A stretch of 64,000 nucleotides of DNA, taken from IMG/VR virus record IMGVR_UViG_3300011240_000038; one strand, given 5' to 3'. Shown here piece by piece: positions 1 to 64,000 of the stretch. A program made the position numbers and the translations under genes. Each line of letters starts with the position of its first letter. The first letter of the stretch is position 1. Source of the stretch: an uncultured virus (IMG/VR IMGVR_UViG_3300011240_000038). Its lineage: Duplodnaviria; Heunggongvirae; Uroviricota; Caudoviricetes. The notes beneath the pieces were generated by a model, which worked only from the letters and a program-made list of their open reading frames with translations, had not been told where the DNA came from and did no database searches.

Positions 1-1596
1 TCAAATTAAATAATTTATATCTATCTTTTTAATATATCCATCATAGATTATATCTTTTATCATCCTATTGAGTAAACTCTTTTTCTTAGATAGATCTAAC
101 ATATCAAACACTTTTTTAAACTCTTCAAGCGATTGCAAAATTAATTCAAGATTTGCATTTTCTTTTTCCGTTTCATCTTTAACTATAAGAGATTTATTAA
201 GTTCCTTATTAAGCACTTCTATTTCTTCACCAAGCTTATTTATTTTTTTCATAATAAAGGTTGATGCAGATTCCGTAGCATTTCCTAATTGGTCAACTAA
301 ATTATCCATCACAGCAGTTTTATTCTTGATTTCCTTCTCTATTGATTTATAGTTAGATGTAACATCAGCTTTAGGTTTGCTTTTATATTTTTTATTAAAC
401 TCTCTAAGTATATCTTCCTTAGTTGTACTTTTTATAGATGCTATAATTTCCTTCTCTATCTTTAATCCATTTGCGTTAGGATTAGCACATCTAGTTTTAC
501 CACTATGACATTTTAAAGTACATGTATAATGATAACCTCTTACACCTTCTTTATTAGGCCTGTTATAAGTTATTCTCATGGAAGAACCACATTCAGAGCA
601 TTTTAGCAATCCAGTTAATAAAGCTACATTAGAAGTTCCAAGCCTTTTAGAAGCCTTATTTTTATTTCTATCCAGTAATTCTTGTACTCTTAACCATTTT
701 TTAGATGGAATAACACCCTTATGGTTGGAAGTTGCTATTATCCATTCAGATTTATCATATTGCTTTCCTTTCACATTTCTCTTACCATACAATAGAAGTC
801 CTTGACCCTTTGGTGTACCTACAGTAGTTATATTTTGCTTATTGAAGTATTCAAACACATCATCATTGCTTATAACATAGGCTGGATTTCTAAGTATATC
901 ATCTATACTACGTTGCATGAGTTGTCCGCCATTCTTACCTTTAATATGGTTTGCTAGACAATATTTTTGTACCTTATGTAAAGACATTTCATCCAGGTAC
1001 AAATCATATATGGATTTTACAAGCTCCAATTCCTCAGGAACTTGAGTTAATTTACTCATACTTTTTTCATTCATTTCTTCATCAAAATATTTTACTCTCT
1101 CTGAATTAAATCCAAGAGGAGTTTGTCCACCAAGCCAACGACCAGTTTTAGCTAGTTGGTACATATTATCTTTAATTCTTTCTGCAATAGTTTCTCTTTC
1201 TAATTGTGCAAAAACAGAAGATATATATACCATAGCTCTTCCCATAGGAGTACTTGTATCAAATTGTTCCTTTATAGATACAAAATCTATATTATTATCT
1301 TGAAGTAATTCTAAGGTAGATGAAAAATCAGCTACATTACGAGAAATTCTATCAAGTCTATAGCAAATTAAGCAATTAAACTTTTTATCTTTAGCATCTT
1401 TTATTAGTTGCTGAAATTTTGGTCTATTGGTATTACTACCGCTAAAACCTTCATCCTCATAAATAATAAAACTAACATCTTCATTATTTTTTAGAAGATA
1501 AGTATTTGCATAATTTTTGCATAACTCTATTTGATTTTCTATAGAATCTCCTGTTTCAGTCTGCTTAGATTTTCTACTATATATTGCTGCTATCAT
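1..1596 (-). CDS. Large serine recombinase (integrase)
   Basis: N-terminal YSRKS catalytic Ser, DEGFSG, RLDRISR, recombinase domain, CSECG..CTLKC zinc ribbon, C-terminal coiled coil; GAGGTG RBS. Confidence 0.96.
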   Translation of the reverse strand: MIAAIYSRKSKQTETGDSIENQIELCKNYANTYLLKNNEDVSFIIYEDEGFSGSNTNRPKFQQLIKDAKDKKFNCLICYRLDRISRNVADFSSTLELLQDNNIDFVSIKEQFDTSTPMGRAMVYISSVFAQLERETIAERIKDNMYQLAKTGRWLGGQTPLGFNSERVKYFDEEMNEKSMSKLTQVPEELELVKSIYDLYLDEMSLHKVQKYCLANHIKGKNGGQLMQRSIDDILRNPAYVISNDDVFEYFNKQNITTVGTPKGQGLLLYGKRNVKGKQYDKSEWIIATSNHKGVIPSKKWLRVQELLDRNKNKASKRLGTSNVALLTGLLKCSECGSSMRITYNRPNKEGVRGYHYTCTLKCHSGKTRCANPNANGLKIEKEIIASIKSTTKEDILREFNKKYKSKPKADVTSNYKSIEKEIKNKTAVMDNLVDQLGNATESASTFIMKKINKLGEEIEVLNKELNKSLIVKDETEKENANLELILQSLEEFKKVFDMLDLSKKKSLLNRMIKDIIYDGYIKKIDINYLI

Positions 1597-1638
1597 AAGC
1601 TCACCTCAATTATTAGTATGTTTATGGTTGTTATATTA

Positions 1639-1794
1639 TTACTTTGTCAATTCTCTTATATTTTCATATGATAAGGTACGGGTAATATTTTCCTTAGTCG
1701 GTTTTAGGATATTATTCTCTTCATTGCAATTATAAACAACTTGTCCATTTATTCTTATTTTTAAAATGTTAAAATCCCCCAATTTTATACTCAT
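1639..1794 (-). CDS. Small hypothetical protein (51 aa) upstream of the integrase, not in the ORF track
   Basis: MSIKLGDFNILKIRINGQVVYNC...RELTK with GGAAGGGG RBS and its own promoter. Confidence 0.6.
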   Translation of the reverse strand: MSIKLGDFNILKIRINGQVVYNCNEENNILKPTKENITRTLSYENIRELTK

Positions 1795-1817
1795 ATTACA
1801 TTAACCCCTTCCTACTC

Positions 1818-1865
1818 CGAACATGCGTTTGTTATTATTATAACTTTATTATAAATAATTTTCAA
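1818..1865 (-). promoter_or_regulatory. SigA promoter with a LexA/DinR (SOS) box just downstream
   Basis: Minus strand TTGAAA-17-TATAAT (1865-1837). CGAACATGCGTTTG at 1818-1831 fits the Firmicute GAAC-N4-GTTY box. Confidence 0.75.
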
Positions 1866-2017
1866 TATAATAGAATAACTATACATAAATTATTACACAG
1901 AGATCTATTAAATGTAATTGTCTGTATACAGAACGTTATTACATATATAAACAAAACAGCTATATATTTCAGTGTAAAATAAGAAAAAAATTTTAGAGTT
2001 AGAAATAAAATATAAAA

Positions 2018-2049
2018 AGACCATAACTTTTAATAAAAAGTTATGGTCT
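2018..2049 (-). terminator. Intrinsic terminator after the repressor gene
   Basis: AGACCATAACTTTT / AAAAGTTATGGTCT inverted repeat followed by a T-run on the minus strand. Confidence 0.75.
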
Positions 2050-2058
2050 CTATAATAA

Positions 2059-2439
2059 TTATTTAATTCTTGTATTTTTAATTAATGTATCTACATCAAA
2101 TCCAGTTTTCCTTAATTGTTCAAGTAAGGATTCTACATCCTCAGGGGTTAAATCATGAGGATAATTCTTATCAATTTCAACTTCGAATTCATCCCCTTTA
2201 TAATTAGTTCTTAGTATTTTAGAAGAGGGACTATCAGTTCTTCCGAGCAAGTAGTCAGTACTGCAATTAAAGAAATCAGCTAGTTTAGATATAGTAACAA
2301 TATCTGGAGTACGATATCCATTTTCCCATCCTGAAACAGTTTGTTTAGATACATTTAGATGTTTACCTAGATCAGCTTGATTTAAATTATGAAGTAATCG
2401 TTGCTCTTTTATTCTATCTTTCAATTCCATCTTTTTCAC
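2059..2439 (-). CDS. XRE-family prophage repressor (CI/ImmR-like)
   Basis: HTH QADLGKHLNVSKQTVSGWENG..P, DYLLGR; divergent from the Cro-like gene. Confidence 0.9.
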   Translation of the reverse strand: MKKMELKDRIKEQRLLHNLNQADLGKHLNVSKQTVSGWENGYRTPDIVTISKLADFFNCSTDYLLGRTDSPSSKILRTNYKGDEFEVEIDKNYPHDLTPEDVESLLEQLRKTGFDVDTLIKNTRIK

Positions 2440-2456
2440 CCTCCTATCTTGTTATA

Positions 2457-2594
2457 TTATATATGTTTTGCGTACTTTTTAAAATCTTTGTACGCATATA
2501 GAATATTTTTTTAAAAAAAGTGCAAAATAGTTATTGACAAGTACGCATAAAGTGTACTATTATATAAACATACCAAGTACGCACTGAGCGTATG
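2457..2594. promoter_or_regulatory. Lysis/lysogeny switch with repeated operators GTACGC-N5-GYGTAC
   Basis: Copies at ~2470 (half), 2489, 2540 and 2576, plus a fifth at 2813-2831. TTGACA at 2534 abuts one copy. Confidence 0.75.
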
Positions 2595-2618
2595 AATGAA
2601 GGAAGTGATAAATTAATT

Positions 2619-2834
2619 ATGGTTAATCTAAAGCTAAAAGCGTATAGAACTTTAAAATCTGTAAAACAAGAGGATATGGCTAAATTGTTGGGCATTGGAT
2701 TGAATACCTATAACTTTAAAGAAAATGGTAAAAAATCCTTCACTCTAGAAGAATCAAAAATGATTGCTGATTATTTTAATACTACGGTAGATGAACTTTT
2801 TTTTAAAGATTCGGTACGCATAATGAGTACTTAA
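2619..2834 (+). CDS. Cro-like HTH protein
   Basis: QEDMAKLLGIGLNTYNFKENGK HTH; start chosen from the RBS. Confidence 0.85.
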   Translation: MVNLKLKAYRTLKSVKQEDMAKLLGIGLNTYNFKENGKKSFTLEESKMIADYFNTTVDELFFKDSVRIMST

Positions 2835-2903
2835 TTTAGTTTATGTAGTTTTTTAAAATTAAAACAGAGTTAAATATTCTTTAACTTGAAAGAGGTGGAA
2901 ACA

Positions 2904-3113
2904 ATGGAATCACTAAAGATAAAAGAGATTAGGAAAGAAAGAAGATTATCTATATCTCAGTTAAGTCACGAAAGTGGAGTTGCAAGAGGGTATTTGAGTG
3001 AAATGGAAAGTGGTAAATACATCAATCCAAGCTTATTTGTAACTTGTAAGTTGTGTAAAGCGCTAAAAGTTGAACCTAATGATCTTATTAATAAAGAACT
3101 TTGGAAGTGGTAA
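2904..3113 (+). CDS. XRE HTH protein
   Basis: LSISQLSHESGVARGYLSEMESGK..NPS HTH. Confidence 0.85.
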   Translation: MESLKIKEIRKERRLSISQLSHESGVARGYLSEMESGKYINPSLFVTCKLCKALKVEPNDLINKELWKW

Positions 3114-3170
3114 CACAACGTAAGGCTAATGAATATATTAATTATAGTAAAAATATGCGAGGGGAACAGA

Positions 3171-3326
3171 ATGGAGTATACAATAGTACATCATTACCCA
3201 ACTAGTGAAGAGGATTTTCTTAAACATCAAGCAGAACTTATCGCAGATGTTTTATTACAAGAACTTGAACCTAATGAAATCGAATCAATTAAAAATTTAT
3301 ACACTACAGAGATAAAAGGGCAGTAA
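3171..3326 (+). CDS. Small hypothetical phage protein
   Basis: GAGGGG RBS before ATG 3171. Confidence 0.6.
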   Translation: MEYTIVHHYPTSEEDFLKHQAELIADVLLQELEPNEIESIKNLYTTEIKGQ

Positions 3327-3500
3327 TGCCTTTTATAAAAAACTTAATTTGAAAAATTTGCATAGACCTTCTCAATATATTCTATGTTGAGAACTCTAAA
3401 AGATTACTAAAATTTGAAAATTTATTAAAGTGGCTCTACGGAGGGTAAAAGTAATCAAGTGGCTCCAATGTGAGGGTAAAAATGTAATGGGGGATATATA

Positions 3501-3632
3501 ATGAAAAGATGTCAGACCTGCAAGGGGTGTAGTAAAAGATTTAAGTACGAATTGTTGTATAGCATAAGGTGTTTATTAGCAATATCTATTGTATTTGGTT
3601 CATTGCTAGCTATAGCTTGCATTATTTACTAG
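3501..3632 (+). CDS. Small membrane protein (43 aa) with CxxC
   Basis: MKRCQTCKGCSKRF...LLAISIVFGSLLAIACIIY, GGGGGA RBS. Confidence 0.5.
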   Translation: MKRCQTCKGCSKRFKYELLYSIRCLLAISIVFGSLLAIACIIY

Positions 3633-3643
3633 GGGGTGAAGAT

Positions 3644-3808
3644 GTGAATGTAGGAGAATCAGTAAAGGTTAAAGGAACCAATATAGAGGGAGTTATAATT
3701 CGTAAAGGTCGTACTGGATTATGCATGTTAGATGTAACCACAGAAGGTTATTCTGGATTTGGTAGAACTGTATTTGGTGAGTGGGATCTGGAACGAATTA
3801 AATCTTAA
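3644..3808 (+). CDS. Small hypothetical protein
   Basis: GGGGGTG RBS, GTG start. Confidence 0.55.
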   Translation: MNVGESVKVKGTNIEGVIIRKGRTGLCMLDVTTEGYSGFGRTVFGEWDLERIKS

Positions 3809-3829
3809 ATAAGAGGGAGGAAGTAAAGA

Positions 3830-5578
3830 ATGAGTCAAATTTCATTACTGAGAATAGCGAACTTTTTAGGGATTGAAGAACAAGAGATAAAAGCAGCTAA
3901 AATCAATATCCTTAGAGGACCAAATGGAGAAGGAAAGACTTCTGTAATTGAAGCACTAGAAAAGACCTTCACTAACAAAAGTAGAAGAACAGAAGTAGTA
4001 AGACATGGAACTGATGAAGCAGCATTGTATGTAGAACTTGATGATGGTTTAGAGGTAAATAGAAGAATTAGAAGTGATAAAGCAGATTATCTAAAAATAA
4101 GAAAGGCTGATGAAGGAGTACCTTCTACAGAAAAGTTTCTTAGAGATTTAGTAAATGGAAATATATTTAGGCCTTTAGATTGGGTAAATCTTTCAGTAAA
4201 AGAGCAGACTAAATCACTTCTTAGCATGTTAGAAATAGGCTGGAGCAAAGAAGATATCATTAATTGGTTTGGTGAACTCACTGACAATATAGACTATACA
4301 GAGCACATACTTATTATTTTAAAAGCCATAGAAACTAAATATTACAATGATCGTGCAGAAGTTAACAGAGAAATCAAAGAACTAGAAGCTAGGATTAAAT
4401 CAATAGTGGATGATTTGCCAGCGGAATACGACGGTGAAGAATGGAAAGATGTGAATGTCCAAGAGTATTACTCTAAGGTAAAAGAAGCGCAAGATATTAA
4501 TAAATGGATATCAGAAGCTAAAGGACTTCAAGAAAACTATAACTCAAAGGTTGAAAGTATTAAGTCTAATGCAGAAAATAAAAAGTCCAGTATTACCCTT
4601 AAGTACAATACCGAAAGAGAGGATATTAAGGATTTAGTTGCACTTTCTGAATCTAAAATAGAGAAAGCTAATAATAGCATAGAAAATGCTGATAGAGAAT
4701 TAGACCTAACTATTAGGGAACTTAAAAACAAGATTAATTGTGAGAAGGAAGGAACGTATCAAGCATATCTAAGAGATATTAAAGCTTTAGAAGAAGAAAT
4801 GAAAAAAAGGAAGGCTAATTTAGATGAAACTTATAAGTTTGCAGCTGAAGCTATAGAAAATAGCTTAAAAGAAGGTATAGATAGAGCTAAGAAAGACTCA
4901 ATAGAAATGGTGTCAGAGCAAAAGGATTTAATTTCAATTCACAAATCAAAAATAGCAGCTAAAGAACAGGAATTAATAGGACTAGAAGATAAAGAAATAG
5001 CAGAAAAGGAAGTAGTTGCGAATAATGCAACAAGTGAAATAGAGAAGGAAAAGCTTAGAATAGGTAAGGCATCTAAATACCTAGAGGAACATGAGGAAAT
5101 AGATGTTGAGCCATTACAAGAAGAAGCTAACAAGGTACAGGAAATGGTTTCTTACCTTCGTGAATGGAACAGGATATCTGAAATTAGAGATAACCAACTA
5201 GCACCTAAAGAACAGTATTCTGCATTACTTACAGAAAGAATTAATAAAGCTAGAAATCTACCAGGAGAACTTCTTAAAACTGCTAAGATGCCAATAGAAG
5301 GAATAAGCGTTGATGAAAATGGCTTAGTAAGAATTAATGGAACTTTAATAGATGGTTTATCAGATGGCGAAAAGCTTTCGCTTGCAATGAGAGTAGCTAA
5401 AGCACAGTGTGGTGAATTAAAAGTTATTTGTTTAGATCGTTTCGAGTGTTTAGATAAGGAATCTCAAGATAGGTTGCTAAAGGAAATGTCTGAGGATGAA
5501 TACCAATATTTCGTTACAGAAGTTGCAAAGACCGAAAATGGAGAAGTTGAGTTAGAAAAAATAGGGGAGGTAAGCTAA
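3830..5578 (+). CDS. SMC/Rad50-like AAA ATPase with a long coiled coil
   Basis: Walker A GPNGEGKTS, LSDGE signature, ICLD Walker B. Confidence 0.88.
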   Translation: MSQISLLRIANFLGIEEQEIKAAKINILRGPNGEGKTSVIEALEKTFTNKSRRTEVVRHGTDEAALYVELDDGLEVNRRIRSDKADYLKIRKADEGVPSTEKFLRDLVNGNIFRPLDWVNLSVKEQTKSLLSMLEIGWSKEDIINWFGELTDNIDYTEHILIILKAIETKYYNDRAEVNREIKELEARIKSIVDDLPAEYDGEEWKDVNVQEYYSKVKEAQDINKWISEAKGLQENYNSKVESIKSNAENKKSSITLKYNTEREDIKDLVALSESKIEKANNSIENADRELDLTIRELKNKINCEKEGTYQAYLRDIKALEEEMKKRKANLDETYKFAAEAIENSLKEGIDRAKKDSIEMVSEQKDLISIHKSKIAAKEQELIGLEDKEIAEKEVVANNATSEIEKEKLRIGKASKYLEEHEEIDVEPLQEEANKVQEMVSYLREWNRISEIRDNQLAPKEQYSALLTERINKARNLPGELLKTAKMPIEGISVDENGLVRINGTLIDGLSDGEKLSLAMRVAKAQCGELKVICLDRFECLDKESQDRLLKEMSEDEYQYFVTEVAKTENGEVELEKIGEVS

Positions 5579-6652
5579 GTGGAACTAAAGATAACAGGTG
5601 AAGGTAAAGTTAAATTCATAGAAAATAAAGATTTATTTACATCTGCAGAAGTTGTTTTTGACACTAGAGAAGATAGTGAAGATAGGACCAAGTGGCTCTC
5701 TCAAAGAACTAATTCTATAGGTGGTTCAGAAATAGGAGCTATAGCTGGATTTAGTAAATATGCATCACCGTTAACAGTATTCAATGACAAATTAGGATTA
5801 GTAGAAAAGTTCAAGGGTAATGTCCATACTCAATTTGGAAACAGAATGGAACCACTTATAAGAGAATGGGTTCAGGAAGATTTTAAGAAAGAAACAGAAA
5901 TTGAGCTAATAACTTATGAATATCCATACATGATGGTGGATAAAGAAATACCTTACTTCAGTGCCAATATTGATGGTGTAGGAGTCTTATCTAAAGAGTG
6001 GAGACATAGGGAGAATAGAGATACTGGAGAGTATTGGAGCATTGAAGCGAATGAGTTATTTGGACTAGAAATAAAAACAGGTTCAGAGTTTCTTAAAAAG
6101 ATGTGGGCAGGTGAAGAAGTTCCGGATAGCTATTATCTGCAGTGTCAGTGGTACATGGGAGTTACAGGACTAAAAAACTTCTTAATCATCTATATGCTAG
6201 GAAAAGAAATTAAATGGAAAGTAGTACCTAGAAATGATGATGATATAACTGCATTGAGAAATGTAGGTAAAAGTTTTTGGGAGAATAATATAATACCAAA
6301 GATACCACCTTCACCTATAGGAATCAATACAGAAACAGAGCAGATTGCAGAACAACAGGACCTAAGGGATGAAGATATTAGTTTACAGAGAGGACTTCTA
6401 TCTAAATACAAAGATATAGGAGAAAAAATTAAAGAACTAGAACAAGAACGGGAAAAGGCAAAACAAGATATATTCTTAGCTATGGGAAATGCGAAGAAAG
6501 GCTATGATGGAAGTTATAAGATTTCAAGGTTTTCAGTTAAGAAAGATAAGACAGATCTTAAACTTTTAAAAGAAAAGTACCCAGTTACTTATGAATCAAT
6601 AGTAAATGGGGTAACTGAATATATAAACCTTAGAATAACAGAAATTAAGTAG
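5579..6652 (+). CDS. YqaJ-type (lambda exonuclease family) nuclease
   Basis: WLSQR..IGGSE, ANIDG, LEIKT, YYLQCQWYM motifs. Confidence 0.92.
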   Translation: MELKITGEGKVKFIENKDLFTSAEVVFDTREDSEDRTKWLSQRTNSIGGSEIGAIAGFSKYASPLTVFNDKLGLVEKFKGNVHTQFGNRMEPLIREWVQEDFKKETEIELITYEYPYMMVDKEIPYFSANIDGVGVLSKEWRHRENRDTGEYWSIEANELFGLEIKTGSEFLKKMWAGEEVPDSYYLQCQWYMGVTGLKNFLIIYMLGKEIKWKVVPRNDDDITALRNVGKSFWENNIIPKIPPSPIGINTETEQIAEQQDLRDEDISLQRGLLSKYKDIGEKIKELEQEREKAKQDIFLAMGNAKKGYDGSYKISRFSVKKDKTDLKLLKEKYPVTYESIVNGVTEYINLRITEIK

Positions 6653-6661
6653 GAGGGAATT

Positions 6662-6844
6662 ATGGAAAAAGTAAGATGTGCTTATTGCGGAGAAGAGAGA
6701 GAGGTGCAAGAAATGCATCAAGGCAAAATTATTTTCAGAGATAGAGATAAATGTACTGGAAAAGCATTTGTGAATCAAAAAATTAATTGGTACTGCAAAG
6801 ATAAAGAGTGCTATGGATATGACCAAATGTCTCATGAAGGTTAA
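6662..6844 (+). CDS. Small zinc-finger-like phage protein
   Basis: CAYC...YCKDKEC; GGAGGG RBS. Confidence 0.65.
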   Translation: MEKVRCAYCGEEREVQEMHQGKIIFRDRDKCTGKAFVNQKINWYCKDKECYGYDQMSHEG

Positions 6845-6877
6845 ATATAAAGATTGTCTGAAGGAGGAAGATGAATA

Positions 6878-7795
6878 ATGGCAAATGCAAATGGTGGCTT
6901 AATGGCTAATCAAAATAATAATACAGCAGTACAAAATAAACCACAAAATAATGTTAAAAACATCCTAGCGAATGTTAATTACAAAAAAAGATTTGAAGAA
7001 ATACTAGGTAAAAAAGCACCAGGTTTTATAAGTTCTATAATTAACATTTCAAATTCACCAACACTTAAGGAATGTGAACCAATGTCAGTTGTATCAGCAG
7101 CAGTAGTTGCAGCAACATTAGATTTACCTATAGATCCTAACTTAGGTCAATCTTATATAGTGCCTTATAATGATAAAAACAAAGGTAAGATTGCACAATT
7201 TCAGATAGGGTATAAAGGATTTATACAACTAGCAATGAGAAGTGGTCAATACAAGACAATAAATGCAGTAGAGGTTTATGAAGGTGAACTCAAACATGTT
7301 AATAGGCTTACAGGTGAGATTGAATTTGAAGATACTCCAGAGCCATCAAATAAAATTATAGGTTATGTAGCTTATTTTAGATTACTAAATGGATTTGAAA
7401 AAGCTTTCTACATGACCAAAGAACAAATTGAAGCTCATGGAAAGAAGTATAGCCAATCATATAAAAGTAAAAAAGATTTTATTGTTAAGTCTAGTTTATG
7501 GACCACAGACTTTGACACCATGGCAATAAAAACTGTTTTGAAATTATTATTAAGCAAATATGGTGTTTTGAGTATTGAAATGCAGAAAGCTATAGAAGCC
7601 GACCAAGCTTTTATAAAAGATGATGTAGTTACTAAGGGAGCTGAATTTGATAGTAGCAAGGCAGAATATATAGATGTTCCTACGGATGGAGCTATTGATG
7701 TAGAGTACCAAGAAAATAACAATTCAGATTCTGATGACATATCACAGCCAGAACAAGAGGATATGTTTAAAGGTACACCATTTGAAGAAAGTTAG
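6878..7795 (+). CDS. recT: RecT-family ssDNA annealing protein
   Basis: LPIDPNLGQSYIVPY, QFQIGYKGFIQLAMRSG, MAIKTV; adjacent to YqaJ. Confidence 0.93.
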   Translation: MANANGGLMANQNNNTAVQNKPQNNVKNILANVNYKKRFEEILGKKAPGFISSIINISNSPTLKECEPMSVVSAAVVAATLDLPIDPNLGQSYIVPYNDKNKGKIAQFQIGYKGFIQLAMRSGQYKTINAVEVYEGELKHVNRLTGEIEFEDTPEPSNKIIGYVAYFRLLNGFEKAFYMTKEQIEAHGKKYSQSYKSKKDFIVKSSLWTTDFDTMAIKTVLKLLLSKYGVLSIEMQKAIEADQAFIKDDVVTKGAEFDSSKAEYIDVPTDGAIDVEYQENNNSDSDDISQPEQEDMFKGTPFEES

Positions 7796-7803
7796 GTGAT
7801 TAT

Positions 7804-7965
7804 ATGAGTAGAAAAATATGGCTTATGTATATTGAAAAAGATAAATTAGCACCAGTAAAATCCATAAGTTTTAACACCATGAAAGAGGTCGAAAGCTATA
7901 TGACAGAGCATAAAGAAAAACTGAACTACTTGGATATAGCTAAAAGTATTCAAAATGTTTGCTAA
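7804..7965 (+). CDS. Small hypothetical protein (53 aa)
   Basis: AGGTGA RBS; MSRKIWLMYIEKDK... Confidence 0.55.
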   Translation: MSRKIWLMYIEKDKLAPVKSISFNTMKEVESYMTEHKEKLNYLDIAKSIQNVC

Positions 7966-8166
7966 TAAGAAAGATAGTAGCCTTAACCACCACGAAAAGA
8001 CTACTACCAGGAACTTAAGAAAATTTTCACAGATAGGTATCTCAGCAAAGATGCCTATCTACACAAATTATAACACAGCTGCATATACGTGTATATTTTA
8101 ATAATTATCTCAGGAATAGTATATGCCAGTTTTAACGAAAAGTTGCTAACTAAGGAGGTAAATTTA

Positions 8167-9021
8167 ATGCCTTTCAGACTAGTTTATACAGAATTTTGGG
8201 AGGACCCAAAAGTAATGGAAGAAATGACACCTGAAGATAAGTATTTTTACTTATACTTACTAACTAATCCTAACACTAATATGATAGGTGTTTATAGAAT
8301 AACTAAAAAGCAAATGGCTTTTGATTTAGGATACAGTAGTGAGTCTATCAACTCTATACTAGATAGGTTTATAAATTTTCACAAACTTATTATCTACAAT
8401 GACAAGACTAGAGAAATATGTATTAAAAATTATGGCAAGTACAATTTGAATAGAGGTGGCAAGCCTATGCTTGACTGTATTTTAAAAGACTTGTCCAAAG
8501 TATCAGATATTAGCCTTGTACAAGAGATAGTTAAGAATATGAAACATGAAGGAAATAGGGTATTTATAGAAAATTATTTGTCCCCAATAGCAGACGATAC
8601 GTCTAACGATACGTGCAACGATACGTCGACGAAAGGCGGACAAAACCATAAACCAGAATCCATAAACCATAATCCAAAAACCAAAAACCAAAAACCAAAT
8701 ACTAATACTAGTAGTCTTTTAAGCAAAAAAATTAAAAGTAATACTGATGTATTTAAATTCTTAGAAAAATGTAATATCACAATGTCTCCTATAACTATGG
8801 AGAAAGTAGCAGCTGATATAGAAATTTATTCAGCAATAGAAGTTGCTAAAGCTGCGGAGATAGCAGATAGCAATGGGAAACGTAGCTATGCATATTTAAA
8901 AGGGATATTAGAAAAAAGAAGAGCAGAAGGAACTGATACAAAATCTATGGAGGAAAAGAGTCATGGAGCAAATAATGACAATCGTGGCGAAGAACTTCGA
9001 AATCAAGGAATTGGATTGTAA
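8167..9021 (+). CDS. Phage replication initiator (replisome organiser, DnaD-like C-terminus)
   Basis: FWEDPKV..MTPEDKYFYLYLLTNP N-terminus, YLKGIL C-terminal motif; AAGGAGG RBS at 8167. Confidence 0.88.
   Translation: MPFRLVYTEFWEDPKVMEEMTPEDKYFYLYLLTNPNTNMIGVYRITKKQMAFDLGYSSESINSILDRFINFHKLIIYNDKTREICIKNYGKYNLNRGGKPMLDCILKDLSKVSDISLVQEIVKNMKHEGNRVFIENYLSPIADDTSNDTCNDTSTKGGQNHKPESINHNPKTKNQKPNTNTSSLLSKKIKSNTDVFKFLEKCNITMSPITMEKVAADIEIYSAIEVAKAAEIADSNGKRSYAYLKGILEKRRAEGTDTKSMEEKSHGANNDNRGEELRNQGIGL
8594..8710. repeat. Probable phage replication origin (iterons inside the initiator gene)
   Basis: ACGATACGT x3 at 12-bp period (8594, 8606, 8618), followed by A/C-rich AAACCA repeats. Confidence 0.7.
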
Positions 9022-9790
9022 TAAAGAGCTAAAAACTTGTCCAAATTGTGGAGAAGCAGTAGAAAAAATAATAACAGTTCTAAATAAGCCATGGAAAGTT
9101 CCAGTAGTATGTTCATGTAGAAAAGCCAGGCTAGAAGAAGAAAGAATTAAATTTGAAAATGAAGATAAGCAGAGGAGATTAGATATTATTTTCAAAAATT
9201 CTTTAATGGATAAAAAATTTAAAGATGTTACATTTGAGAATTGGGATCATACCCAAGCAAATGAAAAGATATATGAAATTTGTTCAAAATATTCTTATAA
9301 GTTCTCAGAGTTAAAAGAGAAAAATGTTGGATTAATAATCTATGGAGTGCCTGGTAATGGTAAAACTTATGCTTCAGCTTGCATTGCAAATAGTTTATTG
9401 CAAAAAGGAATTCCGGTTATATGTGTTGGAATAAATGCTTTACTAGACAGGGTTAAGGAAACATACAACAAATGGGGTAGTGAAGGAGAACAAACAGTTC
9501 TGAGAAGTTTAGCTAATGCAGAACTATTAATACTAGATGACTTAGGAACGGAGCAAGATACACCATGGAGCAGAACTCAGATATACAACATTATAGATTC
9601 TCGCTATAGGAATGAGTTACCAACGATAATAACGATAAATCTTAGCTTAAATGATATAGAGAAAAGGTATGGCAAGAGAACTTATGACAGAATATTAGAA
9701 ATGTGTACACCAGTCGAAAATACATGGAAGAGCATAAGACAAGAAAAAGGCAAAGAAAAAACAAAAATTCTAAAAGAAATATTAGATTAA
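8963..9790 (+). CDS. DnaC/IstB-like helicase loader ATPase
   Basis: CPNC..CSC zinc site, GVPGNGKT, LLILDDLG, IIDSRY. Confidence 0.92.
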   Translation: MEQIMTIVAKNFEIKELDCNKELKTCPNCGEAVEKIITVLNKPWKVPVVCSCRKARLEEERIKFENEDKQRRLDIIFKNSLMDKKFKDVTFENWDHTQANEKIYEICSKYSYKFSELKEKNVGLIIYGVPGNGKTYASACIANSLLQKGIPVICVGINALLDRVKETYNKWGSEGEQTVLRSLANAELLILDDLGTEQDTPWSRTQIYNIIDSRYRNELPTIITINLSLNDIEKRYGKRTYDRILEMCTPVENTWKSIRQEKGKEKTKILKEILD

Positions 9791-9808
9791 AAATAGGGGG
9801 ATGGAATT

Positions 9809-10240
9809 GTGGAAAATATAAATTTAGAAAATGAACTAAAGAAGAATCAAGTTAATCCAAAGACTATAGATATTATGGTTTCTCTAGTAAAAGGGCCTGA
9901 TGATATGCAAATTGCTTCAATGGAAATATTTAAATTAAGAGAAGAGAAAGAAGCTCTTAAAGAAAGAATGAAAGTTATGGCAAGAGCAACTGTAATACTT
10001 AGAGATAGGATAGATGAATCTAATAAAAAAATTAAATTACTTGAAAGCGATAAGGATTTTAATCTAAATAATACATTCAGGTATTTGGAGAACATGCAAA
10101 GTTTTTTAGAGGAACTGGTTAGTTTAGATACTACAGAAAGTAATTTCATTGAGAAACTAAAAGATATTCAAAATAAGGCTTCATGGGTAGTTGGAACATT
10201 TAATTTAATGAGTGCAATTAGAGCTACGGAGGTAATTTAG
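9809..10240 (+). CDS. Hypothetical coiled-coil protein
   Basis: ORF with RBS in the early operon. Confidence 0.65.
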   Translation: MENINLENELKKNQVNPKTIDIMVSLVKGPDDMQIASMEIFKLREEKEALKERMKVMARATVILRDRIDESNKKIKLLESDKDFNLNNTFRYLENMQSFLEELVSLDTTESNFIEKLKDIQNKASWVVGTFNLMSAIRATEVI

Positions 10241-10273
10241 GCATGAATAATGCTGATATGGGAGGAATGAATT

Positions 10274-11065
10274 TTGGATAAGTTAACACCAATGGAATTT
10301 AAAAATCAAAGAATAATTACTACTAAAACATTGTCAGAAGAATATGGAACTAATGAACAAAACATAAGTAAAAACTTTACTAGAAATCAAGAGAGATTTG
10401 TTGAAGGTAAACATTATTTCAAGTTGGAAGGTGAGGAACTAAAAGAATTCAAGGGGTATGTACTAAATGACGAAAGCCTTAAATTTGTTTCAGTTCTGTA
10501 TCTATGGACAGAGAAGGGAGCAGCAAGGCATGCAAAAATTCTTGATACAGATGAAGCTTGGGAAGTATATGAAGAGCTAGAGGAAACCTATTTCAGAGTG
10601 AGAGAAAGCGTACAAGCCTTAAATACTTCACAGTTATCACCAGAGTTACAGATGTTTAATAAATTATTCCAAGCTATGGCATGTCAAGAGCTAGAGAATA
10701 AGAAAATAAAAGAAGATATAAAGGAAACTAAAGAAGAAATTCAAGGGATAAGAGACATAATAGAGATTAACCCATCAGCAGCGTGGAGAAAAGAAGTTAA
10801 TAGACTACTTAATGCTATAGGTAAAAAGATTAATAACTATAACTTACCTAAAAATGAAAGCTACAATGCTTTAAAAGATAGGGCAAAATGTAGACCTAAT
10901 GTATTGGTAGAAAATCTAAAGAAAAGAGCAATTAACAATGGCATGGCACCAAGTAAAGTATCACAACTCAATATGCTTGATGTACTAGAGAATGATCCAA
11001 GACTTAGAGAAATTTATGTAGCTATAGTGAAAGATATGGCTATAAAGCATGGAGTAAAAATGTAG
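10274..11065 (+). CDS. ORF6N-domain antirepressor-like protein
   Basis: RIITTKTLSEEYGT..NFTRN.ERFVEGKHYF, LYLWTEKGAARHAKIL.TD.AW. Confidence 0.88.
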   Translation: MDKLTPMEFKNQRIITTKTLSEEYGTNEQNISKNFTRNQERFVEGKHYFKLEGEELKEFKGYVLNDESLKFVSVLYLWTEKGAARHAKILDTDEAWEVYEELEETYFRVRESVQALNTSQLSPELQMFNKLFQAMACQELENKKIKEDIKETKEEIQGIRDIIEINPSAAWRKEVNRLLNAIGKKINNYNLPKNESYNALKDRAKCRPNVLVENLKKRAINNGMAPSKVSQLNMLDVLENDPRLREIYVAIVKDMAIKHGVKM

Positions 11066-11077
11066 GAGGGGTAAACC

Positions 11078-11359
11078 ATGAGTAAGATGATTAAAACAAC
11101 AGATGCTGATATGAGAATTAATACTACAACAATAGAAGTAGTAGAAATTAACGGGATTAGATTTGAACATGATGAACAACTTTGTGAAATACAAGTATAT
11201 GCAACTAATAGTGATTGCACAGAAAAGGACTTGGTAGACACTATAGAAGAGGACTTAGAAAACCCAGTAATAGGCTTTGAAGATTTGAAAAGAGTGGTTT
11301 TAAATTGGTATTTCAATAATGTTGAGATAGTTAAAGAAATAAATAAGGGGGATAAGTAA
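11078..11359 (+). CDS. Hypothetical protein
   Basis: GGAGGGG RBS; operonic. Confidence 0.65.
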   Translation: MSKMIKTTDADMRINTTTIEVVEINGIRFEHDEQLCEIQVYATNSDCTEKDLVDTIEEDLENPVIGFEDLKRVVLNWYFNNVEIVKEINKGDK

Positions 11360-12025
11360 ATGAAAATATCAATAACTTTAGATAGAACAGCAAAGATTTA
11401 TACAGACTTACCTGCAGGTAAAGCTAATCAACTATACAAGCAATTAGCAGAAATTCTTATAAGAAACATTGATGTAGAGACATGTAAAGTAACTGAGGGA
11501 TTAGATAAATTAATAGATAGGTTATCAATTAGTAGTAAAGAAAGTTTTGAAGAAAGATTTAAAAAAGTTGCAGAGGAAACTGGGAAAAGTATTGAGGAAG
11601 AGTCAATACCAATATCTAAACCAGAACCTTTAATAGTGAGTGCAGATACACCAGTGACACTAGATTCACCAGTCATTAGAGGTGAAACATACAAAGGTGG
11701 AGATGTTAAAAAGAATTTAGTAATGATTAAATGCGAAAAATGTGGACATGTTGCAACACCAACACTTTTTATGAAAAATAGGGAGTTAGCTTATAAAGAA
11801 CATTCATTAACATGTAGAGAATGTGGTGAAGAACTTCCTCAGATTAGAGAAATTAATCATGCTAAATATAATTGTCCTAACTGCAGTACCAATGCTAATT
11901 TTTACGTATCTAATGGACTTAAAGAAGTTACATGTAAAGAGTGTGGAAGCCCTATAGATTTAGTATGGCATGAAAAAAGAGGAATATATATGAGTGCAAA
12001 TTTATTAGAGAGAGGGGATAAATAA
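11360..12025 (+). CDS. Multi-zinc-ribbon hypothetical protein
   Basis: Four CxxC pairs in the C-terminal half. Confidence 0.7.
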   Translation: MKISITLDRTAKIYTDLPAGKANQLYKQLAEILIRNIDVETCKVTEGLDKLIDRLSISSKESFEERFKKVAEETGKSIEEESIPISKPEPLIVSADTPVTLDSPVIRGETYKGGDVKKNLVMIKCEKCGHVATPTLFMKNRELAYKEHSLTCRECGEELPQIREINHAKYNCPNCSTNANFYVSNGLKEVTCKECGSPIDLVWHEKRGIYMSANLLERGDK

Positions 12026-12289
12026 ATGAAATCAACAGGAATAGTTAGAAAGATAGATCCACTTGGAAGAATAGTATTACCAAAGGAGCTTAGAAATATT
12101 TTTGATATCCAGGAAGGGACTCCAATGGAAGTATATACAGATGGAGACAGTATAGTACTTAAGAAACATCAAATTAAGTGCGCATTATGCGGAAATGAAG
12201 AAAACTTAGAGGACTATATAGGAACTAAGATATGTGAAGCATGCCTTGAAGATATAAGAACTATGCCTAAGAGAAAGATACGAAAGTAG
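12026..12289 (+). CDS. abrB: AbrB/SpoVT-family transcriptional regulator
   Basis: MKSTGIVRKIDPLGRIVLPKELR, C-terminal CxxC pairs. Confidence 0.9.
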   Translation: MKSTGIVRKIDPLGRIVLPKELRNIFDIQEGTPMEVYTDGDSIVLKKHQIKCALCGNEENLEDYIGTKICEACLEDIRTMPKRKIRK

Positions 12290-12292
12290 GTA

Positions 12293-12508
12293 ATGAGGAT
12301 GGGAAGTATGCATAAAGAGTTTGAAGTTGGTGAAAAGATAACTCTTTTAATAAAAAAGGCAGATGGTAATGGTGATAGCCTTAGAGCTGCTAAGAAGAGA
12401 GGACAGATTGTAGGAATTACTAATAGGTTTATCGTTGTACAACACAAAGATTATAGAGAGTGTTATCTAAAAAGTGATTTTACAACAGGAAGATTGAAAG
12501 TAATTTAA
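12293..12508 (+). CDS. Hypothetical protein
   Basis: ORF in the operon. Confidence 0.55.
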   Translation: MRMGSMHKEFEVGEKITLLIKKADGNGDSLRAAKKRGQIVGITNRFIVVQHKDYRECYLKSDFTTGRLKVI

Positions 12509-12522
12509 AGGAGTGATGACGT

Positions 12523-12906
12523 ATCAACAAAGTAGTTTTAATAGGTCGTATGACTAAGGATCCAGAGCTAAAGTTTACTCCAGGCACAGGAACTGCAGTA
12601 GCAACATTTACAATGGCAGTAAACAGAAGATTTAAAAAGGAAGGTCAACCGGATGCAGATTTTATCCCTATAGTAGTATGGGGAAAACAAGCTGAAAGTA
12701 CTGTTAACTATATGAGTAAAGGTAAACTTTTAAGTGTAGCTGGAAGAATTGAAACCAGGTCCTATGAAGCTAAAGATGGTGGAAGAAGGTATGTTACTGA
12801 GGTTGTAGCTGATGAAGTAAGTTTCTTAGAATATGGGAATAAGAGTCAAGGACAGGGCAACTCTGATTATACCCCAGTAGATGATGGAGAGGATATGCCA
12901 TTCTAA
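12523..12906 (+). CDS. ssb: Single-stranded DNA-binding protein with an apparent ATC start
   Basis: (I)NKVVLIGRMTKDPELKFT...DDGEDMPF acidic tail; AAGGAG RBS precedes ATC at 12523. Confidence 0.9.
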   Translation: MNKVVLIGRMTKDPELKFTPGTGTAVATFTMAVNRRFKKEGQPDADFIPIVVWGKQAESTVNYMSKGKLLSVAGRIETRSYEAKDGGRRYVTEVVADEVSFLEYGNKSQGQGNSDYTPVDDGEDMPF

Positions 12907-12931
12907 ATATTAAAAGAAATTAGGTGATAAA

Positions 12932-13759
12932 TTGAAACTCAAAAGATTAAGCAATATAAAGTGGATAGGTGGAAAGCATGGCAAAGAAGAGCTTTATATA
13001 GATTTAATGCCTAAGCATGATATATTTTGTGATTGTTTCTTTGGATCCGGAGCAGTTCCAATTTATAAAGAGACAGTAAATCCATCAAAGTTAACCATCG
13101 TAAATGACATAAACGATAGACTTGTAAATTATATGATGGTGCTTAAAGAGTATCCGGAACAGCTATACAAAGAATGTTCAGCATTACCCTATAGTGAAAG
13201 TTTATATGAAAAGTGGAAATGGGAGCCATGGCCGGAGGATAATTTGGAATCAGCAGTTAGGTTCTATTACTTAATGAGGGTTTGCTTTGGAGGTGGAGGT
13301 CATAAATACCGAAATGGAATTGGACTATCTAAAACGCAAAATAAGGCCAAGCAATTAATAAGTGCAACAGAGCTTATACCTGGAATGGCTGAATTAATTA
13401 AAACATGGAATATATTAAGTCGAGATTTTGAAGAAGTAATAAAGTTCTATGATACAAAAGATACACTATTCTTTTTAGATCCACCATATCATGACCATGA
13501 AAATATGTACTTTGGAGGATTTGAAGAGCAGGACCATATTAGGTTAAAAGAAAGACTAGATAAAATAAAAGGAAAAGCTATGGTTTGTTATTACAGTAGT
13601 CCACTAATTGATGATTTATACAAGGATTGGTATGTAGTTAAGTATAGTACGGCCAGTCAAATTAAAAATAGAGCTGCAGGTGATAAGATGCCAGTTAGAA
13701 ATGAATTAATTTTAATGAACTATGAACCAATAATTGAAGAACAATTAAAGATATTTTAG
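12932..13759 (+). CDS. DNA adenine methyltransferase (D12/Dam class)
   Basis: WIGGK, DCFFGSGAV, VNDIN, FLDPPY. Confidence 0.92.
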   Translation: MKLKRLSNIKWIGGKHGKEELYIDLMPKHDIFCDCFFGSGAVPIYKETVNPSKLTIVNDINDRLVNYMMVLKEYPEQLYKECSALPYSESLYEKWKWEPWPEDNLESAVRFYYLMRVCFGGGGHKYRNGIGLSKTQNKAKQLISATELIPGMAELIKTWNILSRDFEEVIKFYDTKDTLFFLDPPYHDHENMYFGGFEEQDHIRLKERLDKIKGKAMVCYYSSPLIDDLYKDWYVVKYSTASQIKNRAAGDKMPVRNELILMNYEPIIEEQLKIF

Positions 13760-13808
13760 ATGTTTGAGTTAGTTAATTTATTTTAAATAAATATTAAGGA
13801 GGATACGC

Positions 13809-14231
13809 ATGGATAAAATGATTAATTTAGAAACCTTTGCTAATGGAGCATTAGCAGAAAGAATGAACCAAGGTTTGAAGGAGGTGTTAGAAAATATAGC
13901 TGATAAGAATACAGATAGTAAACCTAAAAGAAAATTAACTTTAGACATGACATTTAGTACAGATGAAGAAAGAGAACTTACAGAAGTAACAATAACTGCA
14001 AAGGCAAAGTTAGCGCCTAGAAGTGCAATAGCAACTAAGATAATTATTGATAAGGACCTTAATGGAGAAGTTCTAGGAACTGAGTTCAAGAAACAAGTTA
14101 AGGGACAAACTTACATGAAGGTTGACAATGAAACAGGAGAAGTATTCATGGGTGGAACAGATGAAGCACCAAAAGAAGTAGCAAGTGAAAGTAATGAAAA
14201 TGAATTAGCAGGCTTACAAATAGTAAAATAA
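13809..14231 (+). CDS. Conserved phage protein
   Basis: FANGALAERMNQ...NIAD.NT..KRK; typical Firmicute phage gene pair with the next ORF. Confidence 0.7.
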   Translation: MDKMINLETFANGALAERMNQGLKEVLENIADKNTDSKPKRKLTLDMTFSTDEERELTEVTITAKAKLAPRSAIATKIIIDKDLNGEVLGTEFKKQVKGQTYMKVDNETGEVFMGGTDEAPKEVASESNENELAGLQIVK

Positions 14232-14254
14232 ATAAATTTTAGGAGGAATAAAAG

Positions 14255-14977
14255 ATGATAAGTGAAGGATTAAAAGGAGCAATTGAACTATTAATTGAGG
14301 AAGGAGAAAAGAAGTATATCAAAGAGGAACTTCATGGAGCTACGTATACCAATAAGAATCTTACAAGAGTTGAGGAACCAATATCAAGAGCATTAGAAAC
14401 AACTACATTAACATCAATAGTAGACTACATTAAGGAGAATGTAGATAGTATTAAGGATGGCAACATAATAGTACATGTTATGAGCTATGACAAGGTAAGT
14501 ATTAAGAAAGAATTAAACTCAGACAAAAGAAGAGAATGTGTGATGGTAGCTGAAGCTTTAACACCTAGCATAGTGACAGATAGATTCATAGATCCAGAGA
14601 GATTTAATATTATGCTGCAAAGTTCATTTATAGAAAATGAAGATAGAAACAAGTTGTTAAAAGTAAGTGGAAATATAAAAGAAGAGAATGTTAAATCTGT
14701 AGGTGATGATGGAGTAAGCCAAAGTGCAGCTATCAAAGTAGGAGTAGCAAGTGTAGCAGAAGTAGTAATTCCTAACCCAGTTATATTAGCACCATTTAGA
14801 ACATTCCCAGAGATAAAGCAACCAGAGAGTAAGTTTATATTCAGAATGCAAACAGGTCCACAATGTGCACTTTATGAAGCAGATGGAGGAGCATGGAGAA
14901 ACGTTGCAATGGAAAGTATAAAAGAATATCTAAAGGCTAGATTAAAAGGCTTAAATAATGTAAAAGTAATATCTTAG
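14255..14977 (+). CDS. Conserved phage protein
   Basis: DDGVSQ, PNPV.LAPFRTFPEI.QPES.FIFR, EADGGAW. Confidence 0.75.
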   Translation: MISEGLKGAIELLIEEGEKKYIKEELHGATYTNKNLTRVEEPISRALETTTLTSIVDYIKENVDSIKDGNIIVHVMSYDKVSIKKELNSDKRRECVMVAEALTPSIVTDRFIDPERFNIMLQSSFIENEDRNKLLKVSGNIKEENVKSVGDDGVSQSAAIKVGVASVAEVVIPNPVILAPFRTFPEIKQPESKFIFRMQTGPQCALYEADGGAWRNVAMESIKEYLKARLKGLNNVKVIS

Positions 14978-15055
14978 TCTAGGAATAAGGTCATATGGGA
15001 GTACTGCTGCAAGGTGGTATTCTCATATGACAATCATATAATAATGGGGGGAAGT

Positions 15056-15367
15056 ATGGGAAAAGTAATGATAAATATACCATTGACAAAATATCTTAGT
15101 GAGTTAACGAGAGAATTTGGTGGAATAAGAAAATGTTATATCACTAAAACAAAAGGTGGCCAAGTATGGTTAAGTAGTGATGCTCCTGGTGACATATCTG
15201 AGGAGGACAACGGAAAATTTAAAAATGAAATTGATTTTAGTGACTCTGATTTTTATATGAGACTTCCAAAATATGTTCATGAACATTTTAATATTAAAAA
15301 TGGTGAAATAAGGTCTTTAGAAGAGATTATTAAAGATATTAAAAAGCTAGAAAATAAGAAAGATTAA
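15056..15367 (+). CDS. Hypothetical protein
   Basis: GGGGGG RBS. Confidence 0.6.
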   Translation: MGKVMINIPLTKYLSELTREFGGIRKCYITKTKGGQVWLSSDAPGDISEEDNGKFKNEIDFSDSDFYMRLPKYVHEHFNIKNGEIRSLEEIIKDIKKLENKKD

Positions 15368-15532
15368 TTTATAAATATTATGAGAGGGCAAAAGTGAATA
15401 TTAAAAGAAGTATAGTTATTGTTTGTATCATAATAATTTTATTAACTATCAGAGTTAAAAGAGATAACGGTAATATAATAATACAATTTGGAGTTTGGCA
15501 GTTAGTAAAAGAGTTTTTAAGGGAGTAATAAA

Positions 15533-15721
15533 ATGAGTTATATAAGAATAATTACTTTTGGTGAATTTGAAGAAATTGCTGATAAGTATAATTTAATATT
15601 TCCAGAAAAGGATTGGGAAATCAGTGATTCAACACTTGGAATTATTAAAGACAAAACTTTTTATGAAATAGAAATATCAAACAAAGTAAAAGAGATTTTA
15701 TTTCAAAATCTTAATTCGTAA
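15533..15721 (+). CDS. Hypothetical protein
   Basis: AAGGGAG RBS. Confidence 0.6.
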   Translation: MSYIRIITFGEFEEIADKYNLIFPEKDWEISDSTLGIIKDKTFYEIEISNKVKEILFQNLNS

Positions 15722-15740
15722 TTCAAGAAGAGGTAAAACA

Positions 15741-15917
15741 ATGAATAAATTTGAAAAAGTAGCGTTGCAGTGTGCTAAGGATGATATAAAAAAAGGAAAT
15801 GATTTTTCAACTTTAAAGAAGTCTAAAAGAAACTATGTTGCAATATTTAAGGAAAAACAATTTCCTTTTGATAAAGTGGTTGATTTTAAAAATTGGAATA
15901 AAAAACTTCGTTGGTAA
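15741..15917 (+). CDS. Hypothetical protein (58 aa)
   Basis: AGAGG RBS; MNKFEKVALQCAKDD... Confidence 0.55.
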   Translation: MNKFEKVALQCAKDDIKKGNDFSTLKKSKRNYVAIFKEKQFPFDKVVDFKNWNKKLRW

Positions 15918-15954
15918 CTGAGTGTAGATATTGTGATTTTGAGAGGAGTATAAA

Positions 15955-16218
15955 ATGAGTAATTTAAAAAAAGCAATTTATGTATTGCTATATGACCAGT
16001 TCGATATACCAGATATGGATGTAAATTGTGATGAAGAAACTTATATTGATTATGTCATAGATGCATTAATTCAAAAAAATGATAATACTTGTCCTTTTAA
16101 AAATTATAGTTGCGAGGGAGTATGCAGTAAAAGCATTGAAGAATGTAATCAGGGGATTTACATTGATTGTGGTAGAGATAAAGAGGAAGTGTGGAAAGAA
16201 TTTATAGAAATAGATTAA
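15955..16218 (+). CDS. Hypothetical Cys-rich acidic protein
   Basis: GAGGAG RBS. Confidence 0.6.
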   Translation: MSNLKKAIYVLLYDQFDIPDMDVNCDEETYIDYVIDALIQKNDNTCPFKNYSCEGVCSKSIEECNQGIYIDCGRDKEEVWKEFIEID

Positions 16219-16253
16219 TTCATAATTCAATTTTTAATCTAGGAGGAAGAATA

Positions 16254-16616
16254 ATGGAAAATAATAATATAGAAAATGGAATGAGAGTTTATTTTGATGG
16301 AGATAGCGAATGGTACGCTAGTCCTTGGGATATCGAAGAAACAAAGAAATGGGCAGTTAAAGAATATGGATATGGTGAGGATTTAGAGTTTGAAGAATGC
16401 GACTTGAATAATGATTGTATGTGGCTTACAACAAAAGAAGAAAAGTATATAAAAGCACTTGGAGATTATGATGAACAATGCAATGGTGGCATTGGAGATT
16501 TAAGAAAAAGCCGTAATGAGGAAGGAGCAGTTGATAGGTTAACAAGTTTTAGAGAAGTATTAAAAGAAAATGGATTTTCTAAACAACCTTATGAAATTGC
16601 TTCAACTAATTATTAA
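16254..16616 (+). CDS. Hypothetical acidic protein
   Basis: AGGAGG RBS. Confidence 0.65.
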   Translation: MENNNIENGMRVYFDGDSEWYASPWDIEETKKWAVKEYGYGEDLEFEECDLNNDCMWLTTKEEKYIKALGDYDEQCNGGIGDLRKSRNEEGAVDRLTSFREVLKENGFSKQPYEIASTNY

Positions 16617-16664
16617 TTCACAATTCAAATAGAGGTTGTAGGTATTGAGAAATAAGGTGATAGG

Positions 16665-17201
16665 ATGAATGTACTATATGAACAAAGCAAAATTAACAAT
16701 AAAGATCATGTGGAGACTCCAAGATGGGTGGTGGAAAATATATATGATCTAATAGATATAAAATCATTTAAAAATATATGGTTTCCATTTAACAACTACG
16801 ATAGTGAATTCAAATTAAAAGGTGATGAACTTAGGTTAAAATATAAGGCTACTCACATTTTTGACAATTTAGGAAATGATTTTTTTAAAACAGAACCACC
16901 AAAGGGATGTGAGTTACTTATAAGCAACCCACCTTTTAGCAACCAAAATGAAATTATATCTAGAAGTTTTGAACTTGTAGATAGCGGTAAAGTTAAATCA
17001 TTTGTTCTATTACTTCCTTTGGCAACTTTAGAAACGGAAACAAGAGCTAATATGTATGAGCAACACAGGGAAGGTCTTTCAATATTAATTTTTAAAAAAA
17101 GAATTAAATTTAAAGGATGCTCACAGGTCTTTAATAGAGGTTGTTGTTGGATATGCTACAACATTCCAGCATTGAAGAATAAAAAAATTAATTGGGTGTA
17201 A
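16665..17201 (+). CDS. Small phage N6-adenine methyltransferase-like protein
   Basis: ETPRWVV, IWFPF, DFF, ISNPPFS, LLLP motifs. Confidence 0.7.
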   Translation: MNVLYEQSKINNKDHVETPRWVVENIYDLIDIKSFKNIWFPFNNYDSEFKLKGDELRLKYKATHIFDNLGNDFFKTEPPKGCELLISNPPFSNQNEIISRSFELVDSGKVKSFVLLLPLATLETETRANMYEQHREGLSILIFKKRIKFKGCSQVFNRGCCWICYNIPALKNKKINWV

Positions 17202-17225
17202 GTAGTAATAGGACAACCCTATGTT

Positions 17226-17283
17226 CTTATGTAAATTGTTCTTTGAAAATTGAATAGTACGGTGTTGGGAAATATGCTATTAT
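17226..17283 (+). promoter_or_regulatory. Left cassette element 1: boxA-like sequence, anti-terminator arm, extended -10 promoter
   Basis: CTTATGTAAATTGTTCTTTGAAAATTGAATAGTACGGTGTT is 40/41 identical to 21396-21436; TGcTATTAT at 17275-17283. Confidence 0.7.
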
Positions 17284-17416
17284 ATGTATGTAGATAGAAA
17301 AATATATTGCATAATAGTATTAAATTATATTCGTTAAAGAGGAATTTGATATTGGGTAAAGTTCGCATTATGGAATGATGGAAAGTAAAATAAAAATATT
17401 TTGAGGGAGGTACAAA

Positions 17417-19399
17417 ATGAGTTTGACTGATGAACAAATAATACAGATATTAATTGATTATGTAAAAGATAGTAGATATAAACAAGCAGTTTTAATTGAT
17501 GGAGAATGGGGTTCGGGAAAAACTTTTTTTGTTGAAGAAAAATTGCAGAGCAGATTAAATGAGGAGCTTTCTGAGAATTCGATTTTCTATATTTCACTCT
17601 ATGGATTAGATAACTTTGCACAAATCATGGATGAAATTTATTCAATAGCATTTGAAGATTATTTTGACAAAAAGCTAGGAGATGGAAAAGGAGAAAAGCT
17701 AGGAAAAGGACTAAAATTTACATCTAAAATACTTTCGGTTGGGTTAAAGCATTTTAATATTGATTCTAAGGATTTACCGTCGTTATCTGATATTAAGCAA
17801 ATCAAAGACACTATAATTATTTTTGATGACCTTGAAAGATGTAACATTGATGTTAATCAATTACTCGGCTTTATCAATAATTTAGTTGAACACAACAATA
17901 TTAAAGTTATTCTTATAGCTAATCAAACTGAGATAGGGAGAATAGGAATTTCAAAAGATTTACCACAGAAATATTCAGTTGTGTTAGATTCTAGAATTCT
18001 TTTAGATGAAGTAAAAAATGATACGAAATATAACCAAAGTGAAAATCTTTTTAATGAAGTAAAAAATGATACGAAATATAACCAAAGCGAAGAGAAAGAA
18101 AACATCAGTAAAGAAAAGCTTATTTATCGAACTAAAAAACTTTTTTCTGATGACATTTCATATAAGGAAAGAAAAGAAAAGTTAATTGGACTTACGATAT
18201 ATTATCAAGCTGATTTTGTTGCTATTTATGAAGATATTGTAGAAAAGTATGTGGAAGATGAACAAACAAAAGAACAATTGAACAATTATAAGCAAGTTGT
18301 ATTAGAAATTTTCGAAAAAAATCAACATCATAATATTCGTACATTAATATTTGCATTAATGGCTTATGAAAGATTTTTTGTAATTCTCGATACGATTGAT
18401 TTTGAGCCTAAAAAGTATTTAAACGAACAGAAAGAAAAAGTTTTAGAATATACAATAGAATTGTCTATTCAAATTAAACAAGGAAAATCAGAATATTCAT
18501 GGGAAAGTACAGAGGATCAAACAGGAAATATTTATTGGCGTGAGGGTAACTTTGTAAAAAGTATATTTGCATATAAATTTGTAGATACTTATCTCGTACA
18601 TCATTATTGGGATTCAGATGAAATTAAAAAAATTATAAAATCAATTATGGAGGAAGAGAAAGAAAAAGATGATCATCTTATTACGGAAAAATCATTAGGA
18701 TACAATAAATTATATTCCTGGTGGGAATTAGAAGATGAAGAAATAATTCAAGTTCTTTCACAAATTAAAGATGAACTTGCTACGAGAAAATACAATCCTC
18801 GTTATTTTAAAGATATGATAGTTAGATTTATTCAAATCAAATATGCCGAATTCGATGAAATGAAATATGATGAACATATTTCATTAATGAAAAGTAATTT
18901 GGAAGAATACACTGATACTTTTGAAAAGCGCTATCTTGAAATATTAAGTAGTGATTCAGAATTTTTAAATAAATACAATGATTTGGTAAAACCTCTATTT
19001 AATGTAATTGATAGAAAAGAAAAAGAGAGTAAAGAAAAACTCAACTGTTTTCTTAATGATGTAAAAGAATGGGATGATGAGTTTGTTAGTAAGTGTAGAG
19101 ATAACAGATCAACTTATATAATGGATAAAAAGTTTTTCTTTTATATGGATATTGATAATGTTATAAAAAAATTAAAGACATCCCATGTAAAAGGGATATA
19201 CTTTTTTATAAACGGAATAAATGAAGTGTATAGTTTTTCAAATTTGGAGGAGTTTTTTAAGGCTGATATTTCTAATATACAAAATTTAATAGATAAAATG
19301 GATATAGAAGAATTAAGTAAAAGCAAGCGTACTCGGAAAAAAGCACTCATTGCGTTACAAGAAAAACTACAACAATCATTGAAGCTTATTAAAAGGTAA
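17417..19399 (+). CDS. KAP-family P-loop NTPase (moron, likely anti-phage/exclusion)
   Basis: LIDGEWGSGKTFF, YISLYG, IIIFDDLERC, EKLIG, NIRT motifs. Confidence 0.85.
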   Translation: MSLTDEQIIQILIDYVKDSRYKQAVLIDGEWGSGKTFFVEEKLQSRLNEELSENSIFYISLYGLDNFAQIMDEIYSIAFEDYFDKKLGDGKGEKLGKGLKFTSKILSVGLKHFNIDSKDLPSLSDIKQIKDTIIIFDDLERCNIDVNQLLGFINNLVEHNNIKVILIANQTEIGRIGISKDLPQKYSVVLDSRILLDEVKNDTKYNQSENLFNEVKNDTKYNQSEEKENISKEKLIYRTKKLFSDDISYKERKEKLIGLTIYYQADFVAIYEDIVEKYVEDEQTKEQLNNYKQVVLEIFEKNQHHNIRTLIFALMAYERFFVILDTIDFEPKKYLNEQKEKVLEYTIELSIQIKQGKSEYSWESTEDQTGNIYWREGNFVKSIFAYKFVDTYLVHHYWDSDEIKKIIKSIMEEEKEKDDHLITEKSLGYNKLYSWWELEDEEIIQVLSQIKDELATRKYNPRYFKDMIVRFIQIKYAEFDEMKYDEHISLMKSNLEEYTDTFEKRYLEILSSDSEFLNKYNDLVKPLFNVIDRKEKESKEKLNCFLNDVKEWDDEFVSKCRDNRSTYIMDKKFFFYMDIDNVIKKLKTSHVKGIYFFINGINEVYSFSNLEEFFKADISNIQNLIDKMDIEELSKSKRTRKKALIALQEKLQQSLKLIKR

Positions 19400-19449
19400 G
19401 GCTTTTAATATATTATGAAGTTAAAATAAAAAATTAAATTCAATCTAGT

Positions 19450-19490
19450 ACCGTACTATTCAGAAATGAATATGCGGTGTTTTTTTATTC
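19450..19490 (+). terminator. Right cassette element 1: intrinsic terminator
   Basis: ACCGTACTATTCA-GAAA-TGAATATGCGGT followed by GTTTTTTT. Confidence 0.8.
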
Positions 19491-19595
19491 GATTTTAATG
19501 AAATGAAGAAGGAAATAGGTTATGAAGTTAATAGATTTTTTAGAGAAATATATATTTACAAGTGATGAAAGAAAGAAGAAAAAGAAGGTGATTAA

Positions 19596-20090
19596 GTGAT
19601 TTTAGCAATAGATCCAGGGAACATTGAAAGTGGATATGCATTAATAAACAAAAATACCTTGAAACCTTTAGAAATAGGGAAAATAGCCAATGATGATTTA
19701 TTAAATAAATGTGGAAATGGTGATTTTGGAGAATGTAAGTATATTGCTATCGAAATGATTGCAAGTAATGGAATGCCAGTAGGAAAAACAGTGTTTGATA
19801 CATGCTTCTGGATAGGAAGATTTTATGACAGGCTGATTTATGAACTTGATATAGAACCAAAGCTTATTTATAGAGAAAATGAAAAGATAAATCTATGTGG
19901 AACTAAAAGAGCCAAGGACAGCAATATAATACAGGCCTTAGTAGATAGGTTTGCACCTTATACAAGTAATAAGGGTAAAGGTACTAAGAAAGAGCCAGGA
20001 TGGTTTTATGGATTTAAAAAGGATATATGGCAGGCATACGCTGTGGGTGTGACTTATTATGATATGTATTTGAAGGAGGAGATAAAATGA
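19596..20090 (+). CDS. RuvC-like Holliday junction resolvase
   Basis: ILAIDPG..ESG, IAIE, WIGRF, DIWQAYAVG. Confidence 0.75.
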   Translation: MILAIDPGNIESGYALINKNTLKPLEIGKIANDDLLNKCGNGDFGECKYIAIEMIASNGMPVGKTVFDTCFWIGRFYDRLIYELDIEPKLIYRENEKINLCGTKRAKDSNIIQALVDRFAPYTSNKGKGTKKEPGWFYGFKKDIWQAYAVGVTYYDMYLKEEIK

Positions 20091-20365
20091 GTAACTGTAA
20101 ATATGATTTTGGGGTTTTTAATGATGGGCATGAAGTAACAAATATAGTAGGCGTAGTAGAGCTTTTTAAGGATAAAGAGAAATTCTTAAAAGCTTGTTAT
20201 GCAAATTATGCGGATGTTATAAAAGATAAAACATTTACTGTTGATGATGTAAGAGAAGGTCAAATAAGATATTTACCTAGAGGTAAGGATGGCAATGGAA
20301 GTGGATATTATCTTGTAAGTGGAAGAATGAAAGGCTCTTCAGATGTTTATTATATAGATTTATAA
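20087..20365 (+). CDS. Hypothetical protein
   Basis: AGGAGG RBS; overlaps the upstream stop. Confidence 0.65.
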   Translation: MSNCKYDFGVFNDGHEVTNIVGVVELFKDKEKFLKACYANYADVIKDKTFTVDDVREGQIRYLPRGKDGNGSGYYLVSGRMKGSSDVYYIDL

Positions 20366-20479
20366 AATAATAATTAATTTGGGTGATAAGTACTACTATG
20401 AAGAAAATTAAGGATAGACCGAGGGTGAAGGAATAATTTGTAGGTAGTGTGAAATAACCATGTTGGTGAGGTCAACAAA

Positions 20480-20971
20480 ATGGTAGATAGAAAGGAAGTA
20501 TTGAGAATGAGTATTTATAAGGTAGGTAAATGTGATTATTGTGGAGAAGAAAATATAATATTAAGACCAACTCCATTTATGGTAGATAGAGATGCTATGA
20601 TGTGTGAATATTGCTGGGATATAACACAAAAAGGATATGGAGCATCTAACGGAGAGTATATTCCAGATTTTCAAAGTGAAAAAGTAGAATATCAAGATGC
20701 TATTAAATTAAGAGCGATAGACTTATTCAATCAAATGCAAATAGAAGAAGTTTCAGCAGCGTGTGGAGAGATAGAATATATTTTAGTTTTAAGGAATGAT
20801 AAAAACATAGGAATATTAAAAGAAATTGGATTTACTGATAATGAAATCAACGAAGAATGTTATTCGGAAGAAAATAGTGTATACATGGATATATCTTCTA
20901 TAGCCTTTAAATATGCTGATGGATTTAATGGTAAAACAAATAAATTCTATGTGAATGAAAGATTATTCTAA
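20480..20971 (+). CDS. Hypothetical protein with N-terminal CxxC pairs
   Basis: ORF track; start may be 20507. Confidence 0.6.
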   Translation: MVDRKEVLRMSIYKVGKCDYCGEENIILRPTPFMVDRDAMMCEYCWDITQKGYGASNGEYIPDFQSEKVEYQDAIKLRAIDLFNQMQIEEVSAACGEIEYILVLRNDKNIGILKEIGFTDNEINEECYSEENSVYMDISSIAFKYADGFNGKTNKFYVNERLF

Positions 20972-21000
20972 TTCACAAACCCAGGAGTGAAGGTGATAAA

Positions 21001-21345
21001 TTGAAGAATGAACAACTTTCATTTTTAGAACTAAAAGAAAAACTTATTGAAGAGCATAAAATTATTGAAAAGCATGAAGTATATGATGCAACTATATGTG
21101 GTAGATGTTACTGTGAAAAGTGCAAATACAATGCTGAATCAAGATACTTTAGTGAAAATGAAACGAAGGCAGCATGGAGAAAATATGAACTCTGTTTTAA
21201 CTGTGATGATTGCTTTTATTATGGTATGGATGATGAAAGCTTAAGCAAAAACATAGTTAGATTTGAGTGTGAAAGGTTTGAAATGTTAGATTATTATGCA
21301 GAGCTTGAAGCAAAAAGGAAGAGAAAAAGTTTTAAAATAATTTAG
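21001..21345 (+). CDS. Cys-rich hypothetical phage protein
   Basis: AAGGTGA RBS, CGRCYCEKC and CFNCDDC. Confidence 0.65.
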   Translation: MKNEQLSFLELKEKLIEEHKIIEKHEVYDATICGRCYCEKCKYNAESRYFSENETKAAWRKYELCFNCDDCFYYGMDDESLSKNIVRFECERFEMLDYYAELEAKRKRKSFKII

Positions 21346-21371
21346 TTTGCAATTTAAAGAAAGTCAGAACC

Positions 21372-21454
21372 AAGGATGTAGGGTAACCTTGCATCCTTAT
21401 ATAAATTGTTCTTTGAAAATTGAATAGTACGGTGTTTAAATTAAGTGATATAAT
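21372..21454 (+). promoter_or_regulatory. Left cassette element 2: GNRA hairpin, boxA-like sequence, anti-terminator arm, extended -10 promoter
   Basis: AAGGATGTAGG-GTAA-CCTTGCATCCTT hairpin, then TTGTTCTTTGAAAATTGAATAGTACGGTGTT; TGaTATAAT at 21446-21454. Confidence 0.7.
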
Positions 21455-21516
21455 TATAGTAATATAATTGAAAATAAATCGTGATTAAAAGATAGTGCAT
21501 ACAAGGGAGATATGAA

Positions 21517-22608
21517 ATGGGAAATAGTATTGTTGAAAAATTTATTAAAAGGTTCCATAAGAGTCAAATTCAAAATAATAATTGCGAAATAGAAACATGT
21601 AACATGAGTAAATATGAATGGGAAAATATCAATAAAGAAATAGAGTATTTGTATGAAGATGCGTTTGATGGTATAGAAGAGGTATACTTTGGTATTGAAA
21701 TTGAATTCCAACTTTCGGAAAGAACAGTAAATGGAGATGATATAGTAAATTTACTAAAAAAATATGGTATATCGGTCAATACAAATGTTATTGAAGATAG
21801 AAGTGAGACAAGGGAGTATAATAACTGGCAAGTTATGAAAGAATCAACATGTGACTGGGAAGTTATTTCTCCAATTCTAAATGATACTGATAGATGTTGG
21901 AAAGAACTTCAAGAAGTATGTAATGTATTAAAAAAACAATTAAAAGCAACTGTTGATGAAAATTGTGCAATTCATTTGCATATACAAAGAGAGCCATTGC
22001 TACGCACTGGAAATGATTATGTGAAACTAATGAAGTTGTATAGGTATTTAGAACCGTTTACATATGCAGTTTCAGCTGGTGAAGAATCTGAAATTTCCTT
22101 AACTCGAACAAAGAAATATGCTGCTACACTTAAATTTGCTGATGAAAATTTATGGACTAAAGGAGTAAAGCAAAATGAAATACTCGAAGAAATCAAAAAT
22201 GGTAATCTTGAATTAATTAATTATTACTTTTTTACACGTCTTTTAGGATTAAGCTTTTCAACTGCAAGTACGGAATTTAGAACTGTTGAATTCCGCACTT
22301 TTAATGGAACATTAAACCCTATAGCAATTCAGTCATATGTAATATATGTGGTAAATATGATTAATGCGGCTGTGAAAAATGATTTTATTGAAGAGTATCA
22401 TGGGCAAATATTTGGAACTGGAAAAGTTGGAAAAGTGCTTGAAAAGGAATATATTAATAAATGTTTATCGCTTTTAGCTAAAAATGAGAATCAAAGGGAC
22501 AGATTTGTAAGACCATTAATAAGGAATAATTATACTATTTCCCAAACCTTACATGATGCGTTAAACGGAAAATACACGAAAGAAGAGGAAAACTTTTTTT
22601 TCATATAG
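21517..22608 (+). CDS. Putative amidoligase (COOH-NH2 ligase type 2) moron
   Basis: FGIEIEF, WEVISPIL, CAIHLH, TVEFRTFNGT motifs. Confidence 0.85.
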   Translation: MGNSIVEKFIKRFHKSQIQNNNCEIETCNMSKYEWENINKEIEYLYEDAFDGIEEVYFGIEIEFQLSERTVNGDDIVNLLKKYGISVNTNVIEDRSETREYNNWQVMKESTCDWEVISPILNDTDRCWKELQEVCNVLKKQLKATVDENCAIHLHIQREPLLRTGNDYVKLMKLYRYLEPFTYAVSAGEESEISLTRTKKYAATLKFADENLWTKGVKQNEILEEIKNGNLELINYYFFTRLLGLSFSTASTEFRTVEFRTFNGTLNPIAIQSYVIYVVNMINAAVKNDFIEEYHGQIFGTGKVGKVLEKEYINKCLSLLAKNENQRDRFVRPLIRNNYTISQTLHDALNGKYTKEEENFFFI

Positions 22609-22657
22609 TTAATTCATTTTAATATAAATTATTCATATAATTAAATAGTTTATTTTT

Positions 22658-22700
22658 AACACCGTACTATTCAAAATGAATATGCGGTATTTTTTTATTC
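22658..22700 (+). terminator. Right cassette element 2: intrinsic terminator
   Basis: ACCGTACTATTCA-AAA-TGAATATGCGGT followed by ATTTTTTT; near-identical to 19450-19490. Confidence 0.8.
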
Positions 22701-22789
22701 AAATTGAGGGGTTGATATATATAAATAAAATTACAGAATATAATCAATTATAGATGATATTTTTAATTGGTAAATGGGAGTGATAAAAC

Positions 22790-23092
22790 ATGGGTAAGAA
22801 TATCATTCAAGATGAAGATATAAAGACTTTTCAGGCTATAATGGAAGAGTTCAAAGGACTCCAGGACACAGAATACGATAAAGCTTATGAACTACACAAA
22901 GTTGCATTAAGTGCTTACGATAGATGGAGTACAATCTTGTTTGAAACTAGACAAGCTGAATGGAAGGGGAAGGATCCAGCACTTAAAGAAAGAATTAAGC
23001 AAGTACTTGATATGTTAGATAAGGTTTATACATCAGCGAGAATGGTGTGGGGAAGAAGTAAAACAGATTATGATAACAAAAGTAGATATTAG
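22790..23092 (+). CDS. Hypothetical protein
   Basis: GGGAGTG RBS. Confidence 0.65.
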   Translation: MGKNIIQDEDIKTFQAIMEEFKGLQDTEYDKAYELHKVALSAYDRWSTILFETRQAEWKGKDPALKERIKQVLDMLDKVYTSARMVWGRSKTDYDNKSRY

Positions 23093-23107
23093 CAATAGGG
23101 GGATATT

Positions 23108-23521
23108 ATGAGTAATACTTTAGATAGAATAAAGAAATATAAAGAACTTAAAGCTGATATAGTTGATATTAATATAAGAATGGAAGAGTTAGAAGAAGAG
23201 GTTGTGGGAATAAGTGCACAACCTCAAGGTGAGAGAACATCACAGACATACAAAATAACTTCTAGTGTAGAGCAACAAGCAGAAAAGCTAATGGAAAAGA
23301 AGGATGAACTTCTTAAAATAAAAGCTGGCAAGGAAAGGGAATTAGATAGAATAGATAATGCACTAACAGTATTAACAGATGAAGAAAGAGATATAATAGA
23401 AACCGTATATATAGAACATAAAAAGTATTGGAAACTAGAAGAAAGACTAAATAAAACATATGCTAGATTAAAGCAAATAGAGAAAGTAGCCATTAGGAAG
23501 ATGTCAAAGTATATACCATAG
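23108..23521 (+). CDS. ArpU/RinA-like late transcriptional activator (sigma region 4-like)
   Basis: KITSSVEQ, IDNAL..L..EERDII, C-terminal HTH; last early gene before packaging. Confidence 0.8.
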   Translation: MSNTLDRIKKYKELKADIVDINIRMEELEEEVVGISAQPQGERTSQTYKITSSVEQQAEKLMEKKDELLKIKAGKERELDRIDNALTVLTDEERDIIETVYIEHKKYWKLEERLNKTYARLKQIEKVAIRKMSKYIP

Positions 23522-23544
23522 TACAACTTCAAGAGAACAACAAT

Positions 23545-23577
23545 AAAAACTATAGAAAAACTATAGAAAAACTATAA
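23545..23577 (+). repeat. 11-bp tandem repeat AAAAACTATAG x3, putative late-activator site
   Basis: Directly downstream of the activator gene. Confidence 0.6.
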
Positions 23578-23681
23578 GAAATCAATATATGCATATGAGA
23601 TAATTGTATTAGGTTAAATAGTAACCAAGAGTTTTTCAACATTACTTCCCCTTTTTAAAATAATGTGAACAACCCCAATGT

Positions 23682-23713
23682 AAAAGACATCTATAGAAAT
23701 ATAGGTGTCTTTT
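23682..23713 (+). terminator. Intrinsic terminator-like hairpin
   Basis: AAAAGACATCTATA-GAAA-TATAGGTGTCTTTT. Confidence 0.7.
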
Positions 23714-23761
23714 ATTGTTATATTTTAGAAGGTGTTGTAAAATATTTATGGGGGTGGGGAT

Positions 23762-24772
23762 ATGAATAATGAAAAAATAGTTTTAATTAGGGATACACTG
23801 GTTATAATATCAACTATTATTACTCTATTCACAATATTTGTAAAAATATTTTCTAATATATTTAAAGAAAGCATTAAAAGTAAGTTTAAATATGTTCCTG
23901 AGGATGATTCGTTGTTTAATTTAATATTACAAATGCTAGCGCATATCATTAGTTCAGGATTGTATCTTTTAGTTATAGTTGTTTCAGCATTAACTATTTA
24001 TATTTATATAAAGAATGGATCTACAATTAGTGATGTGCTATCTAGCTTTAAATATATTGAGAAAAATAAAACTGACCTATTTGCCGATAGAATATTTTAT
24101 ATACAGTTAGTAATAGTATTTGTAGTAACATTTTGCTTTATCAATTGCTATGAAAGGGTTAAAAATGAATTCGTCAGAAAATTTAGTGGGGTAAAGTGGG
24201 TTAAATCAAAGAGAAAAGGCATAAAAATATGGATGCCAAATAAAAAAGTCAATATAAGAAGATTGAAATGGTATAATAGAATCACTAAGTTTGGTTCATC
24301 AATTATTAGTTTTTTTTATGCATTTATGTTCTTTATAGCTATTATGAGTAATGAAAAAATATCTTATTCAGCTACATTAAGTGGAATATTTCTAATATGT
24401 GCATACCTAGCGATTCTAATAATTGCTGTTAGCTTAGATGAAATTATAGAAGTTATTGCTTATTATAATAAATATGAATTTATTTTAGATGGTGAAAAAG
24501 TTATTTGTGAATGCTTCTTAGAGTATAAGCAACATTATCTAATTTATGAATCTAAGTTAGTTAATGGACATAATAACATTGAGAGATATATTAGAAAGAA
24601 TGAAGTTAAAGAAATTAGAAAAATTTGTGGAGATAAAATTGTATATAATAAAACTAAGAGGTCTATTAAGGATAGAAAAACTAAGAAATCTGTTAAAGAA
24701 ATTATAAATACATTAATAAAAAAAGATAAAAGTAGTTTTATAAATAATACAAATAAAGATTTAGAATCCTAA
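23762..24772 (+). CDS. Multi-pass membrane protein (moron)
   Basis: About 5 hydrophobic segments; very AT-rich; hairpin plus T-run after the stop. Confidence 0.7.
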   Translation: MNNEKIVLIRDTLVIISTIITLFTIFVKIFSNIFKESIKSKFKYVPEDDSLFNLILQMLAHIISSGLYLLVIVVSALTIYIYIKNGSTISDVLSSFKYIEKNKTDLFADRIFYIQLVIVFVVTFCFINCYERVKNEFVRKFSGVKWVKSKRKGIKIWMPNKKVNIRRLKWYNRITKFGSSIISFFYAFMFFIAIMSNEKISYSATLSGIFLICAYLAILIIAVSLDEIIEVIAYYNKYEFILDGEKVICECFLEYKQHYLIYESKLVNGHNNIERYIRKNEVKEIRKICGDKIVYNKTKRSIKDRKTKKSVKEIINTLIKKDKSSFINNTNKDLES

Positions 24773-24807
24773 TTACAGGGTTCTTTTTTATTTAGTAAAA
24801 AGGTGGT

Positions 24808-25032
24808 GTGAATATGCTAAATATCTATACAAGCTACATATGTAGAGGATGCAGTAGAGAATTTATATTGATAACTTCAGAGGTGCAAAATGCTATTAGT
24901 ACAGGTAAGTATTTAGCATGTCCATATTGTGGGAATAAGAGAATAAGAAAAGAATTGGCTACAGATGACCTTAGAGAAGTAATGAAGTCTAGAAGATATA
25001 AGAGGGTAAATGGTGCAATACATCAGAAATAA
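24808..25032 (+). CDS. Small zinc-ribbon phage protein
   Basis: CRGC...CPYC. Confidence 0.7.
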   Translation: MNMLNIYTSYICRGCSREFILITSEVQNAISTGKYLACPYCGNKRIRKELATDDLREVMKSRRYKRVNGAIHQK

Positions 25033-25100
25033 AGGGAAAAGTATATTTGTATAGAATATAATTTAAATAAATATATTTTATATAAGGGAGAAATAATATT

Positions 25101-25931
25101 ATGATAGATAAGTTAATGAACTTAATTTTAAATGATGACTTAAAGTCGTTTAAGGAGATAGTAGAATCTGGGTCAAAAGACATAATTGAAGAAAATAACT
25201 TTACAGAACTAGCATCAAGTGCATACGAAAATAATGCATATAAAATATTGGAATTTATATTAAGTGAAAAAGAAACAGTTTATTTAGATTCGACTGAGGT
25301 TGCTGATAAAGGTGCATGTGACAGAGAATTTATAGTTGATTCTATACGTAGTGGAAATATAAAGGGTGCAAAGTTTACAGTATTAAGATTAGATAATAAA
25401 ATAGACTTTAGCAAACTCTATAGAAACGATTATGTATATAGAGATCTTAATGATAATAATAGCAGATATTATGGTAAACAAATTAAAGGATTAAACAGAT
25501 GTCAAAGACATGAAACTTTAATAGCAATGTGTTTAGACTTGATTTTATTTGGAAGATATTTAGGTGGAAAGCTAGAAACTGTTGAATTGAAAAATATAGA
25601 TAATATAGATGAAATACCTGTACCTAATGATAAGAAATATAGAGAAATGCTTTTAGATATTTTAGAGCTTATAAATATAATAAAAATAAAGCATGGAATT
25701 AAAGAGGAGTATATTAGAGAAAGGCATACACATTTTGATAAGCAAGAAAATATATATAGGGAGTATGACATTAATTATAGAGTTCTTTTAAATAAGTTTG
25801 ATAAATTCATAATTCAATATGATAAGTGTATAAATATGGATTGGGAATTACCTAATATAGAAGAAATTTTAGAAGAATATAGAAAAACAAAAAATATACT
25901 TGTAAGCATAAGAGAAATGTTAAATATATAA
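25101..25931 (+). CDS. Hypothetical moron protein (possible ankyrin-like N-terminus)
   Basis: AAGGGAG RBS; SigH-like promoter at 25031-25059. Confidence 0.65.
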   Translation: MIDKLMNLILNDDLKSFKEIVESGSKDIIEENNFTELASSAYENNAYKILEFILSEKETVYLDSTEVADKGACDREFIVDSIRSGNIKGAKFTVLRLDNKIDFSKLYRNDYVYRDLNDNNSRYYGKQIKGLNRCQRHETLIAMCLDLILFGRYLGGKLETVELKNIDNIDEIPVPNDKKYREMLLDILELINIIKIKHGIKEEYIRERHTHFDKQENIYREYDINYRVLLNKFDKFIIQYDKCINMDWELPNIEEILEEYRKTKNILVSIREMLNI

Positions 25932-26166
25932 ATTAATTAGCTTATAAATATTGATATAATATTATTATAGGAGTGTGATTGTATGGTTGGAATTTATCTT
26001 AGAATGAATAATGTAAAGATTTCAATAGTAGAATAGTGTAAAGAACTAGCAAAAGAGAGTTATGAGCTATTCATTGACGAATGAAATGATTTAAGAAGGA
26101 TTTGATATAATCAAGTCCTTCTTTATTTACAGGTAAATATGAATAAGTTAGAGATGAGGTGGTGGT

Positions 26167-26994
26167 GTGGCGAGGGTACGAAGTCCCAATAGGGATAAGG
26201 CGTATGAAATATATAAAGAACATAATGGAGAAATAACTAATAGAGAAATTGCTAAAATACTAAATGAAGATGAAAAGAAGATAGCAGTATGGAAGCAAAG
26301 AGATAAATGGAATAGTAATGTTGTACAACATAAAAATAAAAGTAGTACAACGGATAAAAAGAGTACTAAAAATAATGGCAATAAATGTAGTAAAAAAGCA
26401 GATGTTAATAATATATCTCAAATTAGCAATTCAAACACCAAAAATAAATCCCAAGCTAGATATGGTAATAAAAATGCAGTAGGCCATGGAGCACCGAAAG
26501 GAAATAAGAATGGTGAAACCCATGGCTTTTATGCTAAATACCTTCCAGAAGATACATTTGAAATGATTAAAGAGATAGAAACTAGACATCCTTTAGATAT
26601 TCTTTGGGATAACATAGTAATTCAATATGCAGCTATAATAAGAGCTCAAAAGATTATGTATGTTAAATCTAAAGAAGAAATGATAAAGGAATTAAAAAAA
26701 GAAGAGAAGTCAGTTTTTGAAGGTGGAAGCACAGAAAAAACTGAATGGGAATTTCAATTTGCATGGGATAGACAGGCTACTTTTTTAAATGCACAGAGTA
26801 GGGCCATGGGTGAGTTAAGGTCTTTGATTAAGCAATATGATGAAATGTTGCATAATAATTGGGATATGGCTACTGAGGAACAGAAACTAAGAATATCTAA
26901 ATTAAAAGGTGAAGTTGACAAGCTTAATGGAGATAAGAATGATGAACCAATTAAGATACAATTTATAAAGGCAAGTGATAGAAATGATAAGTAA
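26167..26994 (+). CDS. Terminase small subunit
   Basis: [53 protein letters not shown]. Confidence 0.92.
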
Positions 26995-28354
26995 GAAAAC
27001 AAGTCTAATAGTTGAGTTTGCCTTAAACGACCATTTCTTTGACTTTGTAGATGATTGGAACCATAAATTTTATTTTCTTGTAGGAGGATATGGAAGTTCT
27101 AAAAGTTATCATGTAGCTGTTAAATTGATTAAAAAACTATGTGAAGAGAAAAGAACAGCTTTAGTAGTGAGAGAAGTCTTTGAAACAATTAGAGATTCAT
27201 GCTTTTCATTATTACAAGAAGTGGCTTTAGCAATGGGACTTGAAGAAAACATAGTAAGATTTACTACATCACCTATGCAAGTTAGATTTTCAAATGGATC
27301 TAAAATAATTTTCAAAGGTATGGATAAACCTGCAAAACTTAAGTCTATGAATGATGTGTCAATAGTATGGATAGAAGAATGTTCTGAGGTTAAATATGCA
27401 GGGTTTAAAGAAATACTCGGAAGGTTAAGACATTTTAAAGTGTCTAATCACATTATTTTATCTACTAATCCAGTTAGTAAAGGCAATTGGTGCTATAAGC
27501 ATTTCTTTATAGATAAACACAATAAAAGAACAGTACTTGACGATAAGGAGCTTTATAAAAAAAGAGTAGTAACAAAGAAAGATATTTATTACCATCACTC
27601 AAATGCAGATGATAATTATTTTTTACCAGGTGATTATATAAAGCAACTTGATGAAATGAAAGAATATGATCCTGACTTATATAGAATAGCTAGAAAAGGT
27701 CAATTTGGAACTAATGGATTAAAGGTGCTTCCACAACTAGAAGTAAAACCACATTATTGGATTTTAGACAGTATGAAAAAGATTAAGAAACAAGTGCTTA
27801 GAGTGGGAATGGACTTTGGGTTTGAAACTTCTTATAATGCAGTTGTTAGAATGTGCATTGATGATGATAAAAAAGATTTATATATTTATTGGTGCTATTA
27901 CAAAAATAAAATGACTGATGACAGAACAGCTTTAGAACTCCAAGAGTTTAAAGTAAGCAAAGAATTGATTCGTTCAGATAGTGCAGAGCCTAAAACTATT
28001 ACATATTACCAGCAAGAAGGGTTCAATATGATAGGAGCGAAGAAACCTCCAGGGAGCAGACTGCAAAATACTAAAAAAGTAAAAAGGTTTAGGCATATAT
28101 ATGTATCAGAAGATTGTGAGCCTGTTGTGGATGAATTACAAGAATTAGTATATGCAACAGATAAAGATGAAGAAATAATTGAAGATGAATTCAATATTGA
28201 TCCGCACACATTTAGTGCAATTTGGTATGGATTAGATGGTTATGAAGTAGCTGATATAAAAGAACAGAAATATAGTGAAGAAATAACATCTCAAGGAAGA
28301 GGGGTTATTAATACTAATAATAATACAAGAAGGAAAGGAGGTACTATATTCTAA
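26975..28354 (+). CDS. Terminase large subunit (PBSX family)
   Basis: [27 protein letters not shown]. Confidence 0.95.
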
Positions 28355-29904
28355 TGGCAGATAGTAAAAGAAACTTAAAAACCATAAGAGAACAATTATT
28401 AAAATTACCTGATGTAGAAAAAAAAGAAAGAGGAAAGGTAAGAGTTGATTATTATTTTTATAAAGGCAGATGTGAAGATGAAGATAAAGCTAAAACTGAT
28501 AAAGCATTACTAGGGCAAAATTGGGAGCTGCAAGACAATATAGGTTATATACCTACACAGGAAATAAGGAATAAAGTAAAACCTCTTATAAAAAAACAAG
28601 CCAGGTTTATGTTTGGCAAGGAGCCTACAATAACTCTAAAGCCTAAAGACATAAAAGATAAAGAAAAATGTGAAGCTCTAAGGCAGTTCATAGATAAAGT
28701 ATTTATGGATAAAACAAATCAATTTTGGAAAAAGACCAGAAAAGCATTTTTAAATAGCACTATAAAGAAAAGAGTTTTACTAAGGGTGGAAGCTAATCCT
28801 AATTCACCTATTCTAATTAGGTACGAGGATATAGAGGATTTCTACTATAAGGAAATTAATAATGTTTTAGTAGAAGCTAAATTCTTTGAAGAGGATAAGA
28901 AGAACATATATGCAAAAGAAGATTCTGAAAAGATTTATTATATTCATAGATATTACTATAACAAACTAGAAGAAAGTGAAGAAATATCAGCCTTTTATCA
29001 AAAGTTAACTTATAAAGGCGATAAACTCAATGAAGCTATAGCAGATGAACCTATTGATACAGGGTTTTCAATAATTCCATGTTGGCTTATAAAAAATGGC
29101 GGTGAGTTAAATGAAGAGTTTGGAGAGTCTGATATAGAAGATTTAAAGGATATTCAGAATAATTACAATAGAACTGTTTCTGATTATAGGGATGCTCTTA
29201 GATTTGAAATGTTTGGTGCTGAAGCAGTAATTGATGGAAATCAAGATGACGTAAACAACTTTGTTATTGCGCCAGGAGCACTTCATGCAGTTAAAACAGA
29301 CCAACAAGCAGCAGCACAAGGAAAGCAAGCAGTAGTTCAAAGAATAGAGTACAGTTTTAGTTCAAGTGGTGCAGTGAATAATTATCTTGATAGATCAATG
29401 CAAGATATGAATTTTGTTTTGGATATGCCTAGTATAAAAGATATGAATAACATACCTTCTGCTAAAGCTATGAAATATCTTTATAATGATCTTATTGCTA
29501 GGTGTGAAGAAAAATGGAGTGACTGGCAACCTGTTTTTGAAGAATTAATCCATTTTATAATTAATGCTGCAAAGTATTGTTATAGTGATTTTAAAGAAGA
29601 ATGGAAATCATTAGAATATACTATACTATTTGAACGTAATTATCCTATACCAAGTGATGAAGAGGATAAAAAGAAAATAGGAATGGATGAAGTGGCTTCA
29701 GGGGTAAGAAGTAAGAAATCTTATATAAAAGAGTTTACAGATGAAGAAGATTCAGAAGAATCGTATAAGGAGATTTTAGAAGAAAAGTCACTTGAAGCTG
29801 GCATTGAAATGGGTGAATTAAGTCCAGGTAATAAAACTAATGCTAAGAATAATACTGATAAAGATGAAGAGGATGAAGAAAAAGAAGATGATCTAAATGA
29901 GTGA
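28354..29904 (+). CDS. Portal protein (SPP1-like)
   Basis: Follows TerL; FGESDIEDL, SAKAM; size 516 aa. Confidence 0.88.
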   Translation: MADSKRNLKTIREQLLKLPDVEKKERGKVRVDYYFYKGRCEDEDKAKTDKALLGQNWELQDNIGYIPTQEIRNKVKPLIKKQARFMFGKEPTITLKPKDIKDKEKCEALRQFIDKVFMDKTNQFWKKTRKAFLNSTIKKRVLLRVEANPNSPILIRYEDIEDFYYKEINNVLVEAKFFEEDKKNIYAKEDSEKIYYIHRYYYNKLEESEEISAFYQKLTYKGDKLNEAIADEPIDTGFSIIPCWLIKNGGELNEEFGESDIEDLKDIQNNYNRTVSDYRDALRFEMFGAEAVIDGNQDDVNNFVIAPGALHAVKTDQQAAAQGKQAVVQRIEYSFSSSGAVNNYLDRSMQDMNFVLDMPSIKDMNNIPSAKAMKYLYNDLIARCEEKWSDWQPVFEELIHFIINAAKYCYSDFKEEWKSLEYTILFERNYPIPSDEEDKKKIGMDEVASGVRSKKSYIKEFTDEEDSEESYKEILEEKSLEAGIEMGELSPGNKTNAKNNTDKDEEDEEKEDDLNE

Positions 29905-30874
29905 TAGTACAGTTTTATATAAAAAGTTAATGGAAGAAGCTCAGAAGAAGAAGCTCAAGTTAAATTCTGATAGTATAAGGAAATTAAATAAGTTGTATGA
30001 AAGCACACTAGAATCTGTTATAAGAAAGGCAGGTAGTGCTAGAGGTGGTTTCACTAAAACATGGTTAAAAGATTATGAAAAGTTTCTTAGAATTAAAATG
30101 AATGAGCTAAACGAGCAATTAGTAAGATTAACAAAAGATACAATTAAAACTTCGTCACAAATAGCATCTAGTGTAGAGGGGGACTTTTTAACTCATATAG
30201 ATAATAAGTATGATTTAGATATTCCAATAGAATTAATTGATTTTGCTTATAGTATTAATAATGATGCAATCTTAAACATAATCAATGGTGGATTTTACAA
30301 GGACAATAAGAGTCTATCAGACCGTATATGGGGATATGGAGATAAAAACATATCAGATATACAATACATTTTAAATAAAGGCATGATGGAACAGAAATCA
30401 TATTTAGAGATTGTAAAAGACTTAGAGAAATATGTTAATCCTACTGCTAAAAAGGATTTTAACTGGAAGAGAGTATATCCTGGGGTTAATAAGAATGTTG
30501 ATTATAATGCTCAAAGACTTTTAAGAACTTCTATGAATCATTCATTTTTTAATAGTAATATTTCTAATTGGAATGGAAATCCTTATGTTGAAGCTATACA
30601 TTGGGAGTTATCATCTCAGCATTATTCAAGACAAATAAAAGCATTTGGTCCTGATGTATGTGATGATTACGCTAATCAAGATGATTATGGCTTAGGTCAA
30701 GGGAACTTTCCTAAAGATAGAGTACCGATACCACATCCAAATTGTATGTGCATAATTTATGCTGTAATTCCTAAATCTTTAGATGAAGTAGGTAGAGAGC
30801 TTAGACAATGGTTAAATGGTGGTAGTAATTCAATATTGGATGGTTGGTATAGTAATTATAAAGAGGTGGGGTAA
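29897..30874 (+). CDS. Minor capsid / head morphogenesis protein (MuF-like)
   Basis: LSDRIW, AQRLLRT, HPNCMC. Confidence 0.85.
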   Translation: MSDSTVLYKKLMEEAQKKKLKLNSDSIRKLNKLYESTLESVIRKAGSARGGFTKTWLKDYEKFLRIKMNELNEQLVRLTKDTIKTSSQIASSVEGDFLTHIDNKYDLDIPIELIDFAYSINNDAILNIINGGFYKDNKSLSDRIWGYGDKNISDIQYILNKGMMEQKSYLEIVKDLEKYVNPTAKKDFNWKRVYPGVNKNVDYNAQRLLRTSMNHSFFNSNISNWNGNPYVEAIHWELSSQHYSRQIKAFGPDVCDDYANQDDYGLGQGNFPKDRVPIPHPNCMCIIYAVIPKSLDEVGRELRQWLNGGSNSILDGWYSNYKEVG

Positions 30875-30877
30875 AGT

Positions 30878-31219
30878 ATGAACAATAGTAAAACTAGGGT
30901 AACTAATATGAATGTAGTGTGTGATAAATGCAAACATGAATTTAAAGTTAAACCCAATAGAATTAAAACTAAGTATATTACTGATGATGTAGAGAAGATG
31001 TACTTTAAATGTCCTAAGTGCAAAGAAGAATACATTGTTGGATATAGAGATAGTGAAGTAAGGGACAACATTGAACGTATAGTAGCTATCGTAGATGAAA
31101 TAAATCAGAATAGGGTTAAATATACCCTTCAAGCAATTGAAAGTCTACAGAAGGAATATGGAGAGCTTAAGGATAGAAACATGGAATTAAGTAATAGGTA
31201 TAAAGCTTTATTTAAATAA
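30878..31219 (+). CDS. Zinc-ribbon hypothetical protein
   Basis: CDKC..CPKC. Confidence 0.65.
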   Translation: MNNSKTRVTNMNVVCDKCKHEFKVKPNRIKTKYITDDVEKMYFKCPKCKEEYIVGYRDSEVRDNIERIVAIVDEINQNRVKYTLQAIESLQKEYGELKDRNMELSNRYKALFK

Positions 31220-31388
31220 TAAGGCTTATTTTTACTTGTAGGAGGTTTTCTATGAAATGGTTAATTAAAAAGTTAAAGCAAGTGTTTGGAATTAAAAGCC
31301 ATGAACATAAAATAGTTTATCAAAAGGGCTATGGGTATAGATGCAAACACTGTGGAAAAACTAAAAGCGAAGTTGTGGAGGGTAAATA

Positions 31389-31757
31389 ATGAATATACCA
31401 AACAAAGTTAGAATTGGTAGTGCAGATTACGAGGTCAAACAAGAGGATAAAACTATCACAATAAATTCAGCACAATGTAAAGGTATGATAGATTATGAAT
31501 ACCATGAAATTAAAATTGATACGAGTATTCAAGATAAACAAGGAATGGAACAGACATTTTTACATGAATTAGTCCATGGGATAGTAAGGGAAAGAAGCTT
31601 AGATTTACAGAATAGTGATGATGAAACTATTGTGGATGAAATTGCAATGGGATTACATCAAGTTATTAGGGATAATATAGAAATTTTCAGTAGTAGTGTT
31701 AAGCTTAATTTTTCAACTTCAGCAATAACACTATTAGGTAACAGGGAGAATGAATAA
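31389..31757 (+). CDS. HExxH-containing phage protein
   Basis: MNIPNKVRIG, QTFLHELVHG. Confidence 0.7.
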   Translation: MNIPNKVRIGSADYEVKQEDKTITINSAQCKGMIDYEYHEIKIDTSIQDKQGMEQTFLHELVHGIVRERSLDLQNSDDETIVDEIAMGLHQVIRDNIEIFSSSVKLNFSTSAITLLGNRENE

Positions 31758-31779
31758 TTAAATCTTAGAAATAAAGGGG

Positions 31780-32097
31780 ATGTATAAGATGGATATAAAG
31801 AGTAATAGGGAAGGTTCGAAATGGATTGAAATAACAAAAGTTTTATTTTTATGGAGAACGCATCCTAAAGCTAGGTCGCAGTTTATAGCATGGAAAGCAC
31901 CAGGTATTAAAAAACTCTATGCATTGCAAAATTGTAGATTTAGAATACACAAAGGAGCGAATTTTGAGCCTTGGAGCATTAAAAATTTAAGGGTATTTAT
32001 TAGGCTACCATTTTTCTATTGGGATAAACATAATAGTGGTTGGGAGTTTGGATTACCTAATTTATATTTATGGTGGCACGTAGCAAGAACTCATTAA
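31780..32097 (+). CDS. Hypothetical Trp-rich protein
   Basis: ORF track; start possibly at the second Met. Confidence 0.5.
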   Translation: MYKMDIKSNREGSKWIEITKVLFLWRTHPKARSQFIAWKAPGIKKLYALQNCRFRIHKGANFEPWSIKNLRVFIRLPFFYWDKHNSGWEFGLPNLYLWWHVARTH

Positions 32098-32234
32098 GCT
32101 TTAGGAATAAGGCTTTTTATTTTCGCCTTTTTTAGTTGTTAAGTAGGCGGTAAAGAACTTAAGAACAACTCTATTCGTGGTTCACTTGCACGGTAAAAAG
32201 TGAAATTAGAGATTAATTAGGAGGAATACACACT

Positions 32235-32852
32235 ATGCCAAACTTAAAAGAAATTATTGGAGAAGAATTATATAAGCAAATACCTGAGGACACTAAGAAA
32301 AAGTATAAAGATGCTAATTTAGAAGATGTGTCAAATGGTGCTTATGTTACTAAAGAAAGATTTAACCAGGTAAATACAGAAGCTAAAGATTATAAGCAAC
32401 AAGTAGCTGAAAGGGATAAGCAAATTACTAGCTTGAAAGATGAATTTAAAGATGCAACAGGATTAAAAGAAAAGGTAGAGAAACTTGAAGCTGATAATAA
32501 GAAGAAAGATGATGATTACCAATCTCAACTTAAACAGTTGCAATTTGATAATGCATTAAATCAAGCACTTAAGGATAACAATCCTAAGAATGTTAAGGCA
32601 TTAAAAGCAATGCTTGAATTAGACAAAGTAAAACTTGATGGTGATACATTATTAGGTTTAGATGACCAAATAAAGTCCATTAAAAAAGAACATGACTATT
32701 TATTTGAAAAAGAGATAAAGGGCACAGGTAGTTTTGTAACTGGCGGCAAAGGTGATGGAACAGACCCAGCACCAGTAAATTTTGCAACTAACTTAGGTAA
32801 ACAAAAAGCTGAACGATCAAAAGCAAAAGGTATTACTGATTTTATTAAATAA
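32235..32852 (+). CDS. Capsid scaffolding protein
   Basis: YVTKERF, KNVKALKAML, GLDDQI..IK....YLF. Confidence 0.88.
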   Translation: MPNLKEIIGEELYKQIPEDTKKKYKDANLEDVSNGAYVTKERFNQVNTEAKDYKQQVAERDKQITSLKDEFKDATGLKEKVEKLEADNKKKDDDYQSQLKQLQFDNALNQALKDNNPKNVKALKAMLELDKVKLDGDTLLGLDDQIKSIKKEHDYLFEKEIKGTGSFVTGGKGDGTDPAPVNFATNLGKQKAERSKAKGITDFIK

Positions 32853-32874
32853 GAAATAATAGGAGGAATTGTTT

Positions 32875-33237
32875 ATGAAACAAAGTTCATATCAAATAGG
32901 AGTAACTCAAAAGGATATTAGAGCATTAGCAGGAGACCATTATGTAAATGTACCTATAAAGGTTACAAAAACAAATGTTACTGCAAGTTTAGTCAATGGA
33001 GTGTTGGAAGCTGGCACATTAATTACTGCAGGCGGAAAAACAGTAACATCAACTAGCAGTACTACTGACGTTTATGGAATTGTATTTGCTGATGTAGACT
33101 TTAATAACTCTAAAGGAACAGAGGTAGTTCCAGTAATGATACATGGTTTTGTTAATACTGCAAAGATAAAGCTAAATTCTACAACAGAAGTTTCAGCAGT
33201 AGAAAAAGCTAAGTTAAACATGATCGCATTTTTATAA
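32875..33237 (+). CDS. Head decoration protein
   Basis: Between scaffold and capsid; AGT.I, YGIVF.DV, HGFV. Confidence 0.7.
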   Translation: MKQSSYQIGVTQKDIRALAGDHYVNVPIKVTKTNVTASLVNGVLEAGTLITAGGKTVTSTSSTTDVYGIVFADVDFNNSKGTEVVPVMIHGFVNTAKIKLNSTTEVSAVEKAKLNMIAFL

Positions 33238-33265
33238 TTATAAGATAATATAGGAGGAATAACAC

Positions 33266-34321
33266 ATGGAATTAAAAGATTTTATAAACAGTGCTAATAT
33301 AGCATTATACATGAAGGAATTACCACAGGAAGAAAGCATAGATAAAGCTTTATTCCCTGTTAAAAAACAGATGGGAACAGAAATTGAGTTAGCTAAAGGA
33401 GCTAAAAAGAAAGCGGTAGCATTAAGAATGTCACAATTAGATGTAGCTGCTAAAGTTAGAGCATTAAATGCTACTTTAAGTGTAGAAAAAAGAGAATTAC
33501 CATTTTTCAAAGAAGCTATAGGAATTAATGAAACTACTAGAAGAGATTTAGTTAATGCTGCTAATTCTAACAACCAAAACTTAGTTGAAGCTCTTACTAA
33601 ACAAGTTTTTGAGAACTATGAAAACTTAGTTGAGGGTGCTAATATACAAGCAAAGAGAATGAGAGCATCTCTAATTCAAAATGGTGAGATAAACATAACT
33701 ACTGATGATGGTGATATCGTAGTAGATTATGGAGTCCCAGCTAATCACAAAGTTACAGTTCTAAGTTCAGATATGTGGAATGTACCAGCTGCAGATATAA
33801 TTGGGGATATAAAGAAATATCAAAAGGCAATTACAGATGATCATTACACAAAACCTACCATACTTTTATTAACTGAATCTACATTTGATGCTACATTCTT
33901 AGTGAATACTGCAATAATTAATCACTTAAAAGGTGGAGAAAGCACTAAGAATATGATTTTATCGCAAGCTGATTTCATTAATTTTGCTAAAGAAAGACTA
34001 GGAATATCTGTAGTATTCTTAGAAGAAAGTACTTATATACCAGCAGAAGGTGCTTCAGAACAACCTTACTATGAGAATGGTAAGATAACTCTTATGAGTG
34101 GTACTACATTAGGTAATACTGTGTATGGTGCAACACCTGAGGAGTGGGATAAGCTCTATGGTGGAGGTAAATTAGATACTTCACTTGTTAACAATGCCAT
34201 TGCAATAACTGTTATGGTAAAGGAAGATCCAGTATCTGTAGATACTAAAGTTTCTCAAATGGTACTTCCTAGCTTTGAAAGAGCTGACGAAGTATTCTTT
34301 GCTAAAGTTTATACAGTATAG
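33266..34321 (+). CDS. Major capsid protein (lambda E-like family)
   Basis: LFP, LPFFKE, VDYGVP, GNTVYG.TPEE, LPSF. Confidence 0.9.
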   Translation: MELKDFINSANIALYMKELPQEESIDKALFPVKKQMGTEIELAKGAKKKAVALRMSQLDVAAKVRALNATLSVEKRELPFFKEAIGINETTRRDLVNAANSNNQNLVEALTKQVFENYENLVEGANIQAKRMRASLIQNGEINITTDDGDIVVDYGVPANHKVTVLSSDMWNVPAADIIGDIKKYQKAITDDHYTKPTILLLTESTFDATFLVNTAIINHLKGGESTKNMILSQADFINFAKERLGISVVFLEESTYIPAEGASEQPYYENGKITLMSGTTLGNTVYGATPEEWDKLYGGGKLDTSLVNNAIAITVMVKEDPVSVDTKVSQMVLPSFERADEVFFAKVYTV

Positions 34322-34381
34322 AGGGAGAGAGAAATCTCTTCTTCTTTTATTTTATTTTTGAAAGGCAGGTAATTATAAATT

Positions 34382-34594
34382 ATGGCTAGTAAATATATTA
34401 ATGTAAAATCATTGATAAATGTACAATATAATAAAAAAATATACAAAGTTAACTCAGTGATAAAAATGAAGGAAACTGATTATGTAAAATTGAAGGATAA
34501 AGGAATAGTTGAACTATTAGAAAATGAACCAGATGAAAAGCCAAATGAAGAATTAGATGAAGAACCTGGTGAAGAAAATCCTAAAGAAGAATAG
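34382..34594 (+). CDS. Small head-associated protein
   Basis: Synteny after the capsid gene; acidic tail. Confidence 0.6.
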   Translation: MASKYINVKSLINVQYNKKIYKVNSVIKMKETDYVKLKDKGIVELLENEPDEKPNEELDEEPGEENPKEE

Positions 34595-34602
34595 GTGGTA
34601 AA

Positions 34603-34908
34603 GTGGATAATTTAGAATTATTAAAAATATTATTGCAAGAAAAAAAGTACCCTTATTTTGATGATACAGAATTACAGGTACTTTTAGAGTCTAATGATAA
34701 TGATGTTTATCTAACCGCTTCAAAATTAGCATTAATGAAAGCGAATGGTGATAAGAGTATAAAAGTAGGGCCAATAACAATAGAAGGACCAGGTGCAGAG
34801 TATTGGATTAATTTATCTAATCATTATAATGAAACTTCAAAAAATAATAATAGTTCTATTGTATCGAGCGGATATAAAACTACGATGGCAAGGTGTGATG
34901 GTCAATGA
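34603..34908 (+). CDS. Head-tail connector
   Basis: LQE..YPYF.D.EL; synteny. Confidence 0.7.
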   Translation: MDNLELLKILLQEKKYPYFDDTELQVLLESNDNDVYLTASKLALMKANGDKSIKVGPITIEGPGAEYWINLSNHYNETSKNNNSSIVSSGYKTTMARCDGQ

Positions 34909-35279
34909 GCATAAATAAGCAATATTTAAGAACCAAAGTAGCTGAAGCTATTAAGCAAATGCCTTATGACGTAGTTATTTACAGAGAAAAATTAAATGCT
35001 TACAAAGAGCCTGAAGGATATATTAAAGTAACTGAATTAGTAGGTATGCTTTATAAGGATTCTGATAGAAATATTCAAATCAATTTAAGTGATAAAGGAG
35101 AAGTTAATACACCTATAAATAAGAAGTTCTTAGTAGATTACAATGATAAATCTATATTAGTTCAGGAAGGGGATTTCTTATTTTGGGGAAATAAATGTTG
35201 GGAGATAATTTCACTTGGAGAAGAATTTGAAATTTACTTTGAAATGGTGGTAAAAGAGCATGAGTGGTTTGAAGTTTGA
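34905..35279 (+). CDS. Head closure protein
   Basis: Synteny. Confidence 0.6.
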   Translation: MSINKQYLRTKVAEAIKQMPYDVVIYREKLNAYKEPEGYIKVTELVGMLYKDSDRNIQINLSDKGEVNTPINKKFLVDYNDKSILVQEGDFLFWGNKCWEIISLGEEFEIYFEMVVKEHEWFEV

Positions 35280-35607
35280 TATTAGTGGTATAACAAAAGG
35301 TTTATTAGAATTTGATGCTAAAGCTAAGGCAGTATCTAAGATTTATGCAGAAACTGCTGGAGAGAAAATGGTCGGATATGCAAAACCAAATGCACCATGG
35401 ACAGATAGAACAGGTAACTCTAGGCAGACAATAGATAAAAATATAGTCACAGGCGCAAACACTACACAAATACAACTTAGAGGTAATACGCCACATTTTA
35501 AATATTTGGAGCTATGTCATGAGAAAAAAAATGCAATATTATGGCCAACAATCCAAAGATATTCTACTGAAATTCTCAAGGGATGGGCAAAACTAATATG
35601 GAAGTGA
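35260..35607 (+). CDS. HK97 gp10-like neck protein
   Basis: APWTDRTG, YLEL.H. Confidence 0.75.
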   Translation: MSGLKFDISGITKGLLEFDAKAKAVSKIYAETAGEKMVGYAKPNAPWTDRTGNSRQTIDKNIVTGANTTQIQLRGNTPHFKYLELCHEKKNAILWPTIQRYSTEILKGWAKLIWK

Positions 35608-35611
35608 TTAA

Positions 35612-35953
35612 ATGTTAATCAAATTATATGATTTTCTATATAGTAAAAGTGTTAATGTGTATTTCATAGGTCAGCATAGTGGTATATGTGAAAAAAACTA
35701 TGTAGTAATTAAAGATGGTGGTATATCAAGTTTGAACGGTAAGGCTGGGGATAAATATCTAGACCTTATTTTTTTTATACCTCAAAATAGATTCACTTCT
35801 ATTGAAGCATATAGAAAAACTATTATGAGTTATGTTAAGGAGTTTGGAAAATTAAGATATACAGGTAATGAAACATCAATAGTTACGGATGATGAAAAGA
35901 AAGCATTAACATTTTCTATAACTTATAAGATTCAAATGAAATTGGAGGGATAA
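35612..35953 (+). CDS. Tail terminator/completion protein
   Basis: Synteny before the tail tube gene. Confidence 0.6.
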   Translation: MLIKLYDFLYSKSVNVYFIGQHSGICEKNYVVIKDGGISSLNGKAGDKYLDLIFFIPQNRFTSIEAYRKTIMSYVKEFGKLRYTGNETSIVTDDEKKALTFSITYKIQMKLEG

Positions 35954-35958
35954 TTATT

Positions 35959-36528
35959 ATGGCAGGAACACAATTAGAAGATAAGGTAATTTGTAATATA
36001 GAGCTAGTAGAAATAATAACCGGTGAAGAAGTGCCTAAAACATATTATTTTGATACTGCAGATGAAGCAGTTTATTCACCGGATATATCTGAAGGAAATG
36101 AGGATATAAAAAGAATTAAAAATAGGATAGTAGCAGTTAACAAAACTGAGGATATCCAATATGGTTCATCTATAACACTTAAAGATACATGTTTCCAACC
36201 AGAAGTACTAGCAATAGTAGATGGAGGGACAATAAAAGGTACTACCGGAAGTGTAACAGGATATTCAGCGCCTAAGAATGGTGAAGTTGTAAAAAGAATA
36301 CCATTTACTTTGAATTTATATACTGCTGAAAAAGGTACAGAGGGAGAAGTAATTACTTATGCTAAATTCTCTTATCCAAGCTGCAAGGGTACACCAGCTA
36401 AGTTCTCATTTAAGGATGGAGAATATATGACACCTGAATATACTATAGTTTCAAGACCAGGTAAAGGGAAAGCACCGTACGACATAGATTTTGTTGAAGC
36501 ATTACCAAACACTACAACTACACCGTAA
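35959..36528 (+). CDS. Major tail (tube) protein
   Basis: Synteny and size; no sheath gene present. Confidence 0.75.
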   Translation: MAGTQLEDKVICNIELVEIITGEEVPKTYYFDTADEAVYSPDISEGNEDIKRIKNRIVAVNKTEDIQYGSSITLKDTCFQPEVLAIVDGGTIKGTTGSVTGYSAPKNGEVVKRIPFTLNLYTAEKGTEGEVITYAKFSYPSCKGTPAKFSFKDGEYMTPEYTIVSRPGKGKAPYDIDFVEALPNTTTTP

Positions 36529-36545
36529 AAGAGAGGATGATTTAA

Positions 36546-36953
36546 ATGGAATTAACAAGTTTAGATAAATTAAAAGAAATTTCTAAAGGTCAAATAGTTA
36601 AATTAACAGGGTTTGATGAAGAGCCATTTGTAGCTAGGTTGAAAAGACCTAGCTTTTTAAATATGGTTAGCAATGGAACAATCCCAAATGAATTATTAAA
36701 TGCAGCTTATATAGTTTTTAATGGAGCAAAAACAAGCAAAGATGTAGTTTCTATGAAAGAAGCTAATGAGCTTTATAGATTAGTTGCTAAATCCGCACTA
36801 GCTGAGCCTACACTAGCGCAATTAGAAGAAATAGGACTTGAGCTAACAGATGAACAATTGATAGAGATATTTAATTTTACTCAATTGGGGGTAAAAGCAC
36901 TTAGATCCTTTCGTGATGAGCAAGAACGTACTAAGAGTAATAAGAGTAAGTAA
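36546..36953 (+). CDS. Tail assembly chaperone (G)
   Basis: RLKRPS, G.IPNEL, LTDEQL; precedes the tape measure gene. Confidence 0.75.
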   Translation: MELTSLDKLKEISKGQIVKLTGFDEEPFVARLKRPSFLNMVSNGTIPNELLNAAYIVFNGAKTSKDVVSMKEANELYRLVAKSALAEPTLAQLEEIGLELTDEQLIEIFNFTQLGVKALRSFRDEQERTKSNKSK

Positions 36954-37206
36954 AAAATATAATCAAAGACCTAGCGAGGTAATAGGAATCAAAGATGATA
37001 CTTACCTCGCTTTTTGTTTTGATGAAGCATGTGAGTATATTATGTCACATAAGAAAGTTAGATACGACACCAAAGGCAAAGGTGAAGAATATTGGGAGCC
37101 AAAACCTAAATGGATAGATGAAGTAAAAGAAAAGAAAACAAATAATACGGATTTAATAAAAGAGATGAAAGCCAATTTAGAAAAACATAAACAAGGGGGT
37201 AAATAA
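36913..37206 (+). CDS. Tail assembly chaperone extension (T), probably reached by +1 frameshift
   Basis: Overlaps G in the +1 frame at TCC TTT CGT; RPSEV.GI.D.YLAFCFDEAC; no RBS at normal spacing. Confidence 0.65.
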   Translation: MMSKNVLRVIRVSKKYNQRPSEVIGIKDDTYLAFCFDEACEYIMSHKKVRYDTKGKGEEYWEPKPKWIDEVKEKKTNNTDLIKEMKANLEKHKQGGK

Positions 37207-37209
37207 TTA

Positions 37210-40200
37210 ATGAGTGTAAATATAGGTAGTGCAGTCGGATATTTAACCCTTGATAGAAGCCCTTTTACAGCCGGATTAATGAGTGCTGGAAGGGATTTAG
37301 ATACTTTTCTTAATAGAACTAAAAGTGGTAATGAGAGAATACGAGCTTTAGGAAGTACAATGACTACTGTGGGTAGTACAGTTACTAAAACAGTTACCGT
37401 ACCATTATTAGGAGTTGGAGCCGCTGCTACTATGACTGCTGCTAACTTTCAAGAAGGGATGTCCAAAGTACAAGCAATAAGTGGTGCTACTGCTAGTGAT
37501 ATGGAATTACTAAGTTCTAAAGCTAAAGAGATGGGAGCTAAGACTAAATTTAGTGCAAATGAAGCAAGTGAAGCTTTAAGTTATATGGCCATGGCAGGAT
37601 GGAAAACTACTGATATGTTAGATGGCTTAGAAGGAATAATGGATTTAGCTGCTGCTAGTGGAGAAGATTTAGGATTAGTAAGTGATATAGTTACAGATGC
37701 TTTAACTGCATTTGGACTTCAAGCTAAAGATAGTGCACATTTTGCAGATGTATTAGCTATGGCAAGTAATGCATCTAATACAGGTGTAAGCATGTTAGGA
37801 GAATCATTCAAGTATTTTGGACCAGTAGCAGGAGCTATGAAATATTCAATTGAAGATACAGCTATAGCTATGGGTATAATGGCCAATAGTGGAGTTAAAG
37901 CTAGTCAAGCGGGTACTGCATTAAGAGCGGCTTTAGCATCACTATTAAAACCAAGTGACCCAGTATTTTCAGCTATGGAAAAGTATAATATATCTCTAAC
38001 CAGAGCAGATGGAAGTACTAAATCTTTGAATGAAGTAATGTTAATGTTGAGAGAAAATTTAGGAGGGTTAGATGAAGCTGAAAAAGCAGCTGCAGCATCC
38101 ACTTTATTTGGAACAGAAGCTATGTCTGGTATGCTAGCTATAGTAAATGCTAGTGAGGGAGACTATAATAAATTAGCTCAATCTATAAATAATGCTGAAG
38201 GAACTACTAAATCTATGGCAGCTACAATGCAAGATAATTTAAAAGGCTCTATAACTAAAATAAAAAGTGCATTAGAAGGAGCTGCAATAAGCGTAGGTGA
38301 AAGGTTAATACCTATGATTGATAATCTTGCAGATAAGGTACAAGATGTAGTTGATTGGTTTAATAGCCTTGATGATGCTACAAAAGATAATATAGTAAGA
38401 CAAGGATTATTTGTTGCAGCAGCAGGTCCGACACTTATGATTTTAGGAAAATTAACTAGTGGGATAGGAAAAGGTGTTTTTACTGTAGGTAAATTAACCA
38501 GTGGCATAATTAAAATGAGCACAGCTACAGGAAAAGCAAATCTTATTGCATCATTGACTGCAAAAGGTGGTATTGGACAACTAGCCGCATCCTTCATAGG
38601 GTTAAATCCAGTAACAATAGCAGTAGGAGCTGGAATAGTAGCTTTGGGAGCTGGAATGTATATTTCTAAGAAAAATTCAGATTTACTTAACAAGTCAATT
38701 TTATACACTACTGATGAAATGAGTGGACTAGAAAGAACTTTAAGTAAATTGAATGGTACCCAAGCCAAAAGTAAAGATGAGTTAATAGAAATGGGACTAA
38801 TATATAAAGACTTTAATGATAATATTAGTCCGGAATTTCAAGAGCAAGTAAAAAAATCAGCTAAAGAATTGAATGATTTTTCTTTATTTTTAGGTGAAAT
38901 AAATATAGATAAAGCAATAACAGAAGATGAAAGTGCTGAATTTAATAATAAGGTAGGTTCTATGTGCGATAGAGCAATAGAAACAATAAAATCTAAACAA
39001 GAAGAAAGTACAAATGCATTAAAAGAAGTTTTTGCGAGTGATAAAGTACTAGATAGATCAGAAAAAATTGTACTAGCATATTTCGAAAGAACAGCAGAAG
39101 TTAGCGTAAAAGAAGTGACAAGTCTAGAAAATGAAATTTATAACATTAAAGCTAAAGCATTAGAAGAAAAGAGAGAATTAAATGAAGCTGAAATAGTAGA
39201 TATACAAACTAAGCTAGATAGAATAAGCCAATTAGAGTTAGAAGCTTTAGGCTCTAATCAGGAAGAAATTGCTTATGCTAAAAATGAATTTATAGCTAGA
39301 GTGAATTCTATAGATTTACAAGGTGCTTCAGACTTAATGAAAGAGAAAGGCAAACTTAGAGATGAAGAAGTAATTCAGATAAGAGCTCACTATGATGCTA
39401 AAATTGATCTATTAAAAGCTGATTTAAACGATATGAGTGAGACTGAAAGAAATGCAGCTTTAGAGACTATTACTAATATGGAAACTGAAAGAGATAAAAA
39501 AATTGCAATAGAACAGGGCTTGTATGATGAATTTTTAAGAATTATAGGTGAAAAGAATCCAGAAATATTAGAACAAATAAATCGTTACAATGGTGAAATA
39601 CTAGCAGAAGGAGATAAGAGGTGCAGAGATCAACTTAATGCAGAATTAGCAAAGTATGATGAATTAAATAAAATAACAGAAGATGGGNNNNNNNNNNTTT
39701 ATAGCGTGTATAATAATACTACAAAAACATTGGATCATATTCAGGTCAAGACTGATGCAACAACAGGAGAAATCATTGCAATGGGAAAAGTTGTAAGTGA
39801 TGAATATGGAACTCGAGTAACTGAAATTACCGGTTATTCAGATGAATATATAAAAAAGCTACAAGAAGAAAGTTCACAAGCATATTTCACTCGTAATGCA
39901 ATAAGGGAAGCTTTAGCAGACCAATCTAAAATAACTTATGATTGGAAAAGTAATACTATGAGTTATTGTAGTTCTGTTATAGGTAAATTTCAAGATGTAA
40001 CTGAAGAGATTGATGGAACTAAGACAGGAATTATAGATTTAAACGGAACTCCTGTAAAAATTATTGTAGATAAAAATGGTGCTATTAAAAATATCAATGA
40101 TATTCAGAACACTATTAATAATGTACAGGGAAAGACTGTTTATCTTACTGTTAAAGAACAGAGATGGAATGCTAGTGCAAGTAGTGGTATTGATTATGCA

Positions 40201-40539
40201 ACAGGTACTACAAATGCTTTAAGTGGTTATAAGTGGGTAGGAGAACATGGACCGGAGCTTGTTAGATTAGAAGGTGGAGAAAGAATATACAATACTGTGG
40301 AAAGTCAAAGAATTGCAAACTCTATGAATGATGCTCCTGAAAATAAAAATAGTTATATAAATATAGCCATAGATAAAATGAATAGAATAAGTGAAAAACT
40401 AAATGATCTATTAAGTACAGAATCGACAATAGAAATGAGAAATTCTATAGAACTTGATGGTAAGGAAGTCGGTGCTGCTATAACACCAATAGTAAGTAAT
40501 AAGTTCGCAATAGCGAGTATGAAGGGGAGGAAAAGATAA
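37210..40539 (+). CDS. Tape measure protein (TP901 family); contains a 10-N assembly gap
   Basis: MGAKTKFSA.EA, LAAASGEDL, MQDNL.G; C-terminal YATGT..VGEHGPEL. Confidence 0.9.
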   Translation: MSVNIGSAVGYLTLDRSPFTAGLMSAGRDLDTFLNRTKSGNERIRALGSTMTTVGSTVTKTVTVPLLGVGAAATMTAANFQEGMSKVQAISGATASDMELLSSKAKEMGAKTKFSANEASEALSYMAMAGWKTTDMLDGLEGIMDLAAASGEDLGLVSDIVTDALTAFGLQAKDSAHFADVLAMASNASNTGVSMLGESFKYFGPVAGAMKYSIEDTAIAMGIMANSGVKASQAGTALRAALASLLKPSDPVFSAMEKYNISLTRADGSTKSLNEVMLMLRENLGGLDEAEKAAAASTLFGTEAMSGMLAIVNASEGDYNKLAQSINNAEGTTKSMAATMQDNLKGSITKIKSALEGAAISVGERLIPMIDNLADKVQDVVDWFNSLDDATKDNIVRQGLFVAAAGPTLMILGKLTSGIGKGVFTVGKLTSGIIKMSTATGKANLIASLTAKGGIGQLAASFIGLNPVTIAVGAGIVALGAGMYISKKNSDLLNKSILYTTDEMSGLERTLSKLNGTQAKSKDELIEMGLIYKDFNDNISPEFQEQVKKSAKELNDFSLFLGEINIDKAITEDESAEFNNKVGSMCDRAIETIKSKQEESTNALKEVFASDKVLDRSEKIVLAYFERTAEVSVKEVTSLENEIYNIKAKALEEKRELNEAEIVDIQTKLDRISQLELEALGSNQEEIAYAKNEFIARVNSIDLQGASDLMKEKGKLRDEEVIQIRAHYDAKIDLLKADLNDMSETERNAALETITNMETERDKKIAIEQGLYDEFLRIIGEKNPEILEQINRYNGEILAEGDKRCRDQLNAELAKYDELNKITEDGXXXXYSVYNNTTKTLDHIQVKTDATTGEIIAMGKVVSDEYGTRVTEITGYSDEYIKKLQEESSQAYFTRNAIREALADQSKITYDWKSNTMSYCSSVIGKFQDVTEEIDGTKTGIIDLNGTPVKIIVDKNGAIKNINDIQNTINNVQGKTVYLTVKEQRWNASASSGIDYATGTTNALSGYKWVGEHGPELVRLEGGERIYNTVESQRIANSMNDAPENKNSYINIAIDKMNRISEKLNDLLSTESTIEMRNSIELDGKEVGAAITPIVSNKFAIASMKGRKR

Positions 40540-41252
40540 TTAGAATAAATGATAAAACTATATATGAATTTGGTGGGGAGTTACTTGGAAAGAAGGTAAC
40601 TCCTTCATCTTTTTATAAAGAAATATCACATGATACACCTTCTTATAAACCGATACTGTTAACTGCGCAGTTCTTAAGTGGCATGATAGAAGTAGATGTT
40701 ATAGTGAAAGGTACAACGGAAGAAGAAACAAATATATTATGTAGTAACCTAGTTAAAGAAATAAGTGATAGTTATATAAGATTTATAGGTGAGAATATGG
40801 TATATAAGTGTCTTTTAGATAAGTTTGCAGGAAGCGAAGTACTCTTTGATATTTTAGAACAAAAATATTCAATGGGTATTTATATTGTATTAACATATAC
40901 AGAATCTTATATGGATCAGATTACCGAAACCATGAACCGAATAACCACTAAAACAATAAATGTACCAGGCAACGAAGAAACTCCAGCTATAGTAGAAATA
41001 ACACCTTCCGTAACTATAGCAGATATAGTAATCAATGGATTAAGTGATGAACCTATGACTATTAGAATCTTAACAGGTGGTAAAAAAGTAATTATAGATG
41101 GTGAAGAAGGTACCGTAACAGTGGATGGAATTAATAAGTTTAATGACACTGATATGTGGGAGTTCCCAAGACTTAAACCAGGAGCAAATACTATTACAGT
41201 TAGTAGAAACAATGTAGATATAAATATTAAATATAAACCAAGATTTATTTAA
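40539..41252 (+). CDS. Distal tail protein (Dit) with an apparent non-canonical ATT/ATA start
   Basis: Frame open from 40536/40539 behind GGGGAGG; C-terminal FPRLKPGANTI..KYKPRFI. Confidence 0.75.
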   Translation: MRINDKTIYEFGGELLGKKVTPSSFYKEISHDTPSYKPILLTAQFLSGMIEVDVIVKGTTEEETNILCSNLVKEISDSYIRFIGENMVYKCLLDKFAGSEVLFDILEQKYSMGIYIVLTYTESYMDQITETMNRITTKTINVPGNEETPAIVEITPSVTIADIVINGLSDEPMTIRILTGGKKVIIDGEEGTVTVDGINKFNDTDMWEFPRLKPGANTITVSRNNVDINIKYKPRFI

Positions 41253-41425
41253 GAAAGGATGATTTAAATGAAAGAAATAATTATAAATGAAAGTGGAATA
41301 GAGGTAAGGGATGGAGAATTAAAAGTTAAAGCGTCTGAAATAGCAAGTGTTAAATTTATATTCTAACAAAAGAGCTTACATATGTAGGCTTTTTTTAATA
41401 CTTAAAAATGAAAGGATGATTTTTT

Positions 41426-41671
41426 ATGTTAAAAACAAATAAAAGTATTACATTAACAGGATATAGCATTATAGAAAATAAACAAGTAGTATACATGAAT
41501 GCTACAATTTCCACAGATGGAGGAAATGTTGGGAGTGTAACAAGGAGCATACAAAACCAAGAATTGTATAATGCTAATAAAGTTGAAGTAAGAGCTGATA
41601 TGGATGCATTTGACAAGAAACTCTATGCAATAGAAGATGAATTGGTAGGAGGTACTGTAAATGAAGCTTAG
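41426..41671 (+). CDS. Small tail-associated phage protein
   Basis: MLKTNKSITLTG.S, ELYNANK.EVR.D. Confidence 0.65.
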   Translation: MLKTNKSITLTGYSIIENKQVVYMNATISTDGGNVGSVTRSIQNQELYNANKVEVRADMDAFDKKLYAIEDELVGGTVNEA

Positions 41672-42044
41672 TAATGAAAGAATAGTAAATGATGCAAATG
41701 TACTAGGTGCAATATCACAGAAGAATTTACCTATAAAAGTTTCTTATGCTATAGCTAAGAATATAGCAAAGATTGAAGCTGAAATTAAAGTCTACAATAA
41801 AGAAAGACAAAAGCTTATAGAAAAGTATTCTGTGAAAGATGAAGAGGGTAAACCATTAATAGAAGATAATAGCATTAAAATTGCACCAGAACATGTTGAA
41901 GATTGGAATAGAGATATTAAGGAACTATTAGCAATAGAGAATGAAGTAGATATTCATAAGTTTCATATAGATGAGCTTATAAACTCTAAGTGTGATATGA
42001 GTCCAGCAGAGCTAATGCTAATAGATTATATGATAGAGGAATAA
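41661..42044 (+). CDS. DUF1617-like phage protein
   Basis: LPIKVSYAIAKN, ERQKLIEKY. Confidence 0.7.
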   Translation: MKLSNERIVNDANVLGAISQKNLPIKVSYAIAKNIAKIEAEIKVYNKERQKLIEKYSVKDEEGKPLIEDNSIKIAPEHVEDWNRDIKELLAIENEVDIHKFHIDELINSKCDMSPAELMLIDYMIEE

Positions 42045-42077
42045 AAGTACCTCTATTAGATGGGAGGTGCTTAAATA

Positions 42078-45000
42078 TTGTTACAATTATATGACTTAAA
42101 CAAGATAAAAATAAAAGGCTTAACGCTATATAAAGACATGAATATAGAAAGTGTATTGTCCAGTGGAGATAAGACACTTTCTTTTTTATATCCTTCCAGG
42201 CTATCTAAGGACATTAAAGAAGAATGTTATATAAGAACTAAAAAGGATGAGTTTGTAGTAAAAGAAATATCTACAAATGGGGAATGGAACTCTATAAAGG
42301 CAACTCTTAATGTAGAGAATTTAGAAGGTCAGGCATGGGAGCACTTTGATACTACAGAGAAAACTATTAGTGAATGTTTAACTCTTGCAGTAGCTGGAAC
42401 TGGATGGACGGTACAAGTTAATGGAGTAACTAAGAGAAGGACTATAAGAAAAACTAACTGTAGTACCTGGGATATTATCCAACAATCTAAAAAAACGTAT
42501 CTTGTAGAAATAGAATTTGATACTATAAACAAAGTTGTAAAAGTTGCTGAAAAACTTGGTAGTGACAAGGGAGTCTATTTTATGGACTCTCTTAATCTTA
42601 GAAAACTAGATGTACAATCTAACTCCTATGACTTTTTTACAAGGATTATAGCTATAGGAAAAGATGACCTTAAGACTACAATAGAAAACTTTCAATATTC
42701 CAGTAAGAAGAAAACTTTTATATGGAAGGATGAAAGATATACAGATGAAAATTCACTTAGAGAAGATGCGATTGCAAAGTTAGAAGAGTTAAGTAAACCT
42801 TATAAAAGTTATGGAGCTGATATAGTAGATCTCGCAAGCATTAATGATAAGTATAGCATTTTATCATATGGTCTTGGAGACATAATTACTCTTATATCTA
42901 AAGAAGAAGGTATTAAAGAAAAGCAAAGAATAGTTAAAATGGTAGAATATCCGGATGAACCTGATAAAAATACATGTGAGATAGCAAACACTATATTGAC
43001 ATTTGAGGATATGCAAAAGGAATATGAAGATACTTCTAAAACTGTAAACAATATTACTAGCAGTAACGGAACTATATCTGAAGGAGCTATAAAGGGTACA
43101 GTAGAAAAAATTACAATTAATAAGGCGGACATACAGAACCTTAATGCAGTTGAAATTAGAGTTGGTGATCTTGAGGCTACAAGTGCTACAATAACACAAC
43201 TAGATGCAGCTAATGCTAATATAGTAAAGTTACAGGCTGATAAAGCAGATATAACAGAACTTAATGCTGGTGTAGGAAGAATAGAGATATTAGAAAGTAG
43301 CGTAGGAGATATACAAACTCTTGTTAATGGTAATCTTACATCTAACAATATCCAATCTTTAATCCTAACTAGTGATAAAGTAACTGTAGTAAATGGTTTT
43401 ATTAAAAACGCCATGATTGAGAACCTAGATGTATCTAAAATAAATGCTGGAGACATATCTGTAAATAAGTTCCGAATAAAATCTGATAGTGGAAATCTTC
43501 TAATATTTGATAACACTATACAAATTAAGGATGGTACAAGGGTTAGGGTTCAGATAGGAAAAGATGCTAGTTCTGACTACAACATGTATGTATGGGATAG
43601 TTCCGGAAAGCTAATGTTTGATGCCACAGGATTAAAAGCAGATGGTATAAAACAAAAGATAATCAGAGATGATATGGTATCTGATAATGCAAATATCCAG
43701 GGGAATAAGCTTAATATATCTAGTGTAGTAACAAGTATTAATAATGGAGCTACAACTATTAATAGTAGCAAAGTACTCCTAGATGGTACTGCACAGACTC
43801 TTGATGTAGCATTTAATACTCTTACAACTAAAGTGGATAGTGCTCCTCCTACTATAATTACAGACAACTCTGTGACTAAGTTAGATGGTGCTATAGATGG
43901 AATGTTGAAGATTAATAGTATTAAGGGAAATACTTTACAGAATGTTTTACCTAAAGTAATATTCCTGGACGCTATTAAAACCTATAGTACAACAAGTACT
44001 GTTAATGTTGCATTAATAAGTGAAGCACCTGAAGTGTTTAATATTAAACCAAATACAGAGTATACTTTAATTTTTAAAGCTAATTATACAAACCTTACAT
44101 TAAGTTATTTTTACTTAGCCATGAATTATACAAATACTTCTGATGTTAATAAAGGTGTTCATTATCAAGCTTTAACTTCTACGGATAGTGGCAAAATATT
44201 TAAAATTAAATATACTACCACTTCTGATATAAAGAAGATAGTTAGTGTGTTTTTTGGTGGTAAAGAAGGTTCTGTTGATATACAAACTGGTGGTTACTAC
44301 ATGATGTTGGAAGGAGATTGGACTAACAAAGAAATACCTTACTTTGAAGGTATAAGAAGTGTCTCAGAAAATGGAGAGGCTTCGGAAATTGTAAGTAAAG
44401 GCGAGAACTTATTAGATATAAATAAAATAAAAGATTCTGGTAAGACAAGATCAGATGTTGTAGGTGACACTGTAACAGTATCTTCATTTGAAGCATATGC
44501 GTGGCTAAGAAGCTCTGTAGAGTGCAAAGTAAAGCCTAATACAGATTATTATTGTGATTTTGAAATTTCAGATACAACTAACGGGTTTGTAAATATAAAT
44601 ACACCTTTAGGATTTTTAAAAGATTTAGGTATAAAAGGTGGGACTTTTAACTCCGGAAATAACTCTAAGATAATCATAGGTCTTTATGCAACTACAACTA
44701 CTGCTAAAATTAATAATGTTACTTACTCTAATTTAAGATTAACCGAAGGAAATACGTCTAAACCTTATGAACCTTATAAGGAGCACAGACAACTTATAAC
44801 ATTAACTAACCCATTAAGGGGTTTACCTAATGGGGTGAGAGATACTGCTAAAGAAAATGAGGTTACTAGGAATGTAGGTAAAGGGAATTTAGTCAACGTA
44901 GACTCATGGAATTGGGAAAGATACAACGCTAGTACAAACCTAGACGAGTTCTATACAAGATACTTTTCTGTACCCATAGGCTCCCCTAATGTTTTAGCTA

Positions 45001-47204
45001 CAATATGTGATACCTTACCAGCCCTTACAGATTATTATACAGGTCCAGCATTATTAGAAGGCGTATCCACATCTAACGCATATGCAGTTACAAGAATTTC
45101 ATTATCAAGGAATAAAACAGGGATAACCGACACTGATGACAGAATACAAAAAGCAGTTAAATTAAAAGCGTGGCTACAAGCTAACCCAGTTACAATATAT
45201 TATCAACTTGCAACACCAGTGAAAGAACCTATTAGTGTGGAGCAGTATATGAAGCAATTCAAAGATGGATATTTCTTAACTGAGGGTAGTCTAATTAATC
45301 CAATCATAGATTTAACTTACTCTACAAGTCTTGCAAGTGCATTGTCTACAATGAAGGAAGTTACAGAAAGTAATACAACAGCTCTAAACATTCAACAAGG
45401 TAAAATAAGTGCATTAATAAGTAACACTACAATAGTTAAAGATGGACAGAACATACAACTTAAAGATGCATATAACTCCACTGTAGCAACAGTAAACGCT
45501 ATAAGTAGTGTAATTAGTAGCCATACAAGTAATATAGATGCCCTAACAGGTCAAATAACTAGTGTAGAAACAAAGACTAATGAAGTAAGAAGGGACTTAG
45601 ATGGCATAGTAGACACTGTATCTAAGACAAAAGTTACTGCAGAGAGTGCATTATCTACGGCTACAGAAGCAAAGCAAACTGCAGATGGATTTACACAAAG
45701 AGTATCTAATATAGAAACTAACTATGCTACTACTTCAGCTATGAATTCTGCTATAAGTCAAAAAGCTGATAGTATAAAATTAGAAGTAAGTAAGGATTTT
45801 GTATCTAAAAATGATGCTACGTTGACTTATGCTACTAAAGCAAGTATGGAGCTCACAGCAAATCAATTGAAACTAGATTTTTTCTCTATAGATATAATAA
45901 ATCTTTTAAGCAATTCAAGTTTTTCGAATAGAGAAACTACAGGCTGGAATATGAGTGGTATCGGATTATATACTGGTAATGCTAATTTCTTTATGCCCAC
46001 AGATGGGTGGAGAGCTTTCAGCTTAACTAGCGACAGGGGACTCTTATATCAAAAAGGTATGATAGGCGAAAGATTACCTAAAAGAAATTCACAGTATACT
46101 TTTTCTCTTAGCAGCATAACAGAAAGTAATGTAGAAACATTTAGGCTATATATAGATTATAAGTTAGGAGCCAGCTATGTAGCTAATCAAGTCATCAATC
46201 TTAAAACTGGCTATAATATTAACCGATATTCTGTAACCTTTACGACAAAAGATATTAATTATGATACCTTCTTATTATATATAGAAGTAAAACCTAAAGC
46301 TGGTACTACTGGATATAGAGTGTTTAGTATTGGACTACCTTGTCTATCTAAGGGGGAGAATGGTTCTTATACAGCAAGGCAAAATGAAGTTATTAGTGGT
46401 TCTACAGAAATTGATGCCAATGGAGTAACTATTTACAATGGGGCAATAGATGTTAGGAATAGAGCAGGTAATTCTGTTTTAAAAGGTGATGCAAATGGAA
46501 ACTTAATGGTCAGAGGTAATCTTTATGCAGATCCAGCAAACCCAATTTTACACTTGTTTGGCGGATGCTCCATTGATGCGACATATAACAATGAACAAGG
46601 TGTAGGAAGTGCAGTAAGGCTTAAATGGGATGAAAATAGCTATATTCGTATTGATATAGGTTCTACAGATATATACCAAAATGGTATTGCTAGGTTTAGA
46701 TTTCATCCTAATTACTTGGATTGTAAACCACCAACTATTTACTTTGCAGACCAATGTAAAATAGATGCTAGTTCTGGTACATTTAGATTTTATATATCAA
46801 AGTCGGTTGATACAGGAATAAGAATATCTCCGGATGGTACTATTAGTTTTATGATTGCCGGAACACCTAGACATGTATTTAACACAAATGGAACGAAGGC
46901 TGGAGGAACTATAGTTGTAGATGGTGCTACACTTGGAATGTCTCCAATAGATAGTCCAAAGGTATTATTAGAAGATGTATTATTTGATATAGATATACAA
47001 GAAGAAGGAACTACAGTATCCTTAGACAGCACATTTCTTAAGACTATATCTACTTATGCAGTATTCTCTAGTAATCCAGGGGTAATTATAGTTTCTAAGG
47101 ATAGAACTAGCTTTACAGTAAGAGGATATAATGGAAAAGTTGATTTTAGAGTAATAGGATATCGTATTGGGTATGAAGAACAATATTATCAAGTAGTTGG
47201 TTAA
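42078..47204 (+). CDS. Large tail spike / Tal-receptor-binding protein
   Basis: N-terminal prophage tail endopeptidase-like region (TRIIAIGKD, WKDERY), coiled coils, internal beta-rich modules. Confidence 0.85.
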   Translation: MLQLYDLNKIKIKGLTLYKDMNIESVLSSGDKTLSFLYPSRLSKDIKEECYIRTKKDEFVVKEISTNGEWNSIKATLNVENLEGQAWEHFDTTEKTISECLTLAVAGTGWTVQVNGVTKRRTIRKTNCSTWDIIQQSKKTYLVEIEFDTINKVVKVAEKLGSDKGVYFMDSLNLRKLDVQSNSYDFFTRIIAIGKDDLKTTIENFQYSSKKKTFIWKDERYTDENSLREDAIAKLEELSKPYKSYGADIVDLASINDKYSILSYGLGDIITLISKEEGIKEKQRIVKMVEYPDEPDKNTCEIANTILTFEDMQKEYEDTSKTVNNITSSNGTISEGAIKGTVEKITINKADIQNLNAVEIRVGDLEATSATITQLDAANANIVKLQADKADITELNAGVGRIEILESSVGDIQTLVNGNLTSNNIQSLILTSDKVTVVNGFIKNAMIENLDVSKINAGDISVNKFRIKSDSGNLLIFDNTIQIKDGTRVRVQIGKDASSDYNMYVWDSSGKLMFDATGLKADGIKQKIIRDDMVSDNANIQGNKLNISSVVTSINNGATTINSSKVLLDGTAQTLDVAFNTLTTKVDSAPPTIITDNSVTKLDGAIDGMLKINSIKGNTLQNVLPKVIFLDAIKTYSTTSTVNVALISEAPEVFNIKPNTEYTLIFKANYTNLTLSYFYLAMNYTNTSDVNKGVHYQALTSTDSGKIFKIKYTTTSDIKKIVSVFFGGKEGSVDIQTGGYYMMLEGDWTNKEIPYFEGIRSVSENGEASEIVSKGENLLDINKIKDSGKTRSDVVGDTVTVSSFEAYAWLRSSVECKVKPNTDYYCDFEISDTTNGFVNINTPLGFLKDLGIKGGTFNSGNNSKIIIGLYATTTTAKINNVTYSNLRLTEGNTSKPYEPYKEHRQLITLTNPLRGLPNGVRDTAKENEVTRNVGKGNLVNVDSWNWERYNASTNLDEFYTRYFSVPIGSPNVLATICDTLPALTDYYTGPALLEGVSTSNAYAVTRISLSRNKTGITDTDDRIQKAVKLKAWLQANPVTIYYQLATPVKEPISVEQYMKQFKDGYFLTEGSLINPIIDLTYSTSLASALSTMKEVTESNTTALNIQQGKISALISNTTIVKDGQNIQLKDAYNSTVATVNAISSVISSHTSNIDALTGQITSVETKTNEVRRDLDGIVDTVSKTKVTAESALSTATEAKQTADGFTQRVSNIETNYATTSAMNSAISQKADSIKLEVSKDFVSKNDATLTYATKASMELTANQLKLDFFSIDIINLLSNSSFSNRETTGWNMSGIGLYTGNANFFMPTDGWRAFSLTSDRGLLYQKGMIGERLPKRNSQYTFSLSSITESNVETFRLYIDYKLGASYVANQVINLKTGYNINRYSVTFTTKDINYDTFLLYIEVKPKAGTTGYRVFSIGLPCLSKGENGSYTARQNEVISGSTEIDANGVTIYNGAIDVRNRAGNSVLKGDANGNLMVRGNLYADPANPILHLFGGCSIDATYNNEQGVGSAVRLKWDENSYIRIDIGSTDIYQNGIARFRFHPNYLDCKPPTIYFADQCKIDASSGTFRFYISKSVDTGIRISPDGTISFMIAGTPRHVFNTNGTKAGGTIVVDGATLGMSPIDSPKVLLEDVLFDIDIQEEGTTVSLDSTFLKTISTYAVFSSNPGVIIVSKDRTSFTVRGYNGKVDFRVIGYRIGYEEQYYQVVG

Positions 47205-47267
47205 GAGATTAGAGAAATCTAGTCTCTTTTTTATATACAAAAGACTTAAATGAAAGGACGGATGCGT

Positions 47268-48011
47268 ATGTTAAAACCACCTATTTCTCGCATGGGAGGT
47301 AAAAGTAAACTAAGGAAAACCATAATAGAAATGTTACCAGAACATACCTGCTATGTTGAGCTTTTCTTTGGAGCAGGATGGGTTTATTTTGGAAAGGAGC
47401 CAAGTAAAGTCGAGGTTATAAAAGAATTAATCAACCTATTTAAAACTATAAAATATCATGCTCCAGAAGTTGAAAGGTTATTGCAATATGAGTTTTCAGG
47501 ACGAGATATTTTTCAAGAATATAAAAATATCCCTATTGAGTATTTAACTGAGACTTATAGAGCTGTTAGATTTCTATATCTATTGAGCCAAAGTTTTGCA
47601 AGTAGAGGTAACCATTATGGCTATGGCACTAATACTAAACCTAGTCCTCAAATTTTTTACAAAGGTGTATTGGAAGACATAAAAAATAGACTCAGAAACA
47701 CTTATGTAGAAAATCTTAACTTTGAGAAGATAATAGATAAGTATGATAGGGATTACACAGTATTTTTTTGTGATCCTCCTTACTTTGAAACAACCGGATA
47801 TGGAAATACATTTGGAGAAAAAGAACATTTACTTCTTAGAGATAAATTAAATGGTATTAAAGGAAACTTTATCTTAACAATAAATGATCATGAAGAGGTT
47901 AGAGAATGGTATAAGGGTTTTAACATAAAGGAGGTGCAAGTAAATTATTCTGTAGGCAGAGAAAAAGCATCTAGGGGCAAATATAACGAGTTAATAATAA
48001 CTAATTATTAA
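47268..48011 (+). CDS. DNA adenine methyltransferase (D12 class), possibly inactivated
   Basis: RMGGKSKL, YVELFFGAG, FCDPPY; lacks the usual ND motif after KVEVI. Confidence 0.85.
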   Translation: MLKPPISRMGGKSKLRKTIIEMLPEHTCYVELFFGAGWVYFGKEPSKVEVIKELINLFKTIKYHAPEVERLLQYEFSGRDIFQEYKNIPIEYLTETYRAVRFLYLLSQSFASRGNHYGYGTNTKPSPQIFYKGVLEDIKNRLRNTYVENLNFEKIIDKYDRDYTVFFCDPPYFETTGYGNTFGEKEHLLLRDKLNGIKGNFILTINDHEEVREWYKGFNIKEVQVNYSVGREKASRGKYNELIITNY

Positions 48012-48023
48012 GGAAGGTGTAAT

Positions 48024-48257
48024 ATGAATGATGATTTAATTAAACATCAAATTGAAGTGCATGACGTTAGATTAAATGACCATAGTAAGCGTATTGATGA
48101 ACTTGAAAAAGGAAGAGCTGCTACAGATGTTAAGATGGATAACCTCTGTGAAAAGCTTGAAGCACAAACAAAGAGTATAAATTGGTTAATAGGACTTATG
48201 GCAACTAGTTTGTTAGGGTTCTTTTTTTATGCAATTCAAAGAAATATTTTTAAATAA
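48024..48257 (+). CDS. XhlA-like lysis protein
   Basis: RLNDHSKRIDELE coiled coil plus C-terminal TM ending FFFYAIQ. Confidence 0.8.
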   Translation: MNDDLIKHQIEVHDVRLNDHSKRIDELEKGRAATDVKMDNLCEKLEAQTKSINWLIGLMATSLLGFFFYAIQRNIFK

Positions 48258-48272
48258 GAAGGAGAGATAATT

Positions 48273-48524
48273 ATGGATTTTATTAATTACATTACAGAAA
48301 ATGCTTTAATACTTATACCAGTACTTCTAATAATCGGAGCTATTTTAAAGAACACTGAGGGAATAAAAGATAAGTATATTCCAGTAATTTTACTACCTAT
48401 AGGTATTGCATTAAGTGTATGGGTTATGGGTGGATTTAGTGCAGATAGTGTTATCCAAGGTATATTGGTAGTCGGAGCTGCAGTATATGGTAATCAATTA
48501 ATTAAACAAATATCAAAAGAATAG
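48273..48524 (+). CDS. Phage holin
   Basis: LILIPVL.IIG, DKYIP, IQGILV.GAAVY.NQ. Confidence 0.88.
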   Translation: MDFINYITENALILIPVLLIIGAILKNTEGIKDKYIPVILLPIGIALSVWVMGGFSADSVIQGILVVGAAVYGNQLIKQISKE

Positions 48525-48575
48525 TTTACAGAGTGGGAGCAATCTCACTCTTTTATATTTAAGGAGGAATGTTTT

Positions 48576-49349
48576 ATGAAAATAGGATTAAGATATGGAC
48601 ACTCTATTAATTGTAGAGGTGCTAGAGGAAAAATCGACGAAGTAGATAGTTGTAGGATTCTTTATGGCAAGATTAAAGCTTTACTAGAAGTACAAGGCCA
48701 TACAGTTATAGATTGTAATAGCAATGCTAACAATGTAAATTCAGAATTAAGTGAAGGTACTAATAAAGCAAATAATACGAAAGTAGATATATACATTACC
48801 ATACACATGAACTCATTTAATGGTAAAGCAAAAGGTGTTGAGTGTTGGGTATATGATACTAATAGTAAAACTGCAATAACTATAGGAAATAAAATATGTG
48901 CTAATATATCGAAACTAGGCACTCTAAATAGAGGGGTTAAATACAGTACAGGTTATCATGATTTAAATGCCAGTAGTATGGAATCTATAATAGTAGAAAG
49001 TTTATTCTGTGATAGTAGTCAAGATGCCGAATTATTTAAAAATAAAACTGATGAATTAGCAAGAGCTATTGCCAATGGAATTGATAATAGAGTGAGTTTA
49101 AATATATCTAAGCCACAAAAGCCAATTATTAAGGAGGAATATGATATGAAAAAGATAGTAACTTATTTAGGAGATGCAGATCTATTTGCTGCAGTAATGG
49201 TGGCTCAAAAATTATCTTGCCCATTAATGCGAGTTAATGATTTTAAAGCTAGTGGGTTAAAGGCAGAACAAGTAATTCAGATAGGTGGTAATGTGAATGA
49301 TACTAACAGATTTACAACAATGAAAAATGCAGCTAATAAGTATTTATAG
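48576..49349 (+). CDS. Endolysin, N-acetylmuramoyl-L-alanine amidase (Amidase_3)
   Basis: GHS..GA.G..DE, IHMNS, IVESLFCD. Confidence 0.92.
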   Translation: MKIGLRYGHSINCRGARGKIDEVDSCRILYGKIKALLEVQGHTVIDCNSNANNVNSELSEGTNKANNTKVDIYITIHMNSFNGKAKGVECWVYDTNSKTAITIGNKICANISKLGTLNRGVKYSTGYHDLNASSMESIIVESLFCDSSQDAELFKNKTDELARAIANGIDNRVSLNISKPQKPIIKEEYDMKKIVTYLGDADLFAAVMVAQKLSCPLMRVNDFKASGLKAEQVIQIGGNVNDTNRFTTMKNAANKYL

Positions 49350-49357
49350 GAGATTTA

Positions 49358-49392
49358 GAGGGTAGTGACTTCGGTTGCTGCCCTTATTTTTT
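49358..49392 (+). terminator. Terminator after the lysis module
   Basis: AGGGTAGTGAC-TTCG-GTTGCTGCCCT then TATTTTTT. Confidence 0.8.
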
Positions 49393-49518
49393 ATGCCTAT
49401 TTTGTTAAAAATATGGACAAGTTGTAAATATATGATAAGATGAAATAGAGGATAATTTAATACTCATCATGTAGTAATTAATATTGAAATGTAAATTTTA
49501 TATTTTTAGAGGTGTAAT

Positions 49519-51936
49519 ATGGATTTTGATAGAAATATTGAGCATTTAGTTAATGCTATTGAAAGAGCTAGAGAAGAAAATATAAAAGTAAATTTGCTGG
49601 TTGGTGCAGGATGCTCAGTTAGTGCGGGAATACCACTCGCTGATGAAATAGTAAATGACTTAGAAGAAAGATATGAGGATGAAATTAAATGCATTGAGAT
49701 AAAAAACTATGGAGATTGTATGAGTAAACTTACACCGGTAGAAAGACGTAGGTTAATAAATAGTTATGTAAGTAACGCTAAAATAAATTGGGCTCATATA
49801 GGAATTGCAAATTTAGTGAAAAAGGGATATATAGACAGGGTATTAACTACAAATTTTGATAATATTATTCCTAAAGCATGTTCTTTAGTAGGAGAGTACC
49901 CTGGAATTTATGATTTAGCAATGTGCAAAGAATTTAGGTCAGATTTAATAAGTGAAAAGGCCATATTATATTTACATGGACAACATACCGGTTTTGTATT
50001 GTGTAATACAAAATCCGAAATAAAAGCTCAAAAGAGGAGATTAAGACCAATATTAAAAAACTTCAAAGAAAAGAGCATGTGGATAATTATTGGATATAGT
50101 TGTCAGAATGATGCTGTATGGGAAATATTAAGAGAAGAGAAGAGCTTTGACAATAGATTGTATTTAGTAGGATATAATGAAAATGATCCAAATGAAAATA
50201 TGAAAAAAATATTAGGTGAAGATAAGTATTCGTTTTATATTAGAGGATATGATGCGGATAGTTTTTTTATAGCACTTATGAAAAAATTAGATGAATTTCC
50301 ACCTAAAATAATAGAGAAACCGTTTTCTTATTTAGAGGAAACATTAAATGAAATTACACCATATAGTGATAATGAGTCATATTTTAAAGATGATGTGCAT
50401 ATAATAACAAAAGATATATTAAATGATGCTATAAGAGAATTTGAAGAGGATAAAGTAAAAATGGCTAAGTTTTATTATCAAATAAATATGCATAATAAGT
50501 TTACAGAAAAAATAAAAGAAATTGAAAATGACAACTCAAATAAGGAACTAATCAAAAAATTAAGTAAGGCTATTAAGGAAGTGGATTCTCAATTTATTGA
50601 TAAAATAGAAAAGTTTTTAAATGATGGTTATTGTATAGATGATGATAATATATTAGAAAAGTTAGAAGAGGCAGATATAGTTATAAGTTTAAATGCAGAT
50701 AACAGCAAGTGCTATGAATTGAGAAAGAAAATAGACTCCATGTATGATTGCATTGATGAGAAAAGATTTGATTCAAATAATATAATAAATAGATGCGATT
50801 TATTGATATATTTATACGAATATAATAAAACAGAAAAGGTTTTTTTAGAGAAGGCAGAAAAAATTTGTATTAAAAATAATGAAATATTTAGAAACAAATA
50901 TGCTTATGAAGTGCAGTTATGTCAAATTTACATTAGTTTTATAGATTGGTTTACTATAAATAAAGAAACTGAAAAACAGAAAATTTATATAGATAAGGTA
51001 TTAGTTATACTAGATTCAATAGAGAAGTTAGCGTATGATAATGAAAACATGATTGTAAATTTAGCAACATTATATATAAAGCTTATCAATTATGTTAATG
51101 AAAAGGACAAGGAAAATTATTTTAATAAAATTAATCTTTTATTTGAAAGTGCATATAAAATTAATAACAATCCTAATACTATATCTGTATGGGGACGGAG
51201 ATTAAATGATATAAGATTTGATGAATCATCAGAATTGGAGAATAAGCGAATACTAATTTCATTTGAAAAGCTAAAAAGCTCAATAGAAACTCAAAATGAT
51301 AATACTGATTATAATTTTATTATTTGGGTTGAAGTAATTATGCAAATTATATCTTTCAAAAGTACAGATGATTATTTAAAGTATATAGATATGTTTTTAG
51401 ATACTACAATTTCGAATCTAAATAAAATTAAAGTTGTTAGTTGTGAAGATATATTTAATACAATTGCATATAGGTTAATTAAAATTAATGAATTTAGAAT
51501 GTCCAGAAAAATATTGGATGAGGGATTAAATATAAATGGATTAGATCCATATTTAATTGCGACATTAGGATATTGGTACTATACTAATAAGGATATAGAT
51601 GAATACGAAGCTGAAGAAAAGGGTAAGTATAATTATGAAAAAGCTATAGACTTAGTAGAAGATGATAATGTAAGAGAAGCTTTTAGACTAAAATATAGGT
51701 TTGAGTATGGAAAGTTTATGATAACTAGAGAAAAAGATGTAGAAGAAGGTAAAAAAATTGTAATGGATATATTTAATGAAAAAGAGACTGAATTGAATAA
51801 GCAAGTGCTTTGGGAAGTTGAGTCTTTTATAATAGATAAAGGTTATATAAAAGAAATAGAGGAATGTAATAATATACATATAAAAGAAATAGTGGATAAT
51901 ACAAGAGAAGAATTAGTTGCTAGTGAAAAAATATAA
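49519..51936 (+). CDS. SIR2-domain protein with a long helical/TPR-like C-terminus (putative NADase defence effector)
   Basis: LLVGAGCSVSAGIP, TTNFD, YLHG, IGYS motifs; helical-repeat-like C-terminus. Confidence 0.85.
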   Translation: MDFDRNIEHLVNAIERAREENIKVNLLVGAGCSVSAGIPLADEIVNDLEERYEDEIKCIEIKNYGDCMSKLTPVERRRLINSYVSNAKINWAHIGIANLVKKGYIDRVLTTNFDNIIPKACSLVGEYPGIYDLAMCKEFRSDLISEKAILYLHGQHTGFVLCNTKSEIKAQKRRLRPILKNFKEKSMWIIIGYSCQNDAVWEILREEKSFDNRLYLVGYNENDPNENMKKILGEDKYSFYIRGYDADSFFIALMKKLDEFPPKIIEKPFSYLEETLNEITPYSDNESYFKDDVHIITKDILNDAIREFEEDKVKMAKFYYQINMHNKFTEKIKEIENDNSNKELIKKLSKAIKEVDSQFIDKIEKFLNDGYCIDDDNILEKLEEADIVISLNADNSKCYELRKKIDSMYDCIDEKRFDSNNIINRCDLLIYLYEYNKTEKVFLEKAEKICIKNNEIFRNKYAYEVQLCQIYISFIDWFTINKETEKQKIYIDKVLVILDSIEKLAYDNENMIVNLATLYIKLINYVNEKDKENYFNKINLLFESAYKINNNPNTISVWGRRLNDIRFDESSELENKRILISFEKLKSSIETQNDNTDYNFIIWVEVIMQIISFKSTDDYLKYIDMFLDTTISNLNKIKVVSCEDIFNTIAYRLIKINEFRMSRKILDEGLNINGLDPYLIATLGYWYYTNKDIDEYEAEEKGKYNYEKAIDLVEDDNVREAFRLKYRFEYGKFMITREKDVEEGKKIVMDIFNEKETELNKQVLWEVESFIIDKGYIKEIEECNNIHIKEIVDNTREELVASEKI

Positions 51937-51967
51937 GTATATAATATATGTAAGGGGGAATGATGTT

Positions 51968-52108
51968 ATGGATAAACAATTTATGAATAATAATGTTAAA
52001 CCTAATATAACTAGAAGTTTAAAAAATTTATTGCTAGAAAATGACAAGCTAATAAAGGTACAAAGGGTTAAGAAAAATGAACGTATAGCATCTAATAGAT
52101 CTGTATAA
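51968..52108 (+). CDS. Small basic protein (46 aa) downstream of the SIR2 gene
   Basis: AAGGGG RBS; lies before the terminator at ~52151-52194. Confidence 0.45.
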   Translation: MDKQFMNNNVKPNITRSLKNLLLENDKLIKVQRVKKNERIASNRSV

Positions 52109-52274
52109 TAAGCAGTAATATAAAAAATCTATTTTAGTATTATATTAAACAAAGGCTAGTAAGGAGAAAATCCTTATTTAGCCTTATTTTTTTATGAAAT
52201 TATAAATAGAAAGTGTAATTAATAGTAAAATAAATATATCAAATAAGTTGGCAGAACACTAGTAAAATCAGTGC

Positions 52275-52303
52275 TTGACGTGCCTTGAAGAGTGTGGTAC
52301 TAT
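52275..52303 (+). promoter_or_regulatory. SigA promoter
   Basis: TTGACG-17-TACTAT with a TG extension. Confidence 0.7.
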
Positions 52304-52360
52304 ATGCATGTAAAATGACATTAAGTTATTTATAAAATTTAATATAGAGGAGGTCTAATT

Positions 52361-52438
52361 ATGATATCAGAAAGAACTCTTTATGTGCTAGCGATAGCAT
52401 TGGCCCTTATGGCGCTTGCTATAGTTAAATTGGTATAA
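52361..52438 (+). CDS. 25-aa hydrophobic peptide (type I toxin-like)
   Basis: MISERTLYVLAIALALMALAIVKLV; AGGAGG RBS and own promoter. Confidence 0.6.
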   Translation: MISERTLYVLAIALALMALAIVKLV

Positions 52439-53065
52439 ACACTATAGTAAAACTTCAATGGCAAGCATTAAAAAAGAGATTTTCAATTTATATTCATTAT
52501 GTGGTGGAAAGATAATCCATGCTCCACCCATAAAGGATATAAGATATCATAACAAATAAGCTACAGAATCAATAGTAAATATATTAAATGATATCTGTAG
52601 TTGACCTCCTTTAAATACAGAGAAAGTAGTTGATTTCTTACAATTAAGAGTCTCAACTACTTTCTTTTTATTTACACTATGATTAATTAAATAACTTATA
52701 AGGATATATAATGATTGATATTTCAAGGGATTTAAGGAGTATTAGAATCAGTGTAAAATATATTAAAGATAGTATCTGTAGTTATATCTTTTGTTTAATA
52801 TCATCAAAAGCCGTGATAATTCTAAAATTATAATCATGATATTAGACAAAATATCAAGTATTCAGAATTTAAATAGATTTAATTAATAGAAAGTAAAAAT
52901 ATTAAAACTTAAATAAGCAAAGATGAGAATGAAGATCTTCATTGGTCTTATTTTGAACATATTTTGTTGAAAACTTTTAAATTACTAGGCAAAGTAATTT
53001 TAAAAATACTATTGAATACGTATTATACGTATGATATAATATAAATATAGGGAGGGGGTAAGATA

Positions 53066-53251
53066 TTGAATGCGAAACAGTTATTAAAAATAGCTAAAGA
53101 AAATGGTTGGCAAATCAAAAGTCAACAAGGGTCACACATTAAACTAATACATAAGGAATTAAATAAAACACTAATAATTCCTTATCATGGTACAAAAGAT
53201 ATACCAATAGGTACATTAAATGAAATTCTCAAGAGGTTAGGGCTTAAATAG
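53066..53251 (+). CDS. hicA: HicA toxin
   Basis: GW.IKSQQGSH, IPYHG.KDIPIGTL. Confidence 0.92.
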   Translation: MNAKQLLKIAKENGWQIKSQQGSHIKLIHKELNKTLIIPYHGTKDIPIGTLNEILKRLGLK

Positions 53252-53326
53252 CCCTAGCTAATGAGATTAATATATAGATTGTAATTTTAATAAATAAATA
53301 TATTAAATGTAAGGAGGAGATGGATC

Positions 53327-53728
53327 ATGTATAATGAAACTTTTATATATCCGGCGATAATTAAAAAAATAGGAGATAAGGACTATAATATAAGATTTAA
53401 AGACTTTGAGAATATAATAACTTATGGTGAAAGTATAGATGAAGCTTATGATATGGCTGAGGATGCATTAAAACTAGAGATATTTGATTTATATAGTGAT
53501 AAGTTAGAAATACCTATTGCTACAGATATAACAGATATAGAAGTTAAAAGTGATGAAACTTTAATATTAGTCAAAGTGAATCTGAAAAATATATTAAAAC
53601 AATATGATAATAAAGCAATAAAGAAGACATTGACCATACCATCATGGCTTAATAAGTTAGCAGAGGAGAAGAAAGTAAACTTCTCGCAAGTACTCCAGGA
53701 TGCATTGAAAAAGATACTAGATATTTAA
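53327..53728 (+). CDS. hicB: HicB antitoxin
   Basis: YPAI, TYGES..EA..MAEDAL, KKTLTIPSWLN, NFSQVLQ; TACGTA-TTA-TACGTA operator at ~53017-53031. Confidence 0.93.
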   Translation: MYNETFIYPAIIKKIGDKDYNIRFKDFENIITYGESIDEAYDMAEDALKLEIFDLYSDKLEIPIATDITDIEVKSDETLILVKVNLKNILKQYDNKAIKKTLTIPSWLNKLAEEKKVNFSQVLQDALKKILDI

Positions 53729-53745
53729 CCAAATAAAATATCAAA

Positions 53746-53872
53746 TTAAAAGGTAGAAAGCAATTGCAATATTACTTTCTACCTTATTTTTCTTTTGTAT
53801 AAGCACATAGTTGAGAGTGAACTCAAATAAATTATAGACACTTAGCATTAATTATATACATTAAATGTAAAA
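53746..53872 (+). repeat. ~125-bp imperfect direct repeat, copy 1 (includes a terminator)
   Basis: Matches 55128-55248. Confidence 0.8.
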
Positions 53873-54023
53873 TAATCAACAATTAGTTATATAAAATCAA
53901 TGATAATATTGGAAAGTTAGGTTCAAAAATAATCCTTTCATGTATATATAAGGAAAAATAAGTGCATTTATGTGATAATATAGTAGAACGTAATTTTAAA
54001 AATATAAAAAGGGGGATTAATCA

Positions 54024-54422
54024 ATGATTAATTTTAAGAAAAAATCCAAAAAAATAACTGCAATAACATTATTAACTTTAATTGCATTAGGAAGTTTTAC
54101 TACAGCATTTGGTTACAGTAGTAACTTTTCTGCATCATATCAGGTATATAATAATGGACGAGGATGTGTGGATGGTTCTAAAAATGGTATTTTTTACAAC
54201 CTAGCGAATAAAAGAACAACTTTATACGTTGATTCGAAATCAGGCTCTGGGACAGTAAATGCAGATCTTACAAGGGGGCTTGTTATACAGAAGTCTATTT
54301 CTTTTAGTGGTAGTCAATCTGCTTTCGCAATGGGAACAGTTCCAGCAGGGAAATATCATTTATTTATATCTGGAGGAACTCCAAATACTTATATAACTGT
54401 GAAAGGTAGAATTACTCAATAG
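54024..54422 (+). CDS. Secreted small beta-rich protein
   Basis: Basic N-terminus, hydrophobic core and TAFG/AFG cleavage-like site. Confidence 0.7.
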   Translation: MINFKKKSKKITAITLLTLIALGSFTTAFGYSSNFSASYQVYNNGRGCVDGSKNGIFYNLANKRTTLYVDSKSGSGTVNADLTRGLVIQKSISFSGSQSAFAMGTVPAGKYHLFISGGTPNTYITVKGRITQ

Positions 54423-54452
54423 AGTGTTCTAAATTGGGGAATATACTTTAAT

Positions 54453-55022
54453 ATGGAAATAGCAGGCATAATTATAGGTGGAAGATTACTCTTAATTTTC
54501 AGCATTATTATATTTATTATAATTAGAGCTATATTATTTATTAAAAACAAAAAATTTATATTAAAGAATGAAATATTATATATGATATTTTGTGTATATA
54601 TTATTTCTTTAATATCAGTTACACTTTTGCCGATACTTATATATTTTACACCACAAAATTACGCAGTTGAGACATCTATTAATTTAAATATATTCGATTT
54701 TATAAGCACATATAGTAATTCAAATAAATTATTGTTTTTCAAAAATACTATTGGAAATCTAATACTGTTAGTACCTTTAGGTATATTATTGCCATTATTA
54801 TGGAATAAAAAGTTCAAAAGTTTGAAAAAAGTAACTATAATAGGATTTTCAACATCTCTTATAATAGAAATACTGCAATATTTTGAAATATACTTTGGGG
54901 TAACAAGAGGGTATAGAGTATGTGATATTACAGATTTGATTTTTAATACTATTAGTATAATGTTAGGCTATATGATTTTTCAAATCTTATTTGATGATGA
55001 AAAGTTTATAATTTCAAAATAA
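54453..55022 (+). CDS. VanZ-family membrane protein
   Basis: GNLILLVPLG, SLIIEILQ, R.CDITDLIFNT. Confidence 0.88.
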   Translation: MEIAGIIIGGRLLLIFSIIIFIIIRAILFIKNKKFILKNEILYMIFCVYIISLISVTLLPILIYFTPQNYAVETSINLNIFDFISTYSNSNKLLFFKNTIGNLILLVPLGILLPLLWNKKFKSLKKVTIIGFSTSLIIEILQYFEIYFGVTRGYRVCDITDLIFNTISIMLGYMIFQILFDDEKFIISK

Positions 55023-55127
55023 AACTAGTAATTAAAAGTGTGATATATAATATAAAGGTAAGAACTTTAGATCCAAGACTTTACGTAGAATACACGGTGA
55101 AGTTTATTTATAATAATTAATTTAAAT

Positions 55128-55248
55128 TTAAAAGGTATAAAGCAATATAATATTACTTTATACCTTTTTTTCTTTTGTATAATCGCATGGTTTAAGATGT
55201 ATTTAAATTATAGACAGTTAATCCTCATTATATACATTAAATGTAAAA
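55128..55248 (+). repeat. ~125-bp imperfect direct repeat, copy 2
   Basis: Matches 53746-53872. Confidence 0.8.
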
Positions 55249-55309
55249 GTGTTAATCATAATAAAGTTCTTTTCTTATTTTGTAGAATCATTACTCAATT
55301 TCCTTAAGT

Positions 55310-55441
55310 TTATCTTCCTTTCAAAATGTGTAGAAGTTCTTCTTTGTTTGAATCTACTAACCTCAACAATGACTCTGTTACTAATCTAGATGTATCTGGT
55401 CCCATAGTGCCAGTTACATTTAACTTTCTTTTTTTCTTCAT
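55310..55441 (-). CDS. Small hypothetical protein (43 aa)
   Basis: GAGGTG RBS; MKKKRKLNVTGTMGPDTSRLVTESLLRLVDSNKEELLHILKGR. Confidence 0.55.
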   Translation of the reverse strand: MKKKRKLNVTGTMGPDTSRLVTESLLRLVDSNKEELLHILKGR

Positions 55442-55526
55442 TATAAATCACCTCATTTGAAAATATTGACAAAGTGTGAATATATTATACAATGTAAATA
55501 TAATAGAAAAGCATGGGGGTTATTTA

Positions 55527-55988
55527 ATGAAGAAAATATTTAGTTTATTATTATGTGCAATAATGATATTAGGTCTAGTTGGGTGTGGGGATAATGATAT
55601 GAGCTCAGAAAAAAAGCAATTAATAAAGCAATTTGAAGAGGGTGTTGAAGATTATAAAACCGCATTGGAATATTTTAAAAAAGATGATCATGAGAATAAA
55701 GGCAAATATTTAGATTTAGCTTTTGAAAAATTTAATGATATACTCAATATAACTAATGATGGTGATTTAACAGTACTTGATACTGGTTCAGAAAACTATA
55801 AATATTATTATGAACACTACTATTCAGGTAAACTTACAGAGATATATTCAAGCAATACAGATTTATATTTGGCTGATTACTATATGAGTTATGAACAACT
55901 TTTAGAAGAATGGAACAAAAATATAGATAATATGAATAATATTATTAAGGAATACAAAGAGACGAACAATAATGAAACTTCAAAATAG
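55527..55988 (+). CDS. Lipoprotein
   Basis: MKKIFSLLLCAIMILGLVG-C lipobox. Confidence 0.82.
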   Translation: MKKIFSLLLCAIMILGLVGCGDNDMSSEKKQLIKQFEEGVEDYKTALEYFKKDDHENKGKYLDLAFEKFNDILNITNDGDLTVLDTGSENYKYYYEHYYSGKLTEIYSSNTDLYLADYYMSYEQLLEEWNKNIDNMNNIIKEYKETNNNETSK

Positions 55989-56019
55989 TTGACTAGGGAA
56001 ACCTAGTCTTTTTTTATTT

Positions 56020-56048
56020 GAAGGAAATTTATGGGATATGTAGAATAG
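56020..56048 (+). promoter_or_regulatory. SigH-like promoter
   Basis: GAAGGAAAT-11-GTAGAATA matches RNAGGAWWW-N11/12-RNNGAAT. Confidence 0.6.
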
Positions 56049-56068
56049 TATATCGTAGAGGTGGTGTT

Positions 56069-56269
56069 ATGGAAGTTAAAAATAAACTTAAAGAGATACG
56101 TATGCGAGAGTATATGATGGATTCAGGAGAGTTTGCTAAATTTTTAGGAGTTCCAAGAAGTACATATTCACAATGGGAAACTGGAAATAATAATCCTACA
56201 TTAAATAAGGCTTTTGAAATTGCTGAAAAGTTAGAAAGAAAATTAGTGGATATATGGTATTCAGAGTAA
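56069..56269 (+). CDS. XRE HTH regulator
   Basis: NKLKEIR, FAKFLGV.RSTYSQWETG..NP. Confidence 0.88.
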   Translation: MEVKNKLKEIRMREYMMDSGEFAKFLGVPRSTYSQWETGNNNPTLNKAFEIAEKLERKLVDIWYSE

Positions 56270-56410
56270 TATCATATATCCTTATTTTTTATACATAAAA
56301 TTCTAAAAAAATAAAATAAATTCTAAAATATAGGAAACATTTTAAAAAAACAAGCATATAAATATATTAAGAAGTTAGAAAAATTTAGAAATATTTATAA
56401 GGAGATTGAT

Positions 56411-57277
56411 ATGATTCTAGGAATTGATGTAGGAAATTATAGTGTAAAAGTTAATCCAAACATTAACGTAAAAAGTTTAGTGAGTACAGAAGAAAACATT
56501 TTAGGATCAGGTATAGTTCTAGAATATGATAATAAAAAGTTTGTTATAGGTGAGGGGAGCTTTGAAACTGAACTAAATAAGAGTAGTAAGGAGAACTTTC
56601 TACCAATGTTATACACAGGCATTGCATTAGCAAGTGAAGATGTGTTTAATCAAGTTGTTTGTGGATTGCCAATTAACCAATACAAGGCGAATAAAGATGC
56701 ACTTGAGAGAATGGTTAATGAAAACAAGATGAAAACAGTAAAACTAAATGGTAAGTCTAGAGAAATAGTAATTTCTGAGTTTAAAGTTTATCCAGAAGGA
56801 ATAGGAGCTTATTACAGTTTATCTACTAATGAAGATGTAATTATAGTTGATATAGGTGGAAGAACTACTGATATAGCGTATATATGTGATAAAAAGCACC
56901 ACACGAGCTCTACTGTGGCAGTAGGAACACTTAATATATATAAATCTATATGTGATAGGTTAAACGGTGAGCATAGCTTAGATTTGGACTTACAAATGGT
57001 AGATAGAATTATTCAAAAGGCTTCACTTAAAGTGGATAATAAAGAAGTTGATTTAAGATTTATAACGGAAATTCTTAAAGAAAATTTTATGAAAATTAAA
57101 CAGGATTTAGATTTCAAGTTCCCAGCTAGAACTGAAAGAATAATATTAGTTGGTGGTGGAGCTAAGTTGTTTAGCAGGGCATTTGCTAAAAGATATTCTA
57201 ACTTTGAAATAGCAGATAATCCTTTATATGCTAATGCGATTGGATTTAAAAAGGTAGGTGAAAGTTTATGGCAATAA
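56411..57277 (+). CDS. parM: ParM/StbA-family actin-like protein
   Basis: GIDVGNYSVK, GLP, PEGIGA, VDIGGRTTD, VGGGA, ANAIG. Confidence 0.9.
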   Translation: MILGIDVGNYSVKVNPNINVKSLVSTEENILGSGIVLEYDNKKFVIGEGSFETELNKSSKENFLPMLYTGIALASEDVFNQVVCGLPINQYKANKDALERMVNENKMKTVKLNGKSREIVISEFKVYPEGIGAYYSLSTNEDVIIVDIGGRTTDIAYICDKKHHTSSTVAVGTLNIYKSICDRLNGEHSLDLDLQMVDRIIQKASLKVDNKEVDLRFITEILKENFMKIKQDLDFKFPARTERIILVGGGAKLFSRAFAKRYSNFEIADNPLYANAIGFKKVGESLWQ

Positions 57278-57471
57278 AACCAATAACCATAAGTTTTAAA
57301 AATAATGCAGAAGATAAAGAATTGAATTTATGGATAAATAGCCATAGCAATTACAGTGGATTCATAAAAGACTTATTAAGAAAGGCTATGCATGAGGAAA
57401 GAAAAGAAGGTGGAGAAGTTATAAAAAAGCAGGTTGGATCTAGCAATTTGATAGATTTAGGGGATTTTTAA
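57268..57471 (+). CDS. Small ribbon-helix-helix (ParR-like) protein
   Basis: ISFK..ED.EL..WI...SGFIKDLLR; overlaps the parM stop. Confidence 0.7.
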   Translation: MAIKPITISFKNNAEDKELNLWINSHSNYSGFIKDLLRKAMHEERKEGGEVIKKQVGSSNLIDLGDF

Positions 57472-57636
57472 ATAAAAAATAGCCTAAATCCAAATGGGTA
57501 GACTTAGGCTAGGAAGCTTAAGCATGCACTCCAGCGTCTACTCTACGCTTTCGCTTCATACTTCAGCGTATGCTATAAATTTTGAAATGATAACTATTTT
57601 AGCTCCAAATATTCAAAGTTTACAAAATGTTAAAAA

Positions 57637-57711
57637 TTAGAAAATAACTGCAGCACAAACAACCGCATAACAAATAAGGTAACCACATGTAATTGCAAAT
57701 GGAATAGTCAT
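57637..57711 (-). CDS. 24-aa hydrophobic peptide
   Basis: GGAGGTG RBS; MTIPFAITCGYLICYAVVCAAVIF; minus-strand terminator at ~57473-57510. Confidence 0.55.
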   Translation of the reverse strand: MTIPFAITCGYLICYAVVCAAVIF

Positions 57712-57788
57712 ATAAAACACCTCCGATAAAATTTATTAAGTATTAATATCATTAACAAGATTCAATTAATTATTCAGGAGGATCTATT

Positions 57789-58193
57789 ATGTTAAATAAA
57801 AAAAAGGTTTATTCGATTCAAGAATTTATTCAATACTTGGATGAAAAAAACATTAAAAAGACAGATAAACAAGTAGGGATATTATTGAAAGATAGAAAAT
57901 TTAAGCCTATATTAGTTGCAGTAACAGGAAATTTATTACACTATAGTGTAGCGTTAGCGGATGCATCTTCAGCTACGGGGAAAATTAGTGTTGCTGGTAA
58001 TACCATATTTGGTATATGTAAAGAAGCTGCATTCTGGATATGTTTGATTATGTGTGCTATAGAAATAGTAAAAGCATTGATGAATGGGGATACGAAGAGT
58101 GTTAGTAAAGTTATAGCAAAATATATAGTAGCATATGGAGCTATATATCTTTTACCATGGTCATTCAATCTTATAAAAGATATATTTGGTTAG
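57789..58193 (+). CDS. Membrane protein, pilin (TrbC/VirB2)-like topology
   Basis: VALA cleavage-like site followed by two hydrophobic helices. Confidence 0.55.
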   Translation: MLNKKKVYSIQEFIQYLDEKNIKKTDKQVGILLKDRKFKPILVAVTGNLLHYSVALADASSATGKISVAGNTIFGICKEAAFWICLIMCAIEIVKALMNGDTKSVSKVIAKYIVAYGAIYLLPWSFNLIKDIFG

Positions 58194-58205
58194 GAGGTAT
58201 GAACT

Positions 58206-58502
58206 ATGATTAGTTACACTATTTCTGAATTTTTAGCAGTAATTGAACCAGCGGATAAAATTTCTTATATGGATGCAATAAAAAATATAGGGACTTTTTT
58301 CAGTTATCTTTTACACCCAAGTAAAATATTATTATTGTTATGGAATTGGACATTTGAATTATCGTATTTTATATGTTTACTTATTGCTTTATATGGTTTT
58401 TTTATGGTGATGACAGGGGATAAAAGTAAAAGAAAATATTTAAGTGGTTCTCTAATAACTTATTTTTTTATTAATATTATTAACTATATAATTATGGGGT
58501 GA
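58206..58502 (+). CDS. Small membrane protein
   Basis: Two TM segments; AGGAGG RBS. Confidence 0.65.
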   Translation: MISYTISEFLAVIEPADKISYMDAIKNIGTFFSYLLHPSKILLLLWNWTFELSYFICLLIALYGFFMVMTGDKSKRKYLSGSLITYFFINIINYIIMG

Positions 58503-58506
58503 TTAC

Positions 58507-60837
58507 ATGAAATTTAAATCATTGAAACTAAGTGATTATTTTGAAATAAAAAAACCTACGTATATTTATTTGAAACTTACACCAGATAGTTCTATAAGAA
58601 ACTATAATAGCAGTGCTATAGCTAAATCTATATCTCTTATGTATAAAAGCATATTCCAACACATAAAAAATGAAAATAAAAAAATAATATTTGAGACTAA
58701 TTGTAAGGTTTCATATTTTATAAATATAACTAAAAAAGAAGTTACATTTTACTTCATAGTACCAAACTTTTATAAAGATTTAATTAAAGAAAAAATACGT
58801 AACACTTGGAAACGAATAACTATAGATGAAGTAGATGCTATCAAAGAATTTAAAGGTGATTCAATAAAATATCAACTATATTATAAAAAAGAGGATGCAT
58901 TATCTTTAGCTGTAGATAAAAAGAATAATGATCCATTAAATTCTTTATTAAATGTAATAGAAATAATTAAGGAAGATGAAAGAATAGGAATATTTTATAA
59001 TTTCATTCCAACATTTCAAGGTGATTGGAGAGGTAGTTATAAGAAAACTATATCTAAATTAGAGAGTGGTAAACCAGTTGAAAGAGATATCACTGGTTCA
59101 ATTATAATTAGGAATATAGTTAGTTTTATATCAGATATATTGAAGGAAGCATTAGGCGTTATATTAGGAAATGAAGCAAAAGAAAATTCTAATTTAAGTT
59201 TTCTAGAAGCTGCAATGGGTATAGTAAAGAACTTTAATTTATCTAATGCTACAGAGAAGAAAAAGAATGCATTAATATTAAAGGGTCAGATAATAGTAGA
59301 AAGCGAATCAAAAGATAGGGTTAGAGCAACTACAAATGCTATTACAGTATGCCAAAGTTTTAAGGCTATAGAAGAAGATAATGAGCTTAAATATAAAGAA
59401 ATTAAAAATAAAATGAAGAATGTATGGTATACTACAGACTTCAAGATTAAGGGTGTAGAAGAAAGTAAATTTTCCATAGATGAATGTAGTAATTTCATTC
59501 AGTTACCAGGTAGAGAACTACAAGATAGATTTGGAGGAATTAAAAAAATTAATACACTTGAAACTGAAGTACCAGATGAACTTCAACAAGGTACAAAATG
59601 TATAGGGCATAATACTTATAAGGGAAATGTGACAAAAACTTATTTAACTACAGATAAAGATTATAAGAATTTAGCATTAGTACCTATAGGGCCTACAAGA
59701 AGCGGTAAAACTACACTATTAGGAAATCTTGCAGCAGATAGTGTTAAATGTGGAGAATGTGTAATAGTTTTAGATTATATAGAGAATTGTGGATTGAGTG
59801 AAGATATTAAAGCTATGATACCCAAAGAGAATGTTTTTGAAGTTAATTTGTATGATACTAACAATTTACAAGGTCTTGGATATAATGAAGCTATAGTTGA
59901 TACAGATGATGTATTTAGACAATATGAGAGTGCTAAAAAACAAGCATCACAAGTGCTTGCACTTATTAATAGTATTAATATCAGTAATAGTGAATTTACT
60001 CCAAGAATGGAGCGATATTTAACAAGTGCTTGTCTAGTATCTTTTATACAAAAGAAGTCACTGAGAGATGTAATAAAATTATTGCAGGAATGGCAGTTTA
60101 GAGAAGATATAATAAATACCATATCTAAGAACCAAAATGATAACTTGGAAGAATATATAGGGTACCTTAAAGAGTTGGACGAATGGTCAAAGGCTACTAA
60201 AGATAATCCTTCTGAAAAAATAGGGACTAAAACAAGTTTGATAAGTGGAGTAGTGGATAGGTTTAATAAATTGAAATCTAATACTTATATGGAACTTATG
60301 CTTAAGAAAGATATTACGGATAATTTTAATCTTCTGGAAGAGATGGAGAAAAATCAAGTGATATTTATAAAAATGCCTGAAGTTATGTTTGGTACTGCAG
60401 AAGAAAGAGATATAATGACAACCTATTGGTTGACTAAAATTTGGATGGCAGCTCAAGCGAGAGCTTGGAAAATTACTGATAGATATAAAAGAAAAACAGT
60501 TACAGTAATTGGTGATGAAATAGCACAATTAAAATCAGCAGAAGAATATATTGGTAATAGATTAGATCAAACCGCAAAGTTTGGAATTAAATTTGTGTTA
60601 AGTACTATGTATATTAATCAATTAAGAATTAGAGAAAAACTTAAGACTGCTAATACTAGTTATATGTTTATATCCGGTAGTGATAAATCTAATTTTAAAG
60701 AATTGAAAGATGAATTTGAACATAGTGGATATACTTTAGAAGATATGTTAAATCTAAAAAGATATCATTCATTGAATTACATTAAGCATTCAGAAGGATA
60801 TTGGGCTGGCATTACAGAATTACCTAAACCTAATTAA
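58507..60837 (+). CDS. VirB4/TraG/HerA-FtsK superfamily P-loop ATPase
   Basis: Walker A GPTRSGKTT, IVLD, Walker B VIGDE..Q, KFG...STMY..QL. Confidence 0.7.
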   Translation: MKFKSLKLSDYFEIKKPTYIYLKLTPDSSIRNYNSSAIAKSISLMYKSIFQHIKNENKKIIFETNCKVSYFINITKKEVTFYFIVPNFYKDLIKEKIRNTWKRITIDEVDAIKEFKGDSIKYQLYYKKEDALSLAVDKKNNDPLNSLLNVIEIIKEDERIGIFYNFIPTFQGDWRGSYKKTISKLESGKPVERDITGSIIIRNIVSFISDILKEALGVILGNEAKENSNLSFLEAAMGIVKNFNLSNATEKKKNALILKGQIIVESESKDRVRATTNAITVCQSFKAIEEDNELKYKEIKNKMKNVWYTTDFKIKGVEESKFSIDECSNFIQLPGRELQDRFGGIKKINTLETEVPDELQQGTKCIGHNTYKGNVTKTYLTTDKDYKNLALVPIGPTRSGKTTLLGNLAADSVKCGECVIVLDYIENCGLSEDIKAMIPKENVFEVNLYDTNNLQGLGYNEAIVDTDDVFRQYESAKKQASQVLALINSINISNSEFTPRMERYLTSACLVSFIQKKSLRDVIKLLQEWQFREDIINTISKNQNDNLEEYIGYLKELDEWSKATKDNPSEKIGTKTSLISGVVDRFNKLKSNTYMELMLKKDITDNFNLLEEMEKNQVIFIKMPEVMFGTAEERDIMTTYWLTKIWMAAQARAWKITDRYKRKTVTVIGDEIAQLKSAEEYIGNRLDQTAKFGIKFVLSTMYINQLRIREKLKTANTSYMFISGSDKSNFKELKDEFEHSGYTLEDMLNLKRYHSLNYIKHSEGYWAGITELPKPN

Positions 60838-60844
60838 TATGCAA

Positions 60845-60885
60845 CAATATTAGGAGCCAAGTACATGCATGGCTTTACAATGTAA
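60845..60885. other. Probable right attachment site (attR)
   Basis: Host-like frame resumes at CAT GCA TGG (60864); upstream of this the frame hits a stop at 60831 and runs into the phage ATPase gene. Confidence 0.6.
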
Positions 60886-61889
60886 ATAGAATAGAGCCAG
60901 CGGTAAGAAGACACATTGAAAAAATGGGAATAAAAGTTAGATTTGTAAGCCGTGTAGTAGATGTAAATATGGAAGGGATTAATATAAAGGGAATTTATCT
61001 TAGTAATGGTGAATATATAGAAGCAGATGCCTTTGTAGAAACTACTGGTTCTACAGGACCTATGGGAAATTGCTTACGCTATGGAAATGGTTGTTCTATG
61101 TGTATTTTAAGATGCCCAGCCTTTGGACCAAGAGTAAGTATTAGTTATAGAGCAGGTATAGAAGATATAAAAGGTGAAAGACAGGAAGATGTATTTGGTG
61201 CTTTCAGTGGATCATGCAAGTTGGAGAAGGATAGCTTATCAGAGAAAATAGTAAAACAGTTAGATGAAACAGGAGTAGTAGTATTAAAGGTTCCACCAGA
61301 AGATATAAATACGGATAAGTTAAAGCAAAAGGTTTGTCAACAATATGCACTAAAGGAATTTGCGGAAAATATAGTACTTTTAGATACTGGTCATGCTAAG
61401 TTAATGACTTCTTATTATCCCTTAGATAAACTTAGAAAAATTGAAGGTCTTGAAGAGGCAAAATTTGTAGATCCATATGCAGGTGGTAAAGGAAACTCCA
61501 TTAGATATTTATCAGTTGCACCAAGAAGTAATCAGATGAAAGTTGTAGGACTTGATAATTTATTCTGTGCTGGAGAAAAAAGTGGGCTTTTTGTAGGACA
61601 TACAGAAGCTATAACAACTGGTTCATTAGCAGGACATAATGCTGTTAGAAATGAGCTTGGAATGCCACTTTTAACCCTTCCAAGAAATTTAGCTACTGGA
61701 GACATTATAGCTTATGCTAATGAAAAGGTTCAAACTACAGAAGGTAGAAGAAATAGATATACCTTTGCAGGAGCCGAGTACTTTAAGAGAATGAAGGATA
61801 ATGAACTTTATATTTTAGAGTCAGAAGAAATTCAAAAAAAGGTGAGGAAGTTGGAGTTAGATAATATTTTTAATCAAAAATTAGTATAG
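60864..61889 (+). pseudogene. 3' part of a host FAD-dependent oxidoreductase (GidA-like) interrupted by the prophage
   Basis: HAWLYNVNRIEPAVRRHIEKMG..., ETTGSTGP.GNC, FCAGEKSG; no RBS at the Met and no N-terminal GxGxxG FAD motif. Confidence 0.75.
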
Positions 61890-61986
61890 AATACATCAAA
61901 TTTAGAATATAAATCTATTTAACAGTAACCATCAAGATATATGATTTAGTATATCCTGATGGTTTTATTGATGAATTTTCAATAAT

Positions 61987-62445
61987 TTATTTATATAAAA
62001 ATTTATGTTTTAAAAATTTTATATCTATATTTTCGCAGTTAGCAATAGTGTTTATAGATAAACCTTCGTAATTAAGTATTATTGACTTATCAATCAACAG
62101 CTCAGCTGCAAATTGATCAGCTTGCATTTCATATTTACCTTTAACTTGAGTAGTTTTACTTTCTAAAAAAAGTATATTTAGATTACTATGCAATATAGCG
62201 TGGCCAAGTTCATGAGCACAAGTAAATAACATATCGATTTCACTTAATCTAATATTTAAGTGAATTATTTTATTTTTTGGAGCATATTGATAAAATCCAT
62301 GAATAGACCCTAAATCTTCGTACATAACATTTATTCCAAGAGCATCACATAATTCTCGAGGATCATTAGTTTTATATTTTTTTACTAAGTTATTTACTAA
62401 ATTTGAAATTTCCAAAATTATATTCCCCCCCAAAAACATCATCAA
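61987..62445 (-). CDS. ImmA/IrrE-family metallopeptidase
   Basis: FTCAHELGHAILH, E.QADQFAAELL. Confidence 0.92.
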   Translation of the reverse strand: MMMFLGGNIILEISNLVNNLVKKYKTNDPRELCDALGINVMYEDLGSIHGFYQYAPKNKIIHLNIRLSEIDMLFTCAHELGHAILHSNLNILFLESKTTQVKGKYEMQADQFAAELLIDKSIILNYEGLSINTIANCENIDIKFLKHKFLYK

Positions 62446-62468
62446 ATTTTACGAAATAAAGTTTGAAA

Positions 62469-62912
62469 TTATTTTTTATATTTTTTAGGGGTATATTTTA
62501 TCTTATTCATTTTCTTAGCATACTCAATTCCATTTTGAATAGCAGATTTTAATAATTCCCAGTCTTCATCATTAATAGGATTACCGGAAAGCATAAGTCC
62601 TTCTTGATTTTCTAAAGACTCCAAGGTACTGTTAAAAATTTTCTCAATATCTTTTTTATCTTTGGGATTTAATTCTAAATCATCAAAAGTTGATTTTTTA
62701 GGTGATGATATATCACTTCTACCAAGTAAGTAGTCTACAGATACGGAAAAAAAATCGGCAATTCTTTGAAGCAATTCATTTTCTGGTATTGCTTTATCAT
62801 TCTCATATTTAGAAATTGAGCTATTATCTATTAAAAGAATATCTGCTAATGATTTTTGTGTTAATCCATGTTTTTTTCGAAGTTCTTTTAACCTAATACC
62901 CAGTGTATTCAT
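62469..62912 (-). CDS. XRE repressor (ImmR-like)
   Basis: HTH, DYLLGR, KYTPKKYK C-terminus. Confidence 0.92.
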   Translation of the reverse strand: MNTLGIRLKELRKKHGLTQKSLADILLIDNSSISKYENDKAIPENELLQRIADFFSVSVDYLLGRSDISSPKKSTFDDLELNPKDKKDIEKIFNSTLESLENQEGLMLSGNPINDEDWELLKSAIQNGIEYAKKMNKIKYTPKKYKK

Positions 62913-62948
62913 ATATTTACACCTCCTATAATTATATTATAACCATAT

Positions 62949-63231
62949 TTGAAGTAAAATCAATATAAGTTGAAATAAAATCAAAAAAAATTCAATATGA
63001 CTTGACAATTTGAATTTAATTCAATAAAATCAAAATATGAATATTGAATTAAATTCAAATATGGGGGTTGTATAAGAAATGAAGTATATTTAGAGAAATA
63101 ACTCAATAATAGTAAATCACGTTATAATTAGAGTGCAGGCTGAAATATGTCTTTAACAAATGAAATATTATATTGAATTTAAATCAATATAATATTTCAA
63201 CAACAAATAATAAAAATTGAATTAAATTCAA
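62949..63231. promoter_or_regulatory. Six TTGAA-N5-WTCAA operators around divergent promoters
   Basis: Copies at ~62949, 62970, 63010, 63044, 63173 and 63217; TTGACA at 63002. Confidence 0.75.
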
Positions 63232-63242
63232 GGGGAATCGGT

Positions 63243-63677
63243 ATGAATATGAATAAAAAAATTGAAACTATGCTTTATAACTTTAATCAAACGAAAGCAG
63301 AAATTAAAAATATAAAACTAGATATAGAGTTATTAGAAAATGAATATGATGACGGAATTGGTGTAAATTACGTGGAGAAGACAGGAAAAACTAATAAAAT
63401 TACTTCAACAGTGGAAAACATGATAATAAGAAAAGAGGCTCAAATTAACAGATTAAATTATGCTATAAAAGTTAAAGAAGCTGAAATAAAAAAGATTGAA
63501 AATGCTCTAGAAATTCTTACAGATAGAGAAAGAAGTATTATTGAAATGAGATATTTTCAGAAGGAAAGTAATAGAAATATTTCAGCAAAGCTTTATATTA
63601 CAGAAGAATATGTATCAGCAATAAAGTCAAAAGCTATTAAATCTCTTGCAAATATATTCTTTATAAATTCTTTATAA
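63243..63677 (+). CDS. ArpU/RinA-like (sigma-70 region 4) activator
   Basis: TNKITSTVEN, IENAL..LTDRERSIIEMRYF, C-terminal HTH. Confidence 0.85.
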   Translation: MNMNKKIETMLYNFNQTKAEIKNIKLDIELLENEYDDGIGVNYVEKTGKTNKITSTVENMIIRKEAQINRLNYAIKVKEAEIKKIENALEILTDRERSIIEMRYFQKESNRNISAKLYITEEYVSAIKSKAIKSLANIFFINSL

Positions 63678-64000
63678 ATTCTTTATAAATTTCTTTTAAA
63701 CTCTCTTTATATAATCGGGTTAAAGCGGTGCTAGAATAATATCATCGCAGTGGTGATAAGTTATTAAAAGTTGAGTCTTAAGATAATAAATTAGTTTTAA
63801 ATTTTAAAATAAGAATAATAAAGTTTAGATTACTAATTTATCACTATGAGTTATGGTTAAAAAGTTTTATTAACAAATAAGAAATGGAGCTAAAGGAAAG
63901 GGGTGATAACAATGCGGTGACTTTCATATTAAGATTTATAAATTCTTTGAAATACATTAGGATAATTCAAAAAGAAAGAATAGCCTCTAATTTAAAGTAA

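Follow-up and report, generated by a model that had tools for sequence, protein, structure and literature searches.

Two cargo sockets in a Clostridium prophage belong to a mobile cassette family with ends resembling the ribosomal RNA leader

Two cassettes in the early operon of a prophage

The window analysed here is a stretch of 64,000 nucleotides from an uncultured virus (IMG/VR record IMGVR_UViG_3300011240_000038). It carries a Clostridium prophage with two cargo genes that are co-directional with the early operon. The features are as follows (T7, run of seven T).

1–1596, −: serine integrase
2059–2439, −: CI-like
2592–2834, +: Cro-like
17198–17230, +: hairpin 5′ of boxA, cassette 1, boxB-like position (RNAfold)
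17237–17249, +: boxA-like 13-mer, cassette 1 (identity with rrn spacer boxA; rrn leader match)
17251–17266, +: arm, cassette 1 (complementary to 19449–19462 and onwards)
17275–17283, +: predicted extended −10 promoter-like motif, cassette 1 (read from sequence)
17417–19399, +: cargo 1, KAP P-loop NTPase, 660 aa (Pfam PF07693, E 2.9e-12)
19450–19486, +: terminator 1 (5′ strand 19450–19462, loop 19463–19466, 3′ strand 19467–19478, T7 19480–19486)
19523–20090, +: small ORF and Holliday-junction resolvase gene (resolvase 19596–20090)
21344–21358, +: remnant of a right cassette end (X box), without a terminator before it (homology to other junctions)
21372–21398, +: hairpin 5′ of boxA, cassette 2 (RNAfold; alignment of the hairpin class)
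21407–21419, +: boxA-like 13-mer, cassette 2 (window motif search; rrn spacer and leader match)
21421–21436, +: arm, cassette 2 (perfect complement of 22658–22673)
21446–21454, +: predicted extended −10 promoter-like motif, cassette 2 (read from sequence)
21517–22608, +: cargo 2, Amidoligase_2 protein, 363 aa (Pfam PF12224, E 8e-13; PHROG 2443)
22658–22696, +: terminator 2 (5′ strand 22658–22673, loop 22674–22676, 3′ strand 22677–22688, T7 22690–22696)
23108–23521: sigma-like gene
from 26167: terminase

The left elements form direct repeats (17209–17266 and 21379–21436; 58 nt, 86% identity), and the final 41 nt agree at 40 of 41 positions, so that the repeat described in the sequence-only reading was found again, as were the bulged terminators. 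When up to three mismatches are allowed, a 19-mer within it has exactly two occurrences in the window (17236–17254 and 21406–21424); shuffles averaged 0.16 occurrences, and 0 of 100 reached two. The arm 14-mer is exact at 17251–17264 and 21421–21434 on the + strand. In both cassettes the extended −10 motif lies 24–25 nt downstream of the arm start, in agreement with the proposed spacing of about 25 nt. TTGAAT within the arm was considered as a −35 element and rejected, being 22–23 nt from the −10 and thus too far away. The pre-boxA hairpins of the two cassettes belong to one class (eight alignable sequences, 8-bp stem), and a hairpin is situated 8–13 nt 5′ of boxA in every junction class inspected by eye. 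Positions 21341–21457 are homologous to junctions in two further loci, L025 and L033, where a terminator precedes the X box.

Both terminators are predicted to fold into a stem, a single-base 5′ bulge, a second stem and then T7, with hairpin energies of −13.2 kcal/mol (terminator 1, which has one G·U pair besides its 5′-strand bulge) and −10.9 kcal/mol (terminator 2). The reverse complement of the arm 14-mer is found at 22660–22673 without mismatch and at 19449–19462 with one. Perfect complementarity extends over 13 bp in cassette 1 and 16–17 bp in cassette 2, which bears out the 13 and 16 bp originally read. When G·U pairs are allowed, duplexfold predicts 18 pairs at −24.8 kcal/mol for cassette 1 and 17 pairs at −25.8 kcal/mol for cassette 2, in each case well below the energy of the corresponding hairpin.

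The socket holds at least six different cargoes in related phages, as expected if it accepts variable genes, and the breakpoints of the swaps coincide with the inner edges of the arm and of the terminator. These breakpoints fit homologous exchange, and the prophage itself encodes RecT and YqaJ. The small ORF at 19523 begins 37 nt past the T-run of terminator 1, and the intervening stretch is conserved in four phages with different cargo. Because little room for a promoter is left after terminator 1, the small ORF and the resolvase gene probably depend on read-through.

A horizontally shared family of mobile cassettes

Both sockets belong to a large cassette family that is shared horizontally among Clostridium, phages and plasmids. 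Exact 24–27-mers were found in 6 stretches of IMG/VR and in 32 genome stretches representing many named Clostridium species. A degenerate 23-mer, allowing at most one mismatch, matched 60 of 130 Clostridium-genus genomes, whereas the reversed control pattern had 0 matches in these 130; it also matched 7 of 401 genomes in a class-wide sample, 98 IMG/VR stretches and 21 Clostridium plasmid records. From 5′ to 3′, a full cassette begins with a short end box and a hairpin, continues with a boxA of the rRNA type, an arm of 13–17 nt directly behind it and usually a promoter, and then contains a single variable gene (in rare cases two; the largest ORF has a median length of 156 aa). It closes with a terminator and a right end box that is an inverted repeat of the left one. 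The terminator carries one bulged base on its 5′ strand, and the arm complements this strand including the bulged base. Among 206 terminators, the minimum free energy fold had exactly one 5′-strand bulge in 109 and a perfect stem in 16. The promoter is predicted to be usually present: the extended −10 class lies 12–14 nt after the arm in 106 of 209 members. The motifs had been expected to occur as pairs around variable genes, and a left element indeed precedes 52 of 56 viral and 117 of 144 genomic terminators at the loci examined, which, as for all family counts, were ascertained through the left element.

The cassettes are mobile units with sharp boundaries, as seen in a sequence comparison of 11 cassette pairs from different genomes that share cargo at 66–98% identity. 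With at least 400 nt of non-homologous flank available on each side, homology in these pairs begins 4–41 nt before boxA and ends 33–55 nt past the terminator start. Cargo 1 also matches the PADLOC candidate system PDC-S49 (E 1.9e-55) over nearly its full length, and a PADLOC search with cargo 2 gave no match. The idea of defence cargo has a candidate in the KAP NTPase, but the family's cargo is mostly of other kinds (GNAT acetyltransferases, hydrolases, small membrane proteins).

On chromosomes the cassettes form head-to-tail arrays, one of which packs 6 left elements and 7 terminators into 5.5 kb. Array cargo includes GNAT, glyoxalase, isochorismatase and NUDIX proteins and one chloramphenicol acetyltransferase, which are cargo kinds of chromosomal integrons. 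Several observations would suit elements acting on DNA: the small accessory genes stand in arrays, the units are discrete and sharply bounded in different genomes, and the ends show inverted repeats both between arm and terminator strand and between the end boxes, with covariation inside a cassette. The ends would then be terminal repeats or recombination sites moved by a recombinase or transposase in trans, or as folded single-stranded DNA in the manner of an integron attC, and their overlap with transcription signals would be secondary. A base bulging from an imperfect palindrome is also reminiscent of the extrahelical bases in attC sites. We consider this reading improbable. No recombinase was consistently nearby at the cassette loci examined; in one cassette-carrying Clostridium genome (G002) the array sits between housekeeping genes and has nothing but an IS3 copy inside it, and none of four tyrosine-recombinase matches lies within about 90 kb of the cassette clusters. 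No target-site duplication was seen in the 10 boundary pairs inspected, the breakpoints of phage cargo swaps fit homologous exchange, and the boxA identity with rrn, described below, would be left unexplained. Compared with integron arrays (attC/IntI) and Acinetobacter pdif modules, the cassettes likewise are small single-gene units in tandem, bounded by conserved imperfect palindromes, common to several replicons and similar in cargo classes. In contrast to both, each Clostridium cassette carries a terminator and a predicted promoter of its own, the boundaries are transcription signals, and neither an integron integrase nor another dedicated recombinase lies next to the cassettes.

Covariation between arm and terminator within a cassette

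Across 138 pairs of an arm and its downstream terminator, the own-pair score was 14.95 of 16 compared to 14.57 ± 0.04 after shuffling, and 0 of 5000 shuffles reached it. Shuffling within genomes gave p = 0.0004; the within-genome effect is modest, with 13.63 versus 13.43 Watson-Crick pairs (Wilcoxon p = 0.03). Fisher tests associated arm position 7 with the bulged base (3.6e-5) and gave 4e-9 for position 9 and 1.4e-4 for position 14, all in the complementary direction; because the cassettes are related by descent, these p-values overstate the number of independent events. A set of 68 new viral pairs replicated the result (p = 2e-4, 4e-8 and 4e-4). Arm and terminator of the same cassette thus covary, as had been predicted.

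It might be argued that the complementarity is a by-product without function, for instance if the arm were a degenerate copy of one half of a terminator. The left element would then simply bind a protein or act like an UP element upstream of the promoter, and common descent would account for the conserved terminator. The element does lie at about −28 to −53 from the predicted −10, in the zone of activators and UP elements, and the arm sequence does resemble terminator 3′ strands. However, the arm has an extra base pairing with the bulge, which is absent from terminator 3′ strands and covaries with the bulge. Furthermore, the covariation of the arm is with the downstream terminator, whereas the adjacent upstream terminator showed no association (n = 54, p 0.13–1.0), and the match to rrn is to the transcribed leader, not to the promoter. 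We regard such a by-product as very unlikely.

The mismatches on the sense strand were G·U in 161 and A·C in 56 instances (49 and 8 in the viral replication set), which would be unexpected for double-stranded protein-binding sites and argues against action at the DNA level. Folding energies favour the arm duplex over the terminator hairpin in 128 of 138 cassettes.

Likeness to the rRNA leader and candidate read-through

The sequence-only reading had noted a resemblance to the Firmicute rrn boxA, and the similarity turned out to be stronger than claimed: the boxA 13-mer is identical to the 16S–23S spacer boxA in 10 of 10 rrn operons of G002. In the rrn leader of a cassette-carrying Clostridium, the order is promoter, hairpin, 8 nt, boxA and then a stretch; boxA and the following bases agree with the cassette at 20 of 22 positions. 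This stretch is predicted to pair with sequence immediately 3′ of 16S (−54.2 kcal/mol), and in the rrn operon it forms the 16S leader–trailer helix. The boxA 13-mer and the next bases are also the most conserved columns of the left element. According to a published model, boxA anchors boxC at the exit channel and boxC pairs with the emerging trailer (PMC10250234); a preprint has the rrnTAC bridging the 5′ and 3′ ends via RNA looping (bioRxiv 10.64898/2026.03.17.712431).

We therefore propose that the cassette ends would imitate the leader–trailer helix of pre-16S rRNA. RNA polymerase that started upstream of the cassette (at the early lytic promoter in the case of the phage) would transcribe hairpin, boxA and arm. 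NusB/S10 would bind boxA and tether the arm at the exit channel, with the intervening cargo looped out, and the arm would pair with the terminator 5′ strand as soon as it emerges. Because the arm duplex is about 10 kcal/mol stronger, the hairpin could not form, and elongation would proceed into the downstream phage genes. Transcripts from the predicted cassette promoter, which lies downstream of the arm start, would contain neither boxA nor arm and would end at the terminator. If so, the cassette would be non-polar at its insertion site and insulated when expressed alone, and its conserved ends could also provide homology for cargo swapping. Read-through by a boxA-tethered arm is plausible from the sequence features, and we give the whole scheme a probability of roughly one half (0.5).

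The placement of viral cassettes suggests a need for read-through: 51 of 58 are co-directional between same-strand genes, a terminator lies just upstream in only 4 of 85, and the next same-strand ORF begins at most 60 nt past the T-run in 29 of 67. Several points count against the mechanism. Complexes of the rrn-type boxA chiefly oppose Rho-dependent termination, and the arm would have to beat a hairpin whose second strand follows only 3–4 nt later. A strict extended −10 motif within 67 nt is missing from 65 of 209 left elements, A·C or transversion mismatches occur in the arm of 5–10% of cassettes, and inverted-repeat ends are equally expected of a DNA-level mobile element. In arrays, the left element follows the previous terminator by about 60–100 nt (54 of 209), which leaves the arm there with no obvious transcription from upstream to serve. 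The frame is real but not phage-specific; because cassettes also occur in chromosomal arrays and on plasmids, a logic of lysogenic versus lytic transcription cannot fully explain why they exist.

Alternatively, arm, terminator 5′ strand and outer end boxes may form a leader–trailer-like helix serving RNA processing or stability, either as an RNase III site that excises the cargo from a polycistronic transcript or as a 5′–3′ clamp, and read-through would have other causes, for instance leakiness of the bulged terminator or a factor from the phage. In both sequence and architecture the cassette agrees with the rrn leader, the helix of which is the RNase III substrate (PMC10250234), and covariation and G·U bias suit any RNA helix. 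Complementarity between the outer end boxes of one cassette also exceeds that of random pairs (−6.8 versus −5.7 kcal/mol, p = 7e-5), and because the right one is transcribed only after the terminator is passed, they lie outside the termination decision. We nevertheless consider a processing role unlikely. Because its helix must contain the terminator 5′ strand, helix and terminator are mutually exclusive anyway; the helix is only 13–18 bp in the window cassettes, which lack an intact right end box; and no reason is given for an arm-matched bulged base left unmatched within the terminator.

The proposed read-through device resembles the rrn boxB–boxA–boxC array, the pre-16S leader–trailer helix and the rrnTAC with NusA/B/E/G in that a hairpin and boxA are directly followed by the 5′ strand of a long-range helix, with a partner 0.3–2.7 kb downstream (median 0.7 kb). 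Covariation around a conserved sequence with many G·U exchanges is likewise described for boxC by Warner et al. (PMC10250234). Unlike rrn, the cassette loops out a protein-coding gene with its own predicted promoter, which lies downstream of the signal; its 'trailer' strand doubles as the upstream half of an intrinsic terminator, Nus binding is putative, and the unit is mobile and multi-copy. As in lambda-type nut/N (or Q) antitermination, a boxA-containing cis RNA signal lies in an early operon, but no N- or Q-like factor was identified, and the signal is repeated per cassette with a sequence-specific complement of its own terminator. A moron is a promoter–gene–terminator unit inserted in a phage operon; the cassettes likewise lie between conserved operon genes and vary in cargo at a fixed position, although the same cassettes occur outside phages. 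As in transcription attenuators (T-box, trp, riboswitches), an upstream strand would compete for the terminator 5′ strand through a helix that is predicted to be more stable and is backed by covariation. The cassette competitor, however, is separated by a translated gene rather than lying within about 100 nt, and there is no ligand or tRNA sensor; the proposed input is the position of the transcript start.

Two cassettes in the early operon of a Clostridium prophage

Both cassettes proved to be built as the sequence-only reading had described, and they lie within one plus-strand early operon of ~21 kb. The last 41 nt of the two left elements are identical at 40 of 41 positions, and an extended −10 follows in each cassette, 24–25 nt downstream of the arm start. 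The features are:

17209–17266, + strand: left element of cassette 1 (with the boxA-like 13-mer and the arm)
17251, + strand: start of the arm 14-mer, cassette 1
17417–19399, + strand: cargo of cassette 1, a KAP P-loop NTPase
19450–19486, + strand: terminator 1
21379–21436, + strand: left element of cassette 2
21421, + strand: start of the arm 14-mer, cassette 2
21517–22608, + strand: cargo of cassette 2, an Amidoligase_2 protein
22658–22696, + strand: terminator 2

The arm 14-mer is exact at both positions, and its reverse complement is present in the 5′ strand of both terminators (1 and 0 mismatches), as had been claimed; folding also reproduced the single bulged base in the 5′ strand and the G·U pair of either terminator. 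The hairpins (12-bp stems with the bulge, then T7) have folding energies of −13.2 and −10.9 kcal/mol and the form of intrinsic terminators, and both went unreported by the simple terminator scanner because it allows no bulge. The arm duplexes comprise 18 and 17 pairs (−24.8 and −25.8 kcal/mol). The 19-mer core of the left element has exactly two copies in the window at ≤3 mismatches versus 0.16 expected. The whole window matched no Rfam family at gathering thresholds, and neither positions 15000–25000 (megablast) nor the 65-nt left element (blastn) matched the GenBank phage collection.

The window is a prophage with a serine integrase, a CI/Cro pair, YqaJ/RecT, a resolvase, a sigma-like regulator and a terminase. 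Its KAP NTPase matches the PADLOC candidate defence system PDC-S49 over the full length (E 1.9e-55; residues 4–656 to profile positions 5–614 of 624) and is a candidate defence gene on the basis of this profile. The gene contains a 48-nt tandem duplication (17995–18090, 92% identical), by which 16 codons are duplicated in frame. The ORF directly upstream of cassette 1 (16665–17201) matches only positions 208–371 of the 458-position PHROG 799 DNA-methyltransferase profile and may be either a piece of a methyltransferase or a domain that stands alone. The related locus L188 has it at 97.6% identity; homology to this stretch is absent from the relatives L003, L173 and L174.

Distribution, cargo and exchange of the cassettes

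The sockets of the window are members of a cassette family and no peculiarity of this phage. Sought in genomes and phages, as had been proposed from the sequence, pairs of left element and terminator enclosing variable genes were found widely in Clostridium. An exact 27-mer is present in six IMG/VR stretches, and named Clostridium genomes contain an exact 24-mer in 32 stretches. At ≤1 mismatch, a degenerate 23-mer occurs in 60 of 130 Clostridium genomes (reversed control pattern: 0), in 7 of 401 genomes of a class-wide sample (2 of the 7 from the genus) and in 98 IMG/VR stretches. With blastn, the 65-nt left element matches 21 Clostridium plasmid records; these matches fall between genes, in DNA without annotation, on C. 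butyricum megaplasmids and on C. argentinense, C. sporogenes, C. botulinum and C. estertheticum plasmids.

Pooling the window with 136 fetched genome loci gave 209 distinct left elements, 138 of which lead to a family terminator with no other left element in between. The distance between the two, with a median of 694 nt in genomes (range 55–2720) and of 887 nt in viral contigs, is unlike that of attenuator-type antiterminators, whose competing strand lies tens of nucleotides from the terminator. When the terminator is defined more strictly, a left element lies ≤3.5 kb upstream of 117 of 144 family terminators from genomes and of 52 of 56 from viral loci; these figures are biased upward because the loci were chosen via the left element. 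Across the whole genome of Clostridium sp. MB05, 15 of 19 exact 13-mers fall within clusters holding left elements. This genome also has a lone, diverged left element with an extended −10 behind it and no array around it (L045, G002:C1:3157600–3157900), so the family is larger than strict-pattern counts suggest.

Chromosomal cassettes are arranged head to tail, one array containing six left elements and seven terminators in 5.5 kb flanked by ordinary genes. The MB05 array is interrupted by the insertion of an IS3-family element with rve and HTH_Tnp_2 ORFs (L040:1122–2473). The cargo is diverse, with 132 distinct largest ORFs among 134 cassettes (median 156 aa). About half of 129 cargo ORFs have no Pfam family; the others include ~15 GNAT acetyltransferases as well as alpha/beta hydrolases, HD, NUDIX, glyoxalase, isochorismatase, YcxB, deaminase, GmrSD and one chloramphenicol acetyltransferase. 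The last is full length (Pfam CAT, E 1.6e-114) in a chromosomal cassette of the Clostridium genome G039 (L093, G039:C1; locus 2814–3473, minus strand), so the cassette pool includes a resistance gene.

Eleven cassette pairs from different genomes share cargo that is 66–98% identical within unrelated flanks. Homology starts 4–41 nt before boxA and ends 33–55 nt past the terminator start, so that the unit takes in boxA and the arm on the left, the whole terminator on the right and a short end box on each side. The two end boxes of a cassette are inverted repeats of each other and pair better than random combinations (−6.8 versus −5.7 kcal/mol, p = 7e-5); between neighbouring cassettes, the complementarity of end boxes or junction hairpins was not significantly above that of random pairs (p = 0.10).

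The cassettes correspond to phage morons, units with a promoter and terminator of their own that form variable content between conserved phage genes: they carry extended −10 motifs as predicted promoters and terminators, and six cargo sets were found upstream of the same resolvase gene, with L188 sharing the upstream flank instead.

Cargo in the shared socket (L-numbers denote fetched loci)
L003: 186 aa
L188: 249 aa
L173 (reverse strand, locus 4001–6240): 257 + 402 aa, two ORFs between one left element and one terminator
L174: 282 aa
L157: 301 aa
Window: 660-aa KAP NTPase

The two ORFs of L173 indicate that one cassette can hold more than one gene. We considered L211, with a resolvase gene lacking an upstream cassette, as an empty socket and rejected it; a different small gene and a GC hairpin are present there, and the site is not cleanly empty.

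Among the relatives, homology stops at the inner edge of the arm (window 17266/17267) and restarts at or just before the terminator (window 19411–19449), and an exchange of cargo by homologous recombination via the conserved ends would fit these limits; the phage-encoded RecT and YqaJ may take part. A rival explanation of the repeats is that they are DNA recombination ends. With regard to a TIR transposon or MITE, the end boxes are inverted repeats, no transposase was identified, and 10 boundary pairs showed no target-site duplication. A dedicated recombinase beside the arrays was rejected: no tyrosine recombinase occurs at the MB05 array or within ~90 kb of any MB05 cassette cluster, and in G039 some lie 2–20 kb from cassettes, inconsistently. 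The cassettes differ in this from integrons, in which IntI and attI adjoin an array of promoterless cassettes ending in attC; here, no tyrosine recombinase is near and the cassettes have predicted promoters.

The left element, the rRNA leader and pairing with the terminator

The left element mimics the rrn leader. Its boxA-like 13-mer is the 16S–23S spacer boxA of all 10 rrn operons in MB05, and the leader boxA differs from it at one position, boxA and the following bases matching the cassette at 20 of 22. By this identity with the rrn boxA of the host group, the 13-mer is of the rRNA type in sequence and a putative NusB/S10 site. The MB05 rrn leader runs from promoter to hairpin, 8 nt, boxA and then directly a cassette-like stretch, which pairs with sequence just 3′ of 16S as a leader–trailer helix (−54.2 kcal/mol). 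In MB05 (rrn operon L043; leader 373930–374000, spacer 375650–375690), the leader boxA itself lies within the 16S leader–trailer helix and a second boxA precedes 23S.

In the cassettes, a hairpin lies 8–13 nt upstream of boxA, and its sequence varies among junction classes. Eight aligned copies of the window class have an 8-bp stem, only one of whose eight pairs is changed on both sides, and we dropped a covariation claim for this hairpin because one two-sided change is too few. Conservation within the left element is highest in the boxA columns, which have no complementary partner at the terminator; this suggests a sequence-specific ligand, for which NusB/S10 would be the obvious candidate. 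We set aside a CodY-type operator overlapping boxA, since it would leave the arm/terminator covariation unexplained; it also mismatches the CodY consensus at 4 of 15 positions. TTGAAT in the arm was discarded as a −35, its spacing to the −10 being 22–23 nt.

Arm and own terminator covary in the genomic set and in a separate viral set, as the sequence-only reading had predicted. Own pairs are complementary at 14.95 of 16 positions versus 14.57 ± 0.04 after shuffling (0 of 5000 shuffles reached the observed value), and three variable arm positions associate with the terminator, all in the complementary direction.

Association of arm positions with the terminator; p-values overstate independence, the cassettes being related by descent
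Position 7 (G/A) with the bulged C/T: G:C 22, G:T 46, A:C 3, A:T 62; Fisher p 3.6e-5
Position 9: A:T 94, A:C 5, G:T 18, G:C 19; Fisher p 4e-9
Position 14: Fisher p 1.4e-4

Nothing within the terminator pairs with the bulged base, so an indirect effect of the hairpin cannot account for the covariation of this base with the arm. The arm showed no association with the immediately upstream terminator, which belongs to the neighbouring cassette (n = 54; p = 0.13, 1.0 and 0.13). On the sense strand, wobble-compatible mismatches numbered 161 versus 56 A·C. All of these results recurred in the viral set of 85 new left elements, of which 68 have terminators, with p = 2e-4, 4e-8 and 4e-4, complementarity of 14.71 versus 14.11 ± 0.07, and G·U 49 versus A·C 8. 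The excess of complementarity persists when shuffling is confined to single genomes, where the effect is small (13.63 versus 13.43 ± 0.06 Watson–Crick pairs, p = 0.0004; Wilcoxon p = 0.03), and mismatched cassettes exist. The covariation in both sets demonstrates a pairing constraint; a rival explanation, judged improbable, is that the complementarity has no function. Adjoining boxA, pairing distally and covarying with its partner, the arm fits a helix of the rrn leader–trailer type. The arm duplex is stronger than the terminator hairpin in 128 of 138 cassettes, and terminator stems are typically imperfect, with exactly one 5′ bulge in 109 of 206 and a perfect stem in 16 of 206.

Predicted read-through and its consequences

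In viral contigs, the genes on both sides of the cassette are on the same strand in 51 of 58 cases, and transcription of boxA, which sits upstream of the cassette's own predicted promoter, is therefore likely to come from upstream. A family terminator lies just upstream of the left element in only 4 of 85 viral cases, and in 29 of 67 viral cassettes the next same-strand ORF starts ≤60 nt past the T-run. The 37-nt spacer that separates the T-run of terminator 1 from a small ORF leading to the resolvase gene is conserved between the window and three relatives and leaves little room for a promoter.

We infer a mechanism in which the fate of a transcript depends on its origin. Polymerase entering from upstream would transcribe the hairpin, boxA and the arm; Nus factors would tether the arm at the RNA exit channel, and the arm would seize the 5′ strand of the terminator on its emergence, so that transcription goes on. 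Transcripts begun at the cassette's predicted promoter would lack the arm and terminate. The published basis is the boxA/boxC and 16S trailer model, here transferred to a terminator (PMC10250234; bioRxiv preprint 10.64898/2026.03.17.712431). The chromosomal arrays are only partly explained, as the arm there could matter only for polymerases leaking past the previous terminator. The rRNA-like helix might instead serve RNase III processing or RNA stability; this explanation and that of DNA recombination ends are both compatible with conditional read-through.

A further-reaching reading, to which we assign a probability of roughly 0.35, is that a pool of single-gene expression cassettes, lacking an integrase, is common to Clostridium, its phages and its plasmids, and that the cassette ends mimic the leader and trailer of pre-16S rRNA. 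Each cassette would draw on the rRNA machinery for antitermination and RNA looping to make its own terminator conditional on transcript origin, and would be insertable in any operon without polarity and insulated when expressed alone. If true, morons would have a general way of sparing their carriers harm, in the form of an antiterminator that is tethered by protein and acts over kilobases. Mobile DNA would then put the RNA looping of the rRNA antitermination complex to a use other than making ribosomes, namely the control of an intrinsic terminator kilobases away; this would explain accessory genes with their own terminators inside essential phage operons. For a Gram-positive genus the pool would be an integron-like store of accessory genes, common to chromosomes, plasmids and phages and including the candidate defence gene and the chloramphenicol acetyltransferase cassette, and the two short ends (~60 and ~45 nt) would offer a compact portable part for non-polar gene insertion.

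The components are already known, namely boxA/Nus, leader–trailer helices, antiterminator/terminator competition, morons and cassette arrays. In literature listings and abstracts, a coverage that excludes subscription journals, we found no description of these cassettes as a family, nor of an antiterminator next to boxA that acts over kilobases. Whatever the mechanism, the family and its covarying ends are new and well-defined annotation objects.

Downstream of both window terminators lies the sigma-like regulator. Just 3′ of its gene are three to four 11-nt direct repeats, and behind them stands a conventional terminator with a 16-bp stem, the strongest in the region (window 23541–23584 and 23680–23715 for the whole feature); the repeats may serve as an array of binding sites where early genes give way to late ones.

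Follow-up and report, generated by a model that had tools for sequence, protein, structure and literature searches.

A VirB4-like ATPase, pilin-like membrane proteins and an actin-type partition pair linked in phages of spore-forming bacteria

What use could a prophage have for a partition actin, two small membrane proteins and an ATPase resembling a secretion motor? The question is raised by a Clostridium prophage contained in a 64,000-nucleotide stretch of DNA (hereafter the window), of which they are the last genes. The right-end module spans positions 56018–60837 and encodes, all on the plus strand, an Xre-type HTH protein, ParM, a ribbon-helix-helix (RHH) protein, two membrane proteins and the ATPase; every gene named there in an earlier, sequence-only reading was recovered. 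The serine recombinase and this module enclose a full siphovirus gene set, and cargo genes stand near the module (a SIR2-domain protein, HicAB and VanZ). No published description of a phage module combining a VirB4-like ATPase, pilins and ParMR was found in a literature search. The features are as follows.

1–1596, minus strand: large serine recombinase (sequence searches)
55991–56008, plus strand: terminator-like hairpin with T run, end of the upstream lipoprotein gene (hairpin prediction)
56020–56046, plus strand: candidate sigma-H-type promoter, GAAGGAAAT ... TAGAAT (motif and conservation)
56070–56269, plus strand: Xre-family HTH regulator (Pfam HTH_3, 3.7e-11; open reading frame listed from TTG 56018)
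56248–56281, plus strand: T-run hairpin overlapping the 3' end of the HTH gene, resembling a terminator or attenuator (hairpin prediction)
56298–56400, no strand: possible centromere (parC-like) and promoter (exact AAATTCTAAAA present twice, 20 bp apart)
56411–57277, plus strand: ParM, actin-like partition ATPase (Pfam ALP_N, PHROGs)
57268–57471, plus strand: RHH-type ParR-like adaptor, 67 aa, overlapping the parM end (phrog_4223, 4.4e-8)
57480–57511, minus strand: terminator with 13-bp stem, for a leftward transcript (hairpin prediction)
57637–57711, minus strand: gene for a hydrophobic 24-aa peptide, with RBS GGAGGTG, between parR and mem1
57789–58193, plus strand: mem1, 134 aa (VirB2/TrbC-like lead)
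58206–58502, plus strand: mem2, 98 aa (C-terminal two-helix membrane hairpin)
58507–60837, plus strand: VirB4-family ATPase, 776 aa (predicted fold, motifs)
60838–60863, no strand: prophage-host junction, attR within or adjoining (resumption of oxidoreductase homology)
60864–61889, plus strand: split host FAD-dependent oxidoreductase, 3' 341 codons (homology)

The ATPase had been placed less than 30 bp from attR. Indeed, only 26 nt separate its stop (60837) from position 60864, where homology to the host oxidoreductase resumes at host residue 85. The downstream frame corresponds to the 3' portion of the gene for a conserved FAD-dependent oxidoreductase of 425 aa (best match in Clostridium subterminale, 97% identity), and by this homology the host gene is split by the prophage.

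The predicted hairpin and T run at 55991–56008 close the lipoprotein gene, so that the module begins a new transcription unit. No RNA run containing the stretch was found, and four runs aligned to it gave no reads. About 25 nt 5' of the RBS of the HTH gene lies the sigma-H-like candidate, AGGAAAT, 14 nt and GAAT (56022–56046), whose strict form occurs twice in the window, both strands counted. The −35 (AGGAwwT) and −10 (GAAT) were kept in 9 of 13 loci with differing spacer sequence, and this conservation backs the promoter proposed earlier at this place. Over all 48 genome loci, 11 had such a motif, against about 8.5 expected; its enrichment was confined to the Clostridium clade. The true start of the HTH gene is likely the ATG at 56070, judging from the RBS GAGGTGGTG in front of it, and its homologues stand first in the module in 12 related loci. 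A SigE/K-like −10 upstream of parM had also been proposed. The motif, CATATAAAT, is located at 56355. The window contains 62 occurrences of CATANNNTA, loci L027 and L032 have not kept the motif, and the proposal is not supported. The interval 56298–56400 contains an inverted TTAGAAA / TTTAGAAA besides two of the three copies of the exact 11-mer AAATTCTAAAA present in the window, and may be a parC-like centromere with iterons.

ParM was identified by ALP_N (70 bits, cut-off 26.3) and by phrog_691, 'partition protein' (5.7e-52), and the RHH family has the motif FSxYIKxLIxxDM. The layout of repeats, then a gene for an actin-like ATPase, then one for a small predicted DNA-binding adaptor is shared with ParMRC (plasmid R1) and AlpC/AlpA (prophage CGP3). 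In CGP3, the phage actin and its adaptor move phage DNA (PMC4446434, PMC5539076). Unlike these systems, the present pair is linked to an operon of VirB4 and pilin type, in an integrated prophage. Downstream of the pair, the 24-aa peptide gene faces a conserved, GC-richer element (AGCGTATGC) in convergent orientation, a layout also seen in L027 and L032. This insert is like a type I toxin-antitoxin system; Rfam gave no match. Since the convergent small gene and the terminator lie between parMR and the following genes, the two sets do not form one operon here.

By sequence, the ATPase had no match in the PDB and none to a VirB4 family of Pfam or NCBIfam, and its PHROGs match was to a family of 'unknown function' (phrog_5156, 6.8e-95). 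It consists of a soluble N-terminal domain (residues 1–350) and a RecA-like motor (350–776), with a Walker A motif, GPTRSGKT (395–402), and a Walker B motif (D670-E671) that were invariant in 40 homologues. The full-length model (pLDDT 85.8) had as its top Foldseek match the full-length R388 TrwK/VirB4 (8rtd_O, E 1.7e-12). When the N-terminal domain was folded separately (pLDDT 84.7) and compared with 48,161 chains, TrwK again came first (Z 14.2, rmsd 3.6, 241 aligned residues), the next match having a Z of 8.3. For the C-terminal domain the Z scores were 26.0 with DndH-C, 25.6 with VirB4 4ag5, 25.2 with TrwB and 23.8 with HerA; the modelled motor thus ties between VirB4, TrwB and the defence motors DndH/HerA. 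The predicted N-terminal domain is specific to VirB4 and does not resemble HerA. The ATPase is therefore, by predicted structure, a VirB4 in both domains, which bears out the earlier VirB4/FtsK-like call. It shares this two-domain architecture, both halves matching, with TrwK and with VirB4 of Thermoanaerobacter pseudethanolicus (4ag5). It differs from the VirB4s of type IV secretion systems (T4SS) in being encoded by a tailed phage, in lacking sequence-profile membership and in having no VirB6, VirB8, VirD4 or relaxase beside it.

The two small membrane proteins precede the ATPase gene as virB2 and virB3 precede virB4 in T4SS. Mem1 has a leader or transmembrane segment whose last residues are ALA; two hydrophobic helices follow, with a G-D-x3-K loop between them. 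Its nearest named clusters were TrbC, T4SS_pilin, Maff2 and DUF4134 (score 0.87–0.88), and its family reached TrbC with E values of 0.013–0.039 in 3 of 66 cases. The mem2 family includes M23-peptidase fusions (in 15 of the 48 genome loci and, by visual inspection, in about 24 of 65 unique sequences) and T4SS_pilin-positive proteins of TP-84-type phages; its HMM matched TP-84 gp47 and the pilin-like protein of locus L087. The latter, encoded 5' of the ATPase, passes Pfam T4SS_pilin (28.3 bits, cut-off 26.6). On pCLD-type plasmids of the Clostridium botulinum group, where an ATPase 25% identical over 98% of its length is found, the protein directly upstream passes Pfam TrbC (28.5 bits, cut-off 27.9); it did not match the mem2 HMM, and pCLD showed no match to AAA_10 VirB4. 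These plasmids are unlike the present module in being 148–275 kb long, not phages, and without adjacent ParM. The earlier description of the membrane proteins as pilin-like can thus be kept, with the qualification that the signals are weak, mem1 and mem2 of the window being below the Pfam pilin cut-offs.

Are these genes conserved together? Among 48 species-level genome loci with the ATPase, mem1 was present in 43, mem2 in 42, the RHH gene in 27 and ParM in 25. The trio of mem1, mem2 and ATPase was therefore kept in about 90% of loci, with conserved gene order and spacing. ParM matches were about 78-fold denser upstream of the ATPase (25 in the 3.6 kb 5' of it, versus one in the remaining 541 kb of flanking sequence), and 24 of the 25 were on the same strand. 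In the IMG/VR loci, the counts were 74 of 80 for mem1, 72 of 80 for mem2 and 18 of 80 for ParM. Many phages of spore-formers carry the gene set, and the linkage supposed from this single locus withstood the comparison.

We propose, giving it an even chance, that two coupled parts make up a conserved phage module here, a T4SS-derived envelope machine and an actin-like device positioning phage DNA. In the first part, the sigma-H-type promoter would drive the Xre regulator; a partition cassette of type II (ParM and the RHH adaptor, with possible iterons upstream) comes next. The second, an operon of the two pilin-like proteins and the VirB4-family ATPase, would be what remains of a T4SS after removal of channel, coupling protein and relaxase. 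Phage DNA would be bound by the RHH protein and pushed by ParM filaments to the membrane or a cell pole. At that site a VirB4 hexamer, tethered to the membrane through mem2, would act on mem1, much as VirB4 acts on VirB2/VirB3, and build an envelope structure, which in a third of relatives would include the M23 wall hydrolase. This structure would hold the DNA or hand it on. That the two parts work together is somewhat more likely than not; that the cargo is DNA is somewhat less so, falling just short of an even chance. As no VirB6-type channel was found, DNA would have to cross the membrane without an identified pore. In archaeal Ced/Ted DNA import, a VirB4-like ATPase and small VirB2-like membrane proteins, a very small set, move DNA without a relaxase. 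The phage module resembles it in this minimal composition; unlike Ced, which is cellular, has a polytopic channel protein and no actin linkage, it is actin-linked.

The alternative that survives best, although we consider it unlikely, is that two unrelated cassettes share the accessory genome end by chance. ParMR would then be an ordinary partition system of plasmid type, used when the phage is excised or in a plasmid state, or else a leftover of a phage-plasmid ancestor, and the trio would have a separate accessory role, for example superinfection exclusion, membrane defence or a surface structure. ParM and the trio are also found apart: about half of the loci have no ParM next to the trio, and among 14 ParM records of other Clostridium phages, phiCp-D alone was shared with the ATPase set. 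The closest ATPase relatives (60% identity) are on C. botulinum phage-plasmids of about 57 kb without adjacent ParM. Here, the convergent gene and terminator separate the two sets, the neighbours are cargo genes, and the motor domain matches DndH/HerA, to which a weak PADLOC mad8 match (6.9e-7) may be added. Against chance stand the enrichment of ParM directly upstream on the same strand, the RHH gene, which stays with the trio even in loci without ParM, the VirB4-specific N-terminal domain, and a linkage that extends to distant lytic Herelleviridae, amid replication and regulation genes.

The latter phages (SPO1 in its gene 27.9 region, CampHawk, Shanette-type) encode an ATPase homologue of 21–22% identity over about 95% of the length and, like the present module, have a T4SS_pilin-like gene and an ALP/ParM gene, 1 kb upstream of the ATPase. 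Their order is T4SS_pilin-like gene, ALP/ParM, a 141-aa gene, small genes, ATPase and Replic_Relax. They differ from this prophage in being lytic, in the size of the ATPase (about 907 aa), in the Replic_Relax gene after it and in the pilin-like gene before ParM. One could imagine a membrane anchor for phage replication factories: during lytic growth, actin and adaptor would bring replicating DNA to a membrane site marked by VirB4, and sporulation would not be involved. Strictly lytic phages of SPO1-like and TP-84 type do carry the module beside recombination and replication genes, and efficient phage DNA replication is reported to need AlpC/AlpA in CGP3 (PMC4446434). This explanation is improbable, however, as it accounts neither for the wall hydrolase fusions, nor for the restriction to spore-forming hosts, nor for the sigma-H-type promoter.

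A minimal conjugation-like device, delivering phage DNA to neighbouring cells without virions, appears very improbable. Gram-positive mating channels include VirB4, pilin-like proteins and an M23 hydrolase, Replic_Relax adjoins the ATPase in SPO1-like phages, and TrbC is paired with the ATPase on the large pCLD-type plasmids. In pCF10, likewise, a small membrane protein gene (PrgI, VirB3-like) lies directly 5' of a VirB4 of about 790 aa (PrgJ), and the set includes a peptidoglycan hydrolase, PrgK, which presumably carries a LytM/M23 domain. Unlike the pCF10 set, the phage module has 3–5 genes instead of more than 10 and is ParM-linked; hhalign of the ATPase family against PrgJ or PcfC alone was not significant. 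Moreover, Pfam searches of 46 further ORFs and PHROGs searches of 25 ORFs of the prophage detected no relaxase, coupling protein, VirB6 or VirB8, as expected from the earlier remarks that a relaxase is missing and that the module is too minimal for a T4SS. Of 36 ATPase-bearing plasmids, 35 were typed non-mobilizable by PLSDB, and a lytic phage would gain little from such transfer. A decaying plasmid or ICE backbone without present function, to which the incomplete T4SS gene set might point, is hardly credible given intact reading frames with invariant catalytic residues in more than 100 diverse loci, lytic phages included, and the conserved order and spacing of the trio.

What would the coupled envelope and partition module be for? 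The ATPase was found in 88 phage records, all with hosts in the spore-forming genera Bacillus, Geobacillus, Lysinibacillus, Brevibacillus, Clostridium and Terrisporobacter (two D6E records name no host). At the same threshold, RecT and TerL of this prophage also matched phages of genera that do not form spores, namely Streptococcus, Staphylococcus, Enterococcus and Listeria. SpoIVA was present in 11 of 11 ATPase-positive genomes, versus 272 of 401 in the overall sample (p~0.013, uncorrected for phylogeny). The purpose we think most likely, tentative as it is and with the chances against it, is spore capture: as the host passes into stationary phase or begins to sporulate, phage DNA that is not integrated would be kept in its line. 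A sporulation role fits with the restriction to spore-formers, with the conserved sigma-H-type motif and with the virospores formed by SPO1, whose ParM (gene 27.9) was suggested to influence entrapment (PMC12991052). The restriction could also reflect shared gene pools, not function, and a prophage that is integrated enters spores with the chromosome, needing no such device. The cargo had earlier been described as the excised phage circle; this is too narrow, since the module is present in strictly lytic phages too.

The genes at the right end of the prophage form a real, conserved phage module, in which a VirB4-family ATPase is combined with two pilin-like membrane proteins (frequently accompanied by a wall hydrolase) and, in roughly half of the cases, with an actin-like partition pair. 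The window consists of a single AT-rich siphovirus prophage, in which the recombinase is followed by repressors, RecT/YqaJ, a DnaD-like initiator, SSB, methylases, terminase, portal, capsid, tape measure and tail genes. Between the endolysin and the module lies a cargo stretch coding for a SIR2-domain protein, HicAB, VanZ and a lipoprotein, and the module supplies the final genes before the host junction.

1-1596, minus strand: large serine recombinase (phrog_95, 2.2e-116)
48576-49349: endolysin
56018/56070-56269: HTH gene
56411-57277: ParM
57268-57471: RHH protein, 67 aa
57789-58193: mem1
58206-58502: mem2
58507-60837: ATPase, 776 aa

A terminator-like hairpin (55991-56008) closes the gene preceding the module. 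At the other end, the ATPase is followed in frame by the 3' part of an FAD-dependent oxidoreductase of 425 aa that is conserved in Clostridium. More than 7,000 homologues were found, the best of them 97% identical, and of the 120 listed nearly all have a length of 425 aa. The host-gene alignment begins at residue 85, window position 60864, which is 26 nt past the ATPase stop. The phage therefore sits inside the host gene, and the sequence-only reading was correct in placing the end of the ATPase less than 30 bp from attR. In an IMG/VR contig (L012) sharing 98% identity over 55448-64000, junction included, other cargo replaces 52371-55447.

By predicted fold, the ATPase belongs to the VirB4 family. 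Foldseek with a full-length model built from 40 homologues (pLDDT 85.8) placed full-length R388 TrwK/VirB4 at the top (E 1.7e-12), ahead of TrwB and HerA. For the motor domain (residues 347-776, VIA-align), DndH-C (Z 26.0), VirB4 4ag5 (25.6), TrwB (25.2) and HerA (23.8) were tied, so that the motor alone is not decisive for the family. Residues 1-355 were folded alone (pLDDT 84.7, pTM 0.80), and 48,161 PDB representative chains were searched without Foldseek. TrwK 7o42_A ranked first (Z 14.2, rmsd 3.6 Å, 241 aligned residues), the runner-up reaching Z 8.3, and model residues 14-350 lay on chain residues 34-433, the VirB4 N-domain. Foldseek with the same domain returned two matches with E of 0.001 or less, both of them TrwK chains. 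The VirB4 half of the initial "VirB4/FtsK-like" label is thus borne out by the N-domain fold. The Walker A motif GPTRSGKT (G395-T402) and the Walker B residues D670 and E671 are invariant among the 40 homologues.

Sequence profiles were far less telling. The curated VirB4 profiles (CagE_TrbE_VirB, AAA_10, NCBIfam VirB4 models) did not match the ATPase, for which Pfam gave AAA_14 only (E 0.0021) and NCBIfam nothing; AAA_10 was likewise without a match in the pCLD-type plasmids of the Clostridium botulinum group. In PHROGs the protein falls in phrog_5156, "unknown function" (6.8e-95). Searches of the PDB by sequence alone, with the protein and its profile as queries, found nothing, and hhalign comparisons of the ATPase family with PrgJ and with PcfC, each as one sequence, stayed below 1% probability. 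PADLOC, run on the module proteins, reported mad8 over the ATPase motor domain (6.9e-7, 27 bits) and generic HTH matches, and nothing further. The only T4SS family detected by Pfam among the 40 homologues was TrwB_AAD_bind, weakly, in 25 of them (best E 2.5e-6).

A type IV coupling protein (VirD4/TrwB) was considered and rejected; these last, weak matches cover the motor. Coupling proteins have an N-terminal transmembrane anchor and no VirB4-type N-domain, whereas the ATPase is predicted to have a soluble alpha/beta N-domain of VirB4 type; the lack of any membrane helix in the protein itself also disfavours this identity.

The pilin-like character of the two membrane proteins is upheld in part. 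In alignments and hydropathy plots, both show a leader peptide and then two hydrophobic helices with a short charged loop, as in TrbC/VirB2 or T4SS_pilin, but mem1 and mem2 of the window do not reach the Pfam cut-offs of PF04956 or PF18895. Homologues of mem1 vary at the N-terminus, after which come a signal-like helix whose last residues are small and two hydrophobic helices linked by G-D-xxx-K; the family matches Pfam TrbC faintly (E 0.013-0.039, 3 of 66). Its nearest named language-model clusters are TrbC, T4SS_pilin, Maff2 and DUF4134 (0.87-0.88), a proximity to TrbC and T4SS_pilin that we take as a lead only. Homologues of mem2 have in common a C-terminal hairpin "SYxxALxGG...GxKKG...". 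The mem2 profile also matches gp47 of the lytic phage TP-84 and its relative at locus L087, and these two proteins match Pfam T4SS_pilin (28.3 bits, above the cut-off in L087) and TrbC. On pCLD-type plasmids, a TrbC/VirB2 protein (28.5 bits, above the cut-off) directly precedes a 25%-identical ATPase. BLASTP gave no alignment between mem1 and the pCLD TrbC, and mem1 and mem2 showed no significant similarity in hhalign.

Fusions of the mem2 hairpin to an M23 peptidase number about 24 among 65 unique sequences (counted by eye) and 15 among 48 genome loci (counted by regular expression); dealing with the cell wall is therefore part of what the module does. At loci L060-L063 the fusion is inverted, three membrane helices coming first and the M23 peptidase being C-terminal, an order which, judged from sequence, would place the peptidase outside the membrane. 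In the TP-84 genome paper, TP84_47 is a "putative membrane protein" that mass spectrometry picked up in virion preparations, whereas TP84_48 is "unknown" (PMC5889276). Pilin-like gp47 adjoins the ATPase (L003), and its reported presence in purified virions is not what one would expect of a membrane protein from an early-region operon (PMC5889276).

The actin-like partition pair proposed at the outset was recovered. ParM has an actin fold (ALP_N 70 bits, for a cut-off of 26.3; MreB-like_C 45.2; ParM_N 33.6; phrog_691, 5.7e-52), and the small adaptor ORF of 67 aa follows directly, overlapping the end of parM. No Pfam family matched this protein; an RHH-like pattern is common to 34 unique homologues, part of which may be drift, since the profile was still gaining members at the final iteration. 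The motif FSxYIKxLIxxDM is common to the RHH sequences printed. A putative parC-like stretch 5' of parM (56298..56400) has possible iterons consisting of two exact 11-mers 20 bp apart and inverted half-sites.

Co-conservation was examined with HMMs built iteratively from the window proteins and applied to the relative loci. Among 80 IMG/VR loci, mem1 was present in 74, mem2 in 72, and ParM, within 3.6 kb upstream, in 18; each of the six loci without mem1 has less than 330 bp of upstream sequence. An independent scan with one genome per species gave 63 loci, of which 48 combined a complete ATPase with 3.5 kb or more of upstream sequence. In these 48, mem1 was found 43 times, mem2 42 times, RHH 27 times and ParM 25 times, so the trio of mem1, mem2 and ATPase is mostly kept, as co-conservation would have it. 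A rival explanation holds that the partition pair and the trio are unrelated cassettes, and ParM and the trio are indeed found apart in some elements. Against it, the 25 ParM matches within the 3.6 kb upstream (24 on the same strand) compare with a single one in the remaining 541 kb of flanks, a density about 78-fold higher, and the RHH gene keeps its place before mem1 even in loci without ParM. In the lytic Herelleviridae examined (CampHawk; L089, a 132,562-bp contig with a 95% identical ATPase; and the Shanette-type L090), the order is a T4SS_pilin-like gene, ALP/ParM, a 130-141-aa gene, small genes, a 907-911-aa ATPase and Replic_Relax, the last being found in SPO1-like relatives only.

The hosts of these elements have a trait in common. 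By tblastn, the ATPase was found in 88 phage records (Bacillus 76, Geobacillus 5, Deep-sea thermophilic phage 2, Lysinibacillus 2, Clostridium 1, Terrisporobacter 1, Brevibacillus 1) and on 36 plasmids (Clostridium 32, Bacillus 3, Alicyclobacillus 1), and the genome loci belong to Clostridium, Paenibacillus, Bacillus, Neobacillus, Sporosarcina, Desulfitobacterium, Desulfosporosinus, Lacrimispora and similar genera. The host genera bearing the ATPase are endospore formers. At the same threshold, the control proteins of the prophage, RecT and TerL, were found in 617 and 1,106 phage records respectively, including phages of Streptococcus, Staphylococcus, Enterococcus and Listeria. Within the class to which one Neobacillus locus belongs, 401 genomes were sampled and 11 had the ATPase profile; SpoIVA was present in 11 of 11, versus 272 of 401 (hypergeometric p ~0.013, uncorrected for genome relatedness).

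Upstream of the HTH gene, at 56022-56046, lies an AGGAAAT-N14-GAAT motif, whose strict form occurs twice in the window; -35 AGGAwwT and -10 GAAT at this spacing are the sigma-H promoter consensus. Both elements are kept, with a diverged spacer, in 9 of the 13 loci having an HTH homologue, which sustains the early proposal of a sigma-H-like promoter at this place. The motif background is 0.049 per kb per strand, and across the wider genome set there was no enrichment (11 of 48 loci, versus about 8.5 expected). Additional near-perfect sigma-H-like copies lie upstream in relatives belonging to the C. botulinum, sporogenes and tetani group. In seven C. botulinum-group relatives (L006, L009, L010, L014-L016, L018), several near-identical AGGAATTTTTTAACATaTgTAGAAT copies lie 2-4 kb 5' of the ATPase, and from their sequence this looks like a gene set under one sigma-H-type promoter. 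The second strict motif of the window (60793-60822) lies inside the 3' end of the ATPase and faces into the 3' fragment of the host gene that the prophage splits. The SigE/K-like -10 once proposed upstream of parM did not hold: CATATAAAT (56355) is neither rare, there being 62 CATANNNTA in the window, nor conserved, being lost in L027 and L032, and is uninformative. Spo0A boxes (TGTCGAA) numbered 0 in the window, versus 1.6 expected.

Between parR and mem1, a gene for a 24-aa hydrophobic peptide (57637-57711, minus strand, RBS GGAGGTG) is accompanied by a conserved element of higher GC content, in which AGCGTATGC occurs, and by a strong minus-strand terminator (57511-57480). L027 and L032 have this arrangement before mem1 as well. 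Since this minus-strand ORF with its own terminator separates them, parMR and the trio are separate transcription units in this phage. Four RNA runs carrying the same species label yielded 0 reads over 55400-61900, a result with no bearing on whether the module is expressed. The segment 57476-57740 may be a type I toxin-antitoxin-like unit. Rfam found no family over 55400-61000, and folds of the spacer gave z of only -1.4 and -1.7.

What the module does is a matter of graded likelihood. Its two halves probably cooperate on phage DNA at the membrane. That their purpose is the retention of phage DNA in sporulating hosts is a possible but less likely reading. Against it, the prophage is integrated, ParM is missing from many relatives, and no pore protein was found in the prophage. 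More speculative still is a dedicated "spore-entry" machine carried by phages of endospore-forming Firmicutes. In such a machine, the actin-like filament and the RHH adaptor would carry the phage genome to the pole, and a T4SS-derived complex of VirB4, pilin and wall hydrolase would fix it at the sporulation septum or move it across, so that lytic and plasmid-state phages might survive within spores. If true, it would be a T4SS relative acting within one cell, from mother cell to forespore. Besides the unrelated cassettes, the rivals are a replication anchor, a relic and cell-to-cell transfer. An anchor for replication would likewise involve phage DNA at the membrane. A relic has to be set beside the invariant Walker residues and the retention of mem1 and mem2. 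Cell-to-cell transfer is unlikely: 35 of the 36 plasmids are typed as non-mobilizable, and the 46 + 25 further prophage ORFs searched hold no relaxase family, as the sequence-only reading had it, nor any VirB6/VirB8-type channel part or coupling protein. The module is not a conjugation system.

VirB4 is the hallmark protein of both conjugation and type IV secretion. Conservation of VirB4 together with pilins on tailed phages, some of them lytic, without channel, coupling protein or relaxase and linked to an actin-like DNA mover, would be a new branch of use for the VirB4 superfamily. The module is also a concrete candidate for the old question of phage-genome trapping in spores, and because its genes occur in SPO1 and relatives infecting B. 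subtilis, that question is directly testable in a laboratory strain. SPO1 virospores have been reported, and entrapment may, on that account, be helped by a ParM gene (27.9); the available part of that work does not mention the ATPase or pilin genes (PMC12991052). Replic_Relax, ParM and ParG genes were noted in phage Izhevsk (PMC7685451), and prophage DNA is moved by AlpC/AlpA (PMC4446434, PMC5539076). By word search, "bacteriophage", "prophage" and "phage-encoded" are absent from a 2025 review of T4SS diversity (PMC12857230). No published description of the module was found in the papers searched; publications dealing with plasmids of C. perfringens and with phage genomes of Geobacillus and Bacillus leave the trio untreated, and the SPO1 transcription paper has nothing on the module genes.

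Other genes of the window deserve mention. The HicA/HicB toxin-antitoxin pair (53066-53728) and the VanZ-like membrane protein (54453-55022) are cargo, on DNA that is swapped in the near-identical L012. An 805-aa protein with a SIR2-type domain (49519-51936), 3' of the lysis genes, matches PADLOC Aga_SIR2-PNTD (6.8e-24) and PDC-S65 (3.1e-19) and is a candidate prophage-borne defence gene. Mid early region, a 660-aa KAP-family NTPase (17417-19399) matches the PADLOC candidate system PDC-S49 (1.9e-55). Directly past the host gene fragment, 61987-64000 carries an ImmA-type metalloprotease, an HTH repressor (minus strand) and a sigma-like regulator (plus strand), a second phage-like control region which probably belongs to a second element adjoining the fragment.
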